Origin: Oscillospiraceae bacterium
GTDB taxonomy: Bacteria; Bacillota; Clostridia; Oscillospirales; CAG-382
NCBI GenBank assembly: GCA_015063785.1
Contig: SVTM01000003.1
Span: 7,285-71,284 of the forward strand
Length of the DNA: 64,000 nucleotides
Reading direction: 5' to 3'
Shown here: piece after piece, positions 1-64,000 of the stretch
Position numbering within the stretch: position 1 is the stretch's first letter
Layout: each line of letters opens with the position of its first letter
Position numbers and translations under genes: made by a program
The notes under the pieces: generated by a model
Database searches by the model: none
What the model was told of the DNA's origin: nothing
Seen by the model: the letters and a program-made list of their open reading frames with translations, nothing else

Positions 1-164
1 TTCGCGGATGGGGAACAATTATCCCCATAAAATACGGAAACAGAGAAAGGTTTTTCCATCTCACCTTTGACAGAGCAGGCGGCAGTGATTATACCTGGAG
101 CTACGGAAACATATACTGTTTCGAGCTTTTGGAAGAATAATTTAAAGTTTTTTCGAAAAAAGCC

Positions 165-193
165 TTACATTTTTCAAAAAAATAATGTATAAT
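165..193 (+). promoter_or_regulatory. sigma-70-like promoter upstream of carD
   Basis: TTACAT (165-170), 17-nt spacer, TATAAT (188-193), about 115 nt upstream of the carD ATG. Confidence 0.45.
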
Positions 194-307
194 AGAAACA
201 TAATATAATACAACAAAGATCACAACGCGCAGTTTGCATGGCGGAACGTAAGTCCGGTTGTCGCAAAATGCGCGTTTGTTTTTTACACGGCGAAGGGAGA
301 ACCGAAT

Positions 308-814
308 ATGTATAAGACAGGCGACATCGTTATGTATCCGGGGACGGGAGTGTGCAGGATAGAAGATATTGTTACCCAAAAGTTTGCGCGGACAGAAGAA
401 AAGACCTATTACGTTCTGCGCGGAGTATATGACAACGCAGGCACCACTATCTATTGCCCAGTGGACAACGAAAACATAAAGGTCAGAAAACTGCTTTCAA
501 AAGAAGGTGTCTCACTGCTTATAAAAAACGCGAGCCGCGAAGAAAAGTTGTGGGTCGACAACGACAACGAGCGCAAAAAGATTTTTTCCGCCATTCTTAA
601 AGAAGGCGATCGGACAAAAATCTTAAAGCTTATCATCGAGATCCACGAAAAACAGGCAGAAAAAGAAAGCGAGGGCAAGAAGCTTCATCTTTCCGACGAA
701 AAGATCCTTGTTCAGGCAGAAAAAGCTATTCATGAAGAACTTGCCTATTCGATGGATATAAAAGTCGACGAGGTAGCAGCTTTTGTTATGAAAGAAATGA
801 ACGTTGAATTATAA
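308..814 (+). CDS. carD: CarD/CdnL family RNA-polymerase-binding regulator
   Basis: 168-aa ORF. N-terminus MYKTGDIVMYPGTGVCRIEDIV fits the CarD_CdnL_TRCF domain pattern. GGGAGA RBS lies upstream of the ATG and a hairpin terminator follows. Confidence 0.85.
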   Translation: MYKTGDIVMYPGTGVCRIEDIVTQKFARTEEKTYYVLRGVYDNAGTTIYCPVDNENIKVRKLLSKEGVSLLIKNASREEKLWVDNDNERKKIFSAILKEGDRTKILKLIIEIHEKQAEKESEGKKLHLSDEKILVQAEKAIHEELAYSMDIKVDEVAAFVMKEMNVEL

Positions 815-833
815 ATTACAAGGGGCCATGGCC

Positions 834-871
834 GCGGTTGTAACTGTTTGTTTACAACCGCTTTTTGTTTT
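834..871 (+). terminator. intrinsic terminator after carD
   Basis: Perfect 10-bp stem GCGGTTGTAA / TTACAACCGC with an 8-nt loop, followed by TTTTTGTTTT. Confidence 0.8.
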
Positions 872-928
872 GTGATATCTCACAAAACGGCGTATATAAC
901 TTTGTGAAAGTTGTCCCTTTTTCAAAGC

Positions 929-957
929 TTGCGTGAAATGTGAAAATATGATATAAT
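929..957 (+). promoter_or_regulatory. sigma-70-like promoter of SLH/beta-helix paralog 1
   Basis: TTGCGT (929-934), 17-nt spacer, TATAAT (952-957), about 45 nt upstream of the AAGGAG RBS and ATG at 1004. Confidence 0.5.
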
Positions 958-1003
958 ATAGTGTGTCACTTTGTGACGGTACAAAATTATAAAGGAGTAA
1001 AAC

Positions 1004-4000
1004 ATGAAAACAACAAAGCTTTTATCGCTCTTGCTAGCTGTACTTCTCATCATCTGCGCCATTCCTTTCACGGTATCGGCTGCGGCAGAAGTAATCACAG
1101 TAAACGGCGAACGTGTTGCCCTCGTTAACTCTTTCGGTAAGATGAATTACGAAGGCAAAGCACACCAGACTTTCAAAACATTCGACGAAGCGTTTGCAGC
1201 TCTCGGCAAAGAGGGCGGCAAGATCATCTTTACAGGTAAGATCTCGCTTCCCAACTTCAAGGATATCGAGGGACGTGCTCCCATCACCATTCAGGGTATT
1301 GGAACAAAAGCCACAGGTAACCTTCTTGATTTTTCGGGCACAGCAGAAGCTCCCGTTTCGGAAGTGGTTCTTACTGGCGATATCACCCTTAACTTCCTCA
1401 CCATCCGTCTTGCCCCCGGTGCATATCTTTACACCAACGGATTTGCACTTGAAACAGGCGACGGATTTGACACCTACAGCACCGAAAAGTATGTTGCAGG
1501 CAGTGACAACATCATCACATATCCCGATCCTCCGTCTGTTGCAGTCGGCGAAATCTCAAGCAGCGCTGCTATCGGCCTTACAGCAGGTACATACGAAACT
1601 CTTGCCGCAGGTTCTGTAAACGGCAAAATCGTCAACGGTAACACCTCGGTTTCTCTTGCGGGCGGCACAGTCGGCACAGTTGTGGGCGCAAACGTCGGCA
1701 ACGGCACAATGAACGGTAACGCAAAGCTTGTTATCGGCGAAGGCAACATCACAAAGCTTGTAGCAGGTTCTTCCGGCGGTACAGTTAATGGTAATGTTTT
1801 CGTCGAAATCGGCGGCGGTGTTATCAGCGAAGCTGTTATCGGTGCAGAAACAGGCGCCACCATCAACGGTAACGTTGTGGTTGCTCTCAACGGCGGCTCG
1901 TTCAGCGGCACCATCGGCGCAGGCGCAGGCACTGTTACAGGCAAAAAGGTAGTTATTACAGGTTCAGACGCCACAGCCAACCTTGCAGACGGCGCGGCAA
2001 ACGTTGTTATCAAGCTTGACGGCGGCTTCTGCGAGCCCAAGTTTGAAGGCACAAACATTACAGGCTATCTCTTCACAGACAAATACGGCATTCCTGCCAC
2101 CTCCATCAAGCTCAACGGCGCTGACGTTGCTTCCGAAAGCGGCATATATCAAATCCCCGACGGAACTTCCAGCGTAACTGTTACCTCCAAGGTAGACGTT
2201 AAGGTAAACAAAAACGCAAACTACGTTGCAGGTTACGAAGACGGAACATTCCTTCCCCAGAACAACATGACAAGAGCAGAAGCCATCACCCTCCTTTCGA
2301 GACTTGTTACCGACGAAAACAACATCAAGGGCAAAGTTTCGGCAGACTACGAAGACGTAGCGGCTGGCGCATGGTATGAATCCTACATCGGCTTCTTGCA
2401 GAAGCTCGGATATCTTGACACCATCGAAGTAAACTACGGCATGGGCATCGCACCCACTCAGAACATCACAAGAGGCGAATTTGCAGAGCTTCTTTACAAC
2501 ATTTCTGCTCTCGGCGAAGCACCCTCGTCCATGAAGGTAAAGAGCTTCTCTGACGTTAAGAGCACCCACAAGTATATCAAGGCTATCAACTTTGCAGTTG
2601 CCAACGGCATCGTAACTGGTTATGAAGACGGCACATTCAAGCCCGAAAACAACATCACCCGTGCAGAAGTCGTTACAATGGTAAACCGCTTCCTCGGCAG
2701 AGTGCCCACAGGTGTGGCAGGTGCAGTTTCCTTCTCGGATACAACAAGCCACTGGGCAAACGGTCAGATCCTTGCAGCATGTAACCCCGAAGGCGTTGCA
2801 TGGACAGCGGCTGCAACAGATGCAAAGTACGTTGTGACAGGTACATCCGCAAAGGATTACATCCCCGCACTTTACGAACAGTCTGCAACTCTTGCTGCTC
2901 CTGCCATTCGTGACGGCGTTGCCCAGATCGCAGAGCAGATGAAAAAGGACATTCTTAACACTCCCAACACCGAAGAAATCTACGGTGACAGAATGACAGG
3001 TCAGAAATACTACATTTCTGAAAAGAACGGTAACGATGAAAATGATGGTAAGACTCCTGCAACCGCATGGAAAACTCCTGCTGCCATCGCAGCAAAACTG
3101 AGATTCCCCAAAGCAGGAACAACAATCCTCTTTGAGCGCGGCGGCGTCTATCGCGGACAGGTAACATCCTTCCACGGCGCCATCTACGGTTCGTACGGCG
3201 AAGGCCCCAAGCCGCTTCTTCTTCAGTCGGCAAAGAACTATGCAGACCCTGCACTTTGGGTAGAAACCGAATGGCCCAACGTATGGAAGTGTACCGAACA
3301 GCTCGTAAACGTTGGTATCATCGGCTTTGACCATGACCTTCAGGACTATTCAGACGCAACATACGACGAGCTTTACGGCCTTATTATGAACAAGGACACA
3401 CGCGGATTTGACGGTCCTCACGAGCTTTGCGGCGACCTTCAGTTCTACTCTGAGCTCAACGGTTCCACCGGCAAAGCAGGCGACCTCTTTGTTTACAGCA
3501 CAAAGGGCAACCCCGGAAGCAGATTTAAGTCCATCGAACTTGGTGAAAAGATCGACATTTTCGACGGTTCTCCCAAGAACATCGTCATCGACAACCTCTC
3601 GCTCAAGTTCACAGGCGGCCACGGCATCGGCTTTGGCACCACCTCCGACGTTACAGTTACAAACTGTATCTTCTCGTGGCTCGGCGGCTCTGTTCTTAAG
3701 ATCAACGAAAACAAGACGGCTACAAACTATGGTAACGCCGTTGAAATTTACGGCGGCTGCGACGGCTATTTTGTTGAAAATAACTGGATGTATCAGATCT
3801 ATGATACAGCCGTAACTCATCAGAGATCGGCAAACACAGGCGACTGTATCCAGAGAAACGTACGCTACACCGCAAACCTTATGGAATACGTATACTGGGG
3901 TATCGAATTCTACAACGCTCCTCCCACAGCAGATCAGCTCGGCGGCAAGAAGGATAGCTACAAGAGAATAACAGAAGACGTTATCTCGTCCTACAACCTT

Positions 4001-4372
4001 CTCAGACTCGGCGGCTACGGCTGGGGCTCGATCACAAGATACAGAGGCTGTTCGCTCTACTGCGGTTCTACCCTCTCGGACAACAAGGATTGCTCGGCTA
4101 TCTACAACATTTACGACAGAGGCTACGGCAACCTCCTCTCTCTCCCCGCAAACGCGACCGAAATACAGGACAAGAACATCTACATCCAGCATCTCGGTCA
4201 GCCTTGGGGCAGACTCAGAGGAACAAGCTTCACTTGTGACTACACCTCTGCTTCTGTCATCAACGATAAGTGGGGCGATGAAAACGCAGTCGTTATCGTT
4301 ATCGACCCCGAAAGAGAACCTATTGTACGCAATATTCCCGAAGGACTTGCTCCCGCAAACCTTAACGCGTAA
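1004..4372 (+). CDS. secreted cell-wall-anchored protein: signal peptide, Gly/Asn-rich solenoid, three central SLH domains, C-terminal right-handed beta-helix-like module (paralog 1)
   Basis: 1122-aa ORF. Signal peptide MKTTKLLSLLLAVLLIICAIPFTVSA. Repeats of the GGTVNGNV / GATINGNV type. Three SLH-like segments around 2207-2790 (YVAGYEDGTFLPQNNMTRAEAITLLSRL, NITRGEFAELL, VTGYEDGTFKPENNITRAEVVTMVNRFL). C-terminal module starts YYISEKNGNDENDGKTPATAWKT (DUF1565-like) and contains NNWMYQIYDTAVTHQ and GGYGWGS. AAGGAG RBS. Confidence 0.9.
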   Translation: MKTTKLLSLLLAVLLIICAIPFTVSAAAEVITVNGERVALVNSFGKMNYEGKAHQTFKTFDEAFAALGKEGGKIIFTGKISLPNFKDIEGRAPITIQGIGTKATGNLLDFSGTAEAPVSEVVLTGDITLNFLTIRLAPGAYLYTNGFALETGDGFDTYSTEKYVAGSDNIITYPDPPSVAVGEISSSAAIGLTAGTYETLAAGSVNGKIVNGNTSVSLAGGTVGTVVGANVGNGTMNGNAKLVIGEGNITKLVAGSSGGTVNGNVFVEIGGGVISEAVIGAETGATINGNVVVALNGGSFSGTIGAGAGTVTGKKVVITGSDATANLADGAANVVIKLDGGFCEPKFEGTNITGYLFTDKYGIPATSIKLNGADVASESGIYQIPDGTSSVTVTSKVDVKVNKNANYVAGYEDGTFLPQNNMTRAEAITLLSRLVTDENNIKGKVSADYEDVAAGAWYESYIGFLQKLGYLDTIEVNYGMGIAPTQNITRGEFAELLYNISALGEAPSSMKVKSFSDVKSTHKYIKAINFAVANGIVTGYEDGTFKPENNITRAEVVTMVNRFLGRVPTGVAGAVSFSDTTSHWANGQILAACNPEGVAWTAAATDAKYVVTGTSAKDYIPALYEQSATLAAPAIRDGVAQIAEQMKKDILNTPNTEEIYGDRMTGQKYYISEKNGNDENDGKTPATAWKTPAAIAAKLRFPKAGTTILFERGGVYRGQVTSFHGAIYGSYGEGPKPLLLQSAKNYADPALWVETEWPNVWKCTEQLVNVGIIGFDHDLQDYSDATYDELYGLIMNKDTRGFDGPHELCGDLQFYSELNGSTGKAGDLFVYSTKGNPGSRFKSIELGEKIDIFDGSPKNIVIDNLSLKFTGGHGIGFGTTSDVTVTNCIFSWLGGSVLKINENKTATNYGNAVEIYGGCDGYFVENNWMYQIYDTAVTHQRSANTGDCIQRNVRYTANLMEYVYWGIEFYNAPPTADQLGGKKDSYKRITEDVISSYNLLRLGGYGWGSITRYRGCSLYCGSTLSDNKDCSAIYNIYDRGYGNLLSLPANATEIQDKNIYIQHLGQPWGRLRGTSFTCDYTSASVINDKWGDENAVVIVIDPEREPIVRNIPEGLAPANLNA

Positions 4373-4385
4373 TCACAAAACAACA

Positions 4386-4420
4386 AGCGGACGCTTTCTG
4401 GCGTCCGCTTTCTTTTTTAT
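4386..4420. terminator. bidirectional intrinsic terminator between convergent genes
   Basis: Stem AGCGGACGC / GCGTCCGCT with a 6-nt loop, followed by TTCTTTTTTAT. Confidence 0.8.
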
Positions 4421-4432
4421 TATCGGTGGCTG

Positions 4433-5413
4433 TCATCTGTCGGCAAAACGTTGAATCTTCAAAACTTCTTCGGTACAGGAAAGAATTCCGTCTGTGCAGT
4501 TGTTCTTTCCGTTTATATCGTCGATGAGGTCGTCCAGGTTGTTTCGCGTGCTTTCAATGCCGTCACAGAGTATCACACCGTCCTGCGTTTTCTTGTAAAG
4601 CTCGACTTTTTCGGAATAGATCGCAAAAGATATCATTCCCTCAGTGCCCCAGATCTTGAAATCCCAATAATAGGGCAACGAGTATCCCACCTTGTCAGGG
4701 GCGGTATACGAAACGTCGGCAATAAGTCCTGCTCCGTTTGAAAGAGTGAGCATAAACTGTCCGCTCTCTTTGAAGCATGGTGCTTCTTTTGCAAGCTTGT
4801 TCCAGGTGCGCGCGGCGCAGATCTCCTTCACGTCAAGCCCCAGAAGATTTTTCACGATGTCAATGCCGTGGATAGAAATGTCGTTGATTGTGCCGCCGTG
4901 CTTGCCATCCTCAAAATACCATCCGGGTCTTGTGCCGTAAAGCAACGGGTGCTGACCGCCGAAATATATGTTGTTTATCTCGCCGATCTCGCCCGAATCG
5001 ACGAGTTTTTTTGCAGCAAGCACATTTTTGTTATATCGCATATCGAGCATCATGCCGATCTTGAGATTCTTTTCTTTGGCAAGTCTTCTGATCTCGCAAA
5101 GCTCGTCAAGGCTTGTGCACAAAGGCTTGTCGGCAATAACGTGCTTTCCTGCCTCAAGCGCTTTTATGGCAAGACTTCCGCGCCTGCCATAATAATCACC
5201 GATGGCAACGATATCGACCTTTTCGTCAGATAGCATTTCGTCAAGACTTTTGCAGTTAAAGACAACTCCATTTTCGCAGGCGGCATTTTTTGCTTCTTCG
5301 TTTTCTTCCCACGCCGAAACCACGTTTACGTTTTCGTTTTTTGATGCCGCATCGTAAAGTCCAAAGATATGCCCGTGGCGAAAACCTGCAAAGGCAATGC
5401 CGTATTTTTTCAT
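4433..5413 (-). CDS. Gfo/Idh/MocA family oxidoreductase
   Basis: 326-aa ORF. EAGKHVIADKPL motif and the overall Rossmann plus alpha/beta C-domain pattern fit the family. The start overlaps the upstream stop by 4 nt (operon). Confidence 0.8.
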   Translation of the reverse strand: MKKYGIAFAGFRHGHIFGLYDAASKNENVNVVSAWEENEEAKNAACENGVVFNCKSLDEMLSDEKVDIVAIGDYYGRRGSLAIKALEAGKHVIADKPLCTSLDELCEIRRLAKEKNLKIGMMLDMRYNKNVLAAKKLVDSGEIGEINNIYFGGQHPLLYGTRPGWYFEDGKHGGTINDISIHGIDIVKNLLGLDVKEICAARTWNKLAKEAPCFKESGQFMLTLSNGAGLIADVSYTAPDKVGYSLPYYWDFKIWGTEGMISFAIYSEKVELYKKTQDGVILCDGIESTRNNLDDLIDDINGKNNCTDGILSCTEEVLKIQRFADR

Positions 5414-6744
5414 TTATCTTCCTCCTCAAAAATGTTGATACTGCTACCGTAGTTTTCAACCTTTTTTGACACAAGACCGTTGTCGATCTCGTACTTCACA
5501 AGCTCGTCGAGATTGTCAAGTATCTTCCTGTATGCCAGCGCATACTGTCGCACGACCTTTTTGTCCTCGGTCTCAAATCTGGGGGCGATCATAAAAGCTG
5601 TGTCGGCAAGCTTTTCGGTGACCTCAAGCTTTCGGGCAGGGGTGTATTTTTCGCCGTAGTGAGGACAATCAAAGGGGCATCCGTGGCCATAGGGGCCTTC
5701 GCCGTTGTAAAAGGGGGACAGATGCAGCTTTCCGTATCCGCAGCTTCCGCAACAAACGCCCTCTTCCGACAAAGCCTTAAGAAGAGTGAAGGTGGAGATT
5801 CCGCCGAGCTTTTCGGGGAGATACTGAACGTAGTTGTAGCCGTAAACTCTCTGCGCCTTGTCATAACTTTTGAGGAATTTTATATACCCCACGTCCGAAA
5901 GAAGTTCTTCGAGATATTCGGCATTTTCGGTTCTTATTCTGTTGAGCTCGTCAAGTCTGTCAAGAGCCGCGTCGGCAATGGCAACAGCAAAGGGGTGGAT
6001 GCGGTGCTTATATCCAAAGCCCGTGAGAGCGTATTTTTTGTATGGCGAATCGTCGGGAAGCCACGGCAATCTTTCGTAATGACCAAGAGCACAGGCTCGC
6101 TCGTAATACTCACGAGAGTTTGTTACCATAACTCCGCCCTCGCCCGCCGCAAGAAGCTTTGAGCCCTGCATCGAGAAGCATCCGACGTCACCGATGCTTC
6201 CGACCATTTTGCCGTTGTATTTGGCGCCGTGGGCGTGCGAGCAATCCTCGATCACCTTGATGCCGCGCGCTTTTGCAAGCTCCATGATGGGGTCCATGTC
6301 GCAGGGGTTGCCCCAAACGTGTACAACAACGATAGCCTTCGTCTTTTTTGTGATGCATCTTTCAATCGTCTGCGCCGTGACAGTCTGGGTGTCCTCGTCA
6401 ATATCGGCAAAAACAGGAACGGCGTTTACCGCCGCCACGGGACCTGCCGATGCCCAAAAGGTGAAGGAAGGCACAACGACTTCGTCGCCTGCCCCAACAC
6501 CCACAGCAAAAAGAGCGTCCTGGATGGTAGTTGTTCCGTTGTTGCAACAAAGCGAATAGTTTACGCCGATATATTCGCAAAACTTCTTTTCAAACTTTTC
6601 AACTATCGGGGAGGAGGATATCTCGCCCTTTATCATCATATCGTTTATTGTCTTGTATGCCGCCGGGGCAACGATGGGGATCTGGGTGGTAAGATTCGTA
6701 TCTACAGCTCTCGGTCCGCCGAGCAATGCCAGTTTTTCTGCCAT
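5410..6744 (-). CDS. DegT/DnrJ/EryC1/StrS family PLP-dependent (sugar) aminotransferase
   Basis: 444-aa ORF. Contains FEKKFCEYIGVNY...GTTTIQDALFAVGVGAGDEVVVPSFTFWAS and a candidate PLP lysine in FSMQGSKLL. Confidence 0.8.
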   Translation of the reverse strand: MAEKLALLGGPRAVDTNLTTQIPIVAPAAYKTINDMMIKGEISSSPIVEKFEKKFCEYIGVNYSLCCNNGTTTIQDALFAVGVGAGDEVVVPSFTFWASAGPVAAVNAVPVFADIDEDTQTVTAQTIERCITKKTKAIVVVHVWGNPCDMDPIMELAKARGIKVIEDCSHAHGAKYNGKMVGSIGDVGCFSMQGSKLLAAGEGGVMVTNSREYYERACALGHYERLPWLPDDSPYKKYALTGFGYKHRIHPFAVAIADAALDRLDELNRIRTENAEYLEELLSDVGYIKFLKSYDKAQRVYGYNYVQYLPEKLGGISTFTLLKALSEEGVCCGSCGYGKLHLSPFYNGEGPYGHGCPFDCPHYGEKYTPARKLEVTEKLADTAFMIAPRFETEDKKVVRQYALAYRKILDNLDELVKYEIDNGLVSKKVENYGSSINIFEEEDK

Positions 6745-6746
6745 GA

Positions 6747-8045
6747 TTATTCTCCTTTTTCATCGTTGAGTTTTTTGAACGACGTTGTAAATCCTTGCAC
6801 CAATTTTTGGTCAATTCCCTTTTTGAATGGGCCGATCAGACGATATTCGAGATGGCAATCTCGTGCCTCATATCCGCCCTCGTCGAGCTGGAAATCGCTG
6901 ACTATATAGGTGGAACTGTCTGTGTAACCGACAAAGAAAACCTGTTTTTCTCCAAAGCACGACGTTACGATCTGCTTTACCCGGTATGTAGGTTCACCGC
7001 CCATGGCGGCGATATAAAGGTCGTCCGAAAGCTTTATTGTCTGGCAATAAAGCGGAACGCTTTTTTCAAGCTTTTCATATCCGCCCTCGTTCACGATGTA
7101 TTCGGCGTTAACAGAAATTATATTTCCCTCGCCGTACTGCTTTGCATCCTCCACCTTTGCAACAAAAAATTCAAAGCTTTGTGGGTCCATGGGAAACTCT
7201 TTGCAGAAACAATCCGACGAGATCAAAAGGTCTTCTTTTTTGTGCGGCTCCTTTGCACGGGCAACAACCTCATCGGCTATTGAACGGGCAAAACCGTCGA
7301 TCGTATCAAAACCAAACGGCTTTGCGAAGTCGCCGTCCACCACTGTTGCCGCAGGGCGCACGTCGCCGCCCGCCGATTGGAGATACAAGGAAACGCAACC
7401 GTAAAAGTTTGCATCCACAAGCTGACACACTCTTGCAGGGAATTCGCCGCTTACAGAATTTGGAGACGGATAAAAAACAGGATGGCATGCGTAATTCATT
7501 ACCACAGACCTTATATTTTCCGAAAGATCCTTGACCACAAGCAAAGAAAATTCTGTATCCCTTGGGCTGTCGGGAGAAGCGAAACTGCCAAAAACGCCGT
7601 TTCTGTATCCTCGGCGGCTCATATTGAAAAATGCATCAAACGAGGTATGCTCTAAAGTACCCTCAAACATCGAGCACATGGCGCGGTCAAGGCAGGATTT
7701 TGCGCGATCCAAAAGAAAAACTTCATACTCGTCGCGCGCGTATATCTGACTGTATCCCTTTGACGCAGGAGAAACGTGATCGTGGGTAGCTCCGACGATG
7801 AAGGCGGACTCTTTGACGCCGTATTTTTCTTTTGCATATGCTTCGAGCTCAAAATTCAGGCATCTGTCGTGGAAAAGCAGATCGAACGCCATAAGTACCG
7901 TCTTGTTTTTTCCATCGTCCATGACAAGACAGCGGACAAAAACGTCGTCATGAATGTATTTGAAATCTTCCATTTTTCCATATGGGCACGAAAGAGGCAT
8001 GGGAAAAGTGGGGGTTATTATATCCTTGGCAATACCAAAAAGCAT
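6747..8045 (-). CDS. hypothetical protein, neutral/alkaline ceramidase-like amidohydrolase fold suspected
   Basis: ORF with no signal peptide. GIAKDIITP, HDDVFVRCLVMDDGKNKTVLMAFDLL, GATHDHVSPA, NYACHPV and SAGGDVRP resemble the bacterial ceramidase_alk N-terminal family. Start set at ATG 8045 (AAAGGAG RBS, 8-nt spacer) rather than the RBS-less TTG at 8093. Confidence 0.6.
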   Translation of the reverse strand: MLFGIAKDIITPTFPMPLSCPYGKMEDFKYIHDDVFVRCLVMDDGKNKTVLMAFDLLFHDRCLNFELEAYAKEKYGVKESAFIVGATHDHVSPASKGYSQIYARDEYEVFLLDRAKSCLDRAMCSMFEGTLEHTSFDAFFNMSRRGYRNGVFGSFASPDSPRDTEFSLLVVKDLSENIRSVVMNYACHPVFYPSPNSVSGEFPARVCQLVDANFYGCVSLYLQSAGGDVRPAATVVDGDFAKPFGFDTIDGFARSIADEVVARAKEPHKKEDLLISSDCFCKEFPMDPQSFEFFVAKVEDAKQYGEGNIISVNAEYIVNEGGYEKLEKSVPLYCQTIKLSDDLYIAAMGGEPTYRVKQIVTSCFGEKQVFFVGYTDSSTYIVSDFQLDEGGYEARDCHLEYRLIGPFKKGIDQKLVQGFTTSFKKLNDEKGE

Positions 8046-8237
8046 AAAAACAACTCCTTTTGCGATAATCTCGTTATGAATATAGTAATCCAACTTAAAT
8101 CAAAAATCAATACACCACAATGCTTTTTATATGGACAATATTGCTCTGTTTTGCTCGTTTTTATGACGATTTTGGGAGAATTACGGCCAGATATTGTTTT
8201 TTGCGCAAAATTGTGTTAAATTAGTTTGTGAGAGGAG

Positions 8238-8945
8238 ATGTTTTTTGTGAGATCATTTTTGCTGATGGGACAATCAAACATGGCAGGCAGAGGAAATTTT
8301 GGCGAAGTACCTGCCATAGAAAATTCCCTGTGCTTTATGCTTAGAAACGGAAGATGGCAACAGATGGGCGAACCGATAAACCCCGACAGATGGTGGAGCA
8401 TATATAACGGTGTAGGTCTTTCGGCAAGCTTTGCGGACGAATGCGCAAAGCATTTTGGCGAAGAAATCGGGCTTATCCCCTGCGCCGACGGCGGCAGTGC
8501 CATAAAAGAATGGCAACCGGGAGAGGCTTTGTACGATCACGCCGTATTTCAGGCAAAACTTGCAAAAAGAAGCTCAAAGATCGCAGGTATTCTTTGGCAT
8601 CAGGGCGAGAATGACAGCTACGAAGAGCAGGACGCAGAGCTTTACCACGAAAGATTTATGAATATGTTCACCACCCTGAAAAAAGATCTTGATCTTCCCG
8701 ACGACATTCCCGTGCTTATCGGCGAGATAGGTGATTTCGTTGAGTTTCACGACAATGGAAACTGCAAGTATTTCAGAAGAATAAACGAGATTTTAAAACA
8801 GTTGAGCACGGAGCTTCCCGGCGGCGCTTTTGTCAGCGCCAAGGGACTTTGCGGTCAGGCGGACAACGTTCATTTTGATTCAAAATCCTATCGCGAGTTT
8901 GGAAAAAGATATTTTGCGGAATATCTGAAAGTCAAAAGACTATAA
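8238..8945 (+). CDS. SGNH-type carbohydrate esterase (sialate O-acetylesterase / DUF303-like)
   Basis: 235-aa ORF. LLMGQSNMAGRG is the hallmark of the DUF303 esterase family. The true start may be GTG 8247, which has better spacing to the GAGGAG RBS. Confidence 0.75.
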   Translation: MFFVRSFLLMGQSNMAGRGNFGEVPAIENSLCFMLRNGRWQQMGEPINPDRWWSIYNGVGLSASFADECAKHFGEEIGLIPCADGGSAIKEWQPGEALYDHAVFQAKLAKRSSKIAGILWHQGENDSYEEQDAELYHERFMNMFTTLKKDLDLPDDIPVLIGEIGDFVEFHDNGNCKYFRRINEILKQLSTELPGGAFVSAKGLCGQADNVHFDSKSYREFGKRYFAEYLKVKRL

Positions 8946-8948
8946 AAC

Positions 8949-8980
8949 AGCGGCAGACCGAAACGGTCTGCCGCTTTCTT
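8949..8980. terminator. bidirectional intrinsic terminator
   Basis: Stem AGCGGCAGACCG / CGGTCTGCCGCT with a 3-nt loop, followed by TTCTT. It lies between the convergent esterase and trxB genes. Confidence 0.75.
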
Positions 8981-8990
8981 ATCTTATGAC

Positions 8991-9902
8991 TTATAACGAA
9001 TCTATATATCTGCACGCCGAAATTGCGGCAACTGCGCCGTCGGCGCAGGCTGTTGCCACCTGGCGAACTGCCTTTTTGCGGCAATCACCTGCAACAAAAA
9101 CACCCTTTGTCTTTGTAGTGCAATCCTCCTGTGCATCGAAATATCCGACAGCATCAAGTTCTGCAAGATTTTCAAAAGGTCCGTTTTCGGGTTCAAGACC
9201 GATGGCAACGAACATACCGTCAAGACTGAGCTCGCTTTCGGTGCCGTCTGCAGTTTTCTTGATGGTAATACCCGAAAACTCGGGGGTGTCGTTGATGCCC
9301 GAAACAACGGTGCCGGTGATTATCTCAACGTTTCCGCGCTTGCGAAGAATCTCTTCCAGGCGCTTTTCACCGGTGAGAAAATCGAGATTCTGCACGACGT
9401 AAACCTTTTTACAGCTTTCGGAAAGAAGTATGGCTTCCTGAAGCGCCGAGTTTCCGCCGCCGATAAGAGCAACCGTTTTGTTCTGATAAAAAGCACCGTC
9501 ACAAACAGCGCAGAAGGATATGCCGTCGCCGATAAATCTTTCTTCGTTTTCAAGGCCAAGGTGTCTGTGCTTTGCGCCACAGGCAAGAATAACCGATTTG
9601 CACTCGTATTCGTTGCCGTCCTCTGTGATGACCTTTTTTGTATCGCCGTCTACAATTTCGACAACGTTTTCTATCTCGACCTCTGTCCCCTGCGAAAGCA
9701 CCTGCTCGACCATTTTGTCTGCAAGCTCGCTGCCGCTTATCGATTCAAAACCGGGATAGTTTTCGACCTTGGGAGAAAATGTGATCTGACCTCCGAAAGC
9801 GGCTTTGTCGAGGATAAGAACTGTTTTATTTGCACGGCGCGCATAGACCGCCGCGGTGAGTCCCGCGGGGCCTGCGCCGACGATTATGATATCATGCATC
9901 AA
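8991..9902 (-). CDS. trxB: thioredoxin-disulfide reductase
   Basis: 303-aa ORF. FAD motif IIIVGAGPAGLTAAVYA, redox-active CAVCDG, NADPH motif GGGNSALQEA. Confidence 0.9.
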   Translation of the reverse strand: MMHDIIIVGAGPAGLTAAVYARRANKTVLILDKAAFGGQITFSPKVENYPGFESISGSELADKMVEQVLSQGTEVEIENVVEIVDGDTKKVITEDGNEYECKSVILACGAKHRHLGLENEERFIGDGISFCAVCDGAFYQNKTVALIGGGNSALQEAILLSESCKKVYVVQNLDFLTGEKRLEEILRKRGNVEIITGTVVSGINDTPEFSGITIKKTADGTESELSLDGMFVAIGLEPENGPFENLAELDAVGYFDAQEDCTTKTKGVFVAGDCRKKAVRQVATACADGAVAAISACRYIDSL

Positions 9903-9917
9903 AGTTTCCTCCGCCTA

Positions 9918-12299
9918 TCAGTTGGCAGGCTTTACTGCTGTGATAAACTTTTTGATGTTGGGAACAGAAACAAACTTTTCTGCTTCGCCGCCGTTGATGC
10001 TGACAAGGGTGGGAGCCTGTCTGATTCCAAACGATTCTGCAAGAGAAACGTTTTCTTCAGCAAGGATCTTGGTGTATGCAATGTCTGCCTTGGAAAGCAG
10101 AGCTTCTGCGATCTTACAGTTGGGACAGGTTGCCGAGGCAAAGAGATATACACCGTCCGAAAGAGTGCCTGCACAGCAAGCGTCATCGGATTTGTTGCCC
10201 ATAACGGGTCCTTCGTGAGTGAGAACCGAGTTTGCGATGTCGTAGGTCTTTCTTTCCTTGTATTCCTGCGCCTTACCGTCGTTCCAGTTCTTTACAGGGC
10301 GATAGTAACCTGTGATACGGCTGTAAACTTCGGTTTCCTTGCCGCAGTGCGGGCAAGAGAACTGTTCGCCTGCGAGATAGCCGTGTTCTTTACATACAGA
10401 GTATGTGGGAGAAAGGGTGTAGTAAGGCAGACGGTAGTTTTCTGCGATCTTGCGGACAATGGATGCCGCAGCCTTCCAATCGGGAAGCTTTTCGCCGAGG
10501 AATGCGTGGAAAACAGTACCCGAGGTGTAAAGAGTCTGGAGCTCGTCCTGAACGTCGAGAGCCGAGAAGATATCTTCTGTGTAGCCAACAGGGAGATGAG
10601 ACGAGTTTGTATAGTAAGGCGTTCCGTCAGGTTCGCCTGCGCAGATGATATCGGGATAGCGCTTCTTGTCATGCTTTGCAAGACGGAAAGCTGTGGACTC
10701 TGCAGGGGTCGCTTCGAGATTGTAAAGGTCGCCGTACATTTCCTGATAGTCGGAAAGACGCTCGCGCATGTGGTTAAGAACTTCCTGCGAGAACTTCTGT
10801 GTTGCATCGCTTGTCATATCTGCCTTGATCCAGCAAGCGTTAAGACCTGCTTCGTTCATACCCACAAGACCGATGGTCGAGAAGTGGTTGTTGAATGTAC
10901 CAAGGTATCTCTTGGTGTAAGGATAAAGTCCTTCGTCAAGAAGTTTTGTGATGATGGTACGCTTGATCTTGAGCGAACGTGCCGCGATGTCCATCATTCT
11001 GTCAAGACGGGTAAAGAATTCTTCCTTTGTCTTGGAAAGGTATGCGATTCTGGGGATATTGATGGTAACAACACCGACAGAACCTGTGCTTTCTCCGCTT
11101 CCGAAGAAGCCGCCCGACTTTTTGCGGAGCTCGCGAAGGTCAAGACGGAGTCTGCAGCACATACTGCGCACGTCAGAGGGTTCCATGTCGCTGTTTACAT
11201 AGTTGGAGAAGTAAGGTGTGCCGTACTTGGAGGTCATTTCAAAGAGAAGCTTGTTGTTCTCGGTTTCGGACCAGTCAAAATCACGGGTGATGGAATATGT
11301 GGGGATAGGATACTGGAATCCGCGGCCGTGGGCGTCGCCCTCGATCATGATCTCGATGAATGCGCGGTTGACCATGTCCATTTCCTTTTTACAGTCGCCG
11401 TACTTAAAGTCTACGCGCTTGCCGCCGATGATGGCATATTCATCCTCAAGGTCATGGGGAACGGTCCAGTCAAGGGTGATGTTAGAGAAGGGAGCCTGTG
11501 TACCCCAACGGCTGGGAGTGTTTACGCCGTATATAAACGATTCGATGCACTTCTTAACCGCGTCGTAGCTGAGGTTGTCAGCCTTTACAAAGGGAGCAAG
11601 GTAGGTATCGAACGACGAGAATGCCTGTGCGCCTGCCCATTCGTTCTGCATGATACCAAGGAAGTTTACCATCTGGTTGCAGAGAGTTGCAAGATGCTTT
11701 GCAGGGGCAGAGGTGATCTTTCCGGGAACACCGCCGAGACCTTCTTCGATAAGCTGCTTGAGCGACCAACCTGCACAGTAACCTGTGAGCATCGAAAGGT
11801 CGTGGAGGTGGATATCTGCGTTTCTGTGAGCCTGTGCGATCTCATCGTCATAAATTTCGGAAAGCCAGTAGTTTGCGGTGATGGCACCAGAGTTGTTGAG
11901 GATAAGTCCGCCGACCGAATAGGTAACGGTGGAATTTTCCTTTACACGCCAGTCAATGCTCTTTACATACTGGTCAACCAGCTCCTTGTAGTCAAGGATG
12001 GTGGATTTGAGGTTGCGGAGCTTTTCGCGCTGGCGGCGGTAGAGGATGTATGCCTTTGCAACGTCGGCATAGCCTGCCTGAACAAGAACTGTTTCAACGC
12101 TGTCCTGAATGTCTTCGACGGCAACAAGCTCGTTTTCGATCTTGGGCTCGAAATCAGAGGTTACCTTGAGAGCAAGGAAATCGATGATGTTGTCGTTGAA
12201 CTGGCGTTCGCACGCTTCAAAGCCTTTTCTGATGGCGTCGGATATTTTTGCAATGTCAAAATCGGCAATTTTGCCGTCTCTTTTTGTAACGCGATACAT
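9918..12299 (-). CDS. nrdD: anaerobic (class III) ribonucleoside-triphosphate reductase with a fused C-terminal thioredoxin-fold domain
   Basis: 793-aa ORF. N-terminal ATP-cone (MYRVTKRDGKIADFDIAKI), zinc site CPHCG, glycyl-radical motif RITGYYRPV. About 115 extra C-terminal residues contain VYLFASATCPNCK (CPNC at 10113-10127). Confidence 0.9.
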   Translation of the reverse strand: MYRVTKRDGKIADFDIAKISDAIRKGFEACERQFNDNIIDFLALKVTSDFEPKIENELVAVEDIQDSVETVLVQAGYADVAKAYILYRRQREKLRNLKSTILDYKELVDQYVKSIDWRVKENSTVTYSVGGLILNNSGAITANYWLSEIYDDEIAQAHRNADIHLHDLSMLTGYCAGWSLKQLIEEGLGGVPGKITSAPAKHLATLCNQMVNFLGIMQNEWAGAQAFSSFDTYLAPFVKADNLSYDAVKKCIESFIYGVNTPSRWGTQAPFSNITLDWTVPHDLEDEYAIIGGKRVDFKYGDCKKEMDMVNRAFIEIMIEGDAHGRGFQYPIPTYSITRDFDWSETENNKLLFEMTSKYGTPYFSNYVNSDMEPSDVRSMCCRLRLDLRELRKKSGGFFGSGESTGSVGVVTINIPRIAYLSKTKEEFFTRLDRMMDIAARSLKIKRTIITKLLDEGLYPYTKRYLGTFNNHFSTIGLVGMNEAGLNACWIKADMTSDATQKFSQEVLNHMRERLSDYQEMYGDLYNLEATPAESTAFRLAKHDKKRYPDIICAGEPDGTPYYTNSSHLPVGYTEDIFSALDVQDELQTLYTSGTVFHAFLGEKLPDWKAAASIVRKIAENYRLPYYTLSPTYSVCKEHGYLAGEQFSCPHCGKETEVYSRITGYYRPVKNWNDGKAQEYKERKTYDIANSVLTHEGPVMGNKSDDACCAGTLSDGVYLFASATCPNCKIAEALLSKADIAYTKILAEENVSLAESFGIRQAPTLVSINGGEAEKFVSVPNIKKFITAVKPAN

Positions 12300-12336
12300 A
12301 AAGTTTCTCCTTTTTTATGTTATTATTTTCAAAAAC

Positions 12337-13047
12337 TTATTCTTTTCCCCGCAAAGCCGCCCGGGGGACACGTTTTTTTACTTTTTCGAGAATTTTTTTC
12401 AGCTCGTCACCCTCAAAGGGAGAGCAGATGTCTGAAAGAATGTTTCCCGAATCGACAAAACACTGGATAAAATACTGTTCATCGGGATGAAGCAAAAAGG
12501 AAATTTTTTCGAAATCGGAAATTTCGTGTATTCCCTTTGCCGCGGTGGTGCGGAATTCGTATTCGACCCCCGAAGCGCGGATTATCTCCATACTCTTTGC
12601 AAAGGTGGTAAAGGGAATTTCGCTGCCGCTTGCCTTTTCGTAGCCTTCGGGGGAGGATTTTATATCCATCGCCACGTAGTCCACAAGGCCGGCATCAAGG
12701 ATCGTACAGAGCTTTTCGGGCAAGCTTCCGTTGGTGTCAAGCTTTACCGAATACCCCATTTCCTTAAGCTTTGAAAGAAATTCTGAAAGGTGGGGCTGCA
12801 GAAGAGGCTCGCCTCCCGTGACGCAAACGCCGTCGAGAATGCCTTTTCTTTTTGAAAGGTAGGAAAGAAGCTCGTTCAGCATATCTTCGGTTCCCGTGGG
12901 GTCCCTTACGATGCCCGCATTGTGACAAAAGGGGCAGCGCAGATTGCATCCGCCCGTAAAAACGGTGCAGGCGACCTTGCCGGGATAATCAAGAAGCGTC
13001 AGCTTCTGATAGCCTTTTATGCTGATGTTAAGCTTTTCGTTTTCCAC
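12337..13047 (-). CDS. nrdG: anaerobic ribonucleotide reductase activating protein (radical SAM)
   Basis: Contains CNLRCPFCHN radical-SAM cluster motif. Start set at GTG 13047 (GGGAGG RBS) because the upstream ATGs at 13095 and 13122 fall inside the promoter and NrdR box. Confidence 0.85.
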   Translation of the reverse strand: MENEKLNISIKGYQKLTLLDYPGKVACTVFTGGCNLRCPFCHNAGIVRDPTGTEDMLNELLSYLSKRKGILDGVCVTGGEPLLQPHLSEFLSKLKEMGYSVKLDTNGSLPEKLCTILDAGLVDYVAMDIKSSPEGYEKASGSEIPFTTFAKSMEIIRASGVEYEFRTTAAKGIHEISDFEKISFLLHPDEQYFIQCFVDSGNILSDICSPFEGDELKKILEKVKKRVPRAALRGKE

Positions 13048-13081
13048 TTTGCTCACCTCCCAATTTCCGAGTTGCCTTGTA

Positions 13082-13110
13082 AGTATATCATACATTTTGT
13101 GATAAGTCAA
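13082..13110 (-). promoter_or_regulatory. sigma-70-like promoter of the nrdG-nrdD-trxB operon
   Basis: On the minus strand: TTGACT (13110-13105), 17-nt spacer, TATACT (13087-13082). Confidence 0.6.
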
Positions 13111-13118
13111 TAGGAAAA

Positions 13119-13134
13119 TCACAATATATTGTGT
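13119..13134 (-). promoter_or_regulatory. NrdR box 1
   Basis: 16-bp palindrome TCACAATATATTGTGT matches the NrdR operator pattern (acaCwAtATaTwGtgt). Confidence 0.8.
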
Positions 13135-13149
13135 TTTTTCTTGTATTTT

Positions 13150-13165
13150 TCACAAGATATTGTGT
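13150..13165 (-). promoter_or_regulatory. NrdR box 2
   Basis: TCACAAGATATTGTGT, 31 bp centre-to-centre from box 1, the usual tandem NrdR-box spacing. Confidence 0.8.
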
Positions 13166-13252
13166 GCCGCACCCCTTCAAAAACCATTGTATATCAAGGT
13201 TTTTGTTGGCTATGACAAATTGGATGGGAAATTTTTGTGTATATTGACGAGG

Positions 13253-13285
13253 CAAAAAATCAGGCCTGCCCACAAGGGGCAGACC
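13253..13285 (-). terminator. probable intrinsic terminator after the 13307-14458 gene
   Basis: Minus strand: GGTCTGCCC / GGGCAGGCC stem (one mismatch) with a 5-nt loop, then TGATTTTTT. Confidence 0.5.
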
Positions 13286-13306
13286 CGTAGTTTTTGTTAT
13301 TTCAGT

Positions 13307-14458
13307 CTATTCCGATGCCGATTCCTCAGCTTCCTCCACCGCCTTAAATGCCTCCGCGCTTACAAGCCGACGCTTCAGATCTACATTTTGGCTCTGATCT
13401 GCAATCATTTCAGGCGTGGCAAAAGTGTAAAATATATCGGAAAGTATCGGAGAGTCGAGAACCTCAACGCCATTTACCTGAATGGTTTTTGGCGAACAGA
13501 GATAACCGACTTCAAGAAGGACCCCGTTTTTTCTGCTTTCAAGAAAGTAACCGACAAAGGCGTAGAGTCCTCCCCCCGACTTGTACGGCACAAGAGCTGC
13601 TCCCTTGACCTTGTAAAAAAGATCAAGATGTTCTGCAAGAGCATCGCCCGTTATTTCTTTTTTGTATTCATAATTTCCTCGGAGAACATTCATATCGGGA
13701 GGTATGCGGAAGCGTACACCGTTTTCGATGGTGTAAATGGAAAGCACAAGATCGTCGATGTCTTCCTCTGCAAGGGCTTTTTCGAGATCAAGATCAAGGC
13801 GCTGCGCGTTCTCGGGGTCGGCAACGCGGAAAGGATGGCGAATATTATCAAAATCGTCCCTGTCGATAACTGCCTTGATCTGTTCGCCCAAGTAATCGGT
13901 AAATTCGAACCTTGTGTATTCGGGATCGAAGTTATCTGCGATCTTGCCGACAAGATCGGGGCCGTCTGAATACCTCGGGTCAATATCGCGAATGACAAAA
14001 TAATAGTGCAGATCGGGAATATCGAAAACAAGCGACGCTTCTGAAAGTATCTGCGAATAGGATATTGCCGTATTTGACGGGTCAACGTAGTCAAGAAACA
14101 CAGTTGCAATTCCGCTACCGAAAGCATTATCGGCAAGCACCTGTAATTGATGACAGGCGGTATTTGTCAGGAGAGTGTCTTTCCAGATTCTGTAATCGGA
14201 TCGGGAAAAATATACATCAAACGGAAAAGAAAGCTCCTCGGTTATCACGGTGCCCACATTCTGATCGGCGTTGACACTTAAATTTATACTCTCAAAGGAG
14301 CTTACCGAAAGTCCGTATGTGTCCTTGACATATTCGGTTATCGCCTGTTTCGCATTTTCCTTTTCAAAGGGAGCGCCTGTTATAACAAAGAATATCGCCA
14401 CTGCGGCAAGTATCAGTACAATAACCGCGGATAAGGTTATGGCAAGCTTCTTTTTCAT
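13307..14458 (-). CDS. membrane-anchored hypothetical protein (single N-terminal TM, large extracytoplasmic domain)
   Basis: 383-aa ORF. N-terminus MKKKLAITLSAVIVLILAAVAIFFVITG. Begins 4 nt after the upstream permease gene. No recognisable catalytic motif. Confidence 0.7.
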   Translation of the reverse strand: MKKKLAITLSAVIVLILAAVAIFFVITGAPFEKENAKQAITEYVKDTYGLSVSSFESINLSVNADQNVGTVITEELSFPFDVYFSRSDYRIWKDTLLTNTACHQLQVLADNAFGSGIATVFLDYVDPSNTAISYSQILSEASLVFDIPDLHYYFVIRDIDPRYSDGPDLVGKIADNFDPEYTRFEFTDYLGEQIKAVIDRDDFDNIRHPFRVADPENAQRLDLDLEKALAEEDIDDLVLSIYTIENGVRFRIPPDMNVLRGNYEYKKEITGDALAEHLDLFYKVKGAALVPYKSGGGLYAFVGYFLESRKNGVLLEVGYLCSPKTIQVNGVEVLDSPILSDIFYTFATPEMIADQSQNVDLKRRLVSAEAFKAVEEAEESASE

Positions 14459-14462
14459 CGTG

Positions 14463-16490
14463 TTACCTCCTCAAAAACTCCGGTATCTCATCGGTCAGAT
14501 GTTCGATATACTTCGACCAAAGATAGTTGTCTTGTTCGTCAACGAAGATATATTCGATCCCCACAATCTTTTCGGCTGATTCATCAACTGTGTGATAGGT
14601 GGGAATTCCAAGTCGGCAAAGGTCATATATCTTTGCGACAGTTTCGCGGTCGGTAACGCGAAGTCCCGTTACCTCGCCAAAGCCCTTCGCTATCTGTTCA
14701 CTGTACTCCACCGCCGACTCTTTGCGAGAATCATCGAATCTCACAATAACAGCGCCGATATTTTCGAGATCTTCATCGTACACTTCGGGAACACCGATCA
14801 TTTTCAAAACCTTAAGGGTTTCGGTGAAGTTTTGGTTGATATATACCGAACGGCGTGTTCTGTGCTCCATCTTTTCGTCGTTGGTGAGCTTGCGCTCAGG
14901 ATACGAAACATAATAACCTGGAACGTAATACTCGACCGAAATATAAAGGTCGCTTGACGAAACCAACTGTTCGTAGGGCAATCTTTCCAGATCCTTTTTT
15001 ATCGCCTCAAAGAGCGCCTGTGCCTCGCTGCTTTGTCCGCCAAAGTAGCTTTCGTGGCGTTTTATACGGTCATCAACCACCGTCACAGACAAAAGCTCCT
15101 TGTCGGTGGTGTCGATCAGCGGATAGCGGTCTGCCTTGATCTCGTCGATATTGAGGACAGGGATCATATATTTCTCGTAGTTTTCGTCAGAAAGGAAATT
15201 GTACACTCTTTCAAGGGTCGAGCCGTTTTTGAGGTGGTAGGTGAAGATGAAACTGTCCTCAACATGGTACTTTTCTGTTGTTCTGTCGAAGTTTTTGTCC
15301 GAAATATACGCCTTGTGCAGAGCACGGAGCTTTTCGATATCCTCGGGATCTTCGATCTGATAATCTGCCTCTGTGAGGCGGACAAAGTTGTCATACGTGC
15401 TGTAATAGTGCGGATAAACAGAAACGTATTCCACTTCGTTCGCTTTTGGCACGCGTTTTTCGATGCCGAAAATGTCAAAGGCAAAGGTGGCCGAAACGGC
15501 AAGCACCGCCGCCGTAAAGACGAGAACATATTTCAGCGTTCCGCGCAGATTCACGCTCTTTTTTGCGATCATGGTCGAAACGACAACGCCGATGATGCCC
15601 AGCGGCAACATTCCCACAGGATTTTTTATCTCCATAACTCCGAAGAAGAAAAGATAGCTGATCATGCCGCAGACCAGTCCGACGGCGTAGATAAAAAGTC
15701 CATGGAGCTTTTTGAAGGCAACTACCTCCTCGCAGTTTTCGAGCGGACGGAATTTGTAAACGAAAAATCCCGCCACAAGAAAAACGAGCATAAAGCCGAG
15801 ATACACGGCAAAACGCCACGGGAAAAGAGCTTCGGGGAAAACGTAAAGAAATTCGATGATCTTTTCGAGTATCCAAGCATCCGAAGTATAGCCGTAGATG
15901 TTGTTATGGCAAAGTGCGAAATAAAATACCAGAAGCGCCGCAGGCATGATGGCGATTGCCGACGAAAACAGGGTGGATACCACCACGTTTCCGCACACCG
16001 TCATGGCAAAGCAGGCAATGGCAAACGCAAGAAAAGCATAGATGAGAAGAATGCCCATGTACGCGGAGATATAACCGCCCGAAACATAGACGTTTCCCAA
16101 AGAATTAAGAGAAAGCACCAGTGTCGAGACAAAAACGGGGGTTGCGATAAGGACAAATCCCGAAGCAAGCCGCGAAAAATAAAGCTTTCTTCGCGAATAG
16201 GGCAAACCGTGCATGCACGAAACCGAATTCGGTTTGTTGAGATAGGAAAAAAGTCTTGTGCCCACAAAAAGTCCGAAGAGCAGAGCAAAGAAGAAAGAAA
16301 TGCCGAAAAACGATATAAAATAGGTATATTGAGGTTTGAAATAAGAATAGCCGTAGCCTTTAGGCAGACTCATTACGTTGAGAATGAGAACAACGAAAAA
16401 CACCGCCGACCACATCCAGTTGTTGCGGATATCGGCTTTTATGAGAGCTTTTGAGAAAATTCTGTCAAATAAGGATGTTTTCGAATTCAT
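14463..16490 (-). CDS. ABC-transporter-associated polytopic membrane protein with a ~330-aa C-terminal hydrophilic domain
   Basis: The N-terminal ~340 aa are strongly hydrophobic with multiple TM segments. Start set at ATG 16490 (GGGAGG RBS, 9-nt spacer), overlapping the end of the ATPase gene. Confidence 0.75.
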   Translation of the reverse strand: MNSKTSLFDRIFSKALIKADIRNNWMWSAVFFVVLILNVMSLPKGYGYSYFKPQYTYFISFFGISFFFALLFGLFVGTRLFSYLNKPNSVSCMHGLPYSRRKLYFSRLASGFVLIATPVFVSTLVLSLNSLGNVYVSGGYISAYMGILLIYAFLAFAIACFAMTVCGNVVVSTLFSSAIAIMPAALLVFYFALCHNNIYGYTSDAWILEKIIEFLYVFPEALFPWRFAVYLGFMLVFLVAGFFVYKFRPLENCEEVVAFKKLHGLFIYAVGLVCGMISYLFFFGVMEIKNPVGMLPLGIIGVVVSTMIAKKSVNLRGTLKYVLVFTAAVLAVSATFAFDIFGIEKRVPKANEVEYVSVYPHYYSTYDNFVRLTEADYQIEDPEDIEKLRALHKAYISDKNFDRTTEKYHVEDSFIFTYHLKNGSTLERVYNFLSDENYEKYMIPVLNIDEIKADRYPLIDTTDKELLSVTVVDDRIKRHESYFGGQSSEAQALFEAIKKDLERLPYEQLVSSSDLYISVEYYVPGYYVSYPERKLTNDEKMEHRTRRSVYINQNFTETLKVLKMIGVPEVYDEDLENIGAVIVRFDDSRKESAVEYSEQIAKGFGEVTGLRVTDRETVAKIYDLCRLGIPTYHTVDESAEKIVGIEYIFVDEQDNYLWSKYIEHLTDEIPEFLRR

Positions 16491-17388
16491 AACCCATACC
16501 TCCCAATTCATAGATAAATACTTCTTCAAGTGTCAGGGGGATAATATCCAAAATTGCAGGCGAGGTGGCGTATATCGTTTCCTTCACCTTTTCGGTGTCC
16601 CCTTTGATGATAAGGCACGAAACGCTGCCAATGCGGCTTTCGTGGAGAATATCCAAAGACAAACGTATCTGCTCCAGCTTCTTTTCGTATTCGCCGTCGC
16701 TGAGGTTATATGCAAGCTGGATCTTATGGATATTACCCTTTACGTCGTCAAGAGATTTTTCGATCACCGTCTTGCCCTTGAAAACGATGCCCACATGATC
16801 GCACACATCCTCGAGCTCGCGCAGGTTGTGGCTGGAGATAAGAACCGTCATTCCGCGCTCTGCCACCTCCGACAGAATAAGGCGCCAGGTGTTTCGGCGC
16901 ATAACAGGATCAAGCCCGTCGATCGGCTCGTCGAGTATAAGCACCTCGGGACGGCAGGAAATGCCGATCCAGAAGGCAACCTGCTTCTGCATACCCTTTG
17001 AAAGTCTTATCACCTTTCGCGACAGATCGATCTTGAATATCTCGCCCAGCTTTTTAAAAAGCTCACCATCCCAATTAGGGTATATCTCGGAATACATTTT
17101 TGCTGTCTGTGCCACAGTGTAGGCGGGATAGAAGAAAAGATCGTCAGATACGTATACTATCTTTCTTTTTGCATTTTCATTTTCATATATCCTTTCGCCG
17201 TCAAGCATAATGTCGCCATCGTCGGCACGCCACACGCCCATAAGCACTTTGATAAAGGTGGTCTTTCCTGCGCCGTTGGGCCCCACAAGACCGTAGACAG
17301 AACCCTTTTCAACGTTGATCGAAAGTCCGTCAAGGGCGATATTGTTTCCAAAACGCTTGGTCACGTTTTCAGCAGTTATCATTGCCAT
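16465..17388 (-). CDS. ABC transporter ATP-binding protein
   Basis: 307-aa ORF. Walker A GPNGAGKTT, signature LSKGMQ, Walker B LILDEP. Confidence 0.9.
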   Translation of the reverse strand: MAMITAENVTKRFGNNIALDGLSINVEKGSVYGLVGPNGAGKTTFIKVLMGVWRADDGDIMLDGERIYENENAKRKIVYVSDDLFFYPAYTVAQTAKMYSEIYPNWDGELFKKLGEIFKIDLSRKVIRLSKGMQKQVAFWIGISCRPEVLILDEPIDGLDPVMRRNTWRLILSEVAERGMTVLISSHNLRELEDVCDHVGIVFKGKTVIEKSLDDVKGNIHKIQLAYNLSDGEYEKKLEQIRLSLDILHESRIGSVSCLIIKGDTEKVKETIYATSPAILDIIPLTLEEVFIYELGGMGYEFENILI

Positions 17389-17758
17389 CGTTTGTTCCTC
17401 CTTTGTAGATGCTGTTTATAATGTCCGAAAGCTCGCTCTTTGTTTTTCCAAGGTACATAAGCTCGCGTACCGTGTCGGAAAATTTTGCCAGAAGCTCGGC
17501 GTTTTTGCCGATATCGGTTGATTCTCTCGGGGTCACAAAATATCCCTTTGCCGCCATCGAGTAGATATACCCTTCGCTTTCAAGCTCTTTGTACGCCTTC
17601 TGTATCGTATTGGGGTTTATCGCCATGCTGACGGCAAGCTCGCGGACAGAGGGAATCTTTTCGCCTTCCTTCATGGCGCCCCCGATGATCAGAAATTTCA
17701 TTTTTTCCTTTATCTGCTCATAGATCGGTCGGCGGTCTTTGAAATCGAGCTGAAACAT
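17369..17758 (-). CDS. GntR family transcriptional regulator (short YtrA-like type)
   Basis: MFQLDFKDRRPIYEQIKEKMKFLIIGG...LPSVRELAVSMAINPNTIQKAYKELE is a GntR winged-helix pattern. Start set at ATG 17758 (AGGAGA RBS). Confidence 0.85.
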   Translation of the reverse strand: MFQLDFKDRRPIYEQIKEKMKFLIIGGAMKEGEKIPSVRELAVSMAINPNTIQKAYKELESEGYIYSMAAKGYFVTPRESTDIGKNAELLAKFSDTVRELMYLGKTKSELSDIINSIYKGGTNDGNDNC

Positions 17759-17783
17759 ATCGCTTTCTCCTTTCCGTGTATTA

Positions 17784-17827
17784 ACTGTACTACTACAGAT
17801 AATACAGTATAATACAGTATTTGTCAA
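17784..17827 (-). promoter_or_regulatory. promoter plus repeat-type operator candidate of the GntR-ABC operon
   Basis: Minus strand: TTGACA (17827-17822), 17-nt spacer, TATTAT (17804-17799). A direct repeat ACTGTATTAT x2 (17801-17820) and an inverted ACTGTA...TACAGT overlap the spacer and -10 element. Confidence 0.5.
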
Positions 17828-18024
17828 TAGCTTTTCCGAAATTTTTCAAAAAAGTATTTTACATCTTAAAACTCGCCATTTTTACTGTTTTTGCGTATTA
17901 TATAAATACAAATATGTAAGTTTTGTCGAAAATAAGATTTTTTTCGTTTTTCCTCTTGCTTTTTTCTCTCTTAGGTTGTATACTAGACAGCGTACGAAAT
18001 TTTGCAAAGAAAGAGGATGTTACT

Positions 18025-19323
18025 TTGAACACACTTTTATCTGTATCTATTGCACTTATCGCAGGTCTTCTGATGACCCGTGTTTTCAAGCCGCTCAAGC
18101 TTCCGTCGGTAACGGCATATCTTATTGCGGGCGTTCTTGTCGGTCCTTATTGCCTCGGCGCATGCGGAATCGAAGGTCTGGGCTTCACATCGGCAGACGC
18201 CGTGCACAGCCTTGCTCTTATTTCAGAAGTGGCTCTTGCCTTTATCGCTTTTTCGATCGGAAACGAATTCCGTCTTGACGAGTTGAAGCAAACGGGCAAA
18301 CAGGCTCTTATAATCGGTATTTTCCAGGCACTTGCCGCAACACTTTTTGTTGACCTTGCCCTTGTGGGACTCATCATGCTTTTGCCCGGAAAGCTCTCCC
18401 TTGCCCAGGCTCTTACCCTTGGCGCCATCGCCACGGCAACAGCCCCCGCGGCAACCCTTATGGTCGTTCGTCAGTATAAGGCAGACGGTCCTTTGACCCG
18501 ACTTCTTCTTCCCATCGTTGCTCTCGACGATGCCATCGGCCTTATCGTTTTTGCCGTTTCGTTCGGTATTTCAAAGACCCTTGTTTCAGGCACAGTGGAT
18601 ATAATCTCGATTGTTCTCAATCCTCTTATCGAGATCGCTCTTTCGCTTATTCTCGGCGCAGTTATGGGCTGGCTTCTCACTCAGCTCGAAAAGCTTTTCA
18701 ACTCCAACACCAACCGTCTTAATCTTACCATCGGCATGGTGTTTATCACCGCGTCCCTTTCGATGTTAGAATTTCATATCGGTTCGATCGAGATCTCCTT
18801 CTCGTCGCTTCTCACCTGTATGATGCTCGGCACTGTTTTTTGCAACACCTGCTCGCTGTCCCACGATCTGATGGCGGCATCCGACAAATGGACCTCGCCC
18901 CTTTTCGCCGTTTTCTTCGTTGTCAGCGGTGCAGAACTTGAGCTTTCGGTCTTTGCCGACTGGGCGATCGTTGTTATCGGCATCATTTACATTCTCTTCC
19001 GTTCTCTCGGAAAATATTGCGGCACCTTTGTCAGCGCAAAGGCGGCAAAGTGTTCGCCCTCTATCTGCAAATATCTCGGTATTACCCTTCTGCCCCAGGC
19101 GGGTGTTGCGCTGGGAATGTGTACCATCGCCGCAAGCCAGCTGCCGGGACAGGGAACTCTTATCCGTAACATAACACTTTTTGCGGTACTTATCTATGAG
19201 CTCTTTGGTCCTATGTTTACAAAGATGGCTCTTACCGCCGCAGGCGATATCAAGCCCATGTCCGAAGAGGTCAAGAAGCGCCGTGAAGCAAAGCTTGCCG
19301 CAGTGCAGGAGAAAAAGAACTGA
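18025..19323 (+). CDS. cation:proton antiporter (Na+/H+ exchanger family, CPA-type)
   Basis: Polytopic membrane protein. LNTLLSVSIALIAGLLMTRVFKPLKLPSVTAYLIAGVLVGP is a typical N-terminus for this family. TTG 18025 has an AGAGGA RBS; the track ATG at 17923 is the alternative start. Confidence 0.75.
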   Translation: MNTLLSVSIALIAGLLMTRVFKPLKLPSVTAYLIAGVLVGPYCLGACGIEGLGFTSADAVHSLALISEVALAFIAFSIGNEFRLDELKQTGKQALIIGIFQALAATLFVDLALVGLIMLLPGKLSLAQALTLGAIATATAPAATLMVVRQYKADGPLTRLLLPIVALDDAIGLIVFAVSFGISKTLVSGTVDIISIVLNPLIEIALSLILGAVMGWLLTQLEKLFNSNTNRLNLTIGMVFITASLSMLEFHIGSIEISFSSLLTCMMLGTVFCNTCSLSHDLMAASDKWTSPLFAVFFVVSGAELELSVFADWAIVVIGIIYILFRSLGKYCGTFVSAKAAKCSPSICKYLGITLLPQAGVALGMCTIAASQLPGQGTLIRNITLFAVLIYELFGPMFTKMALTAAGDIKPMSEEVKKRREAKLAAVQEKKN

Positions 19324-20138
19324 TGAAAGATCTTCAAAACTTGCACACCCACTGCCGCTATTGCGACGGTGCCGACTCGACAGAGGAAATGGTGCTTGCC
19401 GCCATTGAAAAGGGTTTTGATTCTCTCGGTTTTTCCTGCCATTCACCAATGTTCTTTTCGCCAACGGTAGGGGTTTCACCCACAGGCGTTTTGCTTTATC
19501 GCGAAAGTGTGGCGCTGCTCAAAAAGAAATATGCAGAAAAAATAAAGCTTTACTGCGGTCTTGAGGTCGAAATGCTTTCAAATCCGCCCATGGACGGATA
19601 TGATTATCTCATCGGTTCGGTGCATTATTTTAAATTCGGCGACAGATACGTTGGTTTTGACCGCAACGCTCAAATGGTGAAAAAGGTCATTGACGAAGAA
19701 TTTTCAGGCGACGGCATGAAATACGCCGTGACCTACTACGAATATCTCTCGCAGCTTCCGCGGTACGGCAAATTTGACATCATCGGTCATTTCGACCTTA
19801 TAACAAAACATTGCGAAAACGAAAACTTTTTTGACACAGAGTCAAAAATCTACCGTGATGCGGCTCTTTCTGCCGCCCACGCCCTTGCCGGCAAAATCCC
19901 GTTTTTCGAGGTAAACACCGGTGCTATTTCAAGGAAATACAGAACAACACCCTATCCGCAAAAATCCATTCTTAAAGAGCTTAAAGCTCTTGGATTTGGT
20001 GCGATCATATCTTCGGATTGCCACGACAAGAATTTTCTTGACTGCGGTTTTGACGGAGCTCGTGAGCTTCTTGCAGAGTGCGGTTTTACCGAAAGATACA
20101 TTCTTAAAGATTCCGGCTTCTGCGCCGTAGAATTATAA
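19323..20138 (+). CDS. PHP-family histidinol-phosphatase-like phosphoesterase
   Basis: 271-aa ORF. N-terminal HTHCRYCDG metal-binding motif and HisJ/HisK-type PHP pattern. The ATG overlaps the upstream TGA by 1 nt. Confidence 0.75.
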   Translation: MKDLQNLHTHCRYCDGADSTEEMVLAAIEKGFDSLGFSCHSPMFFSPTVGVSPTGVLLYRESVALLKKKYAEKIKLYCGLEVEMLSNPPMDGYDYLIGSVHYFKFGDRYVGFDRNAQMVKKVIDEEFSGDGMKYAVTYYEYLSQLPRYGKFDIIGHFDLITKHCENENFFDTESKIYRDAALSAAHALAGKIPFFEVNTGAISRKYRTTPYPQKSILKELKALGFGAIISSDCHDKNFLDCGFDGARELLAECGFTERYILKDSGFCAVEL

Positions 20139-20153
20139 AAAACGAGGTTATCA

Positions 20154-21302
20154 ATGAATATTGTGACAGTTATAATGGCTCTTTTTTCGATAATCGCAGG
20201 CTTCGACCGCATTATCGGAAACAAAATGGGTCTTGGCAAAGAGTTCGACAAGGGCTTTATGCTTATCGGAAACATGATGCTTTCGATGACAGGTATGATA
20301 ATCATATCCCCCTTTATCGCCGATCTTCTCGAGCCTCTTTTTGACGCGATATATTCGGGACTTCACATCGACCCGTCGATAATCCCTGCATCCCTTTTTG
20401 CAAATGATATGGGCGGCGCTCCCCTTGCCGCCGAGGTGGCAAAAAACGAGAGCATCGGTCTTTTCAACGCCCTTGTGGTTTCGTCTATGCTCGGCTGTAC
20501 CATTTCATTCACCATTCCTTACGCCCTGGGTGCCGTGGACGAGGAAAACAGAAAAGAGCTGCTTGTCGGTCTTCTGTGCGGCATGGTCACCATTCCCATC
20601 GGCTGCTTTGTTGCGGGACTGATGGTGGGACTTCCTGTTATTGTGATACTTATCGACCTTGCCATTCCCTTCGTGCTTTCGATGATAATTGCGGTGGGAC
20701 TTCTTCTTGCCCCGAACGTTTGCGTAAAGATTTTCAGCGGCTTCGGATTTTTTATGAAAGCCATCATAACTGTGGGCCTTGTGGTCGGCGGAATCGGTTT
20801 TCTCTTTGATTTTCCCGGCATGGTTGCGTCGGAAAACGAAACTGTCCGAGCCATCGGCAACTTTATGATGCCCTTTGAAAACTTTTTGTCGGGACTTGAA
20901 ACGATGGAAAACGCCGCCATGGTATGCGTCAACGCCTCTATCGTAATGAGCGGCGCCTTTCCGCTGGTACACATCATATCAAAGCTGATCTCCAAACCTT
21001 TGAAAAAACTCGGTGGCGCAATGGGGATAAACGAGACTTCCGCCATGGGCTTTGTTTCAAGCCTTGCCACCAGTGTTACCACCTATGAAATGACGAAAAA
21101 AATGGACAAAAAGGGCATTGTGCTCAACTGTGCATTTACAGTCTCAGGTGCCTTTGTGGCGGCAGGACATCTTGCTTTCACCCTTGCCTTCGATCAAAGA
21201 TACATTTTCCCCATGATTGCAGGAAAACTGATCTCGGGTATCACGGCAGTTGTTGTGGCGGTCTTTATCTACAAAAGAATATACGAAAAAGAAAATGCAT
21301 AA
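20154..21302 (+). CDS. eutH: EutH-family (ethanolamine permease-like) membrane transporter
   Basis: 382-aa polytopic ORF. FDRIIGNKMGLGKEFDKGFMLIGNMMLSMTGM, ANDMGGAPLA and VTIPIGCFVAGL resemble E. coli EutH. No other eut genes lie nearby. Confidence 0.7.
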   Translation: MNIVTVIMALFSIIAGFDRIIGNKMGLGKEFDKGFMLIGNMMLSMTGMIIISPFIADLLEPLFDAIYSGLHIDPSIIPASLFANDMGGAPLAAEVAKNESIGLFNALVVSSMLGCTISFTIPYALGAVDEENRKELLVGLLCGMVTIPIGCFVAGLMVGLPVIVILIDLAIPFVLSMIIAVGLLLAPNVCVKIFSGFGFFMKAIITVGLVVGGIGFLFDFPGMVASENETVRAIGNFMMPFENFLSGLETMENAAMVCVNASIVMSGAFPLVHIISKLISKPLKKLGGAMGINETSAMGFVSSLATSVTTYEMTKKMDKKGIVLNCAFTVSGAFVAAGHLAFTLAFDQRYIFPMIAGKLISGITAVVVAVFIYKRIYEKENA

Positions 21303-21335
21303 AGAAGCACGTTCTTTATGCATACCTTCTTTTTG
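21297..21335 (+). terminator. intrinsic terminator after the eutH-like gene
   Basis: Perfect 10-bp stem GCATAAAGAA / TTCTTTATGC (includes the stop codon) with a 5-nt loop, then ATACCTTCTTTTT. Confidence 0.65.
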
Positions 21336-21339
21336 AAAA

Positions 21340-21381
21340 ACAAAAAACAATACAAATCGGGGACGGCAAATGCCGTCCCCG
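21340..21381 (-). terminator. intrinsic terminator after the BNR-repeat gene
   Basis: Perfect 10-bp stem CGGGGACGGC / GCCGTCCCCG with a 4-nt loop. On the minus strand it is followed by ATTTGTATTGTTTTTTG. Confidence 0.7.
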
Positions 21382-21387
21382 CAAATT

Positions 21388-22443
21388 TTATTTTTCGACT
21401 TTCAGCCATGCGTGATATACATTTACCGCCGCATCTCCTGAATAAAGGTCGGAATATTGGATGAGAAGACGGTTTGAACCGTCCTTATCCTTCAAAACGA
21501 TGTTGTTTGAATAATAGCATCCGCCGCGGCTTTGGCCGATATATGTTCCATCTTCCCAAATTGACCCATCCTCGGAGGAGTAAAGGGCAAATCCGCTGAC
21601 ATTTTCGGCTCTGCCGTGGAGAATGAAGATACCATCAATTATGGCAACCTGTGGATTTCTTATACCGATGGAAAGATAACAGGTGGAAGGCTCGTCCCAG
21701 GTGATTCCGCAATCGTGGCTTATGATGTGGTCCATATGGCGCTCGTCGTTTACGTTGTAGGCATAAACATGAAGATCGTCCTTTTCGTCGAAGATCATCG
21801 CGCCGTAGCCTCTGCCCATGGAAGGAACAGGAACGACACATACTTCTTCAAAAGTTATGCCGTCATCAACGCTTCTGTAGATGCGGTAAACGTGTTCTTC
21901 CTTTTCGCCGCAGAAAAATCCGTCTCCGGGGTTGCAAAATTCCAGAAAGTATATGATACCCTTGTGATATACGGCGTCATAAATTCTGCCTGCATAGGGC
22001 GATATTTCATAAGGTTCGCTCCACGACTTTCCTCCGTCGTCGCTGTAGACAGCGGTTGGAGTGTTCCAAGGCTGACACACCGAAACGGGATCGTTGCGAA
22101 GACAAAGCGCTACTATTCTTCCGTTGTCACAGCCAACGGCTTTTTCGACCGAGATCATCTGAAGACCGTCGGTAAAGCTTTCGTAGGCATAAGGAAGATC
22201 GTGTATCTCGGAAAACGTTTCGCCCGAGTCCTCGGAAAGTCGATATTCCACCCAGCCGTAGGTCGAATGGCCATTGTGTCTTACCGCGGAGCAGTTGGCG
22301 TTGAAGTCAATGACCTTGCCGGGGGCATATTCCACCATGGCGTGTGTCATATGTCCGCTTCTTTTGCGGCTTTCATTGTCTACGTAAAGTATGGGGTCGG
22401 AAAGACGAACTGTGTAATTTTTTCTTTTGATCTCAAATGCCAT
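21388..22443 (-). CDS. BNR/Asp-box repeat protein, sialidase-like beta-propeller, no signal peptide
   Basis: Four Asp-box-like motifs: SDDGGKSW, SVDDGITF, SHDCGITW, SSEDGSIW. Start set at ATG 22443 (AAGGAG RBS). Confidence 0.75.
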   Translation of the reverse strand: MAFEIKRKNYTVRLSDPILYVDNESRKRSGHMTHAMVEYAPGKVIDFNANCSAVRHNGHSTYGWVEYRLSEDSGETFSEIHDLPYAYESFTDGLQMISVEKAVGCDNGRIVALCLRNDPVSVCQPWNTPTAVYSDDGGKSWSEPYEISPYAGRIYDAVYHKGIIYFLEFCNPGDGFFCGEKEEHVYRIYRSVDDGITFEEVCVVPVPSMGRGYGAMIFDEKDDLHVYAYNVNDERHMDHIISHDCGITWDEPSTCYLSIGIRNPQVAIIDGIFILHGRAENVSGFALYSSEDGSIWEDGTYIGQSRGGCYYSNNIVLKDKDGSNRLLIQYSDLYSGDAAVNVYHAWLKVEK

Positions 22444-22457
22444 AAGAATTTCTCCTT

Positions 22458-23243
22458 TCAATCGTTGCCGAGGTGATATTTGCGAAGATTGTTCAGGTTT
22501 TCGCAGCCCTTGTCATAAACAAAGTTCCAGTCGGCGCCTGTTGTCATCATATCGGCTCCGAACTGCGACCAATAGCGTATTGTCTCGGGGGCATGACCCA
22601 CCGCAAGCCCGACGTATTTCTTGTGATCGCGAAGTATCTTTATTGCTTTTTTTACCACCTGCGTAACCTTTTCGTTTGTCACGTCGCACATAAGTCCCAT
22701 AGATCCCGAAAGATCATTTGGACCGATAATGTAGCCGTCGATGTAGGGGTTTTTCACCGCTTCCTCAAGATCGTTTATAAAATCAATGTGCTCTATCTGC
22801 ACAAAGCGCACAAGATCAAGGCTTATTTTATCGGTGTATTCCTTTGCATCGACAGCGCCGTATTTTATGGCACGCATGGGACCGAAGCCGCGGTTGCCAA
22901 GTGGCGGATAAAGGGTCATCTTAATAAGTTCTTCTGCCTCTTTTGCCGAATGTACCATCGGAAAAATAATACCGTCGGGATCCATTTCAAGTATCTTTTT
23001 TGTGGAGGTCAGATCGTTTTGCGGAACGCGCACGATGGCGGGAGTTCCGGTGGAACGGGCGGCGTTCAGATGGCAAAGAACTTCTTTGAACGAGGTGTAC
23101 GGGTGTTCGGTGTCTATCCAGATATAGTCATATCCGATGTTACCGAAAACCTCGCACAGCGCAGGATCGGTGAAGCTGACGATGGTTCCGCACAGCTTTT
23201 CGCCTTTTTTCATTCTTTCGCGCAGTATGTTCAAAAAAATCAC
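22458..23243 (-). CDS. HpcH/HpaI family class II (2-keto-3-deoxy-acid) aldolase
   Basis: 261-aa ORF. LRERMKKGEKLCGTIVSF...GYDYIWIDTEHP...AIVRVP is the characteristic N-terminal pattern of the family. GTG start. Confidence 0.8.
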   Translation of the reverse strand: MIFLNILRERMKKGEKLCGTIVSFTDPALCEVFGNIGYDYIWIDTEHPYTSFKEVLCHLNAARSTGTPAIVRVPQNDLTSTKKILEMDPDGIIFPMVHSAKEAEELIKMTLYPPLGNRGFGPMRAIKYGAVDAKEYTDKISLDLVRFVQIEHIDFINDLEEAVKNPYIDGYIIGPNDLSGSMGLMCDVTNEKVTQVVKKAIKILRDHKKYVGLAVGHAPETIRYWSQFGADMMTTGADWNFVYDKGCENLNNLRKYHLGND

Positions 23244-23272
23244 GACCTTCAGTGGATGATAATTATATTATA

Positions 23273-23302
23273 AATTGCAATATTATATAATACAATTGCA
23301 AT
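23273..23302. promoter_or_regulatory. direct repeat AATTGCAAT x2 spaced 21 bp (candidate AraC-type operator)
   Basis: AATTGCAAT occurs at 23273-23281 and 23294-23302 in the divergent aldolase/AraC intergenic region. The spacing equals two helical turns. Confidence 0.4.
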
Positions 23303-23316
23303 TTTTGTCAAAAACA

Positions 23317-23345
23317 TTGTAATTCTTGCAAATATGAGTTATAAT
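23317..23345 (+). promoter_or_regulatory. sigma-70-like promoter of the AraC-family gene
   Basis: TTGTAA (23317-23322), 17-nt spacer, TATAAT (23340-23345). Confidence 0.5.
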
Positions 23346-23383
23346 ACACGGCATAGAGTAAAATGTTAAGCAAAGGAAAAAAT

Positions 23384-24178
23384 ATGGCTGATCTTTTCGA
23401 AAAATATATCTTTGCAGACGGATGTCATTTCAAATACGCCAGAGGAAAGCCCGCTGTCAGCGGAAAAGAGTTTCATGACTATTACGAAATTGTGCTTTTT
23501 CTCGAAGGGCATTCGGAACTTATTTCCGAAAAAATACGCCTTGTACTTTCCCCCGGCACTGTGGTTTTTGTGCCGAAGGAAACGTTTCATCAATTTCACG
23601 TTACCGATAGCGACAGCTATCTCCGCTGTATTTTGGGATTTACCGAAAGCGACGGGGTGTCGCATCTTGTACATGACGTGATGAGCGAGATAATGGTTTT
23701 CCCTCGGCCGTCGGAAGAAATCCTTTCTGTATTTGCGACCCTGCGAAAAGCTTGTGACGGAGGGCTTTCGCAAAAAGAAAAAGAAATTTTGCTGGACAGC
23801 GCTGCAAAACAGCTGCTTATAGGTCGAAGACTTGAAACGTTTGAACCCACCGAAAAATACACGGAAGTTTCTGAGCTGACACAAAAAGCAATAACATATA
23901 TCGACGAAAACCTTTCGGGAGAACTCAGCCTTGCCGCAGTGGCAAAGGCTTCGAGGGTATCGGTCTCATCCCTGTCTCACAGATTCAGACAAGAGCTTAA
24001 TATTTCTGTCTACCGTTATATTACCGAAAAAAGGATGTCCCGGGTGAGGCAATATATCCGAAACGGAATGTCGCTTGCCGATGCATCTAAAATGAGCGGA
24101 TTCTGCGATTATTCGGGTTTTTACAGGCTTTACAAGACCATGTACGGGCAAAGCCCTTCGACGATAAAGAACAAATAA
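23384..24178 (+). CDS. AraC family transcriptional regulator (cupin-like sensor plus HTH)
   Basis: The C-terminal LSLAAVAKASRVSVSSLSHRFRQELNISVYRYITEKRMSRVRQYI...GFCDYSGFYRLYK is a typical AraC double HTH. ATG 23384 is preferred (AAGGA RBS); 23363 is the alternative. Confidence 0.85.
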   Translation: MADLFEKYIFADGCHFKYARGKPAVSGKEFHDYYEIVLFLEGHSELISEKIRLVLSPGTVVFVPKETFHQFHVTDSDSYLRCILGFTESDGVSHLVHDVMSEIMVFPRPSEEILSVFATLRKACDGGLSQKEKEILLDSAAKQLLIGRRLETFEPTEKYTEVSELTQKAITYIDENLSGELSLAAVAKASRVSVSSLSHRFRQELNISVYRYITEKRMSRVRQYIRNGMSLADASKMSGFCDYSGFYRLYKTMYGQSPSTIKNK

Positions 24179-24181
24179 AAC

Positions 24182-24210
24182 AGCGGCAGATGGTAAGATC
24201 ATCTGCCGCT
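24182..24210. terminator. bidirectional hairpin terminator
   Basis: Stem AGCGGCAGATG / CATCTGCCGCT with a 7-nt loop, then TGTGTTTTA. It lies between convergent genes. Confidence 0.65.
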
Positions 24211-24216
24211 TGTGTT

Positions 24217-25218
24217 TTATTCTGCCAAAAGAGTGCTTACGGGATATGCATTGGTATATGCTCTGTAAATACCGTTCACCACTTCAATTCGGACGTATTT
24301 GCAATCGGGATGGATAGAAAAGCTTGCATGATCCTCGCCTCTGACCAGCGAAGCGCGTCTGTGACCGGTGACAAGACGGATGATGTCGCATTTTTCTTTG
24401 GTTTCAATGTGGATCTTGCCGTCCTCGACGTAAAGAGAAGTGATCTCGGGGCCTGTGGAGCAATAGAAATTGCCCTTGTCAAAGGCGTCGATTATAGCTT
24501 CGTGGGTGAGTTTTTCGGCGCAGAACATGGTAAATCCGCCGCACATATCATGGGGACCGTGGTTGTCGTCGGTGGCAACGCACTTTATCATCTTGCCCTC
24601 GCGGAGAAAATCGTCATAAACGTGACCGCAATGCTCGTCCCAGCCTCCAACAAAACAACCGTGGTTGTAAACCTCAAGGTTGTCGATCTCGGTATATCTT
24701 ATGTACTTGGGATAATTCTCGACAGACCAGCAAGGGTGGTTGTATGTGACAATAAAGTTTTTGTCACGCAAAATCTTGAGACAAGCGTTAATATTTTCTG
24801 CAGAATAATCGCCTCTGTTAAAAGCTTCTCCGTCGGGACGCATGAGGGCACGCTTGTCCTCGTCCACCGACCAGCGCATCTTGGGAACGCGGTAGTCTAC
24901 GTCAAGACCGGGCTGGGTAAAATTTTCGCGGTCTCTCGGATAGGCACAGAAATGGGCGGTCTCGCAGTCAGCATAGTCATTGCCGTGGGGACGGTTGAAA
25001 TCCACCTCAAAGCCCGTTATGGTAAGAAACTCTTCGTCGTCAAGCTCGTAATGGCTGAAAAGTCCGTTGTGGTCTGTGAAAGAAATGACAGAATAGCCGT
25101 TGTCCTTATAAATCTTCTTCATTTCCTCGGGCGAAACATATCCGTCTGACCAACTGGTGTGGCTATGGAGATTTGCTTTATAAAAATTACAATTTTCAGG
25201 CAACAAAAATTTTTTCAT
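24217..25218 (-). CDS. PHP-domain metal-dependent phosphoesterase
   Basis: 333-aa ORF. N-terminal ANLHSHTSWSDG and later FTDHN and NHP motifs fit the PHP family. Confidence 0.8.
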   Translation of the reverse strand: MKKFLLPENCNFYKANLHSHTSWSDGYVSPEEMKKIYKDNGYSVISFTDHNGLFSHYELDDEEFLTITGFEVDFNRPHGNDYADCETAHFCAYPRDRENFTQPGLDVDYRVPKMRWSVDEDKRALMRPDGEAFNRGDYSAENINACLKILRDKNFIVTYNHPCWSVENYPKYIRYTEIDNLEVYNHGCFVGGWDEHCGHVYDDFLREGKMIKCVATDDNHGPHDMCGGFTMFCAEKLTHEAIIDAFDKGNFYCSTGPEITSLYVEDGKIHIETKEKCDIIRLVTGHRRASLVRGEDHASFSIHPDCKYVRIEVVNGIYRAYTNAYPVSTLLAE

Positions 25219-25368
25219 TTTTCTACCTCCTAAGGAAATTTGTCTTCCTTTTATAGATATATTTAGATTATATTACCATTCCAAATCCTTGTCAACATCT
25301 TTTTCTGTCAAATAAAAGCCAAAAATATAAAACAAATGTGAATTTTTAAAAAAATATCGACTTTTTAC

Positions 25369-25397
25369 TTGACAAATGCCGTTTTGGATGATATAAT
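25369..25397 (+). promoter_or_regulatory. consensus sigma-70 promoter of the ilvE operon
   Basis: TTGACA (25369-25374), 17-nt spacer, TATAAT (25392-25397); both hexamers are perfect consensus. Confidence 0.7.
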
Positions 25398-25429
25398 AAT
25401 CGACATAATTAAGCAAGGAGATTCCAAAA

Positions 25430-25546
25430 ATGATGGCATCAGCAACCGGTTTCGGCATAATTTGCAACGGTCTTATTATCGCTATTATTATTGCATACGG
25501 AGTGATTATTTCCAGCAATACTCATAGCGCTATTTGTCGTGCATAA
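25430..25546 (+). CDS. putative Ile-rich leader peptide (38 aa)
   Basis: The ORF is below the track cutoff: MMASATGFGIICNGLIIAIIIAYGVIISSNTHSAICRA, with 10 of 38 codons Ile. AAGGAG RBS at 25415-25420 with a 9-nt spacer. It sits between the consensus promoter and the terminator hairpin upstream of ilvE. Confidence 0.5.
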   Translation: MMASATGFGIICNGLIIAIIIAYGVIISSNTHSAICRA

Positions 25547-25599
25547 AACCGAAAAAGTTACTTGTGTCTGTCCCTTGCGGATAAAAAGTAATTTTTAAG

Positions 25600-25634
25600 G
25601 CTTGCGGCATTTAGCTGCAAGCTTTTTATTATTT
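25600..25634 (+). terminator. leader (attenuator) terminator upstream of ilvE
   Basis: Stem GCTTGCGGC / GCTGCAAGC (one G-U pair) with loop ATTTA, followed by TTTTTATTATTT. It ends 15 nt before the ilvE ATG. Confidence 0.6.
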
Positions 25635-25648
25635 CGGAGGAAAAAAGA

Positions 25649-26719
25649 ATGATCGATATCAGAATCGAAAAAACAACTACCCCCAAGGCAAAACCCGCCG
25701 ACGAAACGAAGCTCGGCTTTGGCAAAACTTTTACCGATCACATGTTTGTGATGAACTACACAGAGGGACAGGGCTGGCATGATGCCCGCATCGTTCCCTA
25801 CGGCCCCATCAGCCTTGATCCTTCCGCAATGGTATTCCATTACGGTCAGGAAATGTTCGAAGGTCTCAAAGCTTACCGTGGCAAGGACGGCAAGGCTCGT
25901 CTTTTCCGCCCCGACATGAACGCAAAGAGAGCTAACGATTCCAACCAGCGTCTTTGCATTCCTCAGATCCCCGAAGACGTATTCGTAGACGCCATCAAGG
26001 CTCTCGTTAAGGTCGACGAGGATTGGATCCCCACTGCAGAGGGTACATCTCTTTACATCCGTCCCTTCGTTATTGCAACCGACGAGTTCCTCGGCGTTGC
26101 TCCCTCCAAGACATACCTCTTCATCATCATTCTTGCTCCCAGCGGAGCATACTATGCTTCGGGTCTTGCACCTGTTGGCATCTGGATCGAAGATGAATAT
26201 GTAAGAGCTGTAAAGGGCGGCATGGGCTTTGCAAAGACAGGCGGCAACTACGCCGCAAGCCTTATTGCACAGGTAAAAGCTCACGACGACGGATATTCTC
26301 AGGTTCTCTGGCTTGACGGTGTTGAAAGAAAGTACATCGAAGAAGTCGGCGCCATGAACATCTTCTTCAAGATCGACGGCAAGATCGTAACTCCCATGCT
26401 CAACGGCAGCATTCTTCCCGGTATCACCAGAAACTCGGTTATCAATCTCTGCAAGTCCTGGGGACTTGAGGTTGAGGAAAGAAGAATCTCTGTTGACGAA
26501 CTCATCGAAGCTCAGAAGAACGGCAAGCTCGAGGAAGTTTTCGGCACAGGTACTGCTGCTGTTATCTCGCCCGTTGGCAAACTCCGTTACAAGGACGAGG
26601 TTATGACCATCGGAGACGGCGGCATCGGCAAGACCAGCCAGAAGATCTACGACACAGTCACAGGCATTCAGTGGGGAACAGTTGAAGACCCCTTCGGATG
26701 GTCGGTGGTCGTTGAATGA
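25649..26719 (+). CDS. ilvE: branched-chain amino acid aminotransferase
   Basis: 356-aa ORF. FGKTFTDHMF, YGQEMFEGLKAYR and the class IV aminotransferase pattern GGNYAASL...EEVGAMNIFF. Confidence 0.9.
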   Translation: MIDIRIEKTTTPKAKPADETKLGFGKTFTDHMFVMNYTEGQGWHDARIVPYGPISLDPSAMVFHYGQEMFEGLKAYRGKDGKARLFRPDMNAKRANDSNQRLCIPQIPEDVFVDAIKALVKVDEDWIPTAEGTSLYIRPFVIATDEFLGVAPSKTYLFIIILAPSGAYYASGLAPVGIWIEDEYVRAVKGGMGFAKTGGNYAASLIAQVKAHDDGYSQVLWLDGVERKYIEEVGAMNIFFKIDGKIVTPMLNGSILPGITRNSVINLCKSWGLEVEERRISVDELIEAQKNGKLEEVFGTGTAAVISPVGKLRYKDEVMTIGDGGIGKTSQKIYDTVTGIQWGTVEDPFGWSVVVE

Positions 26720-27390
26720 GCGCAAAAAGAATAACTATATTCGCAGGCCATTACGGCAGCGGAAAAACAAACGTTGCCGTAAACTACGCTCTGCTTCTTT
26801 CAAAGGAAGGAAAGAAGGTATCTCTCTCCGACCTTGATATTGTAAACCCCTATTTCAGATCAAAGGACAGCGAAAAGATCCTTGATGATGCAGGCATCCG
26901 ATTTATATCATCGGAATATGCAAATTCCAACGTCGATATGCCTGCTCTTCCTGCCGACGCCTATTCGGTGACGGCCGACAAGGAAAGATTTGCCGTGGTC
27001 GATGTGGGAGGGGATGACAGAGGTGCTCTTGCTCTTGGCAGATACGTTCCCGACATCGTTGCCGAAAACGACTACGAAATGCTTTTTGTCATCAACAAAT
27101 TCAGACCTCTGACCCGTGATGCAAAAAGCGCGGTCGAGGTGATGCGAGAGATCGAAGAAGCGGCAAAAATGCGCTTTACCGCCATCGTCAACAACTCGAA
27201 CATCGGCGAGCTGACAAAAGCCGAAGACGTGCTTTCTTCTGTTTCGTACGCCAACGAGGTGGCACAGATAACAGGACTTCCCATCAAAATGACAAGCGTT
27301 CATTTTGATCTTGAAAAAGAACTTTCGGGAAAGATCAAAAATCTTTTTCCCATAAAGCTCTACATCCGCCAGACCTGGAAGGCGGAATAA
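26716..27390 (+). CDS. P-loop NTPase of unknown function (MinD/ParA/CooC-like SIMIBI pattern)
   Basis: 224-aa ORF. Walker A-like GHYGSGKT and Walker B-like AVVDVGGDD. The ATG overlaps the ilvE stop (ATGA). Confidence 0.7.
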   Translation: MSAKRITIFAGHYGSGKTNVAVNYALLLSKEGKKVSLSDLDIVNPYFRSKDSEKILDDAGIRFISSEYANSNVDMPALPADAYSVTADKERFAVVDVGGDDRGALALGRYVPDIVAENDYEMLFVINKFRPLTRDAKSAVEVMREIEEAAKMRFTAIVNNSNIGELTKAEDVLSSVSYANEVAQITGLPIKMTSVHFDLEKELSGKIKNLFPIKLYIRQTWKAE

Positions 27391-27432
27391 ACACCGAACA
27401 ACAAACATAACATACCGAAAGGAACAAAAGCT

Positions 27433-27636
27433 ATGGCAAAAGTTACATTTGACGAAAACCTTTGTAAAGGCTGCGGTCTTTGCGTTGGCGCTTGTCCCAA
27501 GAAAATTGTGAAGCTTAAGACCTCTCTCAACGCCAAGGGTTATCACCCTGCGACAGTTGAAGATCAGGCATCCTGCATCGGCTGTGCTTTCTGCGCAACC
27601 ATGTGTCCCGACTGTGTTATCACCGTCGAAAAGTAA
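27433..27636 (+). CDS. 2-oxoacid:ferredoxin oxidoreductase delta subunit (2x[4Fe-4S] ferredoxin)
   Basis: 67 aa with two cluster motifs, CKGCGLCVGACP and CIGCAFCATMCP. Confidence 0.85.
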   Translation: MAKVTFDENLCKGCGLCVGACPKKIVKLKTSLNAKGYHPATVEDQASCIGCAFCATMCPDCVITVEK

Positions 27637-27653
27637 TATGGGAGGAAAAAGAA

Positions 27654-28721
27654 ATGTCAGATAAAGTCTTGATGAAGGGCAACGAAGCCCTTGCAGAAGC
27701 CGCTATCATGGCAGGTTGCCGTCACTATTTCGGCTACCCCATCACACCTCAGACAGAGGTTGCGGCATATATGTCCAAAAGAATGCCCAAGATCGACGGC
27801 GTGTTCCTTCAGGCAGAAAGCGAAATCGCCGCCATCAATATGGTCATCGGCGTTGCCGCCACAGGCAAGCGCGTTATGACCTCCTCGTCGTCCCCCGGAA
27901 TCTCGCTTAAGAGCGAAGGTATCTCCTACCTTGCAGGCTGCGATCTTCCCGCTCTTATCGTAAACGTTCAGCGCGGAGGCCCCGGTCTTGGCGGTATCCA
28001 GCCTTCTCAGGCTGATTATTCCCAGGCAACAAGAGGTGCAGGTCATGGCGACTTCCATCTTCTCGTTTTTGCTCCTGCATCGGTTCAGGAAATGGTAAAC
28101 CTCACTTTCAAGGCATTTGACCTTGCAGAAAAATACAGAATGCCTGCAATGATCCTCTCTGACGGCACCATGGGTCAGATGATGGAACCCGTAAGCCTCG
28201 AACAGGGCGAGATCAACGAGCACGACAAGTCCTGGGCACTCACCGGCACAAAGTGCGAAAGAAAGCCCAATATCGTAAACTCCCTTTGTCTCCAGCCCGA
28301 AGCTCTCGAAAAGCTCAACATCGAACGCTACGAGAGATACAAGATGGTTGAAGCTAACGAAGCTATGTACGAAGAATACCGCATGGAAGATGCAGAAGTT
28401 TGCATCGTTGCTTTCGGTGTTGCTGCACGCGTTTCCCAGAACGCCATCGACAAGGCAAGAGAACAGGGAATCAAGGTCGGTATGATCCGTCCCATCACCC
28501 TTTGGCCCTTCCCCAAAAAAGCTCTTCTTGACGCTGCCGACAAGGTAAAGGCGTTCGTTTCTGTCGAGCTTTCCATGGGTCAGATGATCGAGGACATCGA
28601 ACTTGCAACACGTTGCAAGAAGCCTGTGCTTCTCTGCTCGAGAGTGGGCGGTATGATCCATACCACAGACGACGTTCTCTCCAAAATCAAGGAAGCCAAC
28701 GAAATCGGAGGTGCTAACTGA
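27654..28721 (+). CDS. 2-oxoacid:ferredoxin oxidoreductase alpha subunit (Kor/Vor type)
   Basis: MSDKVLMKGNEALAEAAIMAGCRHYFGYPITPQTE is the typical KorA/VorA N-terminus. Start set at ATG 27654 (GGGAGG RBS). Confidence 0.85.
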   Translation: MSDKVLMKGNEALAEAAIMAGCRHYFGYPITPQTEVAAYMSKRMPKIDGVFLQAESEIAAINMVIGVAATGKRVMTSSSSPGISLKSEGISYLAGCDLPALIVNVQRGGPGLGGIQPSQADYSQATRGAGHGDFHLLVFAPASVQEMVNLTFKAFDLAEKYRMPAMILSDGTMGQMMEPVSLEQGEINEHDKSWALTGTKCERKPNIVNSLCLQPEALEKLNIERYERYKMVEANEAMYEEYRMEDAEVCIVAFGVAARVSQNAIDKAREQGIKVGMIRPITLWPFPKKALLDAADKVKAFVSVELSMGQMIEDIELATRCKKPVLLCSRVGGMIHTTDDVLSKIKEANEIGGAN

Positions 28722-29479
28722 TGGCTACTGTATTTTCAAAACCCCAGGCGCTGACAGATGCGCCTCTGCACTACTGCCCCGGATGTACACACGGTATCAT
28801 CCACAGACTCGTGGCAGAAGCTATTGACGAACTCGGCATCCGTGGCAGAACCATCGGTGTTGCCTCTGTCGGATGCTCGGTTCTCACATACAACTACTTC
28901 AACTGCGACATGGTTCAGGCGGCTCACGGCCGTGCTCCCGCTGTTGCAACCGGCGTAAAAAGATCCGATCCCGTAAACAACATCGTATTCACCTATCAGG
29001 GTGACGGCGACCTTGCTGCTATCGGTACCGCAGAAACAGTTCACTCTGCAGCACGCGGCGAAAACATCACCGTTATCTTCGTAAACAACGCGATCTACGG
29101 TATGACAGGCGGTCAGATGGCCCCCACAACTCTTCCCGGTCAGATCACACAGACTTCTCCCTACGGACGCGACACAAAGACCGTTGGTTTCCCCATCAAG
29201 GTCTGTGAAATGCTCTCGCAGGTTGACGGCGCCACATATCTCGAAAGAGTTGCCGTAAACAACGTAAAGAACATCCGCGCCGCAAAGGCCGCCATCAAGA
29301 AGGCTTTCCAGAATCAGGTTGAAGGCAAGGGCTTCTCTCTTGTTGAAGTTCTTTCCACCTGCCCTACAAACTGGGGTCTTACACCTGACAAGGCTCTCAC
29401 ATGGCTTGAAGAAAACATGCTTCCTTACTATCCTCTCGGAGTATATAAGGATAAATATGCTGAAAGTGAGGTAAAGTAA
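28721..29479 (+). CDS. 2-oxoacid:ferredoxin oxidoreductase beta subunit (TPP-binding)
   Basis: 252 aa. Contains YCPGCTHG and TPP motif YQGDGDLAAIG...NNAIYGMTGGQ. The start overlaps the alpha-subunit stop. Confidence 0.85.
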   Translation: MATVFSKPQALTDAPLHYCPGCTHGIIHRLVAEAIDELGIRGRTIGVASVGCSVLTYNYFNCDMVQAAHGRAPAVATGVKRSDPVNNIVFTYQGDGDLAAIGTAETVHSAARGENITVIFVNNAIYGMTGGQMAPTTLPGQITQTSPYGRDTKTVGFPIKVCEMLSQVDGATYLERVAVNNVKNIRAAKAAIKKAFQNQVEGKGFSLVEVLSTCPTNWGLTPDKALTWLEENMLPYYPLGVYKDKYAESEVK

Positions 29480-29480
29480 G

Positions 29481-30020
29481 ATGGCAACAACACAGATACT
29501 TTTTGCAGGCTTCGGCGGACAGGGCATCCTTTTCTCGGGAAAATTCCTTGCATACGAAGGACTTCTTGAAGAAAGAGAAGTCAGCTGGCTTCCTTCCTAC
29601 GGTCCTGAAATGCGTGGAGGCACCGCAAGCTGTAGTGTTATCCTTTCTGACACAAAGATCGGTTCTCCCATCGTAAACGATCCTGATTGTCTTGTCGCCA
29701 TGAATCTTCCCTCCCTTGACAAGTACGAAAGCACAACTGTTTCGGGTGGCAAGATCTTTGTTGACAGCTCGCTTATCGGCAGAAAGGTCGAAAGATCAGA
29801 CGTTGAGGCATATTACATTCCTGCCACAGCTCTTGCTTCTGACAACGGACTTACAGGCCTTGCAAACATGATCATGGTCGGCTATCTCATCAAGAAGACG
29901 GGCATCATTCCCTTCGAAAACATCGACCGTGCTCTTGCAAAGGTCGTACCCGCAAGAAAACAGGATATGCTCGGCGCCAACAGACGCGCGCTGGAACTCG
30001 GCTATAACTACGCCGAATAA
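29481..30020 (+). CDS. 2-oxoacid:ferredoxin oxidoreductase gamma subunit
   Basis: 179 aa. [17 protein letters not shown]...[11 protein letters not shown] is the typical gamma-subunit pattern. Confidence 0.85.
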
Positions 30021-30070
30021 TCTACGGTAAACACAGGTTTACATAAAAATACTTTAAGGAGGCTGTTGCA

Positions 30071-30622
30071 ATGAACGATCAGCTCAAAGACATTGGTATG
30101 CGCATTGCGTGCATACGAGAAGATTGCGATATGACAGATGTTGAGCTTGCCGAAAAACTCGGCGTTGACATTGAAACCTATCGCTCATATGAAAAAGGCG
30201 AAATTGACTTTTCATTCAGTTTCGTATATAACGTTGCCGAAAAACTCGGCGTGGATGTGCTGGATATTATTAGCGGCACGTCTCCCACTCTTTCTACCTG
30301 CTGCGTAGTAAAGAAAGGCAAGGGCTTTTCTGTCACCCGTGACGACGGATACGACTACAAGCACCTTGCATATACCTTTAAAAACAAGAAATCCGAGCCC
30401 TTCCTCGTAACTGTGAACCCCGACGACAAAACTCCAGTGCTTCACAGCCACGAGGGTCAGGAATTCAACTATCTCCTTTCGGGAAAGCTGACTTTCTATA
30501 TCGGCGATATTTCATACGAGATCGAACCCGGCGACAGTGTATACTTTGATTCAGGCGTGTCCCATGCTCTTAAAGTGACAGGTGACGAGCCTGCACAGTT
30601 TATTGCCGTCGTTGTAAAATAA
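30071..30622 (+). CDS. XRE-family HTH regulator with C-terminal cupin domain
   Basis: 183 aa. The N-terminal HTH_3 pattern (IREDCDMTDVELAEKLGVDIETYRSYEKGE) is followed by a cupin-like HSHEGQEFNYLLSGKL...GDSVYFDSGVSH. Confidence 0.8.
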   Translation: MNDQLKDIGMRIACIREDCDMTDVELAEKLGVDIETYRSYEKGEIDFSFSFVYNVAEKLGVDVLDIISGTSPTLSTCCVVKKGKGFSVTRDDGYDYKHLAYTFKNKKSEPFLVTVNPDDKTPVLHSHEGQEFNYLLSGKLTFYIGDISYEIEPGDSVYFDSGVSHALKVTGDEPAQFIAVVVK

Positions 30623-30654
30623 GTTTTCTATTTACGAAAGGACGGTAATACCCA

Positions 30655-32355
30655 ATGCCAATATATGAAAGATTTGTTGGCGCCCACAGAGACGATTTTC
30701 TTTCCCTCAAGGACGCTCAGAAAAACTACAAGCTCACATGGAGCGAAGATTTTAACTTTGCCTATGACGTCATGGACGTTCTCGGCACTGAAAAGCCCGA
30801 CAAGCTCGCTATGGTCTGGGTTTCAAAGGATGGCGAAGAGATAAAGTTCACTTTTGAAGACATGATGAAGATGTCCAACAAGGTTGCAAACTATCTCCGT
30901 TATCTGGGTGTGAAAAAGGGCGACCGCGTTCTTCTTGTCATGAAGCGCAGCCACTATTTCTGGCACACTGTTCTTGCTCTTCACAAGATCGGTGCCGTTA
31001 TGGTTCAGGCAACCTTTATGCTCACCCCCAAGGAATACGTTTATCGCTGCAACAAGGCAGGTATCAAATATGCCATCTTTACAGGTGACGGAAACTGCAC
31101 AGATCAGTTTGACGAACGCCAGGACGAATACGAAACAGTGCTTCGCAAGATGGTTCTTGGCCACAAAAAAGCCGACGGTTGGCTCGACTTTGAAGAAGGC
31201 GTCGCAAACGCTTCCGACGAGTGGGTTCGACCCACGGGCAAAGATGCCATCTATGCCAACGACACATCTATCCTCGGTTTTACTTCCGGTACAAACGGAT
31301 ATCCCAAGATGGTGCTTCACGATTTCCGCTACCCTCTCGGTCACATCATGACAGGCGTTTTCTGGCACAGAGTTGTGGACGGAGGTCTTCATTTCACCAT
31401 TTCCGATACAGGCTGGCTCAAATCGCTTTGGGGCAAAATGTACGGTCAGTGGTTCGGTGAATCGGCGGTTCTTGTCTATGACTTTGACAAATTCGACGCC
31501 GTAGACATTCTTGAAAAGCTCGAAAAATACCGCGTAACTACCTTCTGCGTACCTCCCACGATGTACCGTCTGCTTTTGCAGCAGAATGTGAAAGATTACG
31601 ATCTTTCGGCTTTGACTCATTGCTGTACTGCCGGTGAGGCGCTTAGCCCCGAGATATTCAACAATTGGAAAGAAGCCACAGGTCTTGAGCTTTATGAGGG
31701 CTTCGGTCAGACCGAAACCACCCTTTGTATCGCCACCATCTACCCTTGGACAAAGCCTGTCCCGGGCGCCATGGGACTTCCTGTACCGGGCTTTGATGTA
31801 CATATCCTTGATGAAGAGGGCGAAAATGCTGCTCACGGCTCAAACGGCGAGATCTGTATCAGAACATTGAGCACCGACCGTCATCCCTGTGGACTTATGC
31901 GCTCGTACAACGCAAACCCCGAGGACACTGAGCGTGCCATCTATCGCGGATACTACCACACAGGCGACGTGGCTTACCGCGATGAATTCGGACTTTTCCG
32001 CTATGTGGGCAGAAATGACGACGTTATCAAGTCGTCAGGCTATCGAATCAGCCCGTTTGAGATCGAAAGCGTTATGCTTGAGCATCCCGCGGTATTCGAA
32101 GTTGCGGTAACGGGCGTGCCCGATCCCGTGCGTGGATTTGCCGTCAAGGCAACCGTTGCTCTCAAGGACGGATACGTCGGCTCTGATGAGCTTACAAAAG
32201 AGCTTCAGACCTACGTCAAAAAGAACACCGCTCCCTACAAATACCCTCGTGTTATCGAATACGTTGCAGCTCTTCCCAAAACCTTCAACGGAAAGATCCG
32301 TCGTGTTGAGATCAGAAACAACGACAAGCAGAAATACGACGAGAATAATAAATAA
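30655..32355 (+). CDS. AMP-forming acyl-CoA synthetase (medium/branched short-chain ACSM/MacS-like)
   Basis: 566 aa. AMP-binding motif GFTSGTNGYPK and later YHTGD and GYRISPFEIES motifs. The N-terminal FNFAYDVMDVLG is typical of the ACSM-like subgroup. Confidence 0.85.
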   Translation: MPIYERFVGAHRDDFLSLKDAQKNYKLTWSEDFNFAYDVMDVLGTEKPDKLAMVWVSKDGEEIKFTFEDMMKMSNKVANYLRYLGVKKGDRVLLVMKRSHYFWHTVLALHKIGAVMVQATFMLTPKEYVYRCNKAGIKYAIFTGDGNCTDQFDERQDEYETVLRKMVLGHKKADGWLDFEEGVANASDEWVRPTGKDAIYANDTSILGFTSGTNGYPKMVLHDFRYPLGHIMTGVFWHRVVDGGLHFTISDTGWLKSLWGKMYGQWFGESAVLVYDFDKFDAVDILEKLEKYRVTTFCVPPTMYRLLLQQNVKDYDLSALTHCCTAGEALSPEIFNNWKEATGLELYEGFGQTETTLCIATIYPWTKPVPGAMGLPVPGFDVHILDEEGENAAHGSNGEICIRTLSTDRHPCGLMRSYNANPEDTERAIYRGYYHTGDVAYRDEFGLFRYVGRNDDVIKSSGYRISPFEIESVMLEHPAVFEVAVTGVPDPVRGFAVKATVALKDGYVGSDELTKELQTYVKKNTAPYKYPRVIEYVAALPKTFNGKIRRVEIRNNDKQKYDENNK

Positions 32356-32360
32356 CATAA

Positions 32361-32394
32361 AAAGATCCGTCCCCAACGGGACGGATCTTTTTTC
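32361..32394. terminator. bidirectional intrinsic terminator ending the ilvE-acs operon
   Basis: 13-bp stem AAAGATCCGTCCC / GGGACGGATCTTT with loop CAAC, followed by a T-run. Confidence 0.85.
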
Positions 32395-32399
32395 GCTTA

Positions 32400-33182
32400 T
32401 CAAAATTCAACAGTTGCCATAATTGGTGAATGGTCTGTGGAGTCAAGAGCGCACTTGTCATCGATGACAAGATATTCTTTGACAGAAACCTTGCCGAGGG
32501 CAATTATGTGGTCGATGGAATATTCTATTTGACGGCTGTCCTTTTCGCCGCGGTATTTTCCGTCCTCGCCAAGAGCGGGGTCTCCGTGACAGGAAGCTTT
32601 GCCCACGACCTTTTCTGCAATGTCCGAAAGATGGGTTATGCCATATTCCTCATACACCTCAAAAATGCCGCCGTATCTATCACAATTCATATCTCCCATG
32701 GCAAAAACCGGACATTCGTAGTGCTTTTTAAGATATTTCATAAGCTCACAAAGCTGACGGGCATTCTTTTTGCGGATAGCGTCGTGTTCTTCGCCCTCCA
32801 TCCACCAAAAATGGGTATTACAAAAGCCAAATTTTTCTTTTTCGCCATTTTCAAAAACCGCCCAGGTTATCGCCTTTGAAAGGTCGGGGGTTTCGGAAAG
32901 AAGCTCATATCCTTTGGCAATATATGAAAGTCCAATCGACTTTTTGAAGACGAATGGCACATAGTTTTCGCAGCCGTCAAGCTCTGTGCCGACAAAACGG
33001 TAGCTTTTGGGAAGATATTCCGAAAACATTTTTCCTGCATACCATCCGCCCGTGACCTCCTGAAATCCAATGAGGTCGGGAGAATGTTTGCTGTAAGTCT
33101 CGACAAGGCCGCCTTCGCGCGCAACCACGGGGTTTCCGAAATAGTCGCCCCAGATATTGCTTGTCATAAGTTTCAGTTTCAC
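32400..33182 (-). CDS. endonuclease/exonuclease/phosphatase (EEP) family protein
   Basis: 260 aa. N-terminal LMTSNIWGD...IGFQEV, GDMN and C-terminal STDHSPI motifs. Confidence 0.8.
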   Translation of the reverse strand: MKLKLMTSNIWGDYFGNPVVAREGGLVETYSKHSPDLIGFQEVTGGWYAGKMFSEYLPKSYRFVGTELDGCENYVPFVFKKSIGLSYIAKGYELLSETPDLSKAITWAVFENGEKEKFGFCNTHFWWMEGEEHDAIRKKNARQLCELMKYLKKHYECPVFAMGDMNCDRYGGIFEVYEEYGITHLSDIAEKVVGKASCHGDPALGEDGKYRGEKDSRQIEYSIDHIIALGKVSVKEYLVIDDKCALDSTDHSPIMATVEF

Positions 33183-33865
33183 GTTATCTCTCCTCCCTTT
33201 ATAAGGCGATAATCGCCGCTTTTAAGCACTTCCATAAGGTCTTTTTGATTTTTTATCTTCTTTTCGCAGAAAATACCGCCACGGCCGAGCGCCGCAGGGC
33301 TGTGAAAATCCGAGCCCGAGGTCATTGCCTTTTCGTAATGAGAAGCGAAGATTTCTGCCATCTCATTGCGGAAAGCTTCGGTTCCGCCGTTATATACCTC
33401 GATACCGAAAAGCGGCGTCGGATCGCAAACAGTCATCTTGTTGCGAAATGGGTGCGCCTGGACAACAAGCGAATCCTCGGGCAAAACGCTTTTTAACTCT
33501 TCGAGATTTTTAAGTCTGTTAAGAACGGGACAAGACAGAAAAAACTCCTCGTCTGCTCCGTAGATGAGATAATCGTTAATCGTGCCGTCAAATCTGACCT
33601 CGGCACCGGGGAGAACTGCAAAACCCAACTTTTCGCCTTCGTTTTTTGCTTCATAATATCCCTTGAGTCTGCGCTTTGCAATATCTCTTGCCGAAATGCC
33701 TTTCAGCTCGTCTGCAAACCAATCGTTGAAAAATTCGAAGTAGTGATCGGTTACAACAAGACCGTCATAGCCTGCATCGTGATATAATTTTACAATATCG
33801 GCGGCGCAGGATGCCGCATAAACATCACATTCTTTGGTGTGAACGTGCAATTCAAATTTTCCCAT
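33179..33865 (-). CDS. PHP-domain phosphoesterase
   Basis: 228 aa. FELHVHTKECD...VVTDHY motifs. Its stop overlaps the EEP gene start by 4 nt. Confidence 0.75.
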   Translation of the reverse strand: MGKFELHVHTKECDVYAASCAADIVKLYHDAGYDGLVVTDHYFEFFNDWFADELKGISARDIAKRRLKGYYEAKNEGEKLGFAVLPGAEVRFDGTINDYLIYGADEEFFLSCPVLNRLKNLEELKSVLPEDSLVVQAHPFRNKMTVCDPTPLFGIEVYNGGTEAFRNEMAEIFASHYEKAMTSGSDFHSPAALGRGGIFCEKKIKNQKDLMEVLKSGDYRLIKGGEIT

Positions 33866-33884
33866 GAAGATCCTCTGTTCTTTT

Positions 33885-34448
33885 TTATTCTGTGATTATA
33901 TCCTTTGCCATCAACGCCTTAAGGAAAAATCCGGCACTCTGCACGAAGAATATGATGGCAATAACCTTATTTATACCAACAAGATCGTCAAGAGGCTTTA
34001 TCATCGACATTCCGCCCGACAAAAGCTCGACAGCGCCGATAAAAGCAAAGCCCATCCAACATCTCAATTTTTCCGCCTTCAACTCTGCAGAGTCCATTAT
34101 CTTAAGAATTCCCGACACAAGCTCCCACACGCCGAAAAAGAAAGGAATCACAAGCGGCTGTGTCATTTGATTGAAAAGCGGAAAAAGCGAAAGAAATACC
34201 GCCACAAGACCGTCTGCCATAAGCCAGTGGGCGCCGTGGAGTTTGCGGTTTTTGCCCTCGCAGACAGAAAAATTCAAGAATCCTGCGGCAAACATTATGC
34301 CGCCAAGTATTCTGGATGCCGAAACGAGATTTTCTTCGTGTCGGGTAACCGAAAAAATTCCCCCTGCCAGAAGAAGCAGGGCAATAACAAGCCACAAAGC
34401 CCTCACCCAGGCGGTGTTTACGGGTCTGTCGTGCAAGCGAATTTTCAT
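33885..34448 (-). CDS. small polytopic membrane protein (HdeD/DUF308-like)
   Basis: Repeated hydrophobic helices with the W..L..G...I..G pattern. Start set at ATG 34448 (AAGGGGG RBS). The K/R-rich plus-strand ORF 33864-34580 is rejected. Confidence 0.65.
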   Translation of the reverse strand: MKIRLHDRPVNTAWVRALWLVIALLLLAGGIFSVTRHEENLVSASRILGGIMFAAGFLNFSVCEGKNRKLHGAHWLMADGLVAVFLSLFPLFNQMTQPLVIPFFFGVWELVSGILKIMDSAELKAEKLRCWMGFAFIGAVELLSGGMSMIKPLDDLVGINKVIAIIFFVQSAGFFLKALMAKDIITE

Positions 34449-34623
34449 AAAAGCCCCCTTTGCCCGAAAAACAGGCACTTTTTCTTTAATTATACATTGA
34501 AATCTGTCAAAAATCAACTTTTTTCGTCAAGAGGACGCAAAAACGGTTTAATTGCTTCTTGTTTTTTTCTTTTTTTCTGATATAATTTAGATATCAAATC
34601 ACAAGTTTTTTACAGGAGGAAAA

Positions 34624-35520
34624 ATGAGAGAGTTTATAATCGGCACCGACTGGTGGACAGACTGCGATGATGCGGTTGCCATGCGCATTGCCGCAAGAGC
34701 ACACAAAAACGAAGAAATAAAAATTCTTGGCGTGGGTATCAACGCATGCATGGAATATTCTGTGTCATCCCTCAAATACTTTTTTGAAGCAGAAGGCGTT
34801 TTTGACCTTCCCTACGGCATAGATCACGATGCCACCGATTACGGAGGAACTCCATCGTATCAAAAAAATCTTTCAAAGCTTTCCGACTCCAATTTTTCAA
34901 ATTTCGATGCGATGTCGGCAGTGGGACTTTACAGAAAGCTGCTTTCGGGCGCCGCAGGCAAGGTGGAGATAGTTGAGATCGGCTTTCCCCAGATACTTTC
35001 GGGACTTCTTTTAAGCCATCCCGACGGTTTTTCGCCATTAAACGGATACGACCTTGTGAAAGAAAAGGTTTCGAAAATCTGGATGATGGCAGGAAAATGG
35101 GACGTGCAGGGTGGACGCGAGCACAATTTTGAAAAAACCTCCCGTTCGCGCAATGCCGCCGAAATATTTTGCCGTCTGTGCCCTGTCCCCACAACTTTTC
35201 TCGGCTTTGAGATCGGCGTTTCTGTGATCTCGGGAGGCGAGCTTGCACACGACGACCTTTTGTACAAGGTTCTTTGCGATCACGGATCGAAAAACGGAAG
35301 AAGCTCGTGGGATCCGATGCTTATGCTCATGGCGGTTATCGGTGACGAAGAAAAGGCAGGCTACAACATGACCGTGGGAAAAGCAAGAGTAGACGCCGCC
35401 ACGGGAGAAAACTTCTTTGACGAAGGCGACGGTATGCACGCCTTTGTAACAAAAAAGCACTGCGACGAATATTATAAAAATGCCATCAATGAAAGAATAA
35501 GCAGTACAAGAGGTATATAA
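34624..35520 (+). CDS. nucleoside hydrolase-like protein
   Basis: 298 aa. N-terminal IIGTDWWTDCDDAVAMRIA resembles the Asp-rich IU-nucleoside hydrolase metal site. AGGAGG RBS. Confidence 0.6.
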   Translation: MREFIIGTDWWTDCDDAVAMRIAARAHKNEEIKILGVGINACMEYSVSSLKYFFEAEGVFDLPYGIDHDATDYGGTPSYQKNLSKLSDSNFSNFDAMSAVGLYRKLLSGAAGKVEIVEIGFPQILSGLLLSHPDGFSPLNGYDLVKEKVSKIWMMAGKWDVQGGREHNFEKTSRSRNAAEIFCRLCPVPTTFLGFEIGVSVISGGELAHDDLLYKVLCDHGSKNGRSSWDPMLMLMAVIGDEEKAGYNMTVGKARVDAATGENFFDEGDGMHAFVTKKHCDEYYKNAINERISSTRGI

Positions 35521-36273
35521 ATGGAATACGTTTTTTTGACGGCAATAGGTGTGGGTGGCGCCACAATAATCGGTGCACTCATCGGATTTGCCTTTAAAAA
35601 CCTGTCACACAAATTTTCGGACATAGTGCTGTCGTTTGCAGCAGGCGTAATGCTTGCGGCGGCAATTTTGGGACTGATCCTACCGTCCCTCGAATATGGT
35701 GGAAAATGGGGAATTATCATCACAGTTGTAGGAATTTTTGCAGGAGCTTTAAGTCTTAATCTTATCGACAGACTCGTTCCGCACCTACACAAACTTGCAG
35801 GGGCAGACATTGAATCGCACGGAAACACAAATCTTGGCAAGGTCATGCTGTTCGTTCTTGCCATCGCCATCCACAATCTACCCGAGGGAATTGCCGCAGG
35901 TGTTGGTTTTGGCTCGGGCAATGCGTCACAGGCATTTCTTATTGCAGGAGGAATTGCTCTGCAAAATGTTCCTGAGGGCATGGTCATCATTGCGCCGATG
36001 CTTTCGGCTGGAATAAAACCCGGCAAAACCTTCTTTATCGCCATGATGACCGGCCTTGTGGAGGTGGTGGGAACACTGCTCGGATATTTTGCCGTCAACG
36101 TGGCAGCTGTCATTCTTCCCTTTGCTCTTGCCTTTGCGGGAGGCACGATGATATACGTTGTCAGCGATGAAATGATCCCCGAGACCCACGCCCACGGAAG
36201 CGAACGAGGCGCAACATATGCCCTTCTCGTCGGCTTCTGTCTGATGCTTGTAAGCGACGTTTTGATAGGATAA
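35521..36273 (+). CDS. zupT: ZIP family metal (zinc) transporter
   Basis: 250 aa polytopic protein. HNLPEGIAAG and QNVPEG signature motifs. Starts directly after the upstream stop codon. Confidence 0.85.
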   Translation: MEYVFLTAIGVGGATIIGALIGFAFKNLSHKFSDIVLSFAAGVMLAAAILGLILPSLEYGGKWGIIITVVGIFAGALSLNLIDRLVPHLHKLAGADIESHGNTNLGKVMLFVLAIAIHNLPEGIAAGVGFGSGNASQAFLIAGGIALQNVPEGMVIIAPMLSAGIKPGKTFFIAMMTGLVEVVGTLLGYFAVNVAAVILPFALAFAGGTMIYVVSDEMIPETHAHGSERGATYALLVGFCLMLVSDVLIG

Positions 36274-36289
36274 AACGCTTGGGATACAA

Positions 36290-36320
36290 AAAACGCGGAT
36301 CGTACGATCCGCGTTTTTGT
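36290..36320. terminator. bidirectional hairpin terminator
   Basis: Palindrome AAAACGCGGATCG-TA-CGATCCGCGTTTT flanked by A- and T-runs, between convergent genes. Confidence 0.75.
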
Positions 36321-36337
36321 TGTAATCATTTATTTAA

Positions 36338-39300
36338 TTACGGAAGTCTTGCAGGTGCAAGGCCTGCAGGTTTGTTGATCACGACGGGCTCAAGTGCAGG
36401 GTCGATGATGATGACAACAGCGTTGCTGTCGCCCATGCTGCTTTGCACTTCACTTGCCGCATCATAATCGCAAACAGCATCATGTCCCTTGAGTCTGCCA
36501 AGATTCATTCCCATGGTCTGAACATAGATGTTCTTGTCGTGTTCTTCTGTGGCGTTGGAAGGCAGATAGATAAGACCTGTCCACTCGGCTTCACTGATGG
36601 CTCTGTCGAAGATGTTGTATTCCGTCTTACAGTTCTTTTGATCAGAAAGAGTGGAACCGCAATAGAGCTGGGACGCACGGAATCTTGTGATCGATCCCCA
36701 ACCGTAACCGCCAAGGCGGAGAACGTTATATCTCGAAATAACATCTTCTGTTATTCTTGTGTAGATATCCTTGCCGCCGCCAAGCATATCTGCCGTGGGA
36801 GGAGAGTTGTAGAATTCGATACCCCAGAATACGTATTCCATAAGATTTCCGGTGTATCGAACGTTTTTCTGGATACAGTTGCCGGTTGAAGCCGATCTCT
36901 GATGAGTTGCAGCTGTGTCGTAGATCTGATACATCCAGTTGTTTTCAACAAAATATCCGTCGCATCCGCCGTAAATTTCAACTGCGTTGCCGTAATTTGT
37001 AACTGCTCCGCCGTTGTTTTGGCTGAGAACAGAGCCGCCGAGCCACGAGAAGATGCAGTTTGTAACGGTTACGTCGGAACAGGTGCCAAAGCCCACGCCG
37101 TGGCCGCCTGTGAACTTAAAGGAGATGTTGTCAATGGTAACGCCAGCGGGCGAACCTGCGATGATATTAACCCTTTCGCCAATCTCGATCGACTTGAATC
37201 TTTCGCCGGGATTTCCTTCTGTGCTGTAAACATAAAGATCGTTTACGTTATATCCTTCGCCCGGCAATACAGAATAGAACTGAAGATCGCCGCAAAGCTC
37301 GTGGGGACCGTCAAATCCGCGGGTGTTCTTATTCATGATAAGACCATAAAGCTCGTCGTATGTGGCATCCGAGAAGTCATAGATATCGTGGTCAAAGGCG
37401 ATGACGCCGACGTTGGAAACTGCTTCTGTGCACTTATAAACGTTCTTCCATTCAGTCTCCACCCAAAGGGATGGGTCGGCATAGTTTCTCTTGGACTGCA
37501 TAAGAACAGGCTTTTCGCCTTCGCCGTAGCTACCAAAGATGATCTGCTTGCCGCTTGCCGAAAGGTTGCCGCGATAAACGCCGCCACGCTCGAAAAGGAA
37601 GCTTGTGCCGGGCTTGGGGAATCTGTTTACCTTGTTAAGACCAGCAATAGTCTTAAAAGCTGTTTCGGGAGTTTTTCCGTCGTTTTCGTCGTTACCGTTC
37701 TTTTCGGAAATGTAATATGTGACACCGGTCATTCTGTCGGCATAAAGATCTGCCGTGTTGGGAGTGGCGAGCAGATCCTTTTTCATCTGATTCGAAACGG
37801 TGTCGATACCGTCACGAATAGCCTGCGCAGAAAGGTTTGCGCTCTGCTCGTAAAGTCCTTTTACGTAATCTTCGGTCTTTGTACCCGAAAGAACGTACTT
37901 TGCAGGTTCTGTTTTTGTCCATGCCACGCCTTCGGGATTGCACGCGGCAAGAATCTGACCATTTGCCCAGTGGTTTGTGCTGTCAGAGAAAGAAACTGCG
38001 CCGGCAACGCCTGTGGGAGTTCTGCCGAGGAAACGGTTTGCCATGGTGACAACCTCGGCACGGGTGATATTGTTGTCGGGCTTGAAAGTGTTGTCCTCGT
38101 AGCCTGTTACGATGCCGTTGCCTACTGCAAAATAGATGGCAGGAGCAAATTTGTCAAACTTTTCGACGTCAGAAAATTCGCCGGCTTTAATGGAAGCCGA
38201 AGGATCGCCGTATACGGCAATGCGATAGATAAGCTCTGCAAATTCTGCTCTTGTGATATTCTGTGTGGGAGAAATAGTCGAGCCGTAGGCAATGTTATCG
38301 ATGACGCCGATGTTCTCAAAGAAGCCGATGTACTTTTCATACCATGCGCCCTTGGGGACGTCGGTATATGAGCTTGTAATGCCCGCAAGATTTGTTTCGT
38401 CCACGATAAGACGCGAAAGAAGAGTGATCGCCTCGGCACGTGTCATATTGTTCTGAGGACGGAAGGTACCGTCTTCATAACCTGCAACGTAGTTTGCATT
38501 CTTGTTGACCGCAAGGGTGATGTTTGAGGTAACGACAACGTTCGAAACCCCGTCCGAAAGAGAGTAAACACCGTTGTCGGAAGTTACTGCCGCGCCGTTT
38601 ATTGTAGCCGACTTTGCAGGAAGGCCGCAGCTGTCGGTGATAAGATAGCCTTTAAGGGTTGCGCCGTCAAACTGAGGAACACATTTGCCGCCTGTAACCT
38701 TTACTATGACGTTTGCCGCATTGTCGGCGATCTGTGCATTTTCGTTTTCTGCCATAACAACGATCTTTTTGCCTGTAACTGTGCCTGCGCCTGCGGAGAT
38801 CTTGTTTGCCACAGATGCTCCGTCAAGATAAAGAACAGCGTTTCCGTTGATGGTAGCACCTTCTTTTGCACCGAATACGACGTCGGTGATCTCACCGCCT
38901 GAAAGTGTGGTGATCGAGTTACCGTTTATTGTGCCGCCTGCCGAGCCTGCAACAACTGTTGTTACAGAGCCTCCTATAACAGAGAGGTTGGTGTTGCCGT
39001 TAAATTCACTTTCACCAACATTTCCGCCGACAGCGGTGGCAACGTTTGCGCCGTTGACCACGGCATAGATGTTGGCAGTTATCTTCTGACCATTAACTGC
39101 ACCCGCAGCAAAATAGTCGTAAGTACCTGCGGTGATGCTGAGAGCAACGTCACCAGTGACGTTACCTGCCGCTACCGAAGGGGGATTGGGATATGTGATG
39201 ATATTGTAATCGTCCTGTCTGAACTGCTCTTCGCTGTATGTATCAAAGCCGTTGCCTGTGACAAAATTGTATCCGTTGGTGTAAAGAAATCCTCCGGGGG

Positions 39301-39715
39301 CAAGACGAAGAGTGACAAAATCGAGGATAAGGTCGCCCTTGATGTTAACTTCCTTCACAGGGGCTTCTTCTGTTCCGACAAAGCTCAGGCGGTTGCCTGT
39401 TGCCTTGGTGCCTGTGCCTTTGAAGGTGATGGGGCCACGACCTTCGACATCAACAAAATTCGAAAGATCGAGGTTGCCCGTGAAGATGATGGTTCCGCCC
39501 TCTTTTCCAAGTGCATTGAAAGCATCATCAAAAGTTCTGAATGTTTTATATGCCTTGCCTTCGTAATTCATTTTGCCAAACGAATTGAGAAGCGCGATGC
39601 GTTCGCCGTTTTCTACTATCACAGCGGGATCGTCAGCCGAAAATACGGCAAACTGAACCGATGACATAACGAGAAGGACAGCAAGCATCAGCGATAAGAT
39701 TTTTGCTTTTTTCAT
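36338..39715 (-). CDS. secreted SLH-anchored beta-helix protein (paralog 2)
   Basis: 1125 aa, collinear with the 1004-4372 product. Signal peptide MKKAKILSLMLAVLLVMSSVQFAVFSA, same conserved head (NSFGKMNYEGKAYKTFRTFDDAFNALGKEGG), GGTINGN repeats, three SLH segments, and a C-terminal YYISEKNGNDENDGKTPETAFKT...NNWMYQIYDTAATHQ module. Confidence 0.9.
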   Translation of the reverse strand: MKKAKILSLMLAVLLVMSSVQFAVFSADDPAVIVENGERIALLNSFGKMNYEGKAYKTFRTFDDAFNALGKEGGTIIFTGNLDLSNFVDVEGRGPITFKGTGTKATGNRLSFVGTEEAPVKEVNIKGDLILDFVTLRLAPGGFLYTNGYNFVTGNGFDTYSEEQFRQDDYNIITYPNPPSVAAGNVTGDVALSITAGTYDYFAAGAVNGQKITANIYAVVNGANVATAVGGNVGESEFNGNTNLSVIGGSVTTVVAGSAGGTINGNSITTLSGGEITDVVFGAKEGATINGNAVLYLDGASVANKISAGAGTVTGKKIVVMAENENAQIADNAANVIVKVTGGKCVPQFDGATLKGYLITDSCGLPAKSATINGAAVTSDNGVYSLSDGVSNVVVTSNITLAVNKNANYVAGYEDGTFRPQNNMTRAEAITLLSRLIVDETNLAGITSSYTDVPKGAWYEKYIGFFENIGVIDNIAYGSTISPTQNITRAEFAELIYRIAVYGDPSASIKAGEFSDVEKFDKFAPAIYFAVGNGIVTGYEDNTFKPDNNITRAEVVTMANRFLGRTPTGVAGAVSFSDSTNHWANGQILAACNPEGVAWTKTEPAKYVLSGTKTEDYVKGLYEQSANLSAQAIRDGIDTVSNQMKKDLLATPNTADLYADRMTGVTYYISEKNGNDENDGKTPETAFKTIAGLNKVNRFPKPGTSFLFERGGVYRGNLSASGKQIIFGSYGEGEKPVLMQSKRNYADPSLWVETEWKNVYKCTEAVSNVGVIAFDHDIYDFSDATYDELYGLIMNKNTRGFDGPHELCGDLQFYSVLPGEGYNVNDLYVYSTEGNPGERFKSIEIGERVNIIAGSPAGVTIDNISFKFTGGHGVGFGTCSDVTVTNCIFSWLGGSVLSQNNGGAVTNYGNAVEIYGGCDGYFVENNWMYQIYDTAATHQRSASTGNCIQKNVRYTGNLMEYVFWGIEFYNSPPTADMLGGGKDIYTRITEDVISRYNVLRLGGYGWGSITRFRASQLYCGSTLSDQKNCKTEYNIFDRAISEAEWTGLIYLPSNATEEHDKNIYVQTMGMNLGRLKGHDAVCDYDAASEVQSSMGDSNAVVIIIDPALEPVVINKPAGLAPARLP

Positions 39716-39763
39716 ATCAAAAGCTCCTTTCGTACAACTCCCTGTTTAGGTGGGATATTTTCA

Positions 39764-39792
39764 ATTATATCATAAACAGAGCTTTTTTTCAA
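39764..39792 (-). promoter_or_regulatory. sigma-70-like promoter of paralog 2
   Basis: Minus strand: TTGAAA (39792-39787), 17-nt spacer, TATAAT (39769-39764). Confidence 0.5.
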
Positions 39793-39846
39793 TAAAAATA
39801 ATCTGTGACATCCGACAAAAACGCACCCCATTTTTATGCTTAATAA

Positions 39847-39877
39847 ACAAAGATCTCCCGTGTCGGGAGATCTTTGT
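39847..39877 (-). terminator. hairpin terminator after icd
   Basis: 14-bp stem ACAAAGATCTCCCG / CGGGAGATCTTTGT with a 3-nt loop. On the minus strand it is followed by TTATTAAG. Confidence 0.65.
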
Positions 39878-39883
39878 GATATA

Positions 39884-41098
39884 TCAAAGAGAAGCTTCAA
39901 GATTTTTTCTGATCGAAGCAATAAAATCTGCTGAATTTACGGCTTTCACTTCGTAGCCTTCGCTGACAAGACCCACAAGGTCTTTTGTCATAACGCCCGA
40001 ATCAAGGGTTGTGATGCACGCTTTTTCGAGCTTGTCAGCAAAATTGCAAAGATCGCAAAGTCCGTCGAGCTCGCCTCTTTTTCTCAAAGCACCCGTCCAG
40101 GCAAAGATCGTCGCCATGGGGTTGGTGGAAGTCTCCTCACCCTTGAGGTAGCGGTAGTAATGGCGTGTAACCGTGCCGTGTGCCGCTTCGTATTCATACT
40201 TTCCATCGGGAGAAACAAGCACCGAGGTCATCATGGCAAGCGAACCAAAGGCGGTGGAAACCATGTCGCTCATAACGTCACCGTCATAATTCTTGCACGC
40301 CCAAATATAGCCGCCCTTGCTTCTTATTACTCTTGCCACGGCGTCGTCGATGAGGGTGTAGAAATATTCGATACCGAGTTCTTCAAACTTTGCTTTGTAT
40401 TCCTTTTCGTAGATATCCTCAAAAATAAGCTTGAAAGTCTGGTCATACTTTTTGGAGATAGTGTCTTTTGTTGAAAACCAAAGATCCTGCTTTGTATCAA
40501 TGGCATACTTGAAGCATGAATGTGCAAAGGAAATGATAGATGAATCCTTGTTGTACTGGCTTTGGAGAACACCCGCACATTCAAAATCGTAAACAGTCTC
40601 GCGGAAGGTCTCGTTGCCGTCCTTGTCGGTGAAAACAAGTTCTGCCTTGCCCTCGCCGGGAACGCGGTATTCGGTGGATTTATATACGTCGCCGTATGCG
40701 TGACGGGCGATAGTAATGGGTTTTTCCCAATTCTTCACAACAGGCTTTACCGAATCGATAATAATGGGAGCACGAAAAACTGTGCCGTCAAGAATGGCGC
40801 GGATAGTGCCGTTGGGGCTCTTCCACATTTCCGAAAGGTTGTATTCCTCTACTCTCTGCTTGTTGGGGGTGATGGTGGCACACTTTACGGCAACCCCGTA
40901 CTTTTTTGCGGCATAAGCCGAATCGTATGTGACTTTGTCCTTTGTCTTTTCTCTTTCTTCAAGACCAAGGTCGTAATATTCTGTCTTCAGATCAACAAAG
41001 GGAAGAATAAGCTCGTCCTTTATCATCTTCCACAGAATTCTTGTCATCTCGTCGCCGTCCATTTCGACCAGCGGCGTTTTCATCTGTATCTTTGCCAT
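39884..41098 (-). CDS. icd: NADP-dependent isocitrate dehydrogenase (eukaryote-like homodimeric type)
   Basis: 404 aa. [27 protein letters not shown] is the characteristic N-terminus of the IDH1/2-like family. Confidence 0.9.
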
Positions 41099-41100
41099 TT

Positions 41101-43026
41101 TTATTCTCCTTTCGTATAGCCGAGAAGTCCGCCTGCCTTAAGAATCGCTTTCTGACGATCAGTGAACGAACAGGCAAGCTTTACGCATATGTTCTTTGTC
41201 TTGTTGCAAAGGGTGATCTTGCCCGAATCCATGCCCTCAAAAATTCCTTCCATGCAAAGCTCGTCGTTCTGGTCGAGCTTGTCATAATCTTCGGGGTTTT
41301 CAAAGGTAAGGGGCATGATACCTGCGTTGATGAGGTTTGCGGCGTGAATTCTTGCAAAAGATTTTGCAATGACGGCGCGTACTCCGAGATAAAGAGGAAC
41401 AAGAGCCGCGTGCTCACGGGACGAGCCCTGACCGTAGTTCGAACCGCCGATGATAAAGCTCTGACCTGCCGCCTTGGCATTTTCGGGGAATTTCTCGTCG
41501 CAGACAGTAAAACAAAACTGCGAAAGGAAGGGAATATTTGAACGGTAAGGCAGGATCTTTGCGCCTGCAGGCATGATATGGTCGGTGGTGATGTTGTCGC
41601 CTACCTTCAGCACAAGCTTTGCCGAGATCTCATCCGTAACAGGGTGAGAATCGGGGAAAGGCTTGATGTTGGGGCCACGCTTTACTTCAAGATTCTTTGC
41701 TTCATCAGCAGAGGCAGGTTCAATCACTGCACTGTCATCTATCGCATATTTTTCGGGGATGGTGATAACCGGGGCTTCGCCAAGCTTTCTGGGATCGGTT
41801 ATCTTTCCGAAAACTGCTGCCGCAACCGCTGTTTCGGGAGAAACAAGATAAACGTTTCCATCTTTGGTACCGCTTCTTCCAAGGAAGTTGCGGTTGAAGG
41901 TACGCAGGCTCACACCTGCAGAATTGGGCGAAAAGCCCATGCCAATGCAGGGGCCGCAGGCACATTCAAGAAGACGTGCGCCCGAGGCAAGAATGTCTCC
42001 CAAAGCACCGCTTGATGCAAGCATCGAAAGCACCTGCTTTGAGCCGGGAGAAATCGAAAGGCTGACCGACGGATCGATTGTTCTGCCCTTTAAAAGTGCC
42101 GCAACCTTCAGCATATCCGAAAGAGACGAGTTTGTACACGAGCCAATGCAGACCTGATCCACCTTTGTGTCCTCAACCTCAGATACCTTAACCACGTTAT
42201 CAGGGCTGTGGGGACAAGCAATCAGAGGCTCGAGGGTTGAAAGGTCAATATCGATTATTCTGTCATATACAGCATCGGGGTCGCTTTCAAGCGGAACAAA
42301 ATCCGCTCCTCTGCCCTCAGCTTCAAGGAATGCTTTTGTGATCTCGTCAGAGGGGAAGATGGAGGTGGTAGCTCCGAGTTCTGTACCCATGTTGGTGATG
42401 GTGGCGCGCTCGGGAACCGAAAGAGTCTTTATACCCTCGCCGCCCCATTCGATGATGGCGCCGACACCGCCCTTAACAGAAAGTATGCGGAGGATCTCAA
42501 GGCTTACGTCCTTTGCAGTGACAAAAGGATTGAGCTTTCCGGTAAGATTTACCTTGTACATTTTGGGCATTGTGATGTAATATGCTCCGCCGCCCATGGC
42601 AACCGCCACGTCAAGTCCGCCTGCACCCATGGCAAGCATACCGATGCCGCCGCCCGTGGGGGTGTGGCTGTCCGAACCGATAAGAGTTTTGCCGGGTATG
42701 CCGAAGCGTTCAAGATGTACCTGATGGCAGATGCCGTTGCCGGGACGCGAGAAATAAATGCCGTGCTTTTTGGCAACACTCTGAATATAAATGTGGTCAT
42801 CGGCATTTTCAAAGCCGCACTGTAACGTGTTGTGGTCGATATATGCCACAGATCGTTCGGTTTTTACTCTGTCAATACCGATGGCTTCAAATTCAAGATA
42901 CGCCATGGTGCCGGTGGCATCCTGGGTAAGAGTCTGGTCGATCTTCAGCGCAATCTCGCTTCCGGGAGTCATATCTCCCTCGACGAGATGATTTTTGATT
43001 ATTTTCTGTGCTATGGTGAGACCCAT
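41101..43026 (-). CDS. aconitate hydratase
   Basis: Contains IGSDSHT and CIGSCTNSS Fe-S ligand motifs plus a swivel domain at the C-terminus. ATG 43026 is preferred over 43038, which directly abuts the RBS. Confidence 0.9.
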
Positions 43027-43056
43027 TTTAAAAAACATCTCCTTTTATGATGTGAA

Positions 43057-43707
43057 TTATTCATCGAAATTTTTGAGTATATTGTCTCTTGCGTTGGCGA
43101 TATGCTCTGCCGCAAGCTTTTCGGCAAGCTCGCCGTTATGCGCAGCAAGAGCTTCGTATATTCCACGGTGTTCCTCCACCGCTTTTTTTGCACGCTCGGG
43201 GTTTTGTATCGAAAGCCTTCTGTATTTTTTTATTCTCTTGTGCAGATTTGAGAGCACCGAAAGATAGATGTTGCTGCCGCAAACTGCGTATATCTTTTCG
43301 TGAAACTCGCTGTCGGTGTCACGGATCTTTTCTGAAATCCCCTTCATAGTGTAAAACTCCTGAAGGTCAATAATATCGCACAGCTTTTTCAGATCCTCGT
43401 CGGTTATGGTCTTTGCGCTTTTCTTTGCTGCAAGTCCCTCGATGCGTCCGCGTATCTCATAAATGTCTTCGATATCCGACCGCTCGATGCCAAGAATCTC
43501 GACGCCTTTGGTAGTGATATTTATAAGGTTTTCCTGCTCAAGACGACCTATCGCCTCGCGTATCGGCGTGCGACTTACTCCAAAGATCTCCGAAAGCTTT
43601 GATTCAGTAAAGGTTTCGCCTTTACGATACTTTCCCGAAAGTATATCTGCCTCAATTCTTTCAAAAACGCTGTCGGCAAGAGAAACGAATTTAAGTTCAC
43701 TGTTCAT
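43057..43707 (-). CDS. GntR family regulator with FCD (FadR C-terminal) domain
   Basis: 216 aa. N-terminal winged helix (SESKLSEIFGVSRTPIREAIGRLEQENLI) and a helical C-terminal domain. Confidence 0.85.
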   Translation of the reverse strand: MNSELKFVSLADSVFERIEADILSGKYRKGETFTESKLSEIFGVSRTPIREAIGRLEQENLINITTKGVEILGIERSDIEDIYEIRGRIEGLAAKKSAKTITDEDLKKLCDIIDLQEFYTMKGISEKIRDTDSEFHEKIYAVCGSNIYLSVLSNLHKRIKKYRRLSIQNPERAKKAVEEHRGIYEALAAHNGELAEKLAAEHIANARDNILKNFDE

Positions 43708-43736
43708 ATATTTCCTTCACACTCATTTCTCCCGGA

Positions 43737-45107
43737 TCAGAATTTTCCGTTTGAAAGTTCTGTTATCATCTCTTCGAGCTCGCCTGTGGAGATGGCGTTC
43801 TGTCTGCCGTTTTCGTATTCGGCATCTACCCATTCCTTGATGGTTACTACCATAGGATCACGCTTGCCTATCTCGTCGGGGGTACCAATCAGCTTGTAGT
43901 GCTGGTTGATCCAGTAAGCGATACCTGCAAGACCCGATGTTTTTGTTATCATAACGGTGGCAGGGCGATTGAGGATAGTTTCTGTATCGAATATATTGTA
44001 GATCTCTTCGTCCTTCAGAAGTCCGTCAGCGTGAATGCCTGCACGGGTGACATTGAAGTTTTCGCCAACAAAGGGTGTCATGGGAGGAATTCTATAGCCC
44101 ATTTCTTTTTCGAAATATTCGGCGATCTCGGTGATAACGGTGGGATCCATTCCATCAAAAGTGCCTCTTAACGAAGCGTATTCAAACACCATTGCTTCAA
44201 GCGGAATATTTCCCGTGCGCTCGCCTATGCCAAGCAAAGAGCAGTTGACGGCAGATGCGCCGTAAAGCCACGCGGTGGAAGCATTGGCAACCGCCTTGTA
44301 AAAGTCATTGTGACCGTGCCATTCAAGGTTTGAGCTTTCAAGGTCGGAATAGTGCTGAAGACCGTAAACAATGCCGGCTACGCTTCGGGGAAGGGCAACT
44401 TCGGTATACGGCACGCCGTATCCCATGGTGTCGCACGCGCGCACCTTGACGGGAATGCCTGCCTTGACAGAAAGCTCGTGCAGCTCGTTTACAAAAGGAA
44501 CGACGAAGCCGTAAAAGTCAGCTCTTGTGATATCCTCGAAATGACAGCGTGGGACAACACCCGCATCAAAAGCATCCGAAACTGTGGCAAGATAATGATC
44601 AAGCGCCTGACGACGGTTCATCTTGAGTTTTTTGAAGATGTGATAGTCGGAGCAACTGACAAGAATACCCGTTTCGCGGATGCCAAGATCACGCACAAGC
44701 TTAAAGTCTTCGCGGCTGGCGCGAATCCACGTGGTAATCTCGGGGAACTGAAGCCCGAGTTCGCGGCATCTTTCAAGAGCTTCGCGGTCTTTTTTGCTGT
44801 ATATAAAGAATTCTGTCTGGCGGATAATGCCGTTGGGGCCGCCAAGACGGGACAAAAGCTTGTAAAGGTGAACTATCTGATCGACGGTATATGGTTCCAC
44901 CGACTGCTGACCGTCACGGAAGGTGGTGTCGGTTATCCAGATGTTTTCGGGCATATTCATAGGTGTTCTTCTGTGGTTGAAGGGCACCTTGGGAACCTCG
45001 GTATAGCTGTAAACGTCGCGGTAAAGATTGGGCTCGGCAACGTCCTGCAGTTGATACTTATAGGATTTTTGTTCGAGCAGGTTAGTCTTTTTTGAAATTT
45101 CGAGCAT
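43737..45107 (-). CDS. HMGL-like (isopropylmalate/homocitrate synthase family) enzyme, probable Re-citrate synthase
   Basis: Contains the ITDTTFRDGQQS motif and sits in an operon with aconitase and isocitrate dehydrogenase. Start set at ATG 45107 (AAGGAGA RBS); the upstream ATG 45155 lies inside the promoter/palindrome. Confidence 0.8.
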   Translation of the reverse strand: MLEISKKTNLLEQKSYKYQLQDVAEPNLYRDVYSYTEVPKVPFNHRRTPMNMPENIWITDTTFRDGQQSVEPYTVDQIVHLYKLLSRLGGPNGIIRQTEFFIYSKKDREALERCRELGLQFPEITTWIRASREDFKLVRDLGIRETGILVSCSDYHIFKKLKMNRRQALDHYLATVSDAFDAGVVPRCHFEDITRADFYGFVVPFVNELHELSVKAGIPVKVRACDTMGYGVPYTEVALPRSVAGIVYGLQHYSDLESSNLEWHGHNDFYKAVANASTAWLYGASAVNCSLLGIGERTGNIPLEAMVFEYASLRGTFDGMDPTVITEIAEYFEKEMGYRIPPMTPFVGENFNVTRAGIHADGLLKDEEIYNIFDTETILNRPATVMITKTSGLAGIAYWINQHYKLIGTPDEIGKRDPMVVTIKEWVDAEYENGRQNAISTGELEEMITELSNGKF

Positions 45108-45138
45108 CTCGGAATCTCCTTTGCTATTGATGTATGGT

Positions 45139-45162
45139 TGTATAATTGTATACAATTATACA
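45139..45162 (-). promoter_or_regulatory. perfect 24-bp palindrome (candidate GntR/FCD operator)
   Basis: TGTATAATTGTATACAATTATACA equals its own reverse complement. The central GTATAC fits the GT-N-AC core of GntR operators. It overlaps the -10 element. Confidence 0.55.
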
Positions 45163-45183
45163 GAGCCGTTTTCCCTTTGTCAA
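45155..45183 (-). promoter_or_regulatory. consensus sigma-70 promoter of the citrate synthase-aconitase-icd operon
   Basis: Minus strand: TTGACA (45183-45178), 17-nt spacer, TATAAT (45160-45155). Confidence 0.65.
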
Positions 45184-45293
45184 TAGCTTTTTGATAAAAA
45201 TTGCAAAAAATCCCCTGTTTTCAAGCCTTTTGCTTGATTTATTCTTGAAAAACGTGTAGAATATTAACAGAACACCCCAAAAAGGAGAAAAGC

Positions 45294-45461
45294 ATGGAAC
45301 CGAAAGACTACATTCTGTCTAAAATAGAGGGAGAATACGCCTATCTTCGCGATACCGAAAGCGAAAACGAAATCTTCATTGCCCTTGCCCTTCTGCCCGA
45401 GGGAGCACAGATCGGCTCGAAGATACATTGCGAAATGTTTGCATACACTCTTGCCGAATAA
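45294..45461 (+). CDS. small hypothetical protein (55 aa, DUF3006-like pattern)
   Basis: Below the track cutoff: MEPKDYILSKIEGEYAYLRDTESENEIFIALALLPEGAQIGSKIHCEMFAYTLAE. AAAGGAGA RBS, and a strong terminator follows immediately. Confidence 0.45.
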   Translation: MEPKDYILSKIEGEYAYLRDTESENEIFIALALLPEGAQIGSKIHCEMFAYTLAE

Positions 45462-45463
45462 TT

Positions 45464-45495
45464 GAAAAGCGGTCTGCTTTTGCAGACCGCTTTTC
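45464..45495. terminator. bidirectional intrinsic terminator
   Basis: Perfect 14-bp stem GAAAAGCGGTCTGC / GCAGACCGCTTTTC with loop TTTT. Confidence 0.8.
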
Positions 45496-45501
45496 AACTG
45501 A

Positions 45502-46263
45502 TTATTTAAGGAAAGTTTTTCTGATATAGTCGGCACTCATAAACACGTGCTTTTCGTTTTCGGGGCCGGGGCCTTCTTCAACCACAAGCCACTGGTGATC
45601 GCCGGATGCCGCAACAACGCCGGGAATATCAACGATACCCGAACCTACTGCCGTGTCATCGGCGGTATCGGGGCCTGTGAGCTTTTCGATATCACGCATG
45701 TGCAGCACGGGAACTCTGCCGCAATATTTCTTTGCAAATGCCACGGGGTCTTCTCTTGCAATAACGATATGTCTGGGGTCAAGCTCCCAGAAAACGTTTT
45801 CGGGATCACAATTTTCGAGAAGGATGTCGATGATGTATTCGCCGTCAAACTTTTCAAATTCGTGGCGGTGGTTGTGATAGCCAAAGATTATTCCGCTGTC
45901 GTTGAACATCTTGCCGTATTCGTTGATCTGCTTTGCAAAGGTAAGCCATTCCTCTCGGGTCTTGCCGCCGAAGGAAGGAATAACAACGCTCTGGGCACCG
46001 ATCTTTTTGGCATCTTTTACTATTGCCATGGGATCCTTGTGAAGATCCTCAAGGCTCATGCTGCCCCAACCGAGATGGATACCTGCGGTGACGAGGTTGT
46101 TCTTCTTGAGTTCTTCGTTAACTTCGTCCATAGTAAGGCCATGGAATCCGGCAAATTCAACTCCGTCATAACCTGCATCTGCAGCTATCTTCATAACCTT
46201 GCGAAGGCCGTCCTCTGTGTTCATAATATCGATAAGCGAGAAAAGCTGTAATCCGAGTTTCAT
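45502..46263 (-). CDS. sugar phosphate isomerase/epimerase (xylose isomerase-like TIM barrel)
   Basis: 253 aa. MKLGLQLFSL...GYDGVEFAGFHG... is the typical AP_endonuc_2/TIM-barrel pattern. Confidence 0.8.
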   Translation of the reverse strand: MKLGLQLFSLIDIMNTEDGLRKVMKIAADAGYDGVEFAGFHGLTMDEVNEELKKNNLVTAGIHLGWGSMSLEDLHKDPMAIVKDAKKIGAQSVVIPSFGGKTREEWLTFAKQINEYGKMFNDSGIIFGYHNHRHEFEKFDGEYIIDILLENCDPENVFWELDPRHIVIAREDPVAFAKKYCGRVPVLHMRDIEKLTGPDTADDTAVGSGIVDIPGVVAASGDHQWLVVEEGPGPENEKHVFMSADYIRKTFLK

Positions 46264-46389
46264 TTTGTAACCTCCTGTCGTAAACCGACGTCAAATATAT
46301 TTATTCACAATTTAACATAGATTAGCACGAATTTCTTGTGATATACTTTTACAGTCTATGAAATATTTGAAAACTTTGCGGAGGAAAAC

Positions 46390-47634
46390 ATGAAAGACGG
46401 TAAAAACGCGGCATCTGCGACCAAAAAACAAAGAAGCATCGTCGTTATGTGCTGCATCGTCTATTTTATCAGCTACATAACCCGAAAAAACTATGCTGCG
46501 ATCATCGTTGAATTTGTCAACGACACCGGTATTGCAATCGACAGCGCATCGCTTGCCCTTGCAGGTCATGCCATATTTTACGGAGTTGGTCAGCTGTTAA
46601 GCGGATATCTTGGCGACAAAATAAGTCCCAAGCTTCTTATCGCCTGCGGACTTTTCACCACAGCTCTTATGAATATTTTTCTTCCTCTTTGCTCAGGGGT
46701 TGCGCTCCTCACCGCGGTTTGGTGTGTAAACGGACTTGCCCAGGCTATGATGTGGCCGCCCATTGTAAAAATCCTGTCGTCAACCTTTTCTTCGTCCGAC
46801 GAGTACAAAAAAGCCACCGTCAAGATCAGCAACAGTTCGATGATAGCAACAGTGCTTCTCTATCTGCTATCCCCCGTGTGCATAACCTATTCGGGATGGC
46901 AGATAATCTTCTACGTGGCAGGCGCGCTTGCCGCTGTCATGGCTTTTGTTGTTTTGCTCCTTATGCCCGAGGTCAGTGACGAAACAGACGCCCGGCCTCA
47001 AAAAACAGATACCGAAAACAAAGCTCAGACAAGTCTTGGAATAAAATTCCCTTTCGTACTCTTTGGGCTCATAATGATCGCCATCGTGCTTCAGGGCATG
47101 ATGCGTGACGGAGTTGCAGACTGGCTTCCCACGTATCTTGAAAACGAGTTTGCCATATCCTCGCAGGTCGCCATTCTCCTTGGTGTTGCACCCCCGATAT
47201 TTGCCATGCTGTGCTTTGAGCTCGTTTCTTTTCTCAGCCGAAAGGTCGTGAAAAACGAAATGACCTTTGCCGGAGTGATATTTGCAGTAAGCTTCGTTTC
47301 GTCCTGCGCCCTTGCGGCATTTTCATCGTCGAGCGTTGCTCTTTCCACGATTCTTTCAACTCTCGTCACCGGCAGTATGCACGGTGTAAATCTCATTCTC
47401 ATCTGCCTTATCCCCCCGTATTTCAAAAAAACGGGCAGGGTATCGCTGATATCGGGAATTCTTAATTCCTGCACTTATATCGGCAGCGCCCTGTCGGGCT
47501 ACGGTTTTGCCGTACTCGCCAAGCTTTTCGGCTGGCGCGGAACAATCATCGGCTGGGCGATAATCTGCGGAATTGCCACAATCATCTGTCTTGCCCTTGT
47601 GAAAAAGTGGCAGAGTTTTAAAAGCTGCACTTGA
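46390..47634 (+). CDS. MFS transporter
   Basis: 414 aa with about 12 hydrophobic segments. GYLGDKISPK is an MFS loop 2-3 type motif. Confidence 0.8.
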   Translation: MKDGKNAASATKKQRSIVVMCCIVYFISYITRKNYAAIIVEFVNDTGIAIDSASLALAGHAIFYGVGQLLSGYLGDKISPKLLIACGLFTTALMNIFLPLCSGVALLTAVWCVNGLAQAMMWPPIVKILSSTFSSSDEYKKATVKISNSSMIATVLLYLLSPVCITYSGWQIIFYVAGALAAVMAFVVLLLMPEVSDETDARPQKTDTENKAQTSLGIKFPFVLFGLIMIAIVLQGMMRDGVADWLPTYLENEFAISSQVAILLGVAPPIFAMLCFELVSFLSRKVVKNEMTFAGVIFAVSFVSSCALAAFSSSSVALSTILSTLVTGSMHGVNLILICLIPPYFKKTGRVSLISGILNSCTYIGSALSGYGFAVLAKLFGWRGTIIGWAIICGIATIICLALVKKWQSFKSCT

Positions 47635-47676
47635 TTAACAAATAGTAAACAAATGGTAACCTAATTGAAAAGTTTG

Positions 47677-47690
47677 CGAACATCCGTTTA
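47677..47690 (+). promoter_or_regulatory. candidate LexA (SOS/Cheo-type) box
   Basis: CGAACATCCGTTTA resembles CGAAC-N4-GTTCG (imperfect right arm). It lies 87 nt upstream of the lexA ATG. Confidence 0.45.
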
Positions 47691-47776
47691 CAAACAAATG
47701 TTTTTGTGATAGAATACTATCGTAACATATCATATCTGCACCCCCGTGCAGGTATCTTACGGAAAGAGGAATTATT

Positions 47777-48391
47777 ATGGCAGAATTGAAACCGAAAGAA
47801 CAAAGAGTTCTCGACTTCATCCGCGAATCCATTGCAAAAGAGGGTTTTGCCCCTTCGGTGCGCGATGTCTGCGCCGCTTTGAATATAAAGTCCACCTCCA
47901 CAGTCCACCTTTATCTTCGCCACCTTGAAGAAAAAGGATATATCGACCGCTGTGACGGAAAAAGCCGCGCCATCCGCGTAAGCTCGGCGGATGTTGTTGC
48001 AAACACAGGCGAGCACAGCTACAAAGTGCCCATTCTCGGCCAGGTTGCTGCAGGTGTGCCGATTCTCACCATCGAAAATTTCGACGGTTACCTTGATTAC
48101 ACCACCATGAAAAAATACGAAAACGATTCGCTCTTTGCCCTGCGCATCCGCGGCACCAGCATGATCGAAGCAGGCATTCTCGACGGCGATTATGTCGTTG
48201 TCGAGCAGCGTCCCTATGCCGACAACGGAGATATCGTCGTTGCCATGATCGACGAAGAAGCCACCGTAAAGCGCTTTTTCAAAGAAAAGGGCAGATATCG
48301 TCTGCAGCCCGAAAATTCGATGATGGAACCCATTATCACCGACGAAGTGTCGATTCTCGGCAAGGTAGTCGCAAGTATCCGCTATTATTAA
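47777..48391 (+). CDS. lexA: LexA repressor
   Basis: 204 aa. N-terminal wHTH (VRDVCAALNIKSTSTVHLYLRHLEEKGYI) and an S24 peptidase domain with GTSM and VKR catalytic Ser/Lys contexts. Confidence 0.9.
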   Translation: MAELKPKEQRVLDFIRESIAKEGFAPSVRDVCAALNIKSTSTVHLYLRHLEEKGYIDRCDGKSRAIRVSSADVVANTGEHSYKVPILGQVAAGVPILTIENFDGYLDYTTMKKYENDSLFALRIRGTSMIEAGILDGDYVVVEQRPYADNGDIVVAMIDEEATVKRFFKEKGRYRLQPENSMMEPIITDEVSILGKVVASIRYY

Positions 48392-48397
48392 AACACG

Positions 48398-48439
48398 TCC
48401 CGCAGACTTTCAAAGTTTTGGTCTGCGGGATATTTTTTT
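48398..48439 (+). terminator. intrinsic terminator after lexA
   Basis: Stem TCCCGCAGAC / GTCTGCGGGA with a 13-nt loop, then TATTTTTTT. The lgt RBS follows directly. Confidence 0.7.
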
Positions 48440-48449
48440 GGAGTTTTTT

Positions 48450-49220
48450 ATGAAGCCTTTCATTGGTATTTTCGGCATAACCCTGCCTACCTACGGCGTT
48501 ATGGTGTCGGCAGGCTTTGTCGCGGCGCTTGCATTTGTTTTTGCCGTCTGCATGAGGCGGCGTTTTGAGGTGCATAAATATATCATCACCGTATGTCTTG
48601 CTGTGTTGGCAGGACTTTTTGGTGCAAAGCTTTTGTCAATATTCACCCTTTATTCTCCGCGCCGCATTGCACAACTTTTGCTTTCCGATCCGCTGCGGCT
48701 TGTGACAGACAGCGGTCTGGTTTTTTACGGCGGCGTCATTTCGGGGATTCCTGCGGCGTACCTTGCAGCAAAACTTTTGAAAACAAAAATTTCGGAATGT
48801 GAAGCGGCTCTTGTCCCTGCCATCCCCCTGGGGCACGCTTTCGGACGGTTGGGGTGCTTTTTTGCAGGGTGTTGTTACGGATTCGAATGTAAAAATTTCG
48901 GAGTGGTCTACGTCGATCCCGAATGTTTTGCACCGACGGGAATAAGGCTTTTTCCAATACAGCTTTTTGAGGCAGCTTTTGACATTTTTCTGTTTGCCCT
49001 GCTCGTTTTTCTTATTTTCCGCAAAAACAGAGAGTACCTTGCCCTTCCTATATATTTTGCAAGCTATTCTTTGTGGCGCTTCTTAGCAGAATTTTTGCGA
49101 GGAGATGAGATCCGTGGAAAGCTCGGATTCTTTTCCGTTTCCCAGTGGATAAGCCTTGCTTTTTTCTGCGCCGCAATAATTCTTTTTGTATTGCGCACAA
49201 AAAAGCAAAAACACAATTGA
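48450..49220 (+). CDS. lgt: prolipoprotein diacylglyceryl transferase
   Basis: Contains GRLGCFFAGCCYG signature and multiple TM segments. ATG 48450 is preferred (GGAG RBS); the track start is 48438. Confidence 0.9.
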   Translation: MKPFIGIFGITLPTYGVMVSAGFVAALAFVFAVCMRRRFEVHKYIITVCLAVLAGLFGAKLLSIFTLYSPRRIAQLLLSDPLRLVTDSGLVFYGGVISGIPAAYLAAKLLKTKISECEAALVPAIPLGHAFGRLGCFFAGCCYGFECKNFGVVYVDPECFAPTGIRLFPIQLFEAAFDIFLFALLVFLIFRKNREYLALPIYFASYSLWRFLAEFLRGDEIRGKLGFFSVSQWISLAFFCAAIILFVLRTKKQKHN

Positions 49221-49304
49221 CATACCGAAAAATACATAATATAATATATGTATAATTCGGCTCTGCCGAATATCACAATTTCAGATAATGACAAGGAGAA
49301 AGAC

Positions 49305-51095
49305 ATGAAAAGACTTATTTCCTTCGCAACCGCTCTCTTTATCTGCCTGTCACTGGCGGCGTGCGCAAAAGACACCGCAGACGAGGTGAACAACGAGAAC
49401 GAGGTCAGCGAAAACGAAATCGTGAACGAAAACGAAGAAAACAAAGAAAGCGACGTCGAGGAAGGCGAAAAAGCTCCCGTTGAGGATGAAAAAGACGACG
49501 AAAAACAGCCCGAAGACGGCGACACGCCCGTTTCGAGCGAAACCCCCGACGAGGATATAACCCGCGACGAAGAAGTTGAGGCTGAACCCGAAGAACCTGC
49601 AGAGCCTGAAAAGCCTGCAGAACCTGAAAAGCCTGCTGAACCTGAAAAACCTGCAGAACCTGAAAAGCCTGCTGAACCTGAAAAACCTGCAGAACCCGAA
49701 AAGCCTGCTGAGCCTGAAAAGCCTGCTGAACCTGAAAAACCTGCTGAGCCCGAAACACCTGCTGAGCCCGAAAAGCCTGCAGAGCCTGAAAAACCTGCAG
49801 AACCTGAAAAACCTGCAGAACCCGAAACTCCTGCAGAACCCGAAACTCCTGCTGAACCTGAAACACCCACAGAACCCGAAACTCCTGCTGAGCCTGAAAC
49901 ACCCACAGAACCCGAAACACCGGAGGAAAATCCAACCATGGCAACTATGAGAACAGAATTTAACGAATACAACAACTACCGCAAGCCCCTCACCCATACA
50001 TACAAGAAGCTCACCGAAGACAAAGAACTGACCGTCGTTTATTTTGGCGGCTCTGTAACCGCAGGCTACGGCTCGTCCGACCCTGCAAAATATTCGTGGC
50101 GCGCTCTTATCGGCAAGTGGCTCGACGAGCAGTTCCCCGAAGCAGACATTGAACACATAAACCGCGCCGTCGGCGAATCGGGCACCTATCTCGGCACCCA
50201 CCGCGTTCAGATGGACGTAATCGGCCCCGAACCCGACCTTATTTTCCTTGAATATTCCATCAACGATAAATACTACGGCTCAACCTACGAAAAGGCGGCT
50301 TCCCAGTACGAAACCATCGTCCGTGAAGTCAAAAAAGCACTTCCCAAAACAGATATCGTGACTATTCTCGTCACAGACTCGGGTTGCTTCCTCACCAACA
50401 AGATGGGAAAGCTCCACACCCAGGCGCAGGCACACGAGGATATTGCACAACAGTACAACATTCCCACCCTGCACGTGGGCAGACTTCTCTCGAAGGTTGC
50501 AAATTATTCCAACGAAGAATGGAAACCCAAGTATGCCATTGATATCGTTCATCTGACAGACGAGGGCAACAAGGTATACTACGACTGTATCGAAGAGTTC
50601 ATGTACAACAGCCTCTTCTGTACCGATTATTCGAATCTTTCGGACGAGCCCGAGGCTCTTATTCCCGTTGTCAGCGAAACACTTTTTGACGGCAACAGAC
50701 AGCACATCCAGCCCAAAAAGGACGTGCTTACCGCATCCGAAGAAATGGGCGGTTGCGGCATATCCAGCAACCTCAACGCATATTCCGGAAGCAGCTATTC
50801 AAGAGGCACCTTCACCCTTGACAGCACAGACGATCTTCTCGTCTTCAAGTTCAACGGCACAGAGATCGCTCTGTGGTGTAACTACTACAAGGAAGACAGA
50901 TTCCTCATCTCGATCGACGACGGTGAATATTTCAAAAAACCAGGCTCCAGCCATGCACCTGCCATCCTTGCAGAAGATCTCGAACCCGGCGAACACGTCA
51001 TCCGCATCAAGATCGTTGATGCCGACAAGCCTTTGAAGATCGGCTCTATCTTCACCCGTGACGAATCGCTTGCCACAAAGAAGGGTGAAAACTGA
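49305..51095 (+). CDS. lipoprotein: Pro/Glu-rich tandem-repeat linker plus SGNH/GDSL-like hydrolase domain and a C-terminal beta-rich domain
   Basis: Lipoprotein signal MKRLISFATALFICLSLAAC (lipobox LAAC). 18 x PAEPEK/PAEPET repeats. SGNH blocks FGGSVTAG, SIND and DIVHLTDEG. AAGGAGA RBS. Confidence 0.85.
   Translation: MKRLISFATALFICLSLAACAKDTADEVNNENEVSENEIVNENEENKESDVEEGEKAPVEDEKDDEKQPEDGDTPVSSETPDEDITRDEEVEAEPEEPAEPEKPAEPEKPAEPEKPAEPEKPAEPEKPAEPEKPAEPEKPAEPEKPAEPETPAEPEKPAEPEKPAEPEKPAEPETPAEPETPAEPETPTEPETPAEPETPTEPETPEENPTMATMRTEFNEYNNYRKPLTHTYKKLTEDKELTVVYFGGSVTAGYGSSDPAKYSWRALIGKWLDEQFPEADIEHINRAVGESGTYLGTHRVQMDVIGPEPDLIFLEYSINDKYYGSTYEKAASQYETIVREVKKALPKTDIVTILVTDSGCFLTNKMGKLHTQAQAHEDIAQQYNIPTLHVGRLLSKVANYSNEEWKPKYAIDIVHLTDEGNKVYYDCIEEFMYNSLFCTDYSNLSDEPEALIPVVSETLFDGNRQHIQPKKDVLTASEEMGGCGISSNLNAYSGSSYSRGTFTLDSTDDLLVFKFNGTEIALWCNYYKEDRFLISIDDGEYFKKPGSSHAPAILAEDLEPGEHVIRIKIVDADKPLKIGSIFTRDESLATKKGEN
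49596..49919 (+). repeat. 18-nt coding tandem repeat, 18 units (PAEPEK / PAEPET / PTEPET)
   Basis: Units of CCT GCW GAR CCY GAA AAR/ACW were counted directly. They are in frame within the lipoprotein gene. Confidence 0.95.
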
Positions 51096-51547
51096 TGTAC
51101 AAACGCTTAATTGCGACAAAAGACTCTTCTCTTGACCCTTTTCAGAACATCGGAAAGATAACAGACGGCATCGCATTCCGCCAAAAAACCTCGTGGCTTG
51201 GCGGTTGTAATGAAAACGGGTTCAAAGCCATCTGCCTTTTGACTCAAAAAAAGTTCTCCCCGGCACAGATGTCTCTCGACGAACGTTTATGCGCGATGTT
51301 TTTTGACGAAGAATGCACTAAAAGCATAAATTTTCACCTTGAAAAAGAACCGCATGCAAACCGCTGTTTTGTGTTCGGCTTTTCCTGCACTGTTGACACC
51401 GATGCACAGTTTCATCTTCTGGTTCTGGATATTATCGAGTATATCGGCAAATGCCTCGGTTCAAAATTTTTCGTTGATGATGCCACCGGCTACCTCGAAC
51501 ACCGGTCAGAAGAACTGCTTGAAAAGTATATAAAGGAACACCGCTGA
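51095..51547 (+). CDS. hypothetical cytoplasmic protein
   Basis: 150-aa ORF with no TM segment or signal peptide. Its ATG overlaps the lipoprotein TGA by 1 nt. No family recognised. Confidence 0.6.
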   Translation: MYKRLIATKDSSLDPFQNIGKITDGIAFRQKTSWLGGCNENGFKAICLLTQKKFSPAQMSLDERLCAMFFDEECTKSINFHLEKEPHANRCFVFGFSCTVDTDAQFHLLVLDIIEYIGKCLGSKFFVDDATGYLEHRSEELLEKYIKEHR

Positions 51548-51557
51548 TCAAACTTAT

Positions 51558-51591
51558 AAAAAACAGGACTCACCGATGAGTCCTGTTTTTT
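51558..51591. terminator. bidirectional intrinsic terminator
   Basis: Stem AAAAACAGGACTCA / TGAGTCCTGTTTTT with loop CCGA, between convergent genes. Confidence 0.8.
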
Positions 51592-51595
51592 ATGT

Positions 51596-52759
51596 TTATA
51601 TCTGAAAAGCTTTTTTTACCTTTTCGAAGAAAGAAGATTTCTTCGAGCTGTTCTTTGCCTCGAGGCTTTCGTCAAACTGCTTTAAAAGATCCTTTTGCTT
51701 CTGCGAAAGATGCTTTGGTATTTCGACCGTTACAGTGAAATAAAGGGTTCCGAAACGCTCCTTGTCTGTCGAGCGCATACGCAGATGCTGGATACCCTTG
51801 TTCTTGATGGGAAAAGTTGTACCAGTCTGCGTACCCTCGGGGATCTCGTATTCGTAATCGCCCGTAAGGGTGGGGACGTGGATCTTTGCACCGAGAGCCG
51901 CCTCGGCGTAAGAGATGGGCACTTCGCAATAAATATCGTATCCGTCACGCTCAAATATCTCGTGCTCACGCACAGCCACCGTGATGAAAAGATCGCCGTA
52001 AGGTCCGCCGTTGCGGCCTGCGTGTCCGTATCCTTCGCGCTTGATGGTGCGGCCGTTGTCGATACCTGCGGGAATATTGACGTCTGCCTTCATGCTCTTT
52101 CTGACGTAACCCGAACCCGAGCATTCCTTGCAGGGGTTCTTTATGGTCTTGCCGCTTCCGCCGCAGGTAGAGCAGGCTCTTGTCTGCTGCATCACGCCAA
52201 AAGGAGTTCTGGTCTGAACGCGCACCTGTCCCGAGCCTTTACAAGCCGAGCAAGTCTCGGGCGACGTGCCCTTTTCGGCACCTGTACCGCCGCAACATTC
52301 GCATCTGTCGGTGCGGCTGTACGAAATGGATTTTTTGCAGCCGAAAGCCGCCTCTTCAAATCCGATGGTAACTCTGACTTCACAATCGGCACCGCGTGTG
52401 GGGGCGTTTCTTCTCTGCGATGATCCTCCGCCGCCAAAACCGCCGCCGAAAAAGCTTGAGAAAATGTCACCGATATCTCCGAAATCCGAACCAAATCCAC
52501 CAAAGCCTGCTCCGCCTGCGCCGAAATTCGGGTCGACGCCTGCGTGACCGAACTGATCATAGCGTGCTTTTTTGTCGCTGTCCGACAGAACTTCGTAGGC
52601 TTCGTTTACTTCCTTGAAATTCTTTTCGGCCTCGGCATCGCCGGGGTTTAGGTCGGGGTGATATTTCTTTGCAAGCTTTCGGAAGGCTTTTTTTATCTCG
52701 TCGTCGCTTGCGCCCTTTTGTATACCAAGGACTTCATAATAATCTCTTTTATCTGCCAT
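51596..52759 (-). CDS. dnaJ: molecular chaperone DnaJ
   Basis: 387 aa. J-domain with HPD (KKYHPDLNP), a G/F-rich region, and four CxxCxGxG zinc-finger repeats. Confidence 0.95.
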
Positions 52760-52862
52760 AAACTTACCTTGTGGTTAAAGTATTTTTTACCGTGTATGCC
52801 GAGAGAAGCCCTCGCTCCCCCCGGCATATACTTTCATTTTATTATATTCTCTTTGAGCAAAA

Positions 52863-54674
52863 TCAGTTTTTGTCCTCAAAGTCGGCGTTGATGGTGCCGT
52901 CATCGTTCTGTGTGCCTGCCTGTGCACCGTCTGCCGCCTGCTGAGCCTGCGCCTGCTGATAAAGCTTTTCGCTGATGGCATAGAATGCCTTGTTGAGTTC
53001 TTCGATGCCTGCCTTGATCTCTTCGGTGTTGCCGCCTGCAACCTTTGTCTTAAGGTTTTCTTTGGCCGTTTCGATGGATGCCTTTTCTTCGGGTGTAACC
53101 TTGTCGCCAAGCTCGGAAAGTGTCTTTTCGCACTGGAAGATAAGCGATTCTGCCTGGTTCTTTGTGTCAACAGCTTCCTTCTGCTTCTTGTCTTCCTCTG
53201 CAAACTTTTCGGCGTCCTTAACAGCCTTTTCGATGTCTTCCTTGGACATATTTGTCGAGGATGTGATGGTGATGTGCTGTTCCTTGCCGGTGCCCTTGTC
53301 TTTGGCAGTAACGTTTACGATACCATTGGCATCGATATCGAAGGTAACTTCGATCTGGGGAACTCCGCGGGGAGCTGCGGGAATGCCGTCGAGAACAAAT
53401 CTGCCGAGAGTTGTATTACCGGCCGCCATTTCGCGTTCGCCCTGGAGAACGTGCACTTCAACAGATGTCTGGCTGTCTGCCGCTGTCGAATAGATCTGGC
53501 TCTTCTTTACGGGGATTGTTGTGTTTCTGTCGATGATCTTGTTGAATACACCGCCGAGGGTCTCGATACCGAGCGAAAGGGGAGTTACGTCAAGAAGAAC
53601 AACGCCCTTAACATCCTGGCTGAAGATACCGCCCTGAACTGCCGCGCCGAGTGCTACGCATTCGTCGGGGTTAAGTCCCTTGGAGGGTTCCTTGCCGATA
53701 AAGTTCTTTACAGCTTCCTGAACTGCAGGGATTCTGGATGAACCACCGACAAGAAGCACCTTAGAGATATCGGAGGGGGAAAGTCCAGCGTCAGAAAGCG
53801 CCTGTCTTGTGGGAACCATAGTCTTTTGAACAAGATCTGCTGTGAGCTCGTCAAACTTCGCTCTCGAAATTGTCATATCAAGGTGCTTGGGGCCTGTGGC
53901 GTCAACTGCGATAAAGGGAAGGTTGACGTTTGTGCTTGTCATGCCCGAAAGCTCAATCTTTGCCTTTTCTGCGGCTTCCTTAAGTCTCTGAAGAGCCATC
54001 TTGTCAAGGCGGAGATCAATGCCTGTGTCTGCCTTGAAGCTGTCTGCCATATAATTCATAAGCTTATCGTCAAAGTCGTCGCCGCCGAGTCTGTTGTTGC
54101 CTGCGGTCGAAAGAACCTCGATAACGCCGTCATCGATTTCAAGAATCGAAACGTCAAAAGTACCGCCGCCAAGGTCGAATACCATGATCTTCTGAGCTTC
54201 CTTGTCCATGCCGTATGCAAGAGCTGCGGCGGTGGGCTCGTTGATGATTCTCTTTACTTCAAGACCTGCGATCTTACCTGCGTCCTTTGTTGCCTGGCGC
54301 TGTGCGTCGGTGAAGTAGGCAGGAACGGTGATAACTGCTTCTGTAACAGTTGTTCCGAGGTAGCTTTCGGCATCAGCCTTGAGCTTCTGAAGAATCATTG
54401 CGGAAATTTCCTGGGGAGTATACTTTTTGCCGTCGATCTCGACCTTCTTGTCTGTACCCATATCTCTCTTGATGGACATAACGGTCTTGTCGGGGTTTGT
54501 AACAGCCTGACGCTTTGCAATCTGGCCAACCATTCTTTCGTCACCCTTAAATGCAACGACCGAAGGTGTTGTTCTCGAGCCTTCTGCGTTTGCGATAACA
54601 ACGGGTTCGCCGCCTTCAAAAACCGCAACGCAAGAGTTTGTTGTACCAAGGTCAATACCAATAATCTTTCCCAT
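52863..54674 (-). CDS. dnaK: molecular chaperone DnaK (Hsp70)
   Basis: 603 aa. Contains [17 protein letters not shown] and other Hsp70 signatures. Confidence 0.97.
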
Positions 54675-54748
54675 AATAATAAATCCTCCTAATGATTGTC
54701 AAATAAAATATATATTAAAATCTGCCGAAAGCCTGAGCTTTCGAAAAA

Positions 54749-55369
54749 TCAGTTTGCAACCTTTACCATTGAGTATCTGATAACTTTGTTTGAAAGCTTG
54801 TATCCCTTCTGGAACACAGCCGTTATCTCGCTTTCGCCCTTTTCGGGGTCATCCTCACGCATTACTGCGTTGTGGATGTTGGGGTCAAAAGTCTCGCCAA
54901 GGGCAGGTATTTCCGAAACGCCGAGCTTTTCAAGTATCTCGCGGAAAGAGCGAAGAACAAGCTCAACCCCCTGCCTTATGGCAGAATCAGCATCGCTGTC
55001 GGTGCTGCAGACTGCGGCGTGTTCAAGATTGTCGAGCACGGGCAGGAATTTTTCAACCACTTCTGCAGTCGTGTCAGAATATATCTTGCTCTTTTCATCA
55101 GCGGTGCGTCGGCGGAAGTTTTCATATTCGGCAAGTACGCGAAGGTACATGTCCTTCTGTTCGGCAAGCTCTGACTTTTGCTTTTCGTTTTCGGCAATCA
55201 GGTCGGCAATAAGCTTTTTTGCCGCATCATCGGCCTTTTCTTTTTTCTTTTTTGTAGCCTTTTCGGGCTTTTCTCCGGCAGGCTTTTCTTTTTCCTGCGC
55301 AGTTACTGTGTCAGCGGCGGTTTCGATCTCTTCGTTTTCGAAATTTGCGCCGTTTTTTTCGTTATTCAT
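54749..55369 (-). CDS. grpE: nucleotide exchange factor GrpE
   Basis: 206 aa. Acidic/lysine-rich N-terminus followed by YLRVLAEYENFRRR, a core GrpE motif. Confidence 0.9.
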   Translation of the reverse strand: MNNEKNGANFENEEIETAADTVTAQEKEKPAGEKPEKATKKKKEKADDAAKKLIADLIAENEKQKSELAEQKDMYLRVLAEYENFRRRTADEKSKIYSDTTAEVVEKFLPVLDNLEHAAVCSTDSDADSAIRQGVELVLRSFREILEKLGVSEIPALGETFDPNIHNAVMREDDPEKGESEITAVFQKGYKLSNKVIRYSMVKVAN

Positions 55370-56471
55370 CTATGTCCTCCGTAGAATATTTTTTCGTATC
55401 TTTCTCCATCGCCCGTCCGAGGCTTTCGGAAAACTGTCTGAGGGTCGAAACGACCTTTCGGTAATCCATACGCTTGGGACCCAATATTCCGATAACCGAT
55501 TCTCCGGCATCGGTGGGCAGGGTACAGAAAACAAGGCTTGTGTCGGACAAAGCCGAGGCTTCGTCCTCGCTGCCGATGTATACCTTCATGCCCGAGCCCG
55601 CCTCGAGGGGAACAAGTCCGCTTCTGTCACCGTTATCGTCGGTGATGTTTTCGGGGCTGGTGAGAAGCTTTTTGATGTAGCCCTTGCGTTTGTCAAAAAC
55701 ATCCATGATGGACTTCAGCTTTTCCACATCCGAAAATTCGGGGTAGGAAAGCAGGTTCGAAAGTCCGTCGATCTTTATGGTGCCGTCGTTTTCCGCCTTG
55801 GTGCAGTTGAAGACCACGCGGATGATTGGGTTGATGATGGGGGCAAGATATCCTGCCTCTTTTTCCATCTTCATAATGAGAGGCATAGTCACCCGATCGA
55901 TCGAAAGCCCGGTCAGATTTTCGTTGAGTATCTGCTTTATGGTAGCAAGAGCCTGCTCGGTGAGAAAATAATCTGTCTTTATCTGTTCGCTTCTTACTTT
56001 TTTCGTGCCGGTTATCATAACAAGGAGAAAGCTTTCCTCGTCGACATACACGGTGTCAAACCGCGAAACGGTGTTTTCCGCCTGTTCTTTGCTGAACGAA
56101 AGAGTAACGCATCCCGTAAGCTCCGACATCACTTTGCCTGCCTGAGTGATAATTTTGTCAAGCTCAGTCGCCTTGAAGTGAGCAAGCTCGTTTATCACGT
56201 TCAGCTCCTCCATCGTGAGCCTGTAATTTTCCATAAGCTCGTCGACGTAAAGGCGATAGGCGTTGCTGGAGGGCACACGTCCGGCGGAGGTGTGGGGCTT
56301 GTCGAGATAGCCCATTTCTTCGAGCTCGGACATCTCGTTGCGGATGGTGGCAGGAGAAAGAGAAATGTTTCCGTGGCTGGTCAGATATTTCGATCCGACA
56401 GGCTCGCCCGAAGCGATATATGCATCTACCACTGATTTGAGTATCTGCTTTTTGCGGTCGTTCAATACCAT
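55362..56471 (-). CDS. hrcA: heat-inducible transcription repressor HrcA
   Basis: LNDRKKQILKSVVDAYIASGEPVGSKYL is the typical HrcA N-terminus. It is the first gene of the dnaK operon, with CIRCE upstream. ATG 56471 is preferred over GTG 56480. Confidence 0.9.
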   Translation of the reverse strand: MVLNDRKKQILKSVVDAYIASGEPVGSKYLTSHGNISLSPATIRNEMSELEEMGYLDKPHTSAGRVPSSNAYRLYVDELMENYRLTMEELNVINELAHFKATELDKIITQAGKVMSELTGCVTLSFSKEQAENTVSRFDTVYVDEESFLLVMITGTKKVRSEQIKTDYFLTEQALATIKQILNENLTGLSIDRVTMPLIMKMEKEAGYLAPIINPIIRVVFNCTKAENDGTIKIDGLSNLLSYPEFSDVEKLKSIMDVFDKRKGYIKKLLTSPENITDDNGDRSGLVPLEAGSGMKVYIGSEDEASALSDTSLVFCTLPTDAGESVIGILGPKRMDYRKVVSTLRQFSESLGRAMEKDTKKYSTEDIDE

Positions 56472-56499
56472 ATTTTTCACGGCTCTCTTTCTGAAAATT

Positions 56500-56526
56500 T
56501 TAGCACTCTGTCACTTCAAGTGCTAA
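56500..56526 (-). promoter_or_regulatory. CIRCE operator (HrcA binding site)
   Basis: TTAGCACTC-N9-AAGTGCTAA compared with consensus TTAGCACTC-N9-GAGTGCTAA (one mismatch). Confidence 0.9.
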
Positions 56527-56533
56527 CATGATA

Positions 56534-56562
56534 AATTTACCACTAATTTTGTGTTTTGTCAA
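56534..56562 (-). promoter_or_regulatory. sigma-70-like promoter of the hrcA-grpE-dnaK-dnaJ operon
   Basis: Minus strand: TTGACA (56562-56557), 17-nt spacer, TAAATT (56539-56534), immediately upstream of CIRCE. Confidence 0.55.
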
Positions 56563-56655
56563 TAGAAATGCGTGTTAATATTTTGTGAATTCATTGTGCA
56601 CGCCCGTTAAAGCTCATTTCTAACGGGTTAGAAATAAAAAAATTACAAAAAACTA

Positions 56656-56684
56656 TTGCATCCTGTCAAAAACGGGTATATAAT
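56656..56684 (+). promoter_or_regulatory. sigma-70-like promoter of the THF riboswitch/folT unit
   Basis: TTGCAT (56656-56661), 17-nt spacer, TATAAT (56679-56684). Confidence 0.6.
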
Positions 56685-56691
56685 AAAGACA

Positions 56692-56788
56692 GACAGAGTA
56701 GGTCGCCGTGCGTGAAGTGCCGGGGGAACGGGGAGTTGTCCTTCGGACGAAAAGAATTCTTGCGGTACGGTTTCCGCATCCCGCTGTC
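56692..56788 (+). promoter_or_regulatory. THF (tetrahydrofolate, folT-motif) riboswitch
   Basis: GACAGAGTAG...GCGTGAAGTG...GAACGGGGAGTTGTC...ACGAA...CCGCATCCCGCTGTC. It shares the conserved blocks AGAGUAG, GCGU-AAGUG, GAA-GGGA-GU-GUC, ACGAA and GCAUCC-GCU with the crystallised Eubacterium siraeum THF aptamer. A closing P1 helix GACAG/CTGTC is present, and it lies upstream of a folT-like gene. Confidence 0.8.
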
Positions 56789-56869
56789 GCATAGTCATCT
56801 GAGCCTATATCCACTCTTTTGAAAATGCGGCATTTTCTGTCGCATTTTATTTCAAAGGAGTGTTTTTTC

Positions 56870-57892
56870 ATGTCAAACACAAAAGCTTCCGACAACGTAA
56901 AGAAGCATTTTGGCAGGCTCATCATTTCTGCCATGTTTTTGGGTCTTGCTGTTGTCATCAACACCTTCACCGAAATTGCTATTCCCCTTTTCGGTGCTGA
57001 CGGAATGCAGGTTAAATTCGGCGGAGTTTTCACCGCTTTCCCTGCCTTTCTTTTTGGTCCCGTATACGGCGGTCTTGTATGTGCCGCGTCGGATATCATC
57101 GGCGCATTCATCAAGCCAACAGGGGCGTATGTTCCGTGGTTTACAATCACGGCGTTCATTGCAGGATTTCTTAAGGGTCTCGTTTTCATGCTCGTTAAGA
57201 ACAAAAACGTAAAATGGCTCAAAGCCGCCATTGCCGTCATGGTTGTGCTTACGGCGTTTATCGGAATTTTCAGTTTTGCATCCATCAAGAATGACAAAAT
57301 ATATGACGGAGCCTTTGCCTCGTCCGAAAACGTTCTTTCGCCTCAGGAAATACTCGACAACCGCGAAAACTATTCTCTCCCCACCCGCATTGCCGTAGAA
57401 TATGCCTTCAGCAACGCAGAAAGACAGCTGCCTGCCATCAAGGACGGCGAAACAGAGGCAGAATATGCCGAAAGACTTCTGAAATACGAAACTCTCGACA
57501 ACGGCGGCGAAGAAATGCATATTCTAAAAAGCAAATTCGCTCCTGCCCTTGCCTCGACGATAAACATCATCGCTCCCACCATGATCACCTTTGCAGTGCT
57601 GGGTTGCATTCTTCTCGTTTTCATGATGCTTGTCGAAAAGAAATATCAGCTCGGCGGCTTTGCGCCAAAGATCTTCCTTTCGGTGCTTGTGGCAGAGCTG
57701 GTGCAAACCTCCATCAACAGCGCGCTTCTCATCAATCTTTACACCGGATCTTATCAGAATTTCTCGTACGCCCTTTTCAACACGCCGCGAGTGCTCGAGG
57801 GCATACTCATGAGCATGATCCTTTCATATTTTATATATGTACTCTATCAGGTGTACGATTCGAAGATCAAAGGAAAACTCAAAATAATATAA
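56870..57892 (+). CDS. folT: folate-family ECF transporter S component (FolT-like) with a large internal insertion
   Basis: The N-terminal half (FGGVFTAFPAFLFGPVYGGLVCAASDIIGAFIKP) fits the FolT/ECF S-component pattern. Start set at ATG 56870 (AAGGAG RBS). At 340 aa it is about twice the usual length. Confidence 0.7.
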   Translation: MSNTKASDNVKKHFGRLIISAMFLGLAVVINTFTEIAIPLFGADGMQVKFGGVFTAFPAFLFGPVYGGLVCAASDIIGAFIKPTGAYVPWFTITAFIAGFLKGLVFMLVKNKNVKWLKAAIAVMVVLTAFIGIFSFASIKNDKIYDGAFASSENVLSPQEILDNRENYSLPTRIAVEYAFSNAERQLPAIKDGETEAEYAERLLKYETLDNGGEEMHILKSKFAPALASTINIIAPTMITFAVLGCILLVFMMLVEKKYQLGGFAPKIFLSVLVAELVQTSINSALLINLYTGSYQNFSYALFNTPRVLEGILMSMILSYFIYVLYQVYDSKIKGKLKII

Positions 57893-57897
57893 AAAAA

Positions 57898-57930
57898 CGG
57901 GACTGTATTTTTTACAGTCCCATATTTTTT
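57898..57930. terminator. bidirectional intrinsic terminator
   Basis: Stem CGGGACTGTA / TACAGTCCC with a T-rich loop, followed by ATATTTTTT. Confidence 0.75.
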
Positions 57931-57931
57931 G

Positions 57932-58423
57932 TCAGTCTATATCCACCCATTCGTATGCTCTTCGCGGATCTCCGTTGGCAAGATATATTATTCCGCAGTA
58001 TGAAAAATCGTTTTTCAGTATCGCCCTTTGCATGGGAAGATTGTCCTTGTGGGTATCCACACGCAGGTGATTGTAATATGCCCGGGCAAATTCTACACAT
58101 TTTGTAAAAAATCCCCTTGTCGTACCGTCGCTTGCCACCTTGTGAAGTGCGGCATACGGTGCATCCGACATCCATCTGCCGCCGTCTATCACTCCGTAGG
58201 TCGGATCCTCTCCCGGGATCATGGCAAAACAGCCGTATATCCTGCCGTTTTCGTCGTGCGCCACATAAAGATTGCCGTTTTCTATATCGACCGGAAGATC
58301 GCCTATGCCGGGATAGTCGGCGTTCCACTGGTTCATATTGCCGTTTTCACGCATGAAAGCGCGTGCGATGTCGTATATTTCAAGAAGTCTTTTAAGATCG
58401 TCTTTTGTTGCTTTCCTTATCAT
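57932..58423 (-). CDS. GNAT family N-acetyltransferase
   Basis: 163 aa. MIRKATKDDLKRLLEIYD... with the acetyl-CoA binding region pattern (HKVASDGTTRGFFTKCVEFA). Confidence 0.8.
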   Translation of the reverse strand: MIRKATKDDLKRLLEIYDIARAFMRENGNMNQWNADYPGIGDLPVDIENGNLYVAHDENGRIYGCFAMIPGEDPTYGVIDGGRWMSDAPYAALHKVASDGTTRGFFTKCVEFARAYYNHLRVDTHKDNLPMQRAILKNDFSYCGIIYLANGDPRRAYEWVDID

Positions 58424-58650
58424 TTTGCCTCACACAAGCTTGTTTTTTCATTTCACCTATTGTAGCATAAGTAGTGCTGAAAGTCAATATGAAAAAGACA
58501 AAATGCACAAAAAAAAGGTTCTCGTTTTGTACGATGTTACAAAATGAAATAAATTACACAAAAGCACTTCCCAAATCATTTGTTTTTGTGTTAAAATGAT
58601 ATAGAATGCCGTAGTGTTGATAATACAAATCTTGCGGCAATGGAGGTAAT

Positions 58651-61600
58651 ATGAAAAAAAGTAACGGAATCCTTGCCCGTATCATGACACTTATTCTTTG
58701 CGTGCTCATGATCGCATCTGTTGTCCCTGTAACTTACGCCGCATCCCCCGAGGTCACAATGATCGGCGGACAGCGCACCGTATTTGTTGCGGGTTTCGGA
58801 CGCATGAACTATGAGGGCAAAGCATACACGGCTTTCAAAACATTTAACGAAGCTTTTAACGCCCTCGGAAAAGAAGGCGGAACGATCGTCATTTCCGGCA
58901 ATATCAACATGAACGATTTTATCGATATTGAAGGCAGAGCTCCCATATCGATCGTCGGCGTCGGCACAAAGAACACCGCAAACTCCCTTAAGTTTACCGC
59001 CGACAATCCCGTCTGGGATCTCAAGGGTGATCTCATCCTCGATTTTCTTACCATCGAGGCTGCCGAAGGTTTTGTTATCAAAACCAACGGACACTCTCTC
59101 AATTTCACAAAAGGCTACGACACACACTATGTGATTGCTGATTACAGAACCGGCGTCAGAACTTATCTCGCCTCGCCTTATGTGGCTGCAGGCGGTTCTG
59201 CCATAACCATCAATGAGGGTAGGTTCGCCACAGTAAGCGCAGCAGGTACAAACGTCAACTCCGGCACTCTCGTTGTTTTGAATGGCGGCACGATCGATAC
59301 AGTTTACGCCGGCGGCTCGGGAGAAGCAGGCGTTATCAATGGTGATGTCCGCATAAAGATCAATGATGGAACAGTCGAAACAGAAGTTGTTGCAGGTTCA
59401 GAATCGGGCACCATCAACGGCAACGTTTTTGTTGACGTTTCGGGTGGTTCTGTTGCAAGTCTTATTGCAGGAAGCACAGTGCCTGACGCTCCCATAAACG
59501 GAAACGTCGTCGTTTCGGTAAAGAACACCTTTGTCCCCAAAGTCGGATCTCCCAAAAACTATTCGGTAACGGGAAAAATCATCTATATTTCCGACGGCGA
59601 GCTCGGTTTTGCGCAGGATGCGGCATACGACTACTTCATCAAGTGTACTAACGGTATCGTAAAACCCATGTTCGACGGAACAACTCTTCTCGGATTTGGC
59701 GTTTACGACGAAACGGGCTGCCCTGCAGACGAGATCAAGATAAACGGCACATCCACAACTCCTGCAAACGGAATATACACCATTCCCGAAGGAAAATCCG
59801 AGATTGAAGTTCTCTCGGGCGTTGGACTTGCCCTCAACGAATACGCAAAGTACGTTTCGGGTTATGAAGACGGCACTTTCCTTCCCCAGAACAACCTCTC
59901 AAGAGCAGAAGCCATCACAATGCTTGCTCGCCTCGTGATCGACGAAAACGCCATCAAAGGCAAGGTCAAATCCTCCTTTGCAGACGTTCCCGCAGGCGCA
60001 TGGTTCGAATCCTACATCGGCCTTTTTGAAAACCTCGGCTATCTTGACACCATCGCCAAGAACGCAGGCACAACCATCGACCCAAATGCCAAGATCACCC
60101 GCGCGGAGTTTGTTGAGGTTGCAAGAAACATCATCAGACTCATGAACCCCAAAGATTTCGGACAGAAAAAGTTTTCTGATGTTTCGTCCTCCCATCCTTA
60201 TGCAAAATCTGTTGGTGAAATCGGTTATCTCGGCATCATCGGCGGTTATGAAGATGGCACCTTCAAGCCCGACAACAACATCACCCGTGCAGAGGTTGTA
60301 ACCATCATCAACCGTATGCTTTCAAGAAAAACCACAGGCGCCGCAGGCGGCACTGTCTTCTCCGACACTGTCGGTCATTGGGCACAGGATCAGATCCTTA
60401 TGGCGGCGAATCCTGCAAACGTTGACGGTGCAGAGATCTGGAAGATCGACGGCGACGTTACCCGCGGAAACTTCAAGCTTCTTGAAGGCGACGTTACTCT
60501 TGACGAGCAGATCGTACACCTTTACGACGTGGCCCAGAAGGGTGTTGATTTCGATACCATCAGCGGCATCGACAGCGTTTCCGACTGGCAGATAGACAAC
60601 ATTGTCTACAGCGAATCCGACTATTCCACCATCACAGGCACAAAGTATTACATCTCTCCCAACGGCGATGACAAGAACGACGGCAAATCTCCCGAGACTG
60701 CATGGAAATCGCTTTCCAAAACAGCAGATCCTTCTGTTAAAGCAGGTGACGGCGTTCTCTTCGAGCGCGGCGCAGTGTTCAGAGGCAGATTCGTTGCCGT
60801 TCCCGGTGTAACCTATTCGGCATACGGCGAAGGTGAAAAGCCAAGATTCTACGGTTCTCTCAAAAACTATGCAGATCCCGAACTCTGGAAGGCAACAGAA
60901 TACACGAACGTATGGCAGTGTACCGATATGTTCTCGCAGGACGTCGGCGTTATCATCTTCAATTCTGATTACCGCATGGGCAACTACAACGAAATCGCAG
61001 GTATGAAGCATGTTGATTCCACAGCCCGCGAGCCCGCGGCTCTCACTTCCGACCTCCAATTCTTCCACTATTTCGGCAGACTCTACGTTTATTCCAAGAG
61101 CAATCCTGGTGAACGCTTCAACTCGATCGAGATCGGTACAAACGGTTCTCTCGTCAATATCGCCGGCAACAACATCGTTATTGATAACCTCCACTTCAGA
61201 TATCACGGCGGACACGTTATCGGAACAGGTAACAGAAAGAACATAACCTGCAAAAACAGCATCTTCGCATATACAGGTGGCTCGATCCTTTCGGGCGATA
61301 CTCGATACGGTAACGCTTTTGAAAGCTACGGCGGATGCGACGGTTGGTATGCATACAACAACTGGATGTATCAGATCTACGACACAGGTGTTACACACCA
61401 GTACACCCCCACCACAGGCGAGTGCATTCAGAAGAACGTTGAATACATCGGAAACGTCATCGAATACTGCCACTGGGGTATTGAATACTACAACCACGAT
61501 TCGACAGACGGCTCGAGAAGACTGGTCGAAAACGTTCAGATGTACAACAACATCGTCCGTATGACAGCATACGGTTGGGGCAGCCGCGGAAGAGCAGGCG

Positions 61601-61911
61601 GAGCAACAGCCTTCTGCTCGGCAGGCATCACAGAAAACACCTCGAACTTTATTGCACGCCGCAACATCATTGACCGTTCGCAGGGACGTGTTATGATGAT
61701 CGACAGCCCCGGTGACAAATACCTCACTCTCGAACAGAACATCCTCGTTCAGAGAAACGGTGGAACATTGGGCGGATTCCATTCGGGATATCACACTGCC
61801 GACAAGCAGGTTGCAAAGATAATTGCAGAACACACCGTTGAAGAGCTTCCCATCGTCATCCTCAACGATGACGTTGCAGTAGTTGACAATATCAAAGCCC
61901 CCACAAGATAA
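58651..61911 (+). CDS. secreted SLH-anchored beta-helix protein (paralog 3, more divergent)
   Basis: 1086 aa. Signal peptide MKKSNGILARIMTLILCVLMIASVVPVTYA. Conserved head GFGRMNYEGKAYTAFKTFNEAFNALGKEGG, GTINGNV repeats, three SLH segments (~59836-60410), and a C-terminal YYISPNGDDKNDGKSPETAWK...NNWMYQIYDTGVTHQ...AYGWGSRGRAGG module. Confidence 0.9.
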   Translation: MKKSNGILARIMTLILCVLMIASVVPVTYAASPEVTMIGGQRTVFVAGFGRMNYEGKAYTAFKTFNEAFNALGKEGGTIVISGNINMNDFIDIEGRAPISIVGVGTKNTANSLKFTADNPVWDLKGDLILDFLTIEAAEGFVIKTNGHSLNFTKGYDTHYVIADYRTGVRTYLASPYVAAGGSAITINEGRFATVSAAGTNVNSGTLVVLNGGTIDTVYAGGSGEAGVINGDVRIKINDGTVETEVVAGSESGTINGNVFVDVSGGSVASLIAGSTVPDAPINGNVVVSVKNTFVPKVGSPKNYSVTGKIIYISDGELGFAQDAAYDYFIKCTNGIVKPMFDGTTLLGFGVYDETGCPADEIKINGTSTTPANGIYTIPEGKSEIEVLSGVGLALNEYAKYVSGYEDGTFLPQNNLSRAEAITMLARLVIDENAIKGKVKSSFADVPAGAWFESYIGLFENLGYLDTIAKNAGTTIDPNAKITRAEFVEVARNIIRLMNPKDFGQKKFSDVSSSHPYAKSVGEIGYLGIIGGYEDGTFKPDNNITRAEVVTIINRMLSRKTTGAAGGTVFSDTVGHWAQDQILMAANPANVDGAEIWKIDGDVTRGNFKLLEGDVTLDEQIVHLYDVAQKGVDFDTISGIDSVSDWQIDNIVYSESDYSTITGTKYYISPNGDDKNDGKSPETAWKSLSKTADPSVKAGDGVLFERGAVFRGRFVAVPGVTYSAYGEGEKPRFYGSLKNYADPELWKATEYTNVWQCTDMFSQDVGVIIFNSDYRMGNYNEIAGMKHVDSTAREPAALTSDLQFFHYFGRLYVYSKSNPGERFNSIEIGTNGSLVNIAGNNIVIDNLHFRYHGGHVIGTGNRKNITCKNSIFAYTGGSILSGDTRYGNAFESYGGCDGWYAYNNWMYQIYDTGVTHQYTPTTGECIQKNVEYIGNVIEYCHWGIEYYNHDSTDGSRRLVENVQMYNNIVRMTAYGWGSRGRAGGATAFCSAGITENTSNFIARRNIIDRSQGRVMMIDSPGDKYLTLEQNILVQRNGGTLGGFHSGYHTADKQVAKIIAEHTVEELPIVILNDDVAVVDNIKAPTR

Positions 61912-61919
61912 AAAATATC

Positions 61920-61955
61920 GGCGGAGCGGAAAATGTTCCGTCTCCGCCGTTTTTT
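61920..61955 (+). terminator. intrinsic terminator after paralog 3
   Basis: Stem GGCGGAGCGGA / TCCGTCTCCGCC (one bulge) with loop AAATGT, followed by GTTTTTT. It ends ~18 nt before the ATG at 61974, with the RBS in between. Confidence 0.7.
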
Positions 61956-61973
61956 CTGAAAAGGAGAAATAAT

Positions 61974-63416
61974 ATGAAAAGAAAACTCCCTGTCGCAGCC
62001 TGCAAAGCTGTCAATGCCATCGACGACCTTAATGCATGCAACATCACCGAATATGCCGAATACAACCGCGGCATAGACGAGGTTGCCGAACAGATGAAGC
62101 AGGACATCATCTGTTCCGAAAGCGTTTATGACAAAAGCAAGAAAACCTTCTACGTTTCAAACTCGGGCGACGACGCAAACGACGGACTTTCGCCCGAAAC
62201 CGCATGGAAGACCCTTGACAAGATCAACGACGCAAATTCTGTCTGCGAAAACTGCAACATTCTCTTTGAACGCGGCGGTCTTTGGCGCGGAATGATCAAA
62301 GTTCCCTACAGCGGCATCACGTATTCGGCATACGGCGTTGGTATGAAGCCCCGTTTTTACGGTTCGAGAAGAAACTACGCCGATCCTTCCCTTTGGCAGA
62401 AGAGCGAATATGAAAATGTATGGTACACCACCGAATGCACCAAAAATGTAGGCATGATTGCCATCAACCATTCGGACGTTATCGGAAAATACGACGAGAT
62501 CATGTGCTATCGCCATGTCGTGGGGCTTGACGACTACGAAGGCCCCTGGCAGCTGAACAAGGAATTTGATTTCTACGGCCACCTGGACGAAGAAATAACA
62601 TATCTTTACTGCGACAAGGGCAATCCCGGCGATGTTTATGACTCTATCGAGCTGGGCGAATTTTTCACCCTCGTTTCTCCCACAAAAAACGCAACAAGAG
62701 ACCTTGTTTTTGACAACCTTTACATAAAATTTGTCGGTGCACACGGCATCGCAGGTCTTGGCGGAAGAGAAAACGTGACAGTTCAGAACTGCCTGTTCTG
62801 CTATCTCGGCGGTTCTATTCTCGACGGTCATTTGGGCAAGCGCGTTTCGGGCTTTGGTAACGCCGTCGAAGTTTATGGCTCTTGCAACGGATATTATGTA
62901 AACGGCAACTGGATTTATCAGATCTACGACACCGCCATCACCCATCAGTGCTCGTCGGGTCCTCGCGATTGTCACATGAACGACGTTGAATATGTGGGCA
63001 ACCTTTGCGAGCTATGCCACTGGTCAATCGAATACTACAACAATCCCAGTGGAGGCGGACACAGAACCGTTTCCAACGTCAACGTTCACCACAACGTGGT
63101 AAGACGCGGCGGCTACGGCTGGGGAAGCCGCGGAAGAGCCAAGGGAGCTGCTCTCTTCAACAGCTTCACCCTTACCCCGGAAACCACAAACTTTGTTAAC
63201 AACACCAACATATACGACGGTTGCGCCGGCGGTATCATCAGATTTATCGAAGGCGGCGACAGAAAGATAATCAACGTCAACAACACCTATATTCAGAAGC
63301 GCGACGGCTACCTTGGTCAGGCATACGGCGATTGGCACACCTTCGACGATGCACAAAAGAAGATCCTTGAAGTATGCCGCGAGCAAAATGCCAGATTCTT
63401 CTACGAAGGAGAATAA
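61974..63416 (+). CDS. stand-alone beta-helix module protein (paralog 4; no signal peptide, no SLH)
   Basis: 480 aa. FYVSNSGDDANDGLSPETAWKTL, FERGGLWRG, GNWIYQIYDTAITHQ and GGYGWGSRGRAKGA align with the C-terminal module of the SLH proteins. AAGGAG RBS. The N-terminus MKRKLPVAACKAVNAIDDLNA is not hydrophobic. Confidence 0.85.
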   Translation: MKRKLPVAACKAVNAIDDLNACNITEYAEYNRGIDEVAEQMKQDIICSESVYDKSKKTFYVSNSGDDANDGLSPETAWKTLDKINDANSVCENCNILFERGGLWRGMIKVPYSGITYSAYGVGMKPRFYGSRRNYADPSLWQKSEYENVWYTTECTKNVGMIAINHSDVIGKYDEIMCYRHVVGLDDYEGPWQLNKEFDFYGHLDEEITYLYCDKGNPGDVYDSIELGEFFTLVSPTKNATRDLVFDNLYIKFVGAHGIAGLGGRENVTVQNCLFCYLGGSILDGHLGKRVSGFGNAVEVYGSCNGYYVNGNWIYQIYDTAITHQCSSGPRDCHMNDVEYVGNLCELCHWSIEYYNNPSGGGHRTVSNVNVHHNVVRRGGYGWGSRGRAKGAALFNSFTLTPETTNFVNNTNIYDGCAGGIIRFIEGGDRKIINVNNTYIQKRDGYLGQAYGDWHTFDDAQKKILEVCREQNARFFYEGE

Positions 63417-63446
63417 GCAAAAAAGCTTTGTGAAGGAGAAATAATT

Positions 63447-64000
63447 ATGACAAAAAGAAATCTTCCGGTTGCCGCAAAAATGGCTGTTGGCGCCATCGAC
63501 GATCTCAACGCCTGCAATATCGCAACCTACGCAGAATACGAAGAAGGCATTGATGAAGTTGCCGCAAAAATGAAGCGCGACATCACTTTTTCAAAAAGTG
63601 TTTACGATAAAAGCAGAAAAACTTTCTATGTTTCAAACTCGGGTGACGATGCAAACGACGGTCTTTCGCCCGAAACCGCATGGAAAACCCTTGACAAGAT
63701 AAACGACCCTACATCTGTCTGCGAAAACTGCAACATTCTCTTTGAACGCGGCGGCATTTGGCGCGGAATCATCAGAGTTCCATACAGCAACATGGCATAT
63801 TCCGCCTATGGCGTTGGAATGAAGCCCCGTCTTTACGGTTCGCTCAGAAACTACGCCCACCCATCGTGCTGGAAAAAGACCGAGTACGAAAACGTTTGGT
63901 ACACCGACGAATGCACCGCAAACGTCGGACTTGTTGCCATCAATCACTCGGACGTGCTCGGAAAATATGACGAAATCATGTGCTCGCGCAATATCGTCGG
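63447..64000 (+). CDS. stand-alone beta-helix module protein (paralog 5), truncated by the window edge
   Basis: Open frame from ATG 63447 (GAAGGAG RBS) to the end of the window: MTKRNLPVAAKMAVGAIDDLNACNIATYAEYEEGIDEVAAKMKRD...FYVSNSGDDANDGLSPETAWKTLDKIND. It is closely similar to paralog 4. Confidence 0.8.
   Translation, partial: MTKRNLPVAAKMAVGAIDDLNACNIATYAEYEEGIDEVAAKMKRDITFSKSVYDKSRKTFYVSNSGDDANDGLSPETAWKTLDKINDPTSVCENCNILFERGGIWRGIIRVPYSNMAYSAYGVGMKPRLYGSLRNYAHPSCWKKTEYENVWYTDECTANVGLVAINHSDVLGKYDEIMCSRNIV

Follow-up and report, generated by a model that had tools for sequence, protein, structure and literature searches.

A predicted isoleucine-sensing leader-peptide attenuator upstream of ilvE in an Oscillospiraceae bacterium

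What decides whether polymerase enters a gene of isoleucine synthesis when a short isoleucine-rich reading frame and an intrinsic terminator stand between that gene and its promoter? The question is raised by the ilvE locus of an Oscillospiraceae bacterium (Oscillospirales, CAG-382; assembly GCA_015063785.1, contig SVTM01000003.1), where we analysed a stretch of 64,000 nucleotides, called the window below and used for all coordinates. An earlier note, made by a model from the letters alone, had proposed that an isoleucine-specific attenuator gates ilvE and the genes that follow it. This central idea is supported by the conservation of the reading frame, by a predicted antiterminator and by a search that returned no Rfam family. 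We consider it probable, on comparative and folding evidence, that the leader is a ribosome-mediated (leader-peptide) transcription attenuator sensing charged tRNA-Ile.

Leader anatomy and conservation

The elements around the promoter and the leader ORF are the following.

25337-25356, plus strand: AT-rich near-palindrome TGTGAATTTTTAAAAAAAT, directly upstream of the -35 hexamer; its membership in the system is uncertain
25369-25397, plus strand: sigma-70-type promoter, TTGACA (25369-25374), 17-nt spacer, TATAAT (25392-25397)
25415-25420, plus strand: Shine-Dalgarno sequence AAGGAG of the leader ORF, 9 nt 5' of the ATG at 25430
25430-25546, plus strand: leader ORF of 38 codons, encoding MMASATGFGIICNGLIIAIIIAYGVIISSNTHSAICRA, with 10 Ile, 1 Leu and 1 Val; UAA stop at 25544-25546
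25457-25462, 25475-25480, 25484-25492, 25505-25510 and 25532-25534, plus strand: Ile codons 10-11, 16-17, 19-21, 26-27 and 35 of the leader ORF

The promoter matches the consensus at 12 of 12 positions in a consensus scan, and a TG at 25389-25390 makes it an extended -10 promoter (TGnTATAAT); transcription would start at about 25403-25405. Of the nine close homologues, all but L324 (which has TAAAAT) keep the arrangement TTGACA-17-TGnTATAAT, the promoter of a divergent tenth leader, L005, reads TTGACA-17-TATACT, and all homologues carry a GGAG-type motif 7-10 nt 5' of the leader ATG. The near-palindrome, found in six of nine homologous leaders, may be an UP element or a weak CodY-like box. The earlier note had described a perfect-consensus promoter, an AAGGAG ribosome-binding site and a 38-codon ORF with ten isoleucines, one leucine and one valine; all hold in position and composition.

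Isoleucine codons are arranged in runs (II, II, III, II), and the leader has the highest isoleucine count of the 312 small ATG-initiated ORFs (20-60 aa) of the window, where the background in long ORFs is 6.7%. ATT accounts for eight of its ten isoleucine codons; in the genes of the operon ATC makes up 77%. When the window and all related ilvE loci, about 0.7 Mb, were scanned on both strands for an ORF with isoleucine runs followed by a terminator, the leaders and their antisense shadow were retrieved, and nothing else. A second isoleucine-rich ORF, MFLTKIAIVLYNIAIYNIIIIH, lies on the minus strand of the window at 23317-23249.

With patterns for the 21-nt tail and the 23-nt terminator, homologous leaders were retrieved from eight further species-level genomes, all of Oscillospirales from gut and rumen, and in each the leader lies immediately 5' of ilvE. 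The tenth genome contributes L005, a divergent leader before ilvE; it has four isoleucines in a row (IIII), its stop codon falls within the antiterminator strand, and both spacer hairpin and terminator are present. The earlier note had looked to orthologous leaders for the small ORF and its isoleucine bias, and both are conserved there: the nine close homologues have 26-32% isoleucine, 0-2 leucines and 1-2 valines, and L005 has 20% isoleucine, two leucines and three valines. The homologous leaders also keep the Shine-Dalgarno sequence, the ATG, the frame and the place of the stop; indels within the ORF (3, 3 and 6 nt) preserve the frame, whereas indels past the stop have lengths not divisible by three. 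None of the nine close homologues departs from the AIIIA run or the SAICRA tail. From S33 to R37 no third codon position differs among the nine genomes; in the adjacent ilvE, only 14% of third positions are invariant, and 4% at fourfold sites. As far as sequence comparison goes, a frozen tail joined to a freely diverging N-terminal half indicates selection at the level of the RNA rather than of the protein. The family is small, with effectively three or four clades. Close metagenomic variants of the leader exist, and a peptide search (query padded to 40 aa) returned one near-identical cluster only; a 17-nt scan of genomes for the isoleucine run and a 16-nt scan of metagenomes for the tail gave chance matches, with no new leader among the matches listed. 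In other relatives a small frame (MRQARFSNTK...) also precedes ilvE and seems conserved, but it is the 3' end of an AMP-binding gene abutting ilvE, read out of frame, and was discarded as a leader.

Predicted competing RNA structures and the position of the ribosome

The ORF and the nucleotides that separate it from ilvE provide the strands of several helices.

25450-25455, plus strand: P0 5' strand, UUUCGG, in codons 7-9; pairs with 25549-25554
25480-25529, plus strand: internal ORF hairpin P2/P3, CGCUAU...AUUGC / GCAAU...AUAGCG, the 5' arm being the AIIIA codon run
25529-25541, plus strand: antiterminator 5' strand GCUAUUUGUCGUG, codons 34-37 (A-I-C-R) with the last base of codon 33
25549-25554, plus strand: P0 3' strand, CCGAAA, beginning 3 nt past the stop and overlapping the 5' base of hairpin A
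25553-25596, plus strand: hairpin A, an AT-rich spacer hairpin enclosed by the antiterminator helix and predicted in all nine homologues
25597-25634, plus strand: intrinsic terminator, 12-bp stem (25597-25608/25614-25625), 5-nt loop (25609-25613), U-run (25623-25634)
25603-25615, plus strand: antiterminator 3' strand, formed by the terminator 5' arm and loop; 4 + 7 bp with 25529-25541

The terminator has a computed free energy of -17.7 kcal/mol, and its stem is 100% paired in the nine sequences, where one G-C pair gives way to A-U by compensatory change and G-U intermediates occur. The hairpin begins 50 nt past the leader stop, and the T-run ends (25634) 15 nt before the ilvE ATG at 25649. The 9-bp hairpin with T-run reported in the earlier note is real, its core being part of the 12-bp stem. 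That note had also tied attenuation to a mutually exclusive antiterminator, and one was found in silico, 25529-25541 with 25603-25615: in these folds the true competitor of the terminator is predicted to be the ORF tail, paired with the terminator 5' arm and loop. The pairing can form in 100% of the nine close homologues, where both strands are invariant and the pair count contains no covariation; its support therefore lies in this invariance and in the single divergent leader L005. With the terminator 3' arm withheld, the antiterminator is the minimum free energy (MFE) structure in all nine sequences and in L005. For the segment of the window itself, the two alternatives are of comparable stability, -30.2 kcal/mol for the antiterminator versus -38.0 kcal/mol for the terminator. 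The variation that does occur strengthens the antiterminator, a U-G becoming U-A in L082, and a loop U-to-A change in L083 and L327-L330 turning a U.U mismatch into a U-A pair.

Two other competitors had been suggested in the earlier note, and neither was retained as the antiterminator. The AT-rich hairpin exists, as hairpin A, but it is found alongside the terminator in every fold, and it can form whichever of terminator and antiterminator is present. Its inner sequence and length differ among homologues, the outer stem is changed in L082, L083 and L085, and its counterpart in L005 is a 7-8 bp hairpin. The duplicated CTTGCGG segment (25574-25580 and 25601-25607) is likewise present, but as a competing pairing it is specific to this genome and absent from relatives.

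Upstream of the switch, helices P0-P3 pair the 5' half of the leader ORF with its tail. P0 is predicted to pair in each of the nine sequences, and it covaries, with a compensatory change from CGG:CCG to CAAC:GUUG in L082 and L083; tentatively, it would be part of a candidate anti-antiterminator, a role we would give to P0/P1. The P2/P3 hairpin, supported by the RNAalifold consensus, by per-sequence pairs and by the window MFE, is a candidate for a 1:2-type or pause hairpin. As a whole, the leader RNA (25500-25640) folds better than its shuffled counterparts (z = -4.1).

How would the ribosome choose between these structures? With the complete leader, the terminator stays in the MFE structure under every ribosome mask, and a purely thermodynamic switch was therefore rejected. 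Since the terminator is always the optimum once the whole leader is available, the switch must be kinetic. We modelled this kinetic window with the terminator 3' arm not yet transcribed, scanning the position of the stalled ribosome. The antiterminator probability is 0 in all nine sequences with the A site at about the last nine codons or at the stop. With a stall at the first isoleucine pair it is about 0.5-1.0, reaching at least 0.8 in seven of nine sequences. When queued upstream ribosomes are included it is about 0.9 at nearly every isoleucine codon up to codon 27, with the exception of the III run of L083 (0.1); without them, a stall at the III or VII run gives a low probability in several homologues. 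In the state with no ribosome, predicted values spread from 0.00 to 0.90 among homologues. In silico, a ribosome at the stop occludes the antiterminator, and a stall at any of the first nine isoleucine codons leaves it free. The tenth, codon 35, sits inside the antiterminator strand, and a stall there would favour termination.

Proposed switch, its rivals and the operon it would control

From these parts we infer the following course of events, including stalling, kinetic control and a response to isoleucine in vivo. A very strong promoter would start transcription, and a ribosome would load on the 38-codon leader ORF. When isoleucine is plentiful, it would reach the UAA at 25544-25546, where its footprint would mask the ORF tail (25529-25541); the terminator 5' arm (25597-25608) would then be left to pair with 25614-25625, and RNA polymerase would stop at the U-run, ahead of ilvE. 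When Ile-tRNA is scarce, the ribosome would stall at one of the nine isoleucine codons between codons 10 and 27, its front remaining 5' of 25529. Stalled and queued ribosomes would open P0-P3, the helices that otherwise tie the 5' half of the ORF to its tail, and the freed tail would pair with 25603-25615 as soon as this is transcribed, making an antiterminator of 11 bp that spacer hairpin A closes. With this helix in place the terminator would be excluded, and polymerase would go on to transcribe ilvE and the genes that follow. We regard the leader as a well-supported, predicted member of the classical leader-peptide attenuator class. It appears unusually clean, with one amino acid, a fully specified four-strand switch and ten natural variants, which makes it a good test case for the prediction of attenuators in uncultured gut anaerobes, and possibly a source of an isoleucine-responsive genetic part.

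Other explanations have to be weighed against this one. If the ORF encoded a stable membrane peptide, small and hydrophobic (of the micro-protein or type-I-toxin-like kind), the isoleucine richness would be that of a transmembrane helix, and the hairpin would be its own terminator or a leaky insulator; the peptide has a hydrophobic core of about 20 residues and is hydrophobic enough for a membrane, its ORF is kept as a reading frame, and in a few contigs the gene callers of public collections annotated a gene there. Yet I, L, V and F usually replace one another in transmembrane segments, and here hydrophobicity is almost entirely due to isoleucine, as the leucine and valine counts of the nine homologues attest. 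An aspartate sits in the middle of the core in L325, the N-terminal half diverges as the tail stays frozen at synonymous sites, and this frozen tail is exactly complementary to the terminator 5' arm. Furthermore, the element is always found directly upstream of ilvE, in the same orientation, with a shared promoter that has no other target, and we consider this explanation improbable. To much the same extent we doubt that the leader responds to general translation capacity, or to any slowing of ribosomes, rather than to isoleucine specifically. To be sure, the antiterminator is blocked only by a ribosome in the last nine codons or so, and for this reason any upstream stall would give read-through. 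However, runs of isoleucine codons (II, II, III, II; IIII in L005) are the only feature of the upstream ORF common to the ten leaders, the residues between them vary, the codons used are the non-preferred ATT, and the first regulated gene, ilvE, makes isoleucine.

A shade less probable still is a leader RNA bound by a trans-acting factor (uncharged tRNA, a small molecule, a CodY-like repressor or an RNA-binding antiterminator), the ORF being incidental. It has in its favour that T-box and CodY are the usual control of ilv genes in Firmicutes (PMC5794164), and that the conserved near-palindrome upstream of the -35 resembles a CodY box. The best fit to that box (AATTTTCWGAAAATT) is at 25341-25355, but it has three mismatches, and matches of this quality occur in the window at chance frequency (eight observed versus 5.8 expected), which makes a CodY box here doubtful; lying upstream of the promoter, such a site could add a second layer of control and not replace the attenuator. 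The earlier note had seen no T-box core, and the Rfam search agrees: no T-box reached the gathering score in the window, none appeared at E up to 10 in 25200-25700, and no relevant family passed the gathering threshold in the window and 20 related loci. The best match of the leader was Thr_leader, at 15.4 bits for a gathering score of 55 (E = 2.9), and we rejected T-box, riboswitch and known leader families alike. The conserved Shine-Dalgarno sequence, ATG, frame and stop, and the in-frame indels, also argue against an incidental ORF. Finally, isoleucine codons and intergenic DNA are both AT-rich, and another isoleucine-rich ORF occurs on the minus strand (23317-23249), so one could imagine a chance meeting of an AT-rich ORF with a terminator-like hairpin. 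This is effectively refuted by the comparative data, the whole arrangement being kept upstream of ilvE in ten species-level genomes, with nothing comparable elsewhere in the DNA scanned and a tail conserved at synonymous sites.

An isoleucine-sensing attenuator would control the following genes.

25636-26719, plus strand: ilvE with its Shine-Dalgarno sequence (GGAGG, 25636-25640), branched-chain amino-acid aminotransferase, first regulated gene
26716-27390, plus strand: ParA/MinD-like P-loop NTPase
27433-27636, plus strand: Fer4 delta subunit of a 2-oxoacid:ferredoxin oxidoreductase (VOR)
27651-28721, plus strand: VorB-type alpha subunit of the 2-oxoacid:ferredoxin oxidoreductase
28721-29479, plus strand: beta subunit of the 2-oxoacid:ferredoxin oxidoreductase
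29481-30020, plus strand: gamma subunit of the 2-oxoacid:ferredoxin oxidoreductase
30071-30622, plus strand: HTH-cupin regulator
30655-32355, plus strand: MbcS-like AMP-forming acyl-CoA synthetase
32359-32392, no strand assigned: 15-bp palindromic terminator, probable end of the operon

The product of ilvE matches both Pfam Aminotran_4 and NCBIfam PRK13357/ilvE_II over the cut-off. No strong terminator was found between ilvE and 32359-32392, and the rest of the operon would span 26716-32355; the homologous loci have the same genes downstream of ilvE. This content suggests isoleucine synthesis from 2-methylbutyrate. The requirement of fibre-degrading anaerobes for branched-chain volatile fatty acids is a classic observation. 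We are tempted, a little short of even confidence, to see the isoleucine-only attenuator as a recent acquisition of a narrow clade of gut and rumen Oscillospirales, accompanying an operon rearrangement that placed ilvE first. Such a polarity, with the operon on under shortage of Ile-tRNA, would then mark the conserved cluster (ilvE, P-loop NTPase, VOR δαβγ, MbcS-like synthetase) as devoted to biosynthesis, leading from exogenous 2-methylbutyrate to isoleucine by reductive carboxylation, and as the genetic basis of that requirement, rather than as a pathway of branched-chain amino acid (BCAA) fermentation. Clusters combining ilvE, 2-oxoacid:ferredoxin oxidoreductase and short-chain acyl-CoA synthetase are widespread, and the regulatory polarity suggests for them an anabolic role, from branched-chain fatty acid to isoleucine. 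Such a reading bears on isoacid nutrition in ruminants and on the exchange of BCFA and BCAA in gut communities.

Comparison with known attenuators

Leader-peptide attenuation is textbook knowledge in Proteobacteria and has been documented sporadically in Firmicutes (S. aureus ilvD, L. lactis, Bacillus his leaders). The classical cases are the ilvGMEDA leader (ilvL) of E. coli and Salmonella and the trp, leu, his, thr and phe leaders. The present leader would share their four-segment logic, with regulatory codons in segment 1, a segment 2 masked by the ribosome at the stop, and a 2:3 antiterminator opposed to a 3:4 terminator with its U-run; in ilvGMEDA the genes under control include ilvE, as they would here. 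It differs in responding, as predicted, to isoleucine only, where ilvL is multivalent (Ile, Leu, Val), in its unrelated sequence, matched by no Rfam leader family, in the additional conserved spacer hairpin A between segments 2 and 3, in the folding of the whole ORF upon itself (P0-P3), and in its host, an anaerobic lineage of Clostridia.

In Bacillus and Clostridium, Ile- or Leu-specific T-box leaders of ilv genes sense uncharged tRNA directly, by means of a specifier loop and a T-box sequence, with no translated ORF. Common to both systems would be the location in the 5' leader of a BCAA gene, the output as terminator versus antiterminator and the signal of tRNA charging; the present leader has an ORF, and the Rfam search found neither specifier loop nor T-box sequence in it.

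The closest parallel in design is the leader-peptide attenuator of S. aureus ilvD (ilv-leu operon), which is experimentally supported (Kaiser et al. 2018, PMC5794164). There, a Shine-Dalgarno-led ORF of 26 aa contains a run of three isoleucine codons and is followed by a terminator 52 nt past its stop; the peptide is Leu-rich and responds mainly to leucine, a T-box alternative was excluded, and the antiterminator is proposed to sequester the poly-U tail (PMC5794164). Both leaders belong to Firmicutes, have a short Shine-Dalgarno-led ORF with a three-isoleucine run, an alternative antiterminator fold and nearly the same distance from stop to terminator (52 nt versus 50 nt here), and precede an operon of BCAA biosynthesis. 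They have no sequence homology, however; isoleucine is essentially the sole regulatory residue here, the predicted antiterminator sequesters the terminator 5' arm and loop rather than poly-U, and the targets are ilvE, VOR and an acyl-CoA synthetase instead of ilvDBNC-leuABCD-ilvA. The leaders of Lactococcus lactis leu-ilv and the uORF leaders of Streptococcus and Corynebacterium ilvB are predicted or partly tested (PMC5794164, PMC10272879). They too are Gram-positive leader-peptide attenuators for BCAA genes, with other peptides, structures and target operons, and Rfam models show no homology with the present one. In the literature we found no description of leader-peptide attenuation in Clostridia/Oscillospirales or before ilvE-VOR operons. 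The mechanism proposed here is that of the textbook; it is the host and the downstream pathway that are unusual.

The leader and its relatives

The earlier note had proposed that an isoleucine-rich leader peptide acts as an attenuator upstream of ilvE. All the parts it described (promoter, ribosome-binding site, ORF, hairpin with its T-run, AT-rich hairpin and CTTGCGG repeat) were located in the window by sequence, ORF list and consensus scan, with one amendment: the terminator hairpin and its U-run stand, but the stem has 12 bp, the 9 bp first reported being only its G+C-rich core. Transcription would start near 25404.

Features of the ilvE leader (window positions, all on the + strand)
25369-74 and 25392-97: promoter, TTGACA, 17-nt spacer, TATAAT (consensus scan, 12/12 matches)
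25389-90: TG of an extended -10 (sequence)
25415-20: Shine-Dalgarno (SD) sequence AAGGAG of the leader ORF (sequence)
25430-25546: leader ORF, 38 codons, encoding MMASATGFGIICNGLIIAIIIAYGVIISSNTHSAICRA (ORF list)
25553-25596: AT-rich hairpin A (sequence and folding)
25574-80 and 25601-07: CTTGCGG duplication (sequence)
25597-25625: terminator hairpin, 12-bp stem with a 9-bp G+C-rich core, 5-nt loop (sequence)
to 25634: U-run (sequence)
25636-40: GGAGG before ilvE (sequence)
25649: ATG of ilvE (sequence)

Directly 5' of the -35 box lies an AT-rich near-palindrome, TGTGAATTTTTAAAAAAAT (25337-25356, +), kept in six of nine homologous leaders. It looks like an UP element, or like a CodY box with three mismatches; CodY-like matches of that quality occur across the window at chance level. 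A second perfect promoter (25295-25267, -; TTGACA-17-TATAAT, 12/12) points in the opposite direction, 74 nt from that of the leader, and presumably drives the divergent PHP-domain gene 25218-24217.

The 80 ilvE orthologues fetched (79-92% identity) all belong to uncultured Oscillospirales of gut or rumen, under the names Acutalibacteraceae, Oscillospiraceae or Ruminococcus, and in only three of these loci is ilvE preceded by an Ile-run ORF with its terminator. Searching for exact motifs, taken from the ORF tail and from the terminator, enlarged the set to nine species-level genomes (the window, L081 to L086, L324 and L325), besides a few metagenomic contigs with a near-identical leader and one clearly divergent leader, L005. 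All leaders share the promoter layout TTGACA-17-TGnTATAAT, or a -10 variant differing by one or two bases (TAAAAT in L324, TATACT in L005). Next come an SD sequence, the ATG of an ORF that runs for 34-38 codons (30 in L005), the spacer hairpin, the terminator and its U-run, and finally GGAGG or a near variant in front of ilvE. In relatives lacking the leader, ilvE is not first in its operon: it follows either an AMP-binding gene, after a 20-30-nt gap, or the genes of a 2-oxoacid:ferredoxin oxidoreductase (VOR). The cluster displays at least three arrangements among the close relatives L003-L080 (e.g. L015, L018 and L024 versus L033 and L049), with ilvE first, with AMP-binding gene, ilvE and VOR in that order, or with VOR before ilvE; the leader was found only in loci where ilvE comes first after a promoter.

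This layout is not due to chance. The leader ORF ranks first for isoleucine count among the 312 small ATG ORFs of the window, with 26% isoleucine versus 6.7% in window proteins; the leader's 3' half is much more stably folded than its shuffles (z = -4.1); and a scan for Ile-run ORFs followed by a terminator, on both strands of the window and of all related ilvE loci, returned only this leader and its homologues. Elsewhere, a 22-codon minus-strand ORF, MFLTKIAIVLYNIAIYNIIIIH (23317-23249), with eight Ile including an IIII run, stops a few nucleotides short of a 261-aa ORF that starts with GTG (23243); as no terminator was found 3' of the small ORF, it probably arose as a by-product of AT-rich DNA between genes. 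Nor does the leader have a homologue, in sequence or in structure, among the curated Rfam leaders. The absence of a T-box core, already remarked from the sequence, was borne out in 25200-25700, where no T-box matched even at E up to 10 and no other family came near significance (Thr_leader scored 15 bits against a threshold of 55). The sole gathering-level Rfam match within the window is a tetrahydrofolate (THF) riboswitch aptamer at 56692-56788 (+), with 86 bits for a gathering score of 36.

Terminator and proposed antiterminator

Pairing of the terminator stem is complete in the nine sequences. A single G-C to A-U double change occurs, in L082, and G-U intermediates are seen in L083, L324 and L325. 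The last six codons of the ORF stand out: the third positions of codons S33-R37 are identical in the nine genomes, where ilvE DNA identity is only 77-93%; in ilvE itself, invariant third positions amount to 14% in amino-acid-invariant columns and 4% at fourfold-degenerate sites. This difference points to a constraint on the tail at the RNA level. The tail, GCUAUUUGUCGUG (25529-41), has its complement in UUGCGGCAUUUAGC (25602-25615), the 5' arm and loop of the terminator. The resulting antiterminator helix (25529-41 : 25603-15) has 4 bp, a 2x2 internal loop and 7 bp, and it encloses hairpin A. Hairpin A, put forward earlier as a competing structure, is therefore a spacer and not a competitor; it is predicted in all nine sequences, with variable inner sequence and length, and with an outer stem changed in L082, L083 and L085. 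A mutually exclusive partner of the terminator was found, but it is not the pairing first suggested.

Folding without the 3' arm, to mimic a polymerase that has yet to complete it, gives the tail:5'-arm helix as the structure of lowest energy in each of the nine sequences, and also in L005. Antiterminator and terminator are predicted to be of comparable stability, the window segment folding at -30.2 kcal/mol with the former and -38.0 with the latter (terminator alone, -17.7). Variation among close homologues is slight and favours the antiterminator: a U-G pair becomes U-A in L082, and the loop change CATTTAGC to CATATAGC (equivalent of window 25611), a U-to-A found in two separate lineages, L083 and L327-L330, converts a U.U mismatch into a U-A pair, leaving the terminator unaffected. 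In L005, neither strand of the proximal helix is the same (CGC:GCG in place of GCUA:UAGC), the distal helix is almost unchanged (GUCGCG:UGCGGC) and the stop codon falls within the antiterminator strand.

Probable translation of the leader and ribosome position

Several features of the ORF suggest that it is translated and that isoleucine is the signal. Length differences within it are of 3, 3 and 6 nt among the nine homologues, and indels past the stop are of arbitrary length. Sequence varies widely in the N-terminal third of the peptide (MMASATGFG, MNRFVSLFN, MLGMATFFG). The Ile runs are retained, and the small ORF and its bias are conserved in the nine genomes (9-12 Ile, or 26-32%, for 0-2 Leu and 1-2 Val), with an IIII run still present in L005. 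Codon choice goes in the same direction: ATT accounts for 8 of the 10 Ile codons of the leader (25430-25546), and ATC for 102 of 132 (77%) in the seven operon genes (25649-32355). Classical attenuators use less-favoured codons, and the ATT bias appears in line with this habit, although AT-rich pairing constraints could also explain it.

On the complete leader, the terminator is the optimum under every ribosome mask; control would therefore have to be kinetic, as in classical attenuators. A partition-function scan of the nine sequences, using transcripts that end before the 3' arm and a 30-nt ribosome footprint, gave an antiterminator probability of 0 in all of them with the A site at the last nine codons or so, or at the stop. 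At the first Ile pair it was about 0.5-1.0 (at least 0.8 in seven of nine). At later Ile runs, the outcome turns on the RNA that the stalled ribosome has already passed, which may or may not be free to pair again with the tail. With queued ribosomes covering this upstream RNA, values of about 0.9 are reached at almost all Ile codons as far as codon 27, except at the III run of L083 (0.1). They fall to at most 0.2 two to three codons past the last upstream Ile pair, L082 still showing 0.5 three and four codons on. The upstream RNA has this influence because the ORF is predicted to fold back on itself, in four helices.

Predicted helices of the leader ORF region (+ strand)
P0: UUUCGG 25450-55 : CCGAAA 25549-54
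P1: GCA : UGC
P2: CGCUAU : AUAGCG
P3: AUUGC : GCAAU

P0 is common to the nine sequences, and it shows covariation in L082 and L083 (CGG:CCG to CAAC:GUUG). P0-P3 together make a candidate anti-antiterminator, a tentative layer because its dominance varies among homologues, the antiterminator probability without ribosomes ranging from 0.00 to 0.90.

Classical attenuation is the best-supported mechanism. When isoleucine is replete, a ribosome reaching UAA would cover 25529-41, the terminator would form and transcription would end; when it is scarce, a ribosome stalled at codons 10-27 would leave the tail exposed, the antiterminator would form and polymerase would read through. The proposal of an isoleucine-sensing attenuator gating the ilvE operon is thus supported, with its antiterminator corrected to the tail:5'-arm pairing. 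That the leader is a functional, isoleucine-responsive leader-peptide attenuator seems likely; we are somewhat less confident in the specific antiterminator, since both its strands are invariant among close homologues and support from a divergent sequence comes from one leader, L005.

The operon and comparison with known attenuators

The ilvE product matches its NCBIfam equivalog well above cut-off. A P-loop NTPase gene (ParA/MinD/NUBPL-like; 26716-27390, +), overlapping ilvE by 4 nt, separates it from the oxidoreductase genes; it matched no NCBIfam model and is found alongside the VOR genes in most of the related loci L001-L080, in either gene order. Our guess is that it delivers an Fe-S cluster to VOR. 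Further along are the oxidoreductase genes, for a delta subunit with 2x[4Fe-4S] and for subunits alpha (537 bits against the VorB model, cut-off 399), beta and gamma. The last two genes encode an HTH-cupin regulator and an acyl-CoA synthetase of the AMP-forming type, for which the best model is MbcS (408 bits, below the cut-off of 850). MbcS is the 2-methylbutyrate/isobutyrate-CoA ligase of Staphylococcus aureus. No strong terminator was found between ilvE and a palindrome at 32359-32392, and the linkage of ilvE, NTPase and VOR is kept in most of the 80 loci, in both gene orders.

VOR/PorA-type enzymes are catabolic in some gut bacteria, converting branched-chain amino acids to branched fatty acids; rumen anaerobes, in a classic piece of physiology, make these amino acids from branched volatile fatty acids. 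Here the anabolic direction is favoured by an attenuator that is on when Ile-tRNA is scarce, together with a ligase that spends ATP to activate acids. 2-Methylbutyrate would be converted to 2-methylbutyryl-CoA, then reductively carboxylated to 2-keto-3-methylvalerate and transaminated to isoleucine.

We found no description in the literature of an isoleucine leader before ilvE or VOR genes in Clostridia. The mode of working is that of the Escherichia coli ilvGMEDA, trp and leu leaders. The nearest likeness, also in a Firmicute, is the S. aureus ilvD attenuator peptide, with three tandem Ile codons, a terminator 52 nt past the stop and a T-box alternative excluded (PMC5794164). Leader peptides in place of T-boxes were noted for Firmicutes his genes by Naville and Gautheret (PMC2965389). 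The window leader differs from known systems in being isoleucine-only, in the spacer hairpin inside its antiterminator, in its self-folding ORF and in its target operon. The mechanism is textbook; what merits attention is the lineage of the host, the specificity for a single amino acid and the annotation implied for the operon of ilvE, VOR and acyl-CoA synthetase.

Follow-up and report, generated by a model that had tools for sequence, protein, structure and literature searches.

Organization of the locus

The window (the whole stretch of 64,000 nucleotides of Oscillospiraceae DNA analyzed here) ended in three open reading frames on the forward strand, at 58651-61911 (1086 aa), at 61974-63416 (480 aa) and, truncated at the window edge, at 63447->64000; all three were confirmed. 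The features of this locus, together with two related genes elsewhere in the window, were as follows.

1004..4372, + strand: paralogue of 1122 aa with signal peptide, solenoid, SLH and module (family HMM, E 8e-156)
36338..39715, - strand: paralogue of 1125 aa with signal peptide, solenoid, SLH and module (family HMM, E 2.6e-155)
58526..58543, + strand: palindrome TTTGTACGATGTTACAAA, candidate regulator site 5' of the operon promoter, conserved
58568..58597, + strand: promoter-like TTCCCA-18-TAAAAT with extended -10 (TGnTAnAAT)
58651..58740, + strand: anchored protein, aa 1-30: signal peptide (...VTYA|A; predicted cleavage site)
58741..59826, + strand: N-terminal Gly/Asn-rich all-beta solenoid and beta-sandwich of the anchored protein (AF2)
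59830..60390, + strand: three S-layer homology (SLH) repeats, the cell-wall anchor (Pfam PF00395, E 6.5e-26)
60538..61911, + strand: C-terminal beta-helix module of the anchored protein, aa 630-1086 (family HMM, E 7.6e-169)
61919..61955, + strand: terminator-like hairpin with T-run, after the anchored gene and before short copy 1, the proposed leaky terminator
61974..63416, + strand: short copy 1, 480 aa, two-helix cap and beta-helix module, 17 Cys, without export signal
63447..64000, + strand: short copy 2, 18 Cys, cut by the window edge (480 aa complete on the full contig)

The preliminary description had read the first product as a signal peptide, a solenoid, three SLH domains and a C-terminal module, and this architecture was borne out, with a module of about 450 aa. 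The N-terminus had a hydrophobic core (10-residue Kyte-Doolittle mean of 3.04), and the presence of both a Sec-type signal peptide and SLH repeats identified the product as an SLH-anchored cell-wall protein. The family HMM spanned aa 630-1074, and the module contained 6 Cys in 456 aa. The N-terminal solenoid was modelled by AF2 as all-beta with a pLDDT of 71; this model had no match in the PDB at E<0.1, and only two proteins were retrieved when the solenoid was used to search for homologues. It was the part of the anchored protein that evolved fastest, with identities to orthologues of 82, 63 and 46%, compared with 95, 88 and 70% for the module.

The two additional full-length anchored paralogues in the window had not been mentioned before. 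The paralogue at 1004-4372 (SLH region, E 6.5e-69) aligned along its entire length with 58651-61911 at 44% identity, and that at 36338-39715 (SLH region, E 2.4e-59) was 64% identical to 1004-4372. The module family had five members in the window. It had been suggested that the array might continue past the window edge, which it did not: on the full contig (L001), short copy 2 was a complete 480-aa gene and the last member, followed by a bidirectional terminator and then by a convergent gene. This gene was ruled out as a third copy, being unrelated and having no Pfam or PDB match. In all, the flanking genes were paralogues, a GNAT and this unrelated gene.

The short copies and the fold of the module

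The short copies consisted of the module alone, as proposed, and all of the sequence blocks quoted for them were found. The C-terminal ~450 aa of the anchored protein shared 43% identity with short copy 1 over 437 aa (E 6e-107). Both copies also lacked a recognizable export or anchoring signal, as had been stated. No hydrophobic N-terminus was present, as judged by hydrophobicity rather than by SignalP (peak Kyte-Doolittle means of 1.5-1.8 over 10 residues and 1.1-1.25 over 19 residues), and the reading frames could not be extended upstream because in each the start codon used was already the first one past a stop. A Pfam search of the short copies revealed no SLH, dockerin, cohesin or other domain. 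In short copy 1, the VAAC at residues 7-10 resembles a lipobox but was attributed to chance, because a signal peptide would not fit in front of it and most orthologues lacked it. The short copies are thus predicted, from sequence, to reside in the cytoplasm. Their hydrophilic head of ~60 aa had been regarded as special; it proved to be a two-helix cap (residues 7-21 and 27-46 in the AF2 model, pLDDT ~97) that lay directly behind the signal peptide in other homologues. The shared ribosome-binding context and the 41-nt identical run (62238-62278 = 63714-63754) were both exact, with the Shine-Dalgarno GGAG at 61963-61966 for short copy 1 and at 63435-63438 for short copy 2.

The AF2 model of the module (pLDDT 96.6, pTM 0.94) contained the two-helix cap and a right-handed beta-helix with stacked short strands at residues 57-456. 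The anchored and short modules shared this one fold, consistent with the preliminary description, and every invariant residue was kept in all three. The right-handed, pectate-lyase-like beta-helix was evident from the structural searches, in which all significant PDB and BFVD matches were beta-helix proteins. The PF13229 Beta_helix model did not match the window proteins even at E<=10, and a few homologues barely passed its gathering score (27.5 vs a cut-off of 25.9). Searches of a single short protein against Pfam, NCBIfam and PDB sequences gave nothing usable. PF22842 was precomputed for some homologues, an assignment that was not reproduced. The best PDB fold matches found with Foldseek were GH120 XylC (6e-10), GH136 (9e-9) and GH141 BT_1002 (4e-8), all of these best matches being glycosidases or lyases, with TM-scores of only 0.26-0.44.

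An alignment of 65 anchored and signal-less sequences showed that R100, K125, D247, D319, Q325, C348, W350, E353 and Y355 were invariant. Elsewhere the module was fused to acetyl-xylan esterase, GDSL esterase and dockerin. The invariant residues in both forms and these fusions argue for an enzyme rather than a scaffold, and the modelled fold suggests that the module most likely cleaves glycans. No characterized family member was found in the literature.

The intergenic hairpin and expression of the short genes

The reported hairpin just 5' of short copy 1, with no room for a promoter, was present. It comprised a 13-bp stem with one bulge and a 4-nt loop (61919-61949) followed by six T (61950-61955), the G+C-rich stem-loop and U-run of an intrinsic terminator. 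The 81-nt stretch containing it (61905-61985) folded with -28.7 kcal/mol (z = -5.8 vs shuffles), and the ATG of short copy 1 lay 18 nt past the T-run. The two short copies had no hairpin between them, and the last one was followed by a strong terminator. An Rfam search of 58300-64000 (E<=1) returned no match, riboswitch or known RNA leader, and the hairpin was likewise unmatched.

The hairpin was kept in four relatives (L009, L007, L010 and L004). In L004 the anchored reading frame was lost, and the promoter, stop-codon region and hairpin stayed directly before two intact short genes. The extended -10 TGnTAnAAT did not vary when the window was aligned with L004, L005 and L007. The palindrome at 58526-58543 occurred once in the window (0.07 expected) and at the orthologous position in L001, L004, L005, L007, L009 and L010, with or without the anchored gene. 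In the window and in L007 the homologous promoter and palindrome preceded the anchored gene, and in L004 and L005 they stood directly 5' of the short genes; the palindrome also preceded the anchored gene in L009 and L010. A regulon reading of the palindrome was rejected, as it was confined to the orthologous locus and did not stand 5' of other paralogues (84 loci). A candidate internal promoter at 61670-61697, in the upstream gene, was also discarded, since its -35 and TG elements were strain-specific and so not conserved.

Expression of the short copies by read-through, as put forward in the preliminary description, is the most economical route, because there was no room for a promoter, the only promoter-like site in the upstream gene was strain-specific and the hairpin was conserved. 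The retention in L004 of the promoter and hairpin before short genes that have no anchored gene also supports it. As a hairpin with six U resembles an efficient terminator, expression of the short genes may be very low.

Conservation of the short genes and the wider family

Short copies 1 and 2 were 75% identical in DNA and 77% identical in protein. Their resemblance had been ascribed to recent duplication or gene conversion, an explanation that failed because their split predated three species: each short copy had its own orthologue in two other species. The 41-nt run sat in a block whose codons were also conserved to an unusual degree, both among orthologues and between the paralogues of L004. 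Gene conversion between the two copies was rejected, as there was no within-genome homogenization relative to orthologues. A role as silent cassettes for gene conversion was rejected as well, since each had its own ribosome-binding site and start codon and 43% identity to the anchored module. Orthologues of the short genes in other species were 85-96% identical, the same rate as for the anchored module, and short genes were retained without an anchored neighbour in L004, L005, L008 and L013. Conservation at this rate and persistence where the anchored gene is absent indicate that the short genes are functional.

The module family comprised 1,828 clusters at 50% identity, without Pfam, NCBIfam or PDB assignment, and at least 21 paralogues were present in a same-species MAG. 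About half of the family members, and 71 of the 120 closest homologues, had no signal peptide. Signal-less modules contained 3.0% Cys vs 1.7% for signal-bearing ones (Mann-Whitney p 1.4e-12, from phylogenetically non-independent sequences). Exported Firmicute proteins are cysteine-depleted (PMC2823432), so the high Cys content fits a cytoplasmic location. The neighbourhoods of 36 signal-less members showed no enrichment of sugar transporter or catabolic genes, and no Pfam family occurred in more than 2 of the 79 neighbours. For Firmicute enzymes that process oligosaccharides inside the cell, such a lack of enrichment is unusual. The occasional neighbours, none of them recurrent, included a sugar transferase, a DegT aminotransferase and a CpsD-like kinase. 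Adjacency of anchored and signal-less paralogues recurred at non-orthologous loci in both gene orders (L011, L024, L026, L036 and L044).

Discussion

The interpretation offered in the preliminary description was partly supported by these results. We propose, as a reading that we consider evenly balanced between right and wrong, that the locus is one transcription unit of paralogous beta-helix enzymes that cleave glycans on the wall and in the cytoplasm, with a leaky terminator between the two. The three genes would encode right-handed beta-helix enzymes of an uncharacterized family. Transcription would begin at the conserved promoter 5' of the anchored gene, whose product would be exported, held on the wall by its three SLH repeats and attack extracellular polysaccharide. 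The intrinsic terminator, strong but leaky, would let a fraction of the transcripts reach both short genes, each with a good Shine-Dalgarno sequence, and the second terminator would close the unit. Leakiness would therefore make the wall enzyme abundant and the cytoplasmic ones less so. The two 480-aa copies would remain in the cytoplasm and most likely act on smaller glycan fragments, the substrate and its import both being presumed; processing of oligosaccharides inside the cell, as put forward in the preliminary description, is plausible. Gene structure, homology, fold, the lack of signal sequences and the conserved hairpin and promoter were shown here; enzymatic activity, a cytoplasmic location, read-through and the division of labour are what we infer.

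The short copies might process the cell's own glycans in the cytoplasm (precursors or turnover of capsule, S-layer glycan or secondary cell-wall polymer) instead of imported oligosaccharides. The lack of import or catabolic genes nearby is consistent with this, as are the co-occurrence with SLH-anchored paralogues, which are seated on the secondary cell-wall polymer, and the sugar transferase, aminotransferase and kinase sometimes found close by; but these neighbours did not recur, and the esterase and dockerin fusions elsewhere suggest plant or foreign polysaccharides, so that we regard this explanation as quite unlikely. A non-enzymatic surface scaffold or adhesin, expanded for variation and with spare or decaying signal-less copies silenced behind the terminator, appears improbable. 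Such a protein would fit the large SLH-anchored expansion scattered among housekeeping genes, the fast-evolving outer solenoid and the strong terminator 5' of the short genes. However, the short genes were intact, had good ribosome-binding sites and, in at least five species, evolved at the same slow pace as the anchored module; all forms kept the invariant charged and polar residues; every fold neighbour was a glycan-cleaving enzyme, with esterase and dockerin fusions known; and 43% identity to the anchored module is too low for recombination donors.

It is distinctly improbable that the short copies leave the cell non-classically, by lysis, holin-like release or an unrecognized signal, and act outside with the anchored paralogue or docked to it. 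Export of this kind would account for the recurrent adjacency of anchored and signal-less genes in both orders and for the lack of transporters to supply a cytoplasmic substrate. Against it, the N-terminal head was a structural cap also found behind normal signal peptides and is thus no substitute signal, the short copies were Cys-rich like cytoplasmic proteins and persisted without an anchored neighbour (L004, L005, L008 and L013), and they had no dockerin, cohesin or SLH domain.

The arrangement proposed here, an anchored gene and, beyond a leaky terminator, two paralogues without a signal, is ordinary for glycan-degrading enzymes, and the novelty is the uncharacterized family itself rather than the dual location. 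A bolder reading, which we hold to be rather unlikely, is that the module is a new CAZy-type family whose more than 20 paralogues per genome form the main glycan-degrading apparatus, as coupled surface and signal-less pairs without transporter-linked loci. If so, the signal-less copies would exit by an unforeseen route or meet an unanticipated class of cytoplasmic substrate. The family makes up an unusually large share of surface proteins in an uncultured lineage of herbivore and human gut Clostridia. If its substrate were found, thousands of gut-metagenome proteins now labelled "hypothetical" would acquire a function, and a new CAZy family might be defined; the conserved anchored and cytoplasmic pairs offer a natural experimental handle for this.

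Comparison with known systems

The GH136 lacto-N-biosidases (LnbX of Bifidobacterium longum, ErLnb136, RhLnb136, TnX and BsaX) share the right-handed beta-helix with the module. The family profile matched four GH136 structures at E 1e-14 to 1e-10, at profile positions 34-118 only, and the first coils, including the YYVSxxGxDxNDG...FERG start, matched by sequence. Sequence similarity ended after ~80 N-terminal residues, however, and did not extend over the whole catalytic beta-helix (TM-scores of 0.25-0.39; NCBIfam LnbX model, 24 bits vs a cut-off of 2500). GH136 enzymes need for activity an LnbY-type partner of ~220 aa with eight helices, encoded as a separate gene or as an N-terminal domain (PMC7335108), whereas this locus had no such domain or gene and only the two-helix cap. 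GH136, which among characterized families is the closest one, also contains signal-less intracellular members (RhLnb136) as well as exported ones (PMC7335108). The occurrence of one fold both on the surface and inside, described earlier as unexpected, is therefore not new, and 71 of the 120 closest homologues here likewise had no signal. The catalytic Asp acid/base and nucleophile of GH136 are seven residues apart (D568/D575 in ErLnb136); no Asp-x6-Asp was found among the invariant or near-invariant columns of the module, and no residue-level GH136 alignment covered that region.

The top fold match was the GH120 beta-xylosidase XylC (PDB 3vst; E 6e-10, TMq 0.42, 13% identity), although the family profile did not match it at E<=10, so that similarity was undetectable in sequence. 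In XylC, a beta-helix glycosidase, the acidic catalytic residues sit on adjacent coils; in the module, the invariant D319 and E353 were one coil apart, a possible parallel. The GH141 alpha-L-fucosidase BT_1002 (PDB 5mqp) and the GH110 alpha-galactosidases also have the beta-helix glycosidase fold (E 4e-8 to 1e-4), with 10-11% identity and TMq 0.40-0.44 for GH141, 7-10% and 0.29-0.36 for GH110, and no relationship at the sequence level. SLH anchoring is a known means of holding polysaccharide-degrading enzymes on the wall. SLH-anchored multidomain glycanases of Gram-positive bacteria likewise carry their signal peptide, three SLH repeats and catalytic module in a single chain; unlike in those enzymes, the SLH repeats of the anchored protein were central, between the solenoid and a module of an uncharacterized family.

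Organization of the operon and age of the duplication

The three open reading frames of the preliminary description were all present as it stated, with an ordinary heat-shock operon and two further genes upstream.

Genes of the operon and its upstream neighborhood
51596-56480, minus strand: hrcA-grpE-dnaK-dnaJ heat-shock operon
56819-57892, plus strand: ECF-type S-component gene
57932-58423, minus strand: small GNAT-like gene
58651-61911, plus strand: anchored gene, 1086 aa
61974-63416, plus strand: short copy 1, 480 aa
63447 to window edge, plus strand: short copy 2, cut by the edge; complete on L001, 480 aa

It had been suggested that the array might run on past the window edge, which was refuted by the JGI contig Ga0318466_10001815 (L001), which contains this region with one difference in 12,027 overlapping bases. 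Since short copy 2 was complete on this contig and lay ahead of a 15-bp bidirectional terminator and an unrelated gene in convergent orientation, the local array consisted of one anchored gene and two short genes. Relative to its 637-aa orthologue in L009, to which it was otherwise 98% identical, the convergent gene (L001 12960-14873, minus strand, just past the window end) was interrupted in frame by a stop at codon 78, through either nonsense mutation or sequencing error; no match to its product was found in Pfam or the PDB. L009, from the metagenome-assembled genome (MAG) RGIG7446 of water-buffalo colon, was 96% identical and syntenic to the window and was therefore taken to be the same species. 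The number of copies varied among homologous loci: the MAG locus L007 (92% identity) carried the anchored gene and three short copies, L010 and L012 carried the anchored gene and one short copy each, L004 carried two short copies without the anchored gene, and L005, L008, and L013 carried one short copy each.

Identity between the two short copies was 77% at the protein level and 75% at the DNA level. Their 41-nt identical run and common RBS context were exactly as described, but the recent duplication or gene conversion proposed from them was not borne out. Short copy 1 clustered with the first copies of L007 (92%) and L004 (88%), and short copy 2 with the second copies of the same loci (87% and 85%), so the split is older than these species. 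The 41-nt run fell within the best conserved block, encoded by codons 80-120. Identical codons in this block numbered 31/37 between the two short copies, 29/37 between orthologues, and 30/39 between the L004 paralogues; since the block was conserved everywhere compared, the run was no evidence of recent duplication or lineage-specific conversion.

Promoter and hairpin

A hairpin of the intrinsic terminator form (stem 61919-61949 with one bulge, T-run 61950-61955) lay 18 nt ahead of the ATG of short copy 1, just as reported, and an Rfam search of the region matched no family. L009, L007, L010, and L004 kept the T-run and the CGGCGGAG/CTCCGCCG base of the stem but varied in the upper stem and loop. 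The short copies were not separated by a hairpin, and the last of them was followed by a strong terminator in each genome compared.

Upstream of the anchored gene, a perfect palindrome TTTGTACGATGTTACAAA (58526-58543, about 25 nt upstream of the operon promoter -35), a weak -35, and an extended -10 (TGnTAnAAT) were conserved. The palindrome was kept at the orthologous locus in six genomes, with the anchored gene present or not, and was not found upstream of other paralogues in the 84 retrieved loci. The whole upstream region had its homologue immediately ahead of the short genes in L004 and in L005, where the anchored gene is missing. In L004 (9800-10001), the whole anchored ORF was lost and the promoter region, the bases around its stop codon, and the hairpin were retained, giving the order promoter, about 45 nt, stop-codon region, hairpin, RBS, and two intact short genes. 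Toward its 3' end, the anchored gene contained a single promoter-like site (61670-61697), whose -35 and TG derived from substitutions private to the strain. The simplest reading of these sequences is that a single promoter would serve the whole unit and that the hairpin would be partially read through into the short genes; the hairpin kept in relatives and the order in L004 support the read-through expression that had been proposed. Leaky terminators within operons are common. In the minimum-free-energy fold, the Shine-Dalgarno region of short copy 1 was base-paired to the U-run (61950-61969), a pairing that might mask the RBS in the read-through RNA and lower translation of this copy further, or may be mere complementarity of U-rich and purine-rich stretches.

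Structure of the module and of the anchored protein

The short copy matched no Pfam family, even at E≤10, and a single-sequence search of the PDB found nothing; the sole NCBIfam match was that of residues 55-101 to the start of the lacto-N-biosidase LnbX (24 bits). A 65-sequence profile matched four GH136 lacto-N-biosidase structures (E 1e-14 to 1e-10), limited to profile positions 34-118, the first coils. The AlphaFold2 model built with the same alignment (pLDDT 96.6, pTM 0.94) contained helices at 7-21 and 27-46, followed by a right-handed β-helix. Foldseek against the PDB ranked GH120 XylC first (6e-10), with GH136 enzymes (9e-9 to 3e-6) and GH141 BT_1002 (4e-8) also matched, and a capsule lyase, GH110, and then GH28, PL9, and PL6 at lower ranks. 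The TM-scores of these matches were only 0.26-0.44, so the module has no close solved relative, and the viral matches were generic tailspike-type β-helices. Residues R100, K125, D247, D319, T320, T323, Q325, C348, W350, E353, and Y355, among others, were invariant in anchored and signal-less members. We infer D319 and E353, which lie on successive coils of the model, as candidate catalytic residues.

The anchored protein began with a hydrophobic signal peptide (Kyte-Doolittle 10-residue maximum 3.0), followed by an all-β, Gly/Asn-rich region (AlphaFold2 pLDDT 71) whose model found no match in a structure search. It carried three SLH repeats (Pfam E 6.5e-26) and, at residues 630-1074 by the family HMM, the C-terminal module, which shared 43% identity with short copy 1 across 437 aligned residues (E 6e-107). 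Comparison of the window with L009, L007, and L012 gave identities of 95, 88, and 70% for the anchored module, 96, 92, and 70% for short copy 1, and 82, 63, and 46% for the N-terminal solenoid (58741-59826, residues 31-392). The short genes and the anchored module diverged at the same rate, which indicates the same constraint on both and argues against decay of the short genes. The solenoid, presumably the outermost part of the anchored protein, is by these identities its fast-evolving part, and almost no database homologues of it were found by word search.

The first 55 or so residues of the short copies, described in the preliminary description as a hydrophilic head, formed a helical hairpin packed on the start of the β-helix (AlphaFold2, pLDDT about 97). 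The anchored protein has the same segment (GIDSVSDWQIDNIVYSESDY against GIDEVAEQMKQDIICSESVY in pairwise alignment), and the segment lay directly behind ordinary signal peptides in homologous proteins of other phyla (P0105, P0106, P0109, and P0116). The head is part of the fold, and is neither a localization device nor an LnbY-like chaperone domain.

Location of the short copies

The absence of an export signal from the short copies, scored here by hydrophobicity, was borne out: their N-termini reached 10-residue maxima of 1.5-1.8 against 3.0 in the anchored protein, no 19-residue window exceeded 1.25, and upstream extension was impossible for either ORF. Among the 120 closest database homologues, 71 had no hydrophobic N-terminus, 37 had a lipobox, and 12 had a signal peptide, so the signal-less form was the majority. 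The short copies contained 17 and 18 cysteines, versus 6 in the anchored module, and the median cysteine content was 3.0% in signal-less modules (n=34) versus 1.7% in signal-bearing ones (n=55; Mann-Whitney p 1.4e-12 among species-representative genomes, kinship ignored). Cysteine tends to be excluded from the exported proteins of Firmicutes, among them those of 11 out of 20 anaerobic species, but not from cytoplasmic ones (PMC2823432). The contrast fits two compartments for signal-bearing and signal-less modules.

Size, spread, and neighbors of the family

When 1.84 billion representative proteins were scanned with HMMER, 1,828 clusters matched at E≤1e-30 and, at the looser E≤1e-10, 7,843; in one genome per species (GTDB), 173 stretches encoded relatives. 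The relatives clustered in roughly 25 MAGs of uncultured gut bacteria with the labels Clostridia, Eubacteriales, or Oscillospiraceae, whose hosts were buffalo, deer, sheep, chicken, and human; outside these, one Kiritimatiellia and one Verrucomicrobiota MAG carried the family. In the retrieved loci, RGIG7446 had at least 21 members (11 carrying both a signal peptide and SLH, 2 otherwise exported, and 8 signal-less), and other MAGs had at least 18, 11, 11, and 10. The 64-kb window held five, the three of the operon and two extra full-length paralogues.

Extra paralogues in the window
1004-4372, plus strand: signal-solenoid-SLH-module, 41-44% identical to 58651-61911
36338-39715, minus strand: signal-solenoid-SLH-module, 64% identical to 1004-4372 and 41-44% to 58651-61911

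Tandem arrays consisted of long forms (L079, L084), short forms (four in L040, three each in L042 and L046), or both (L011, L024, L026, L036, L044). A neighbor-joining tree of the RGIG7446 modules, a weak method at such divergence, placed the 480-aa short clade as sister to the clade with the adjacent anchored protein, and a second signal-less clade elsewhere. Accessory domains of the long members included SLH (16/38), acetyl-xylan, GDSL, and other esterases, Listeria-Bacteroides repeats, choline-binding repeats, dockerin, and BspA-type LRR, a set that fits extracellular polysaccharide-active enzymes as judged from domain content.

No recurrent partner gene emerged when 746 ORFs of the retrieved loci, family members left out, were clustered and 79 neighbors of signal-less members were scanned with Pfam, and no family occurred more than twice. 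What most weakens the imported-oligosaccharide model is the lack of a transporter-linked locus. The only recurrent carbohydrate-related neighbor seen in the retrieved loci was a signal-less protein of about 620 aa with a heparinase II/III C-terminal domain (L016 9464-11329, L018 9467-11326, and L066 9468-11318), which each time came after a member of a signal-less subclade (483 aa) that shares 54-56% identity with short copy 1. Scattered further neighbors of this kind were seen: L005 had a GH140-like apiosidase and a BNR protein, a GH29 fucosidase lay nearby in L006, and solute-binding proteins and AraC regulators were found in a few loci. Three tandem lipoprotein-type members of 751-753 aa, whose N-terminal domains, about 290 aa long, all differ, occupied L006 10001-17010, where they adjoined a metallophosphoesterase near the fucosidase; the same arrangement was seen in L021.

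Comparison with known systems

The observation in the preliminary description held, with the extent of the array and the age of the duplication corrected, and its interpretation was supported in part. The part worth following is the family itself: uncharacterized and large, it has undergone a striking expansion in one gut lineage. Glycanases anchored by SLH domains are well known. The nearest characterized family by sequence is GH136, but the family here is distinct from it: the likeness ended after the first coils, an LnbY-type partner was absent, and no Asp-x6-Asp pair stood among the invariant or near-invariant columns. GH136 contains the exported LnbX and RiLea/b136 and the signal-less intracellular RhLnb136 (PMC7335108), so β-helix glycosidases of a single family are already established both inside and outside the cell. 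Taken by itself, the operon is an unremarkable pairing of paralogous predicted enzymes at the surface and, presumably, inside the cell.
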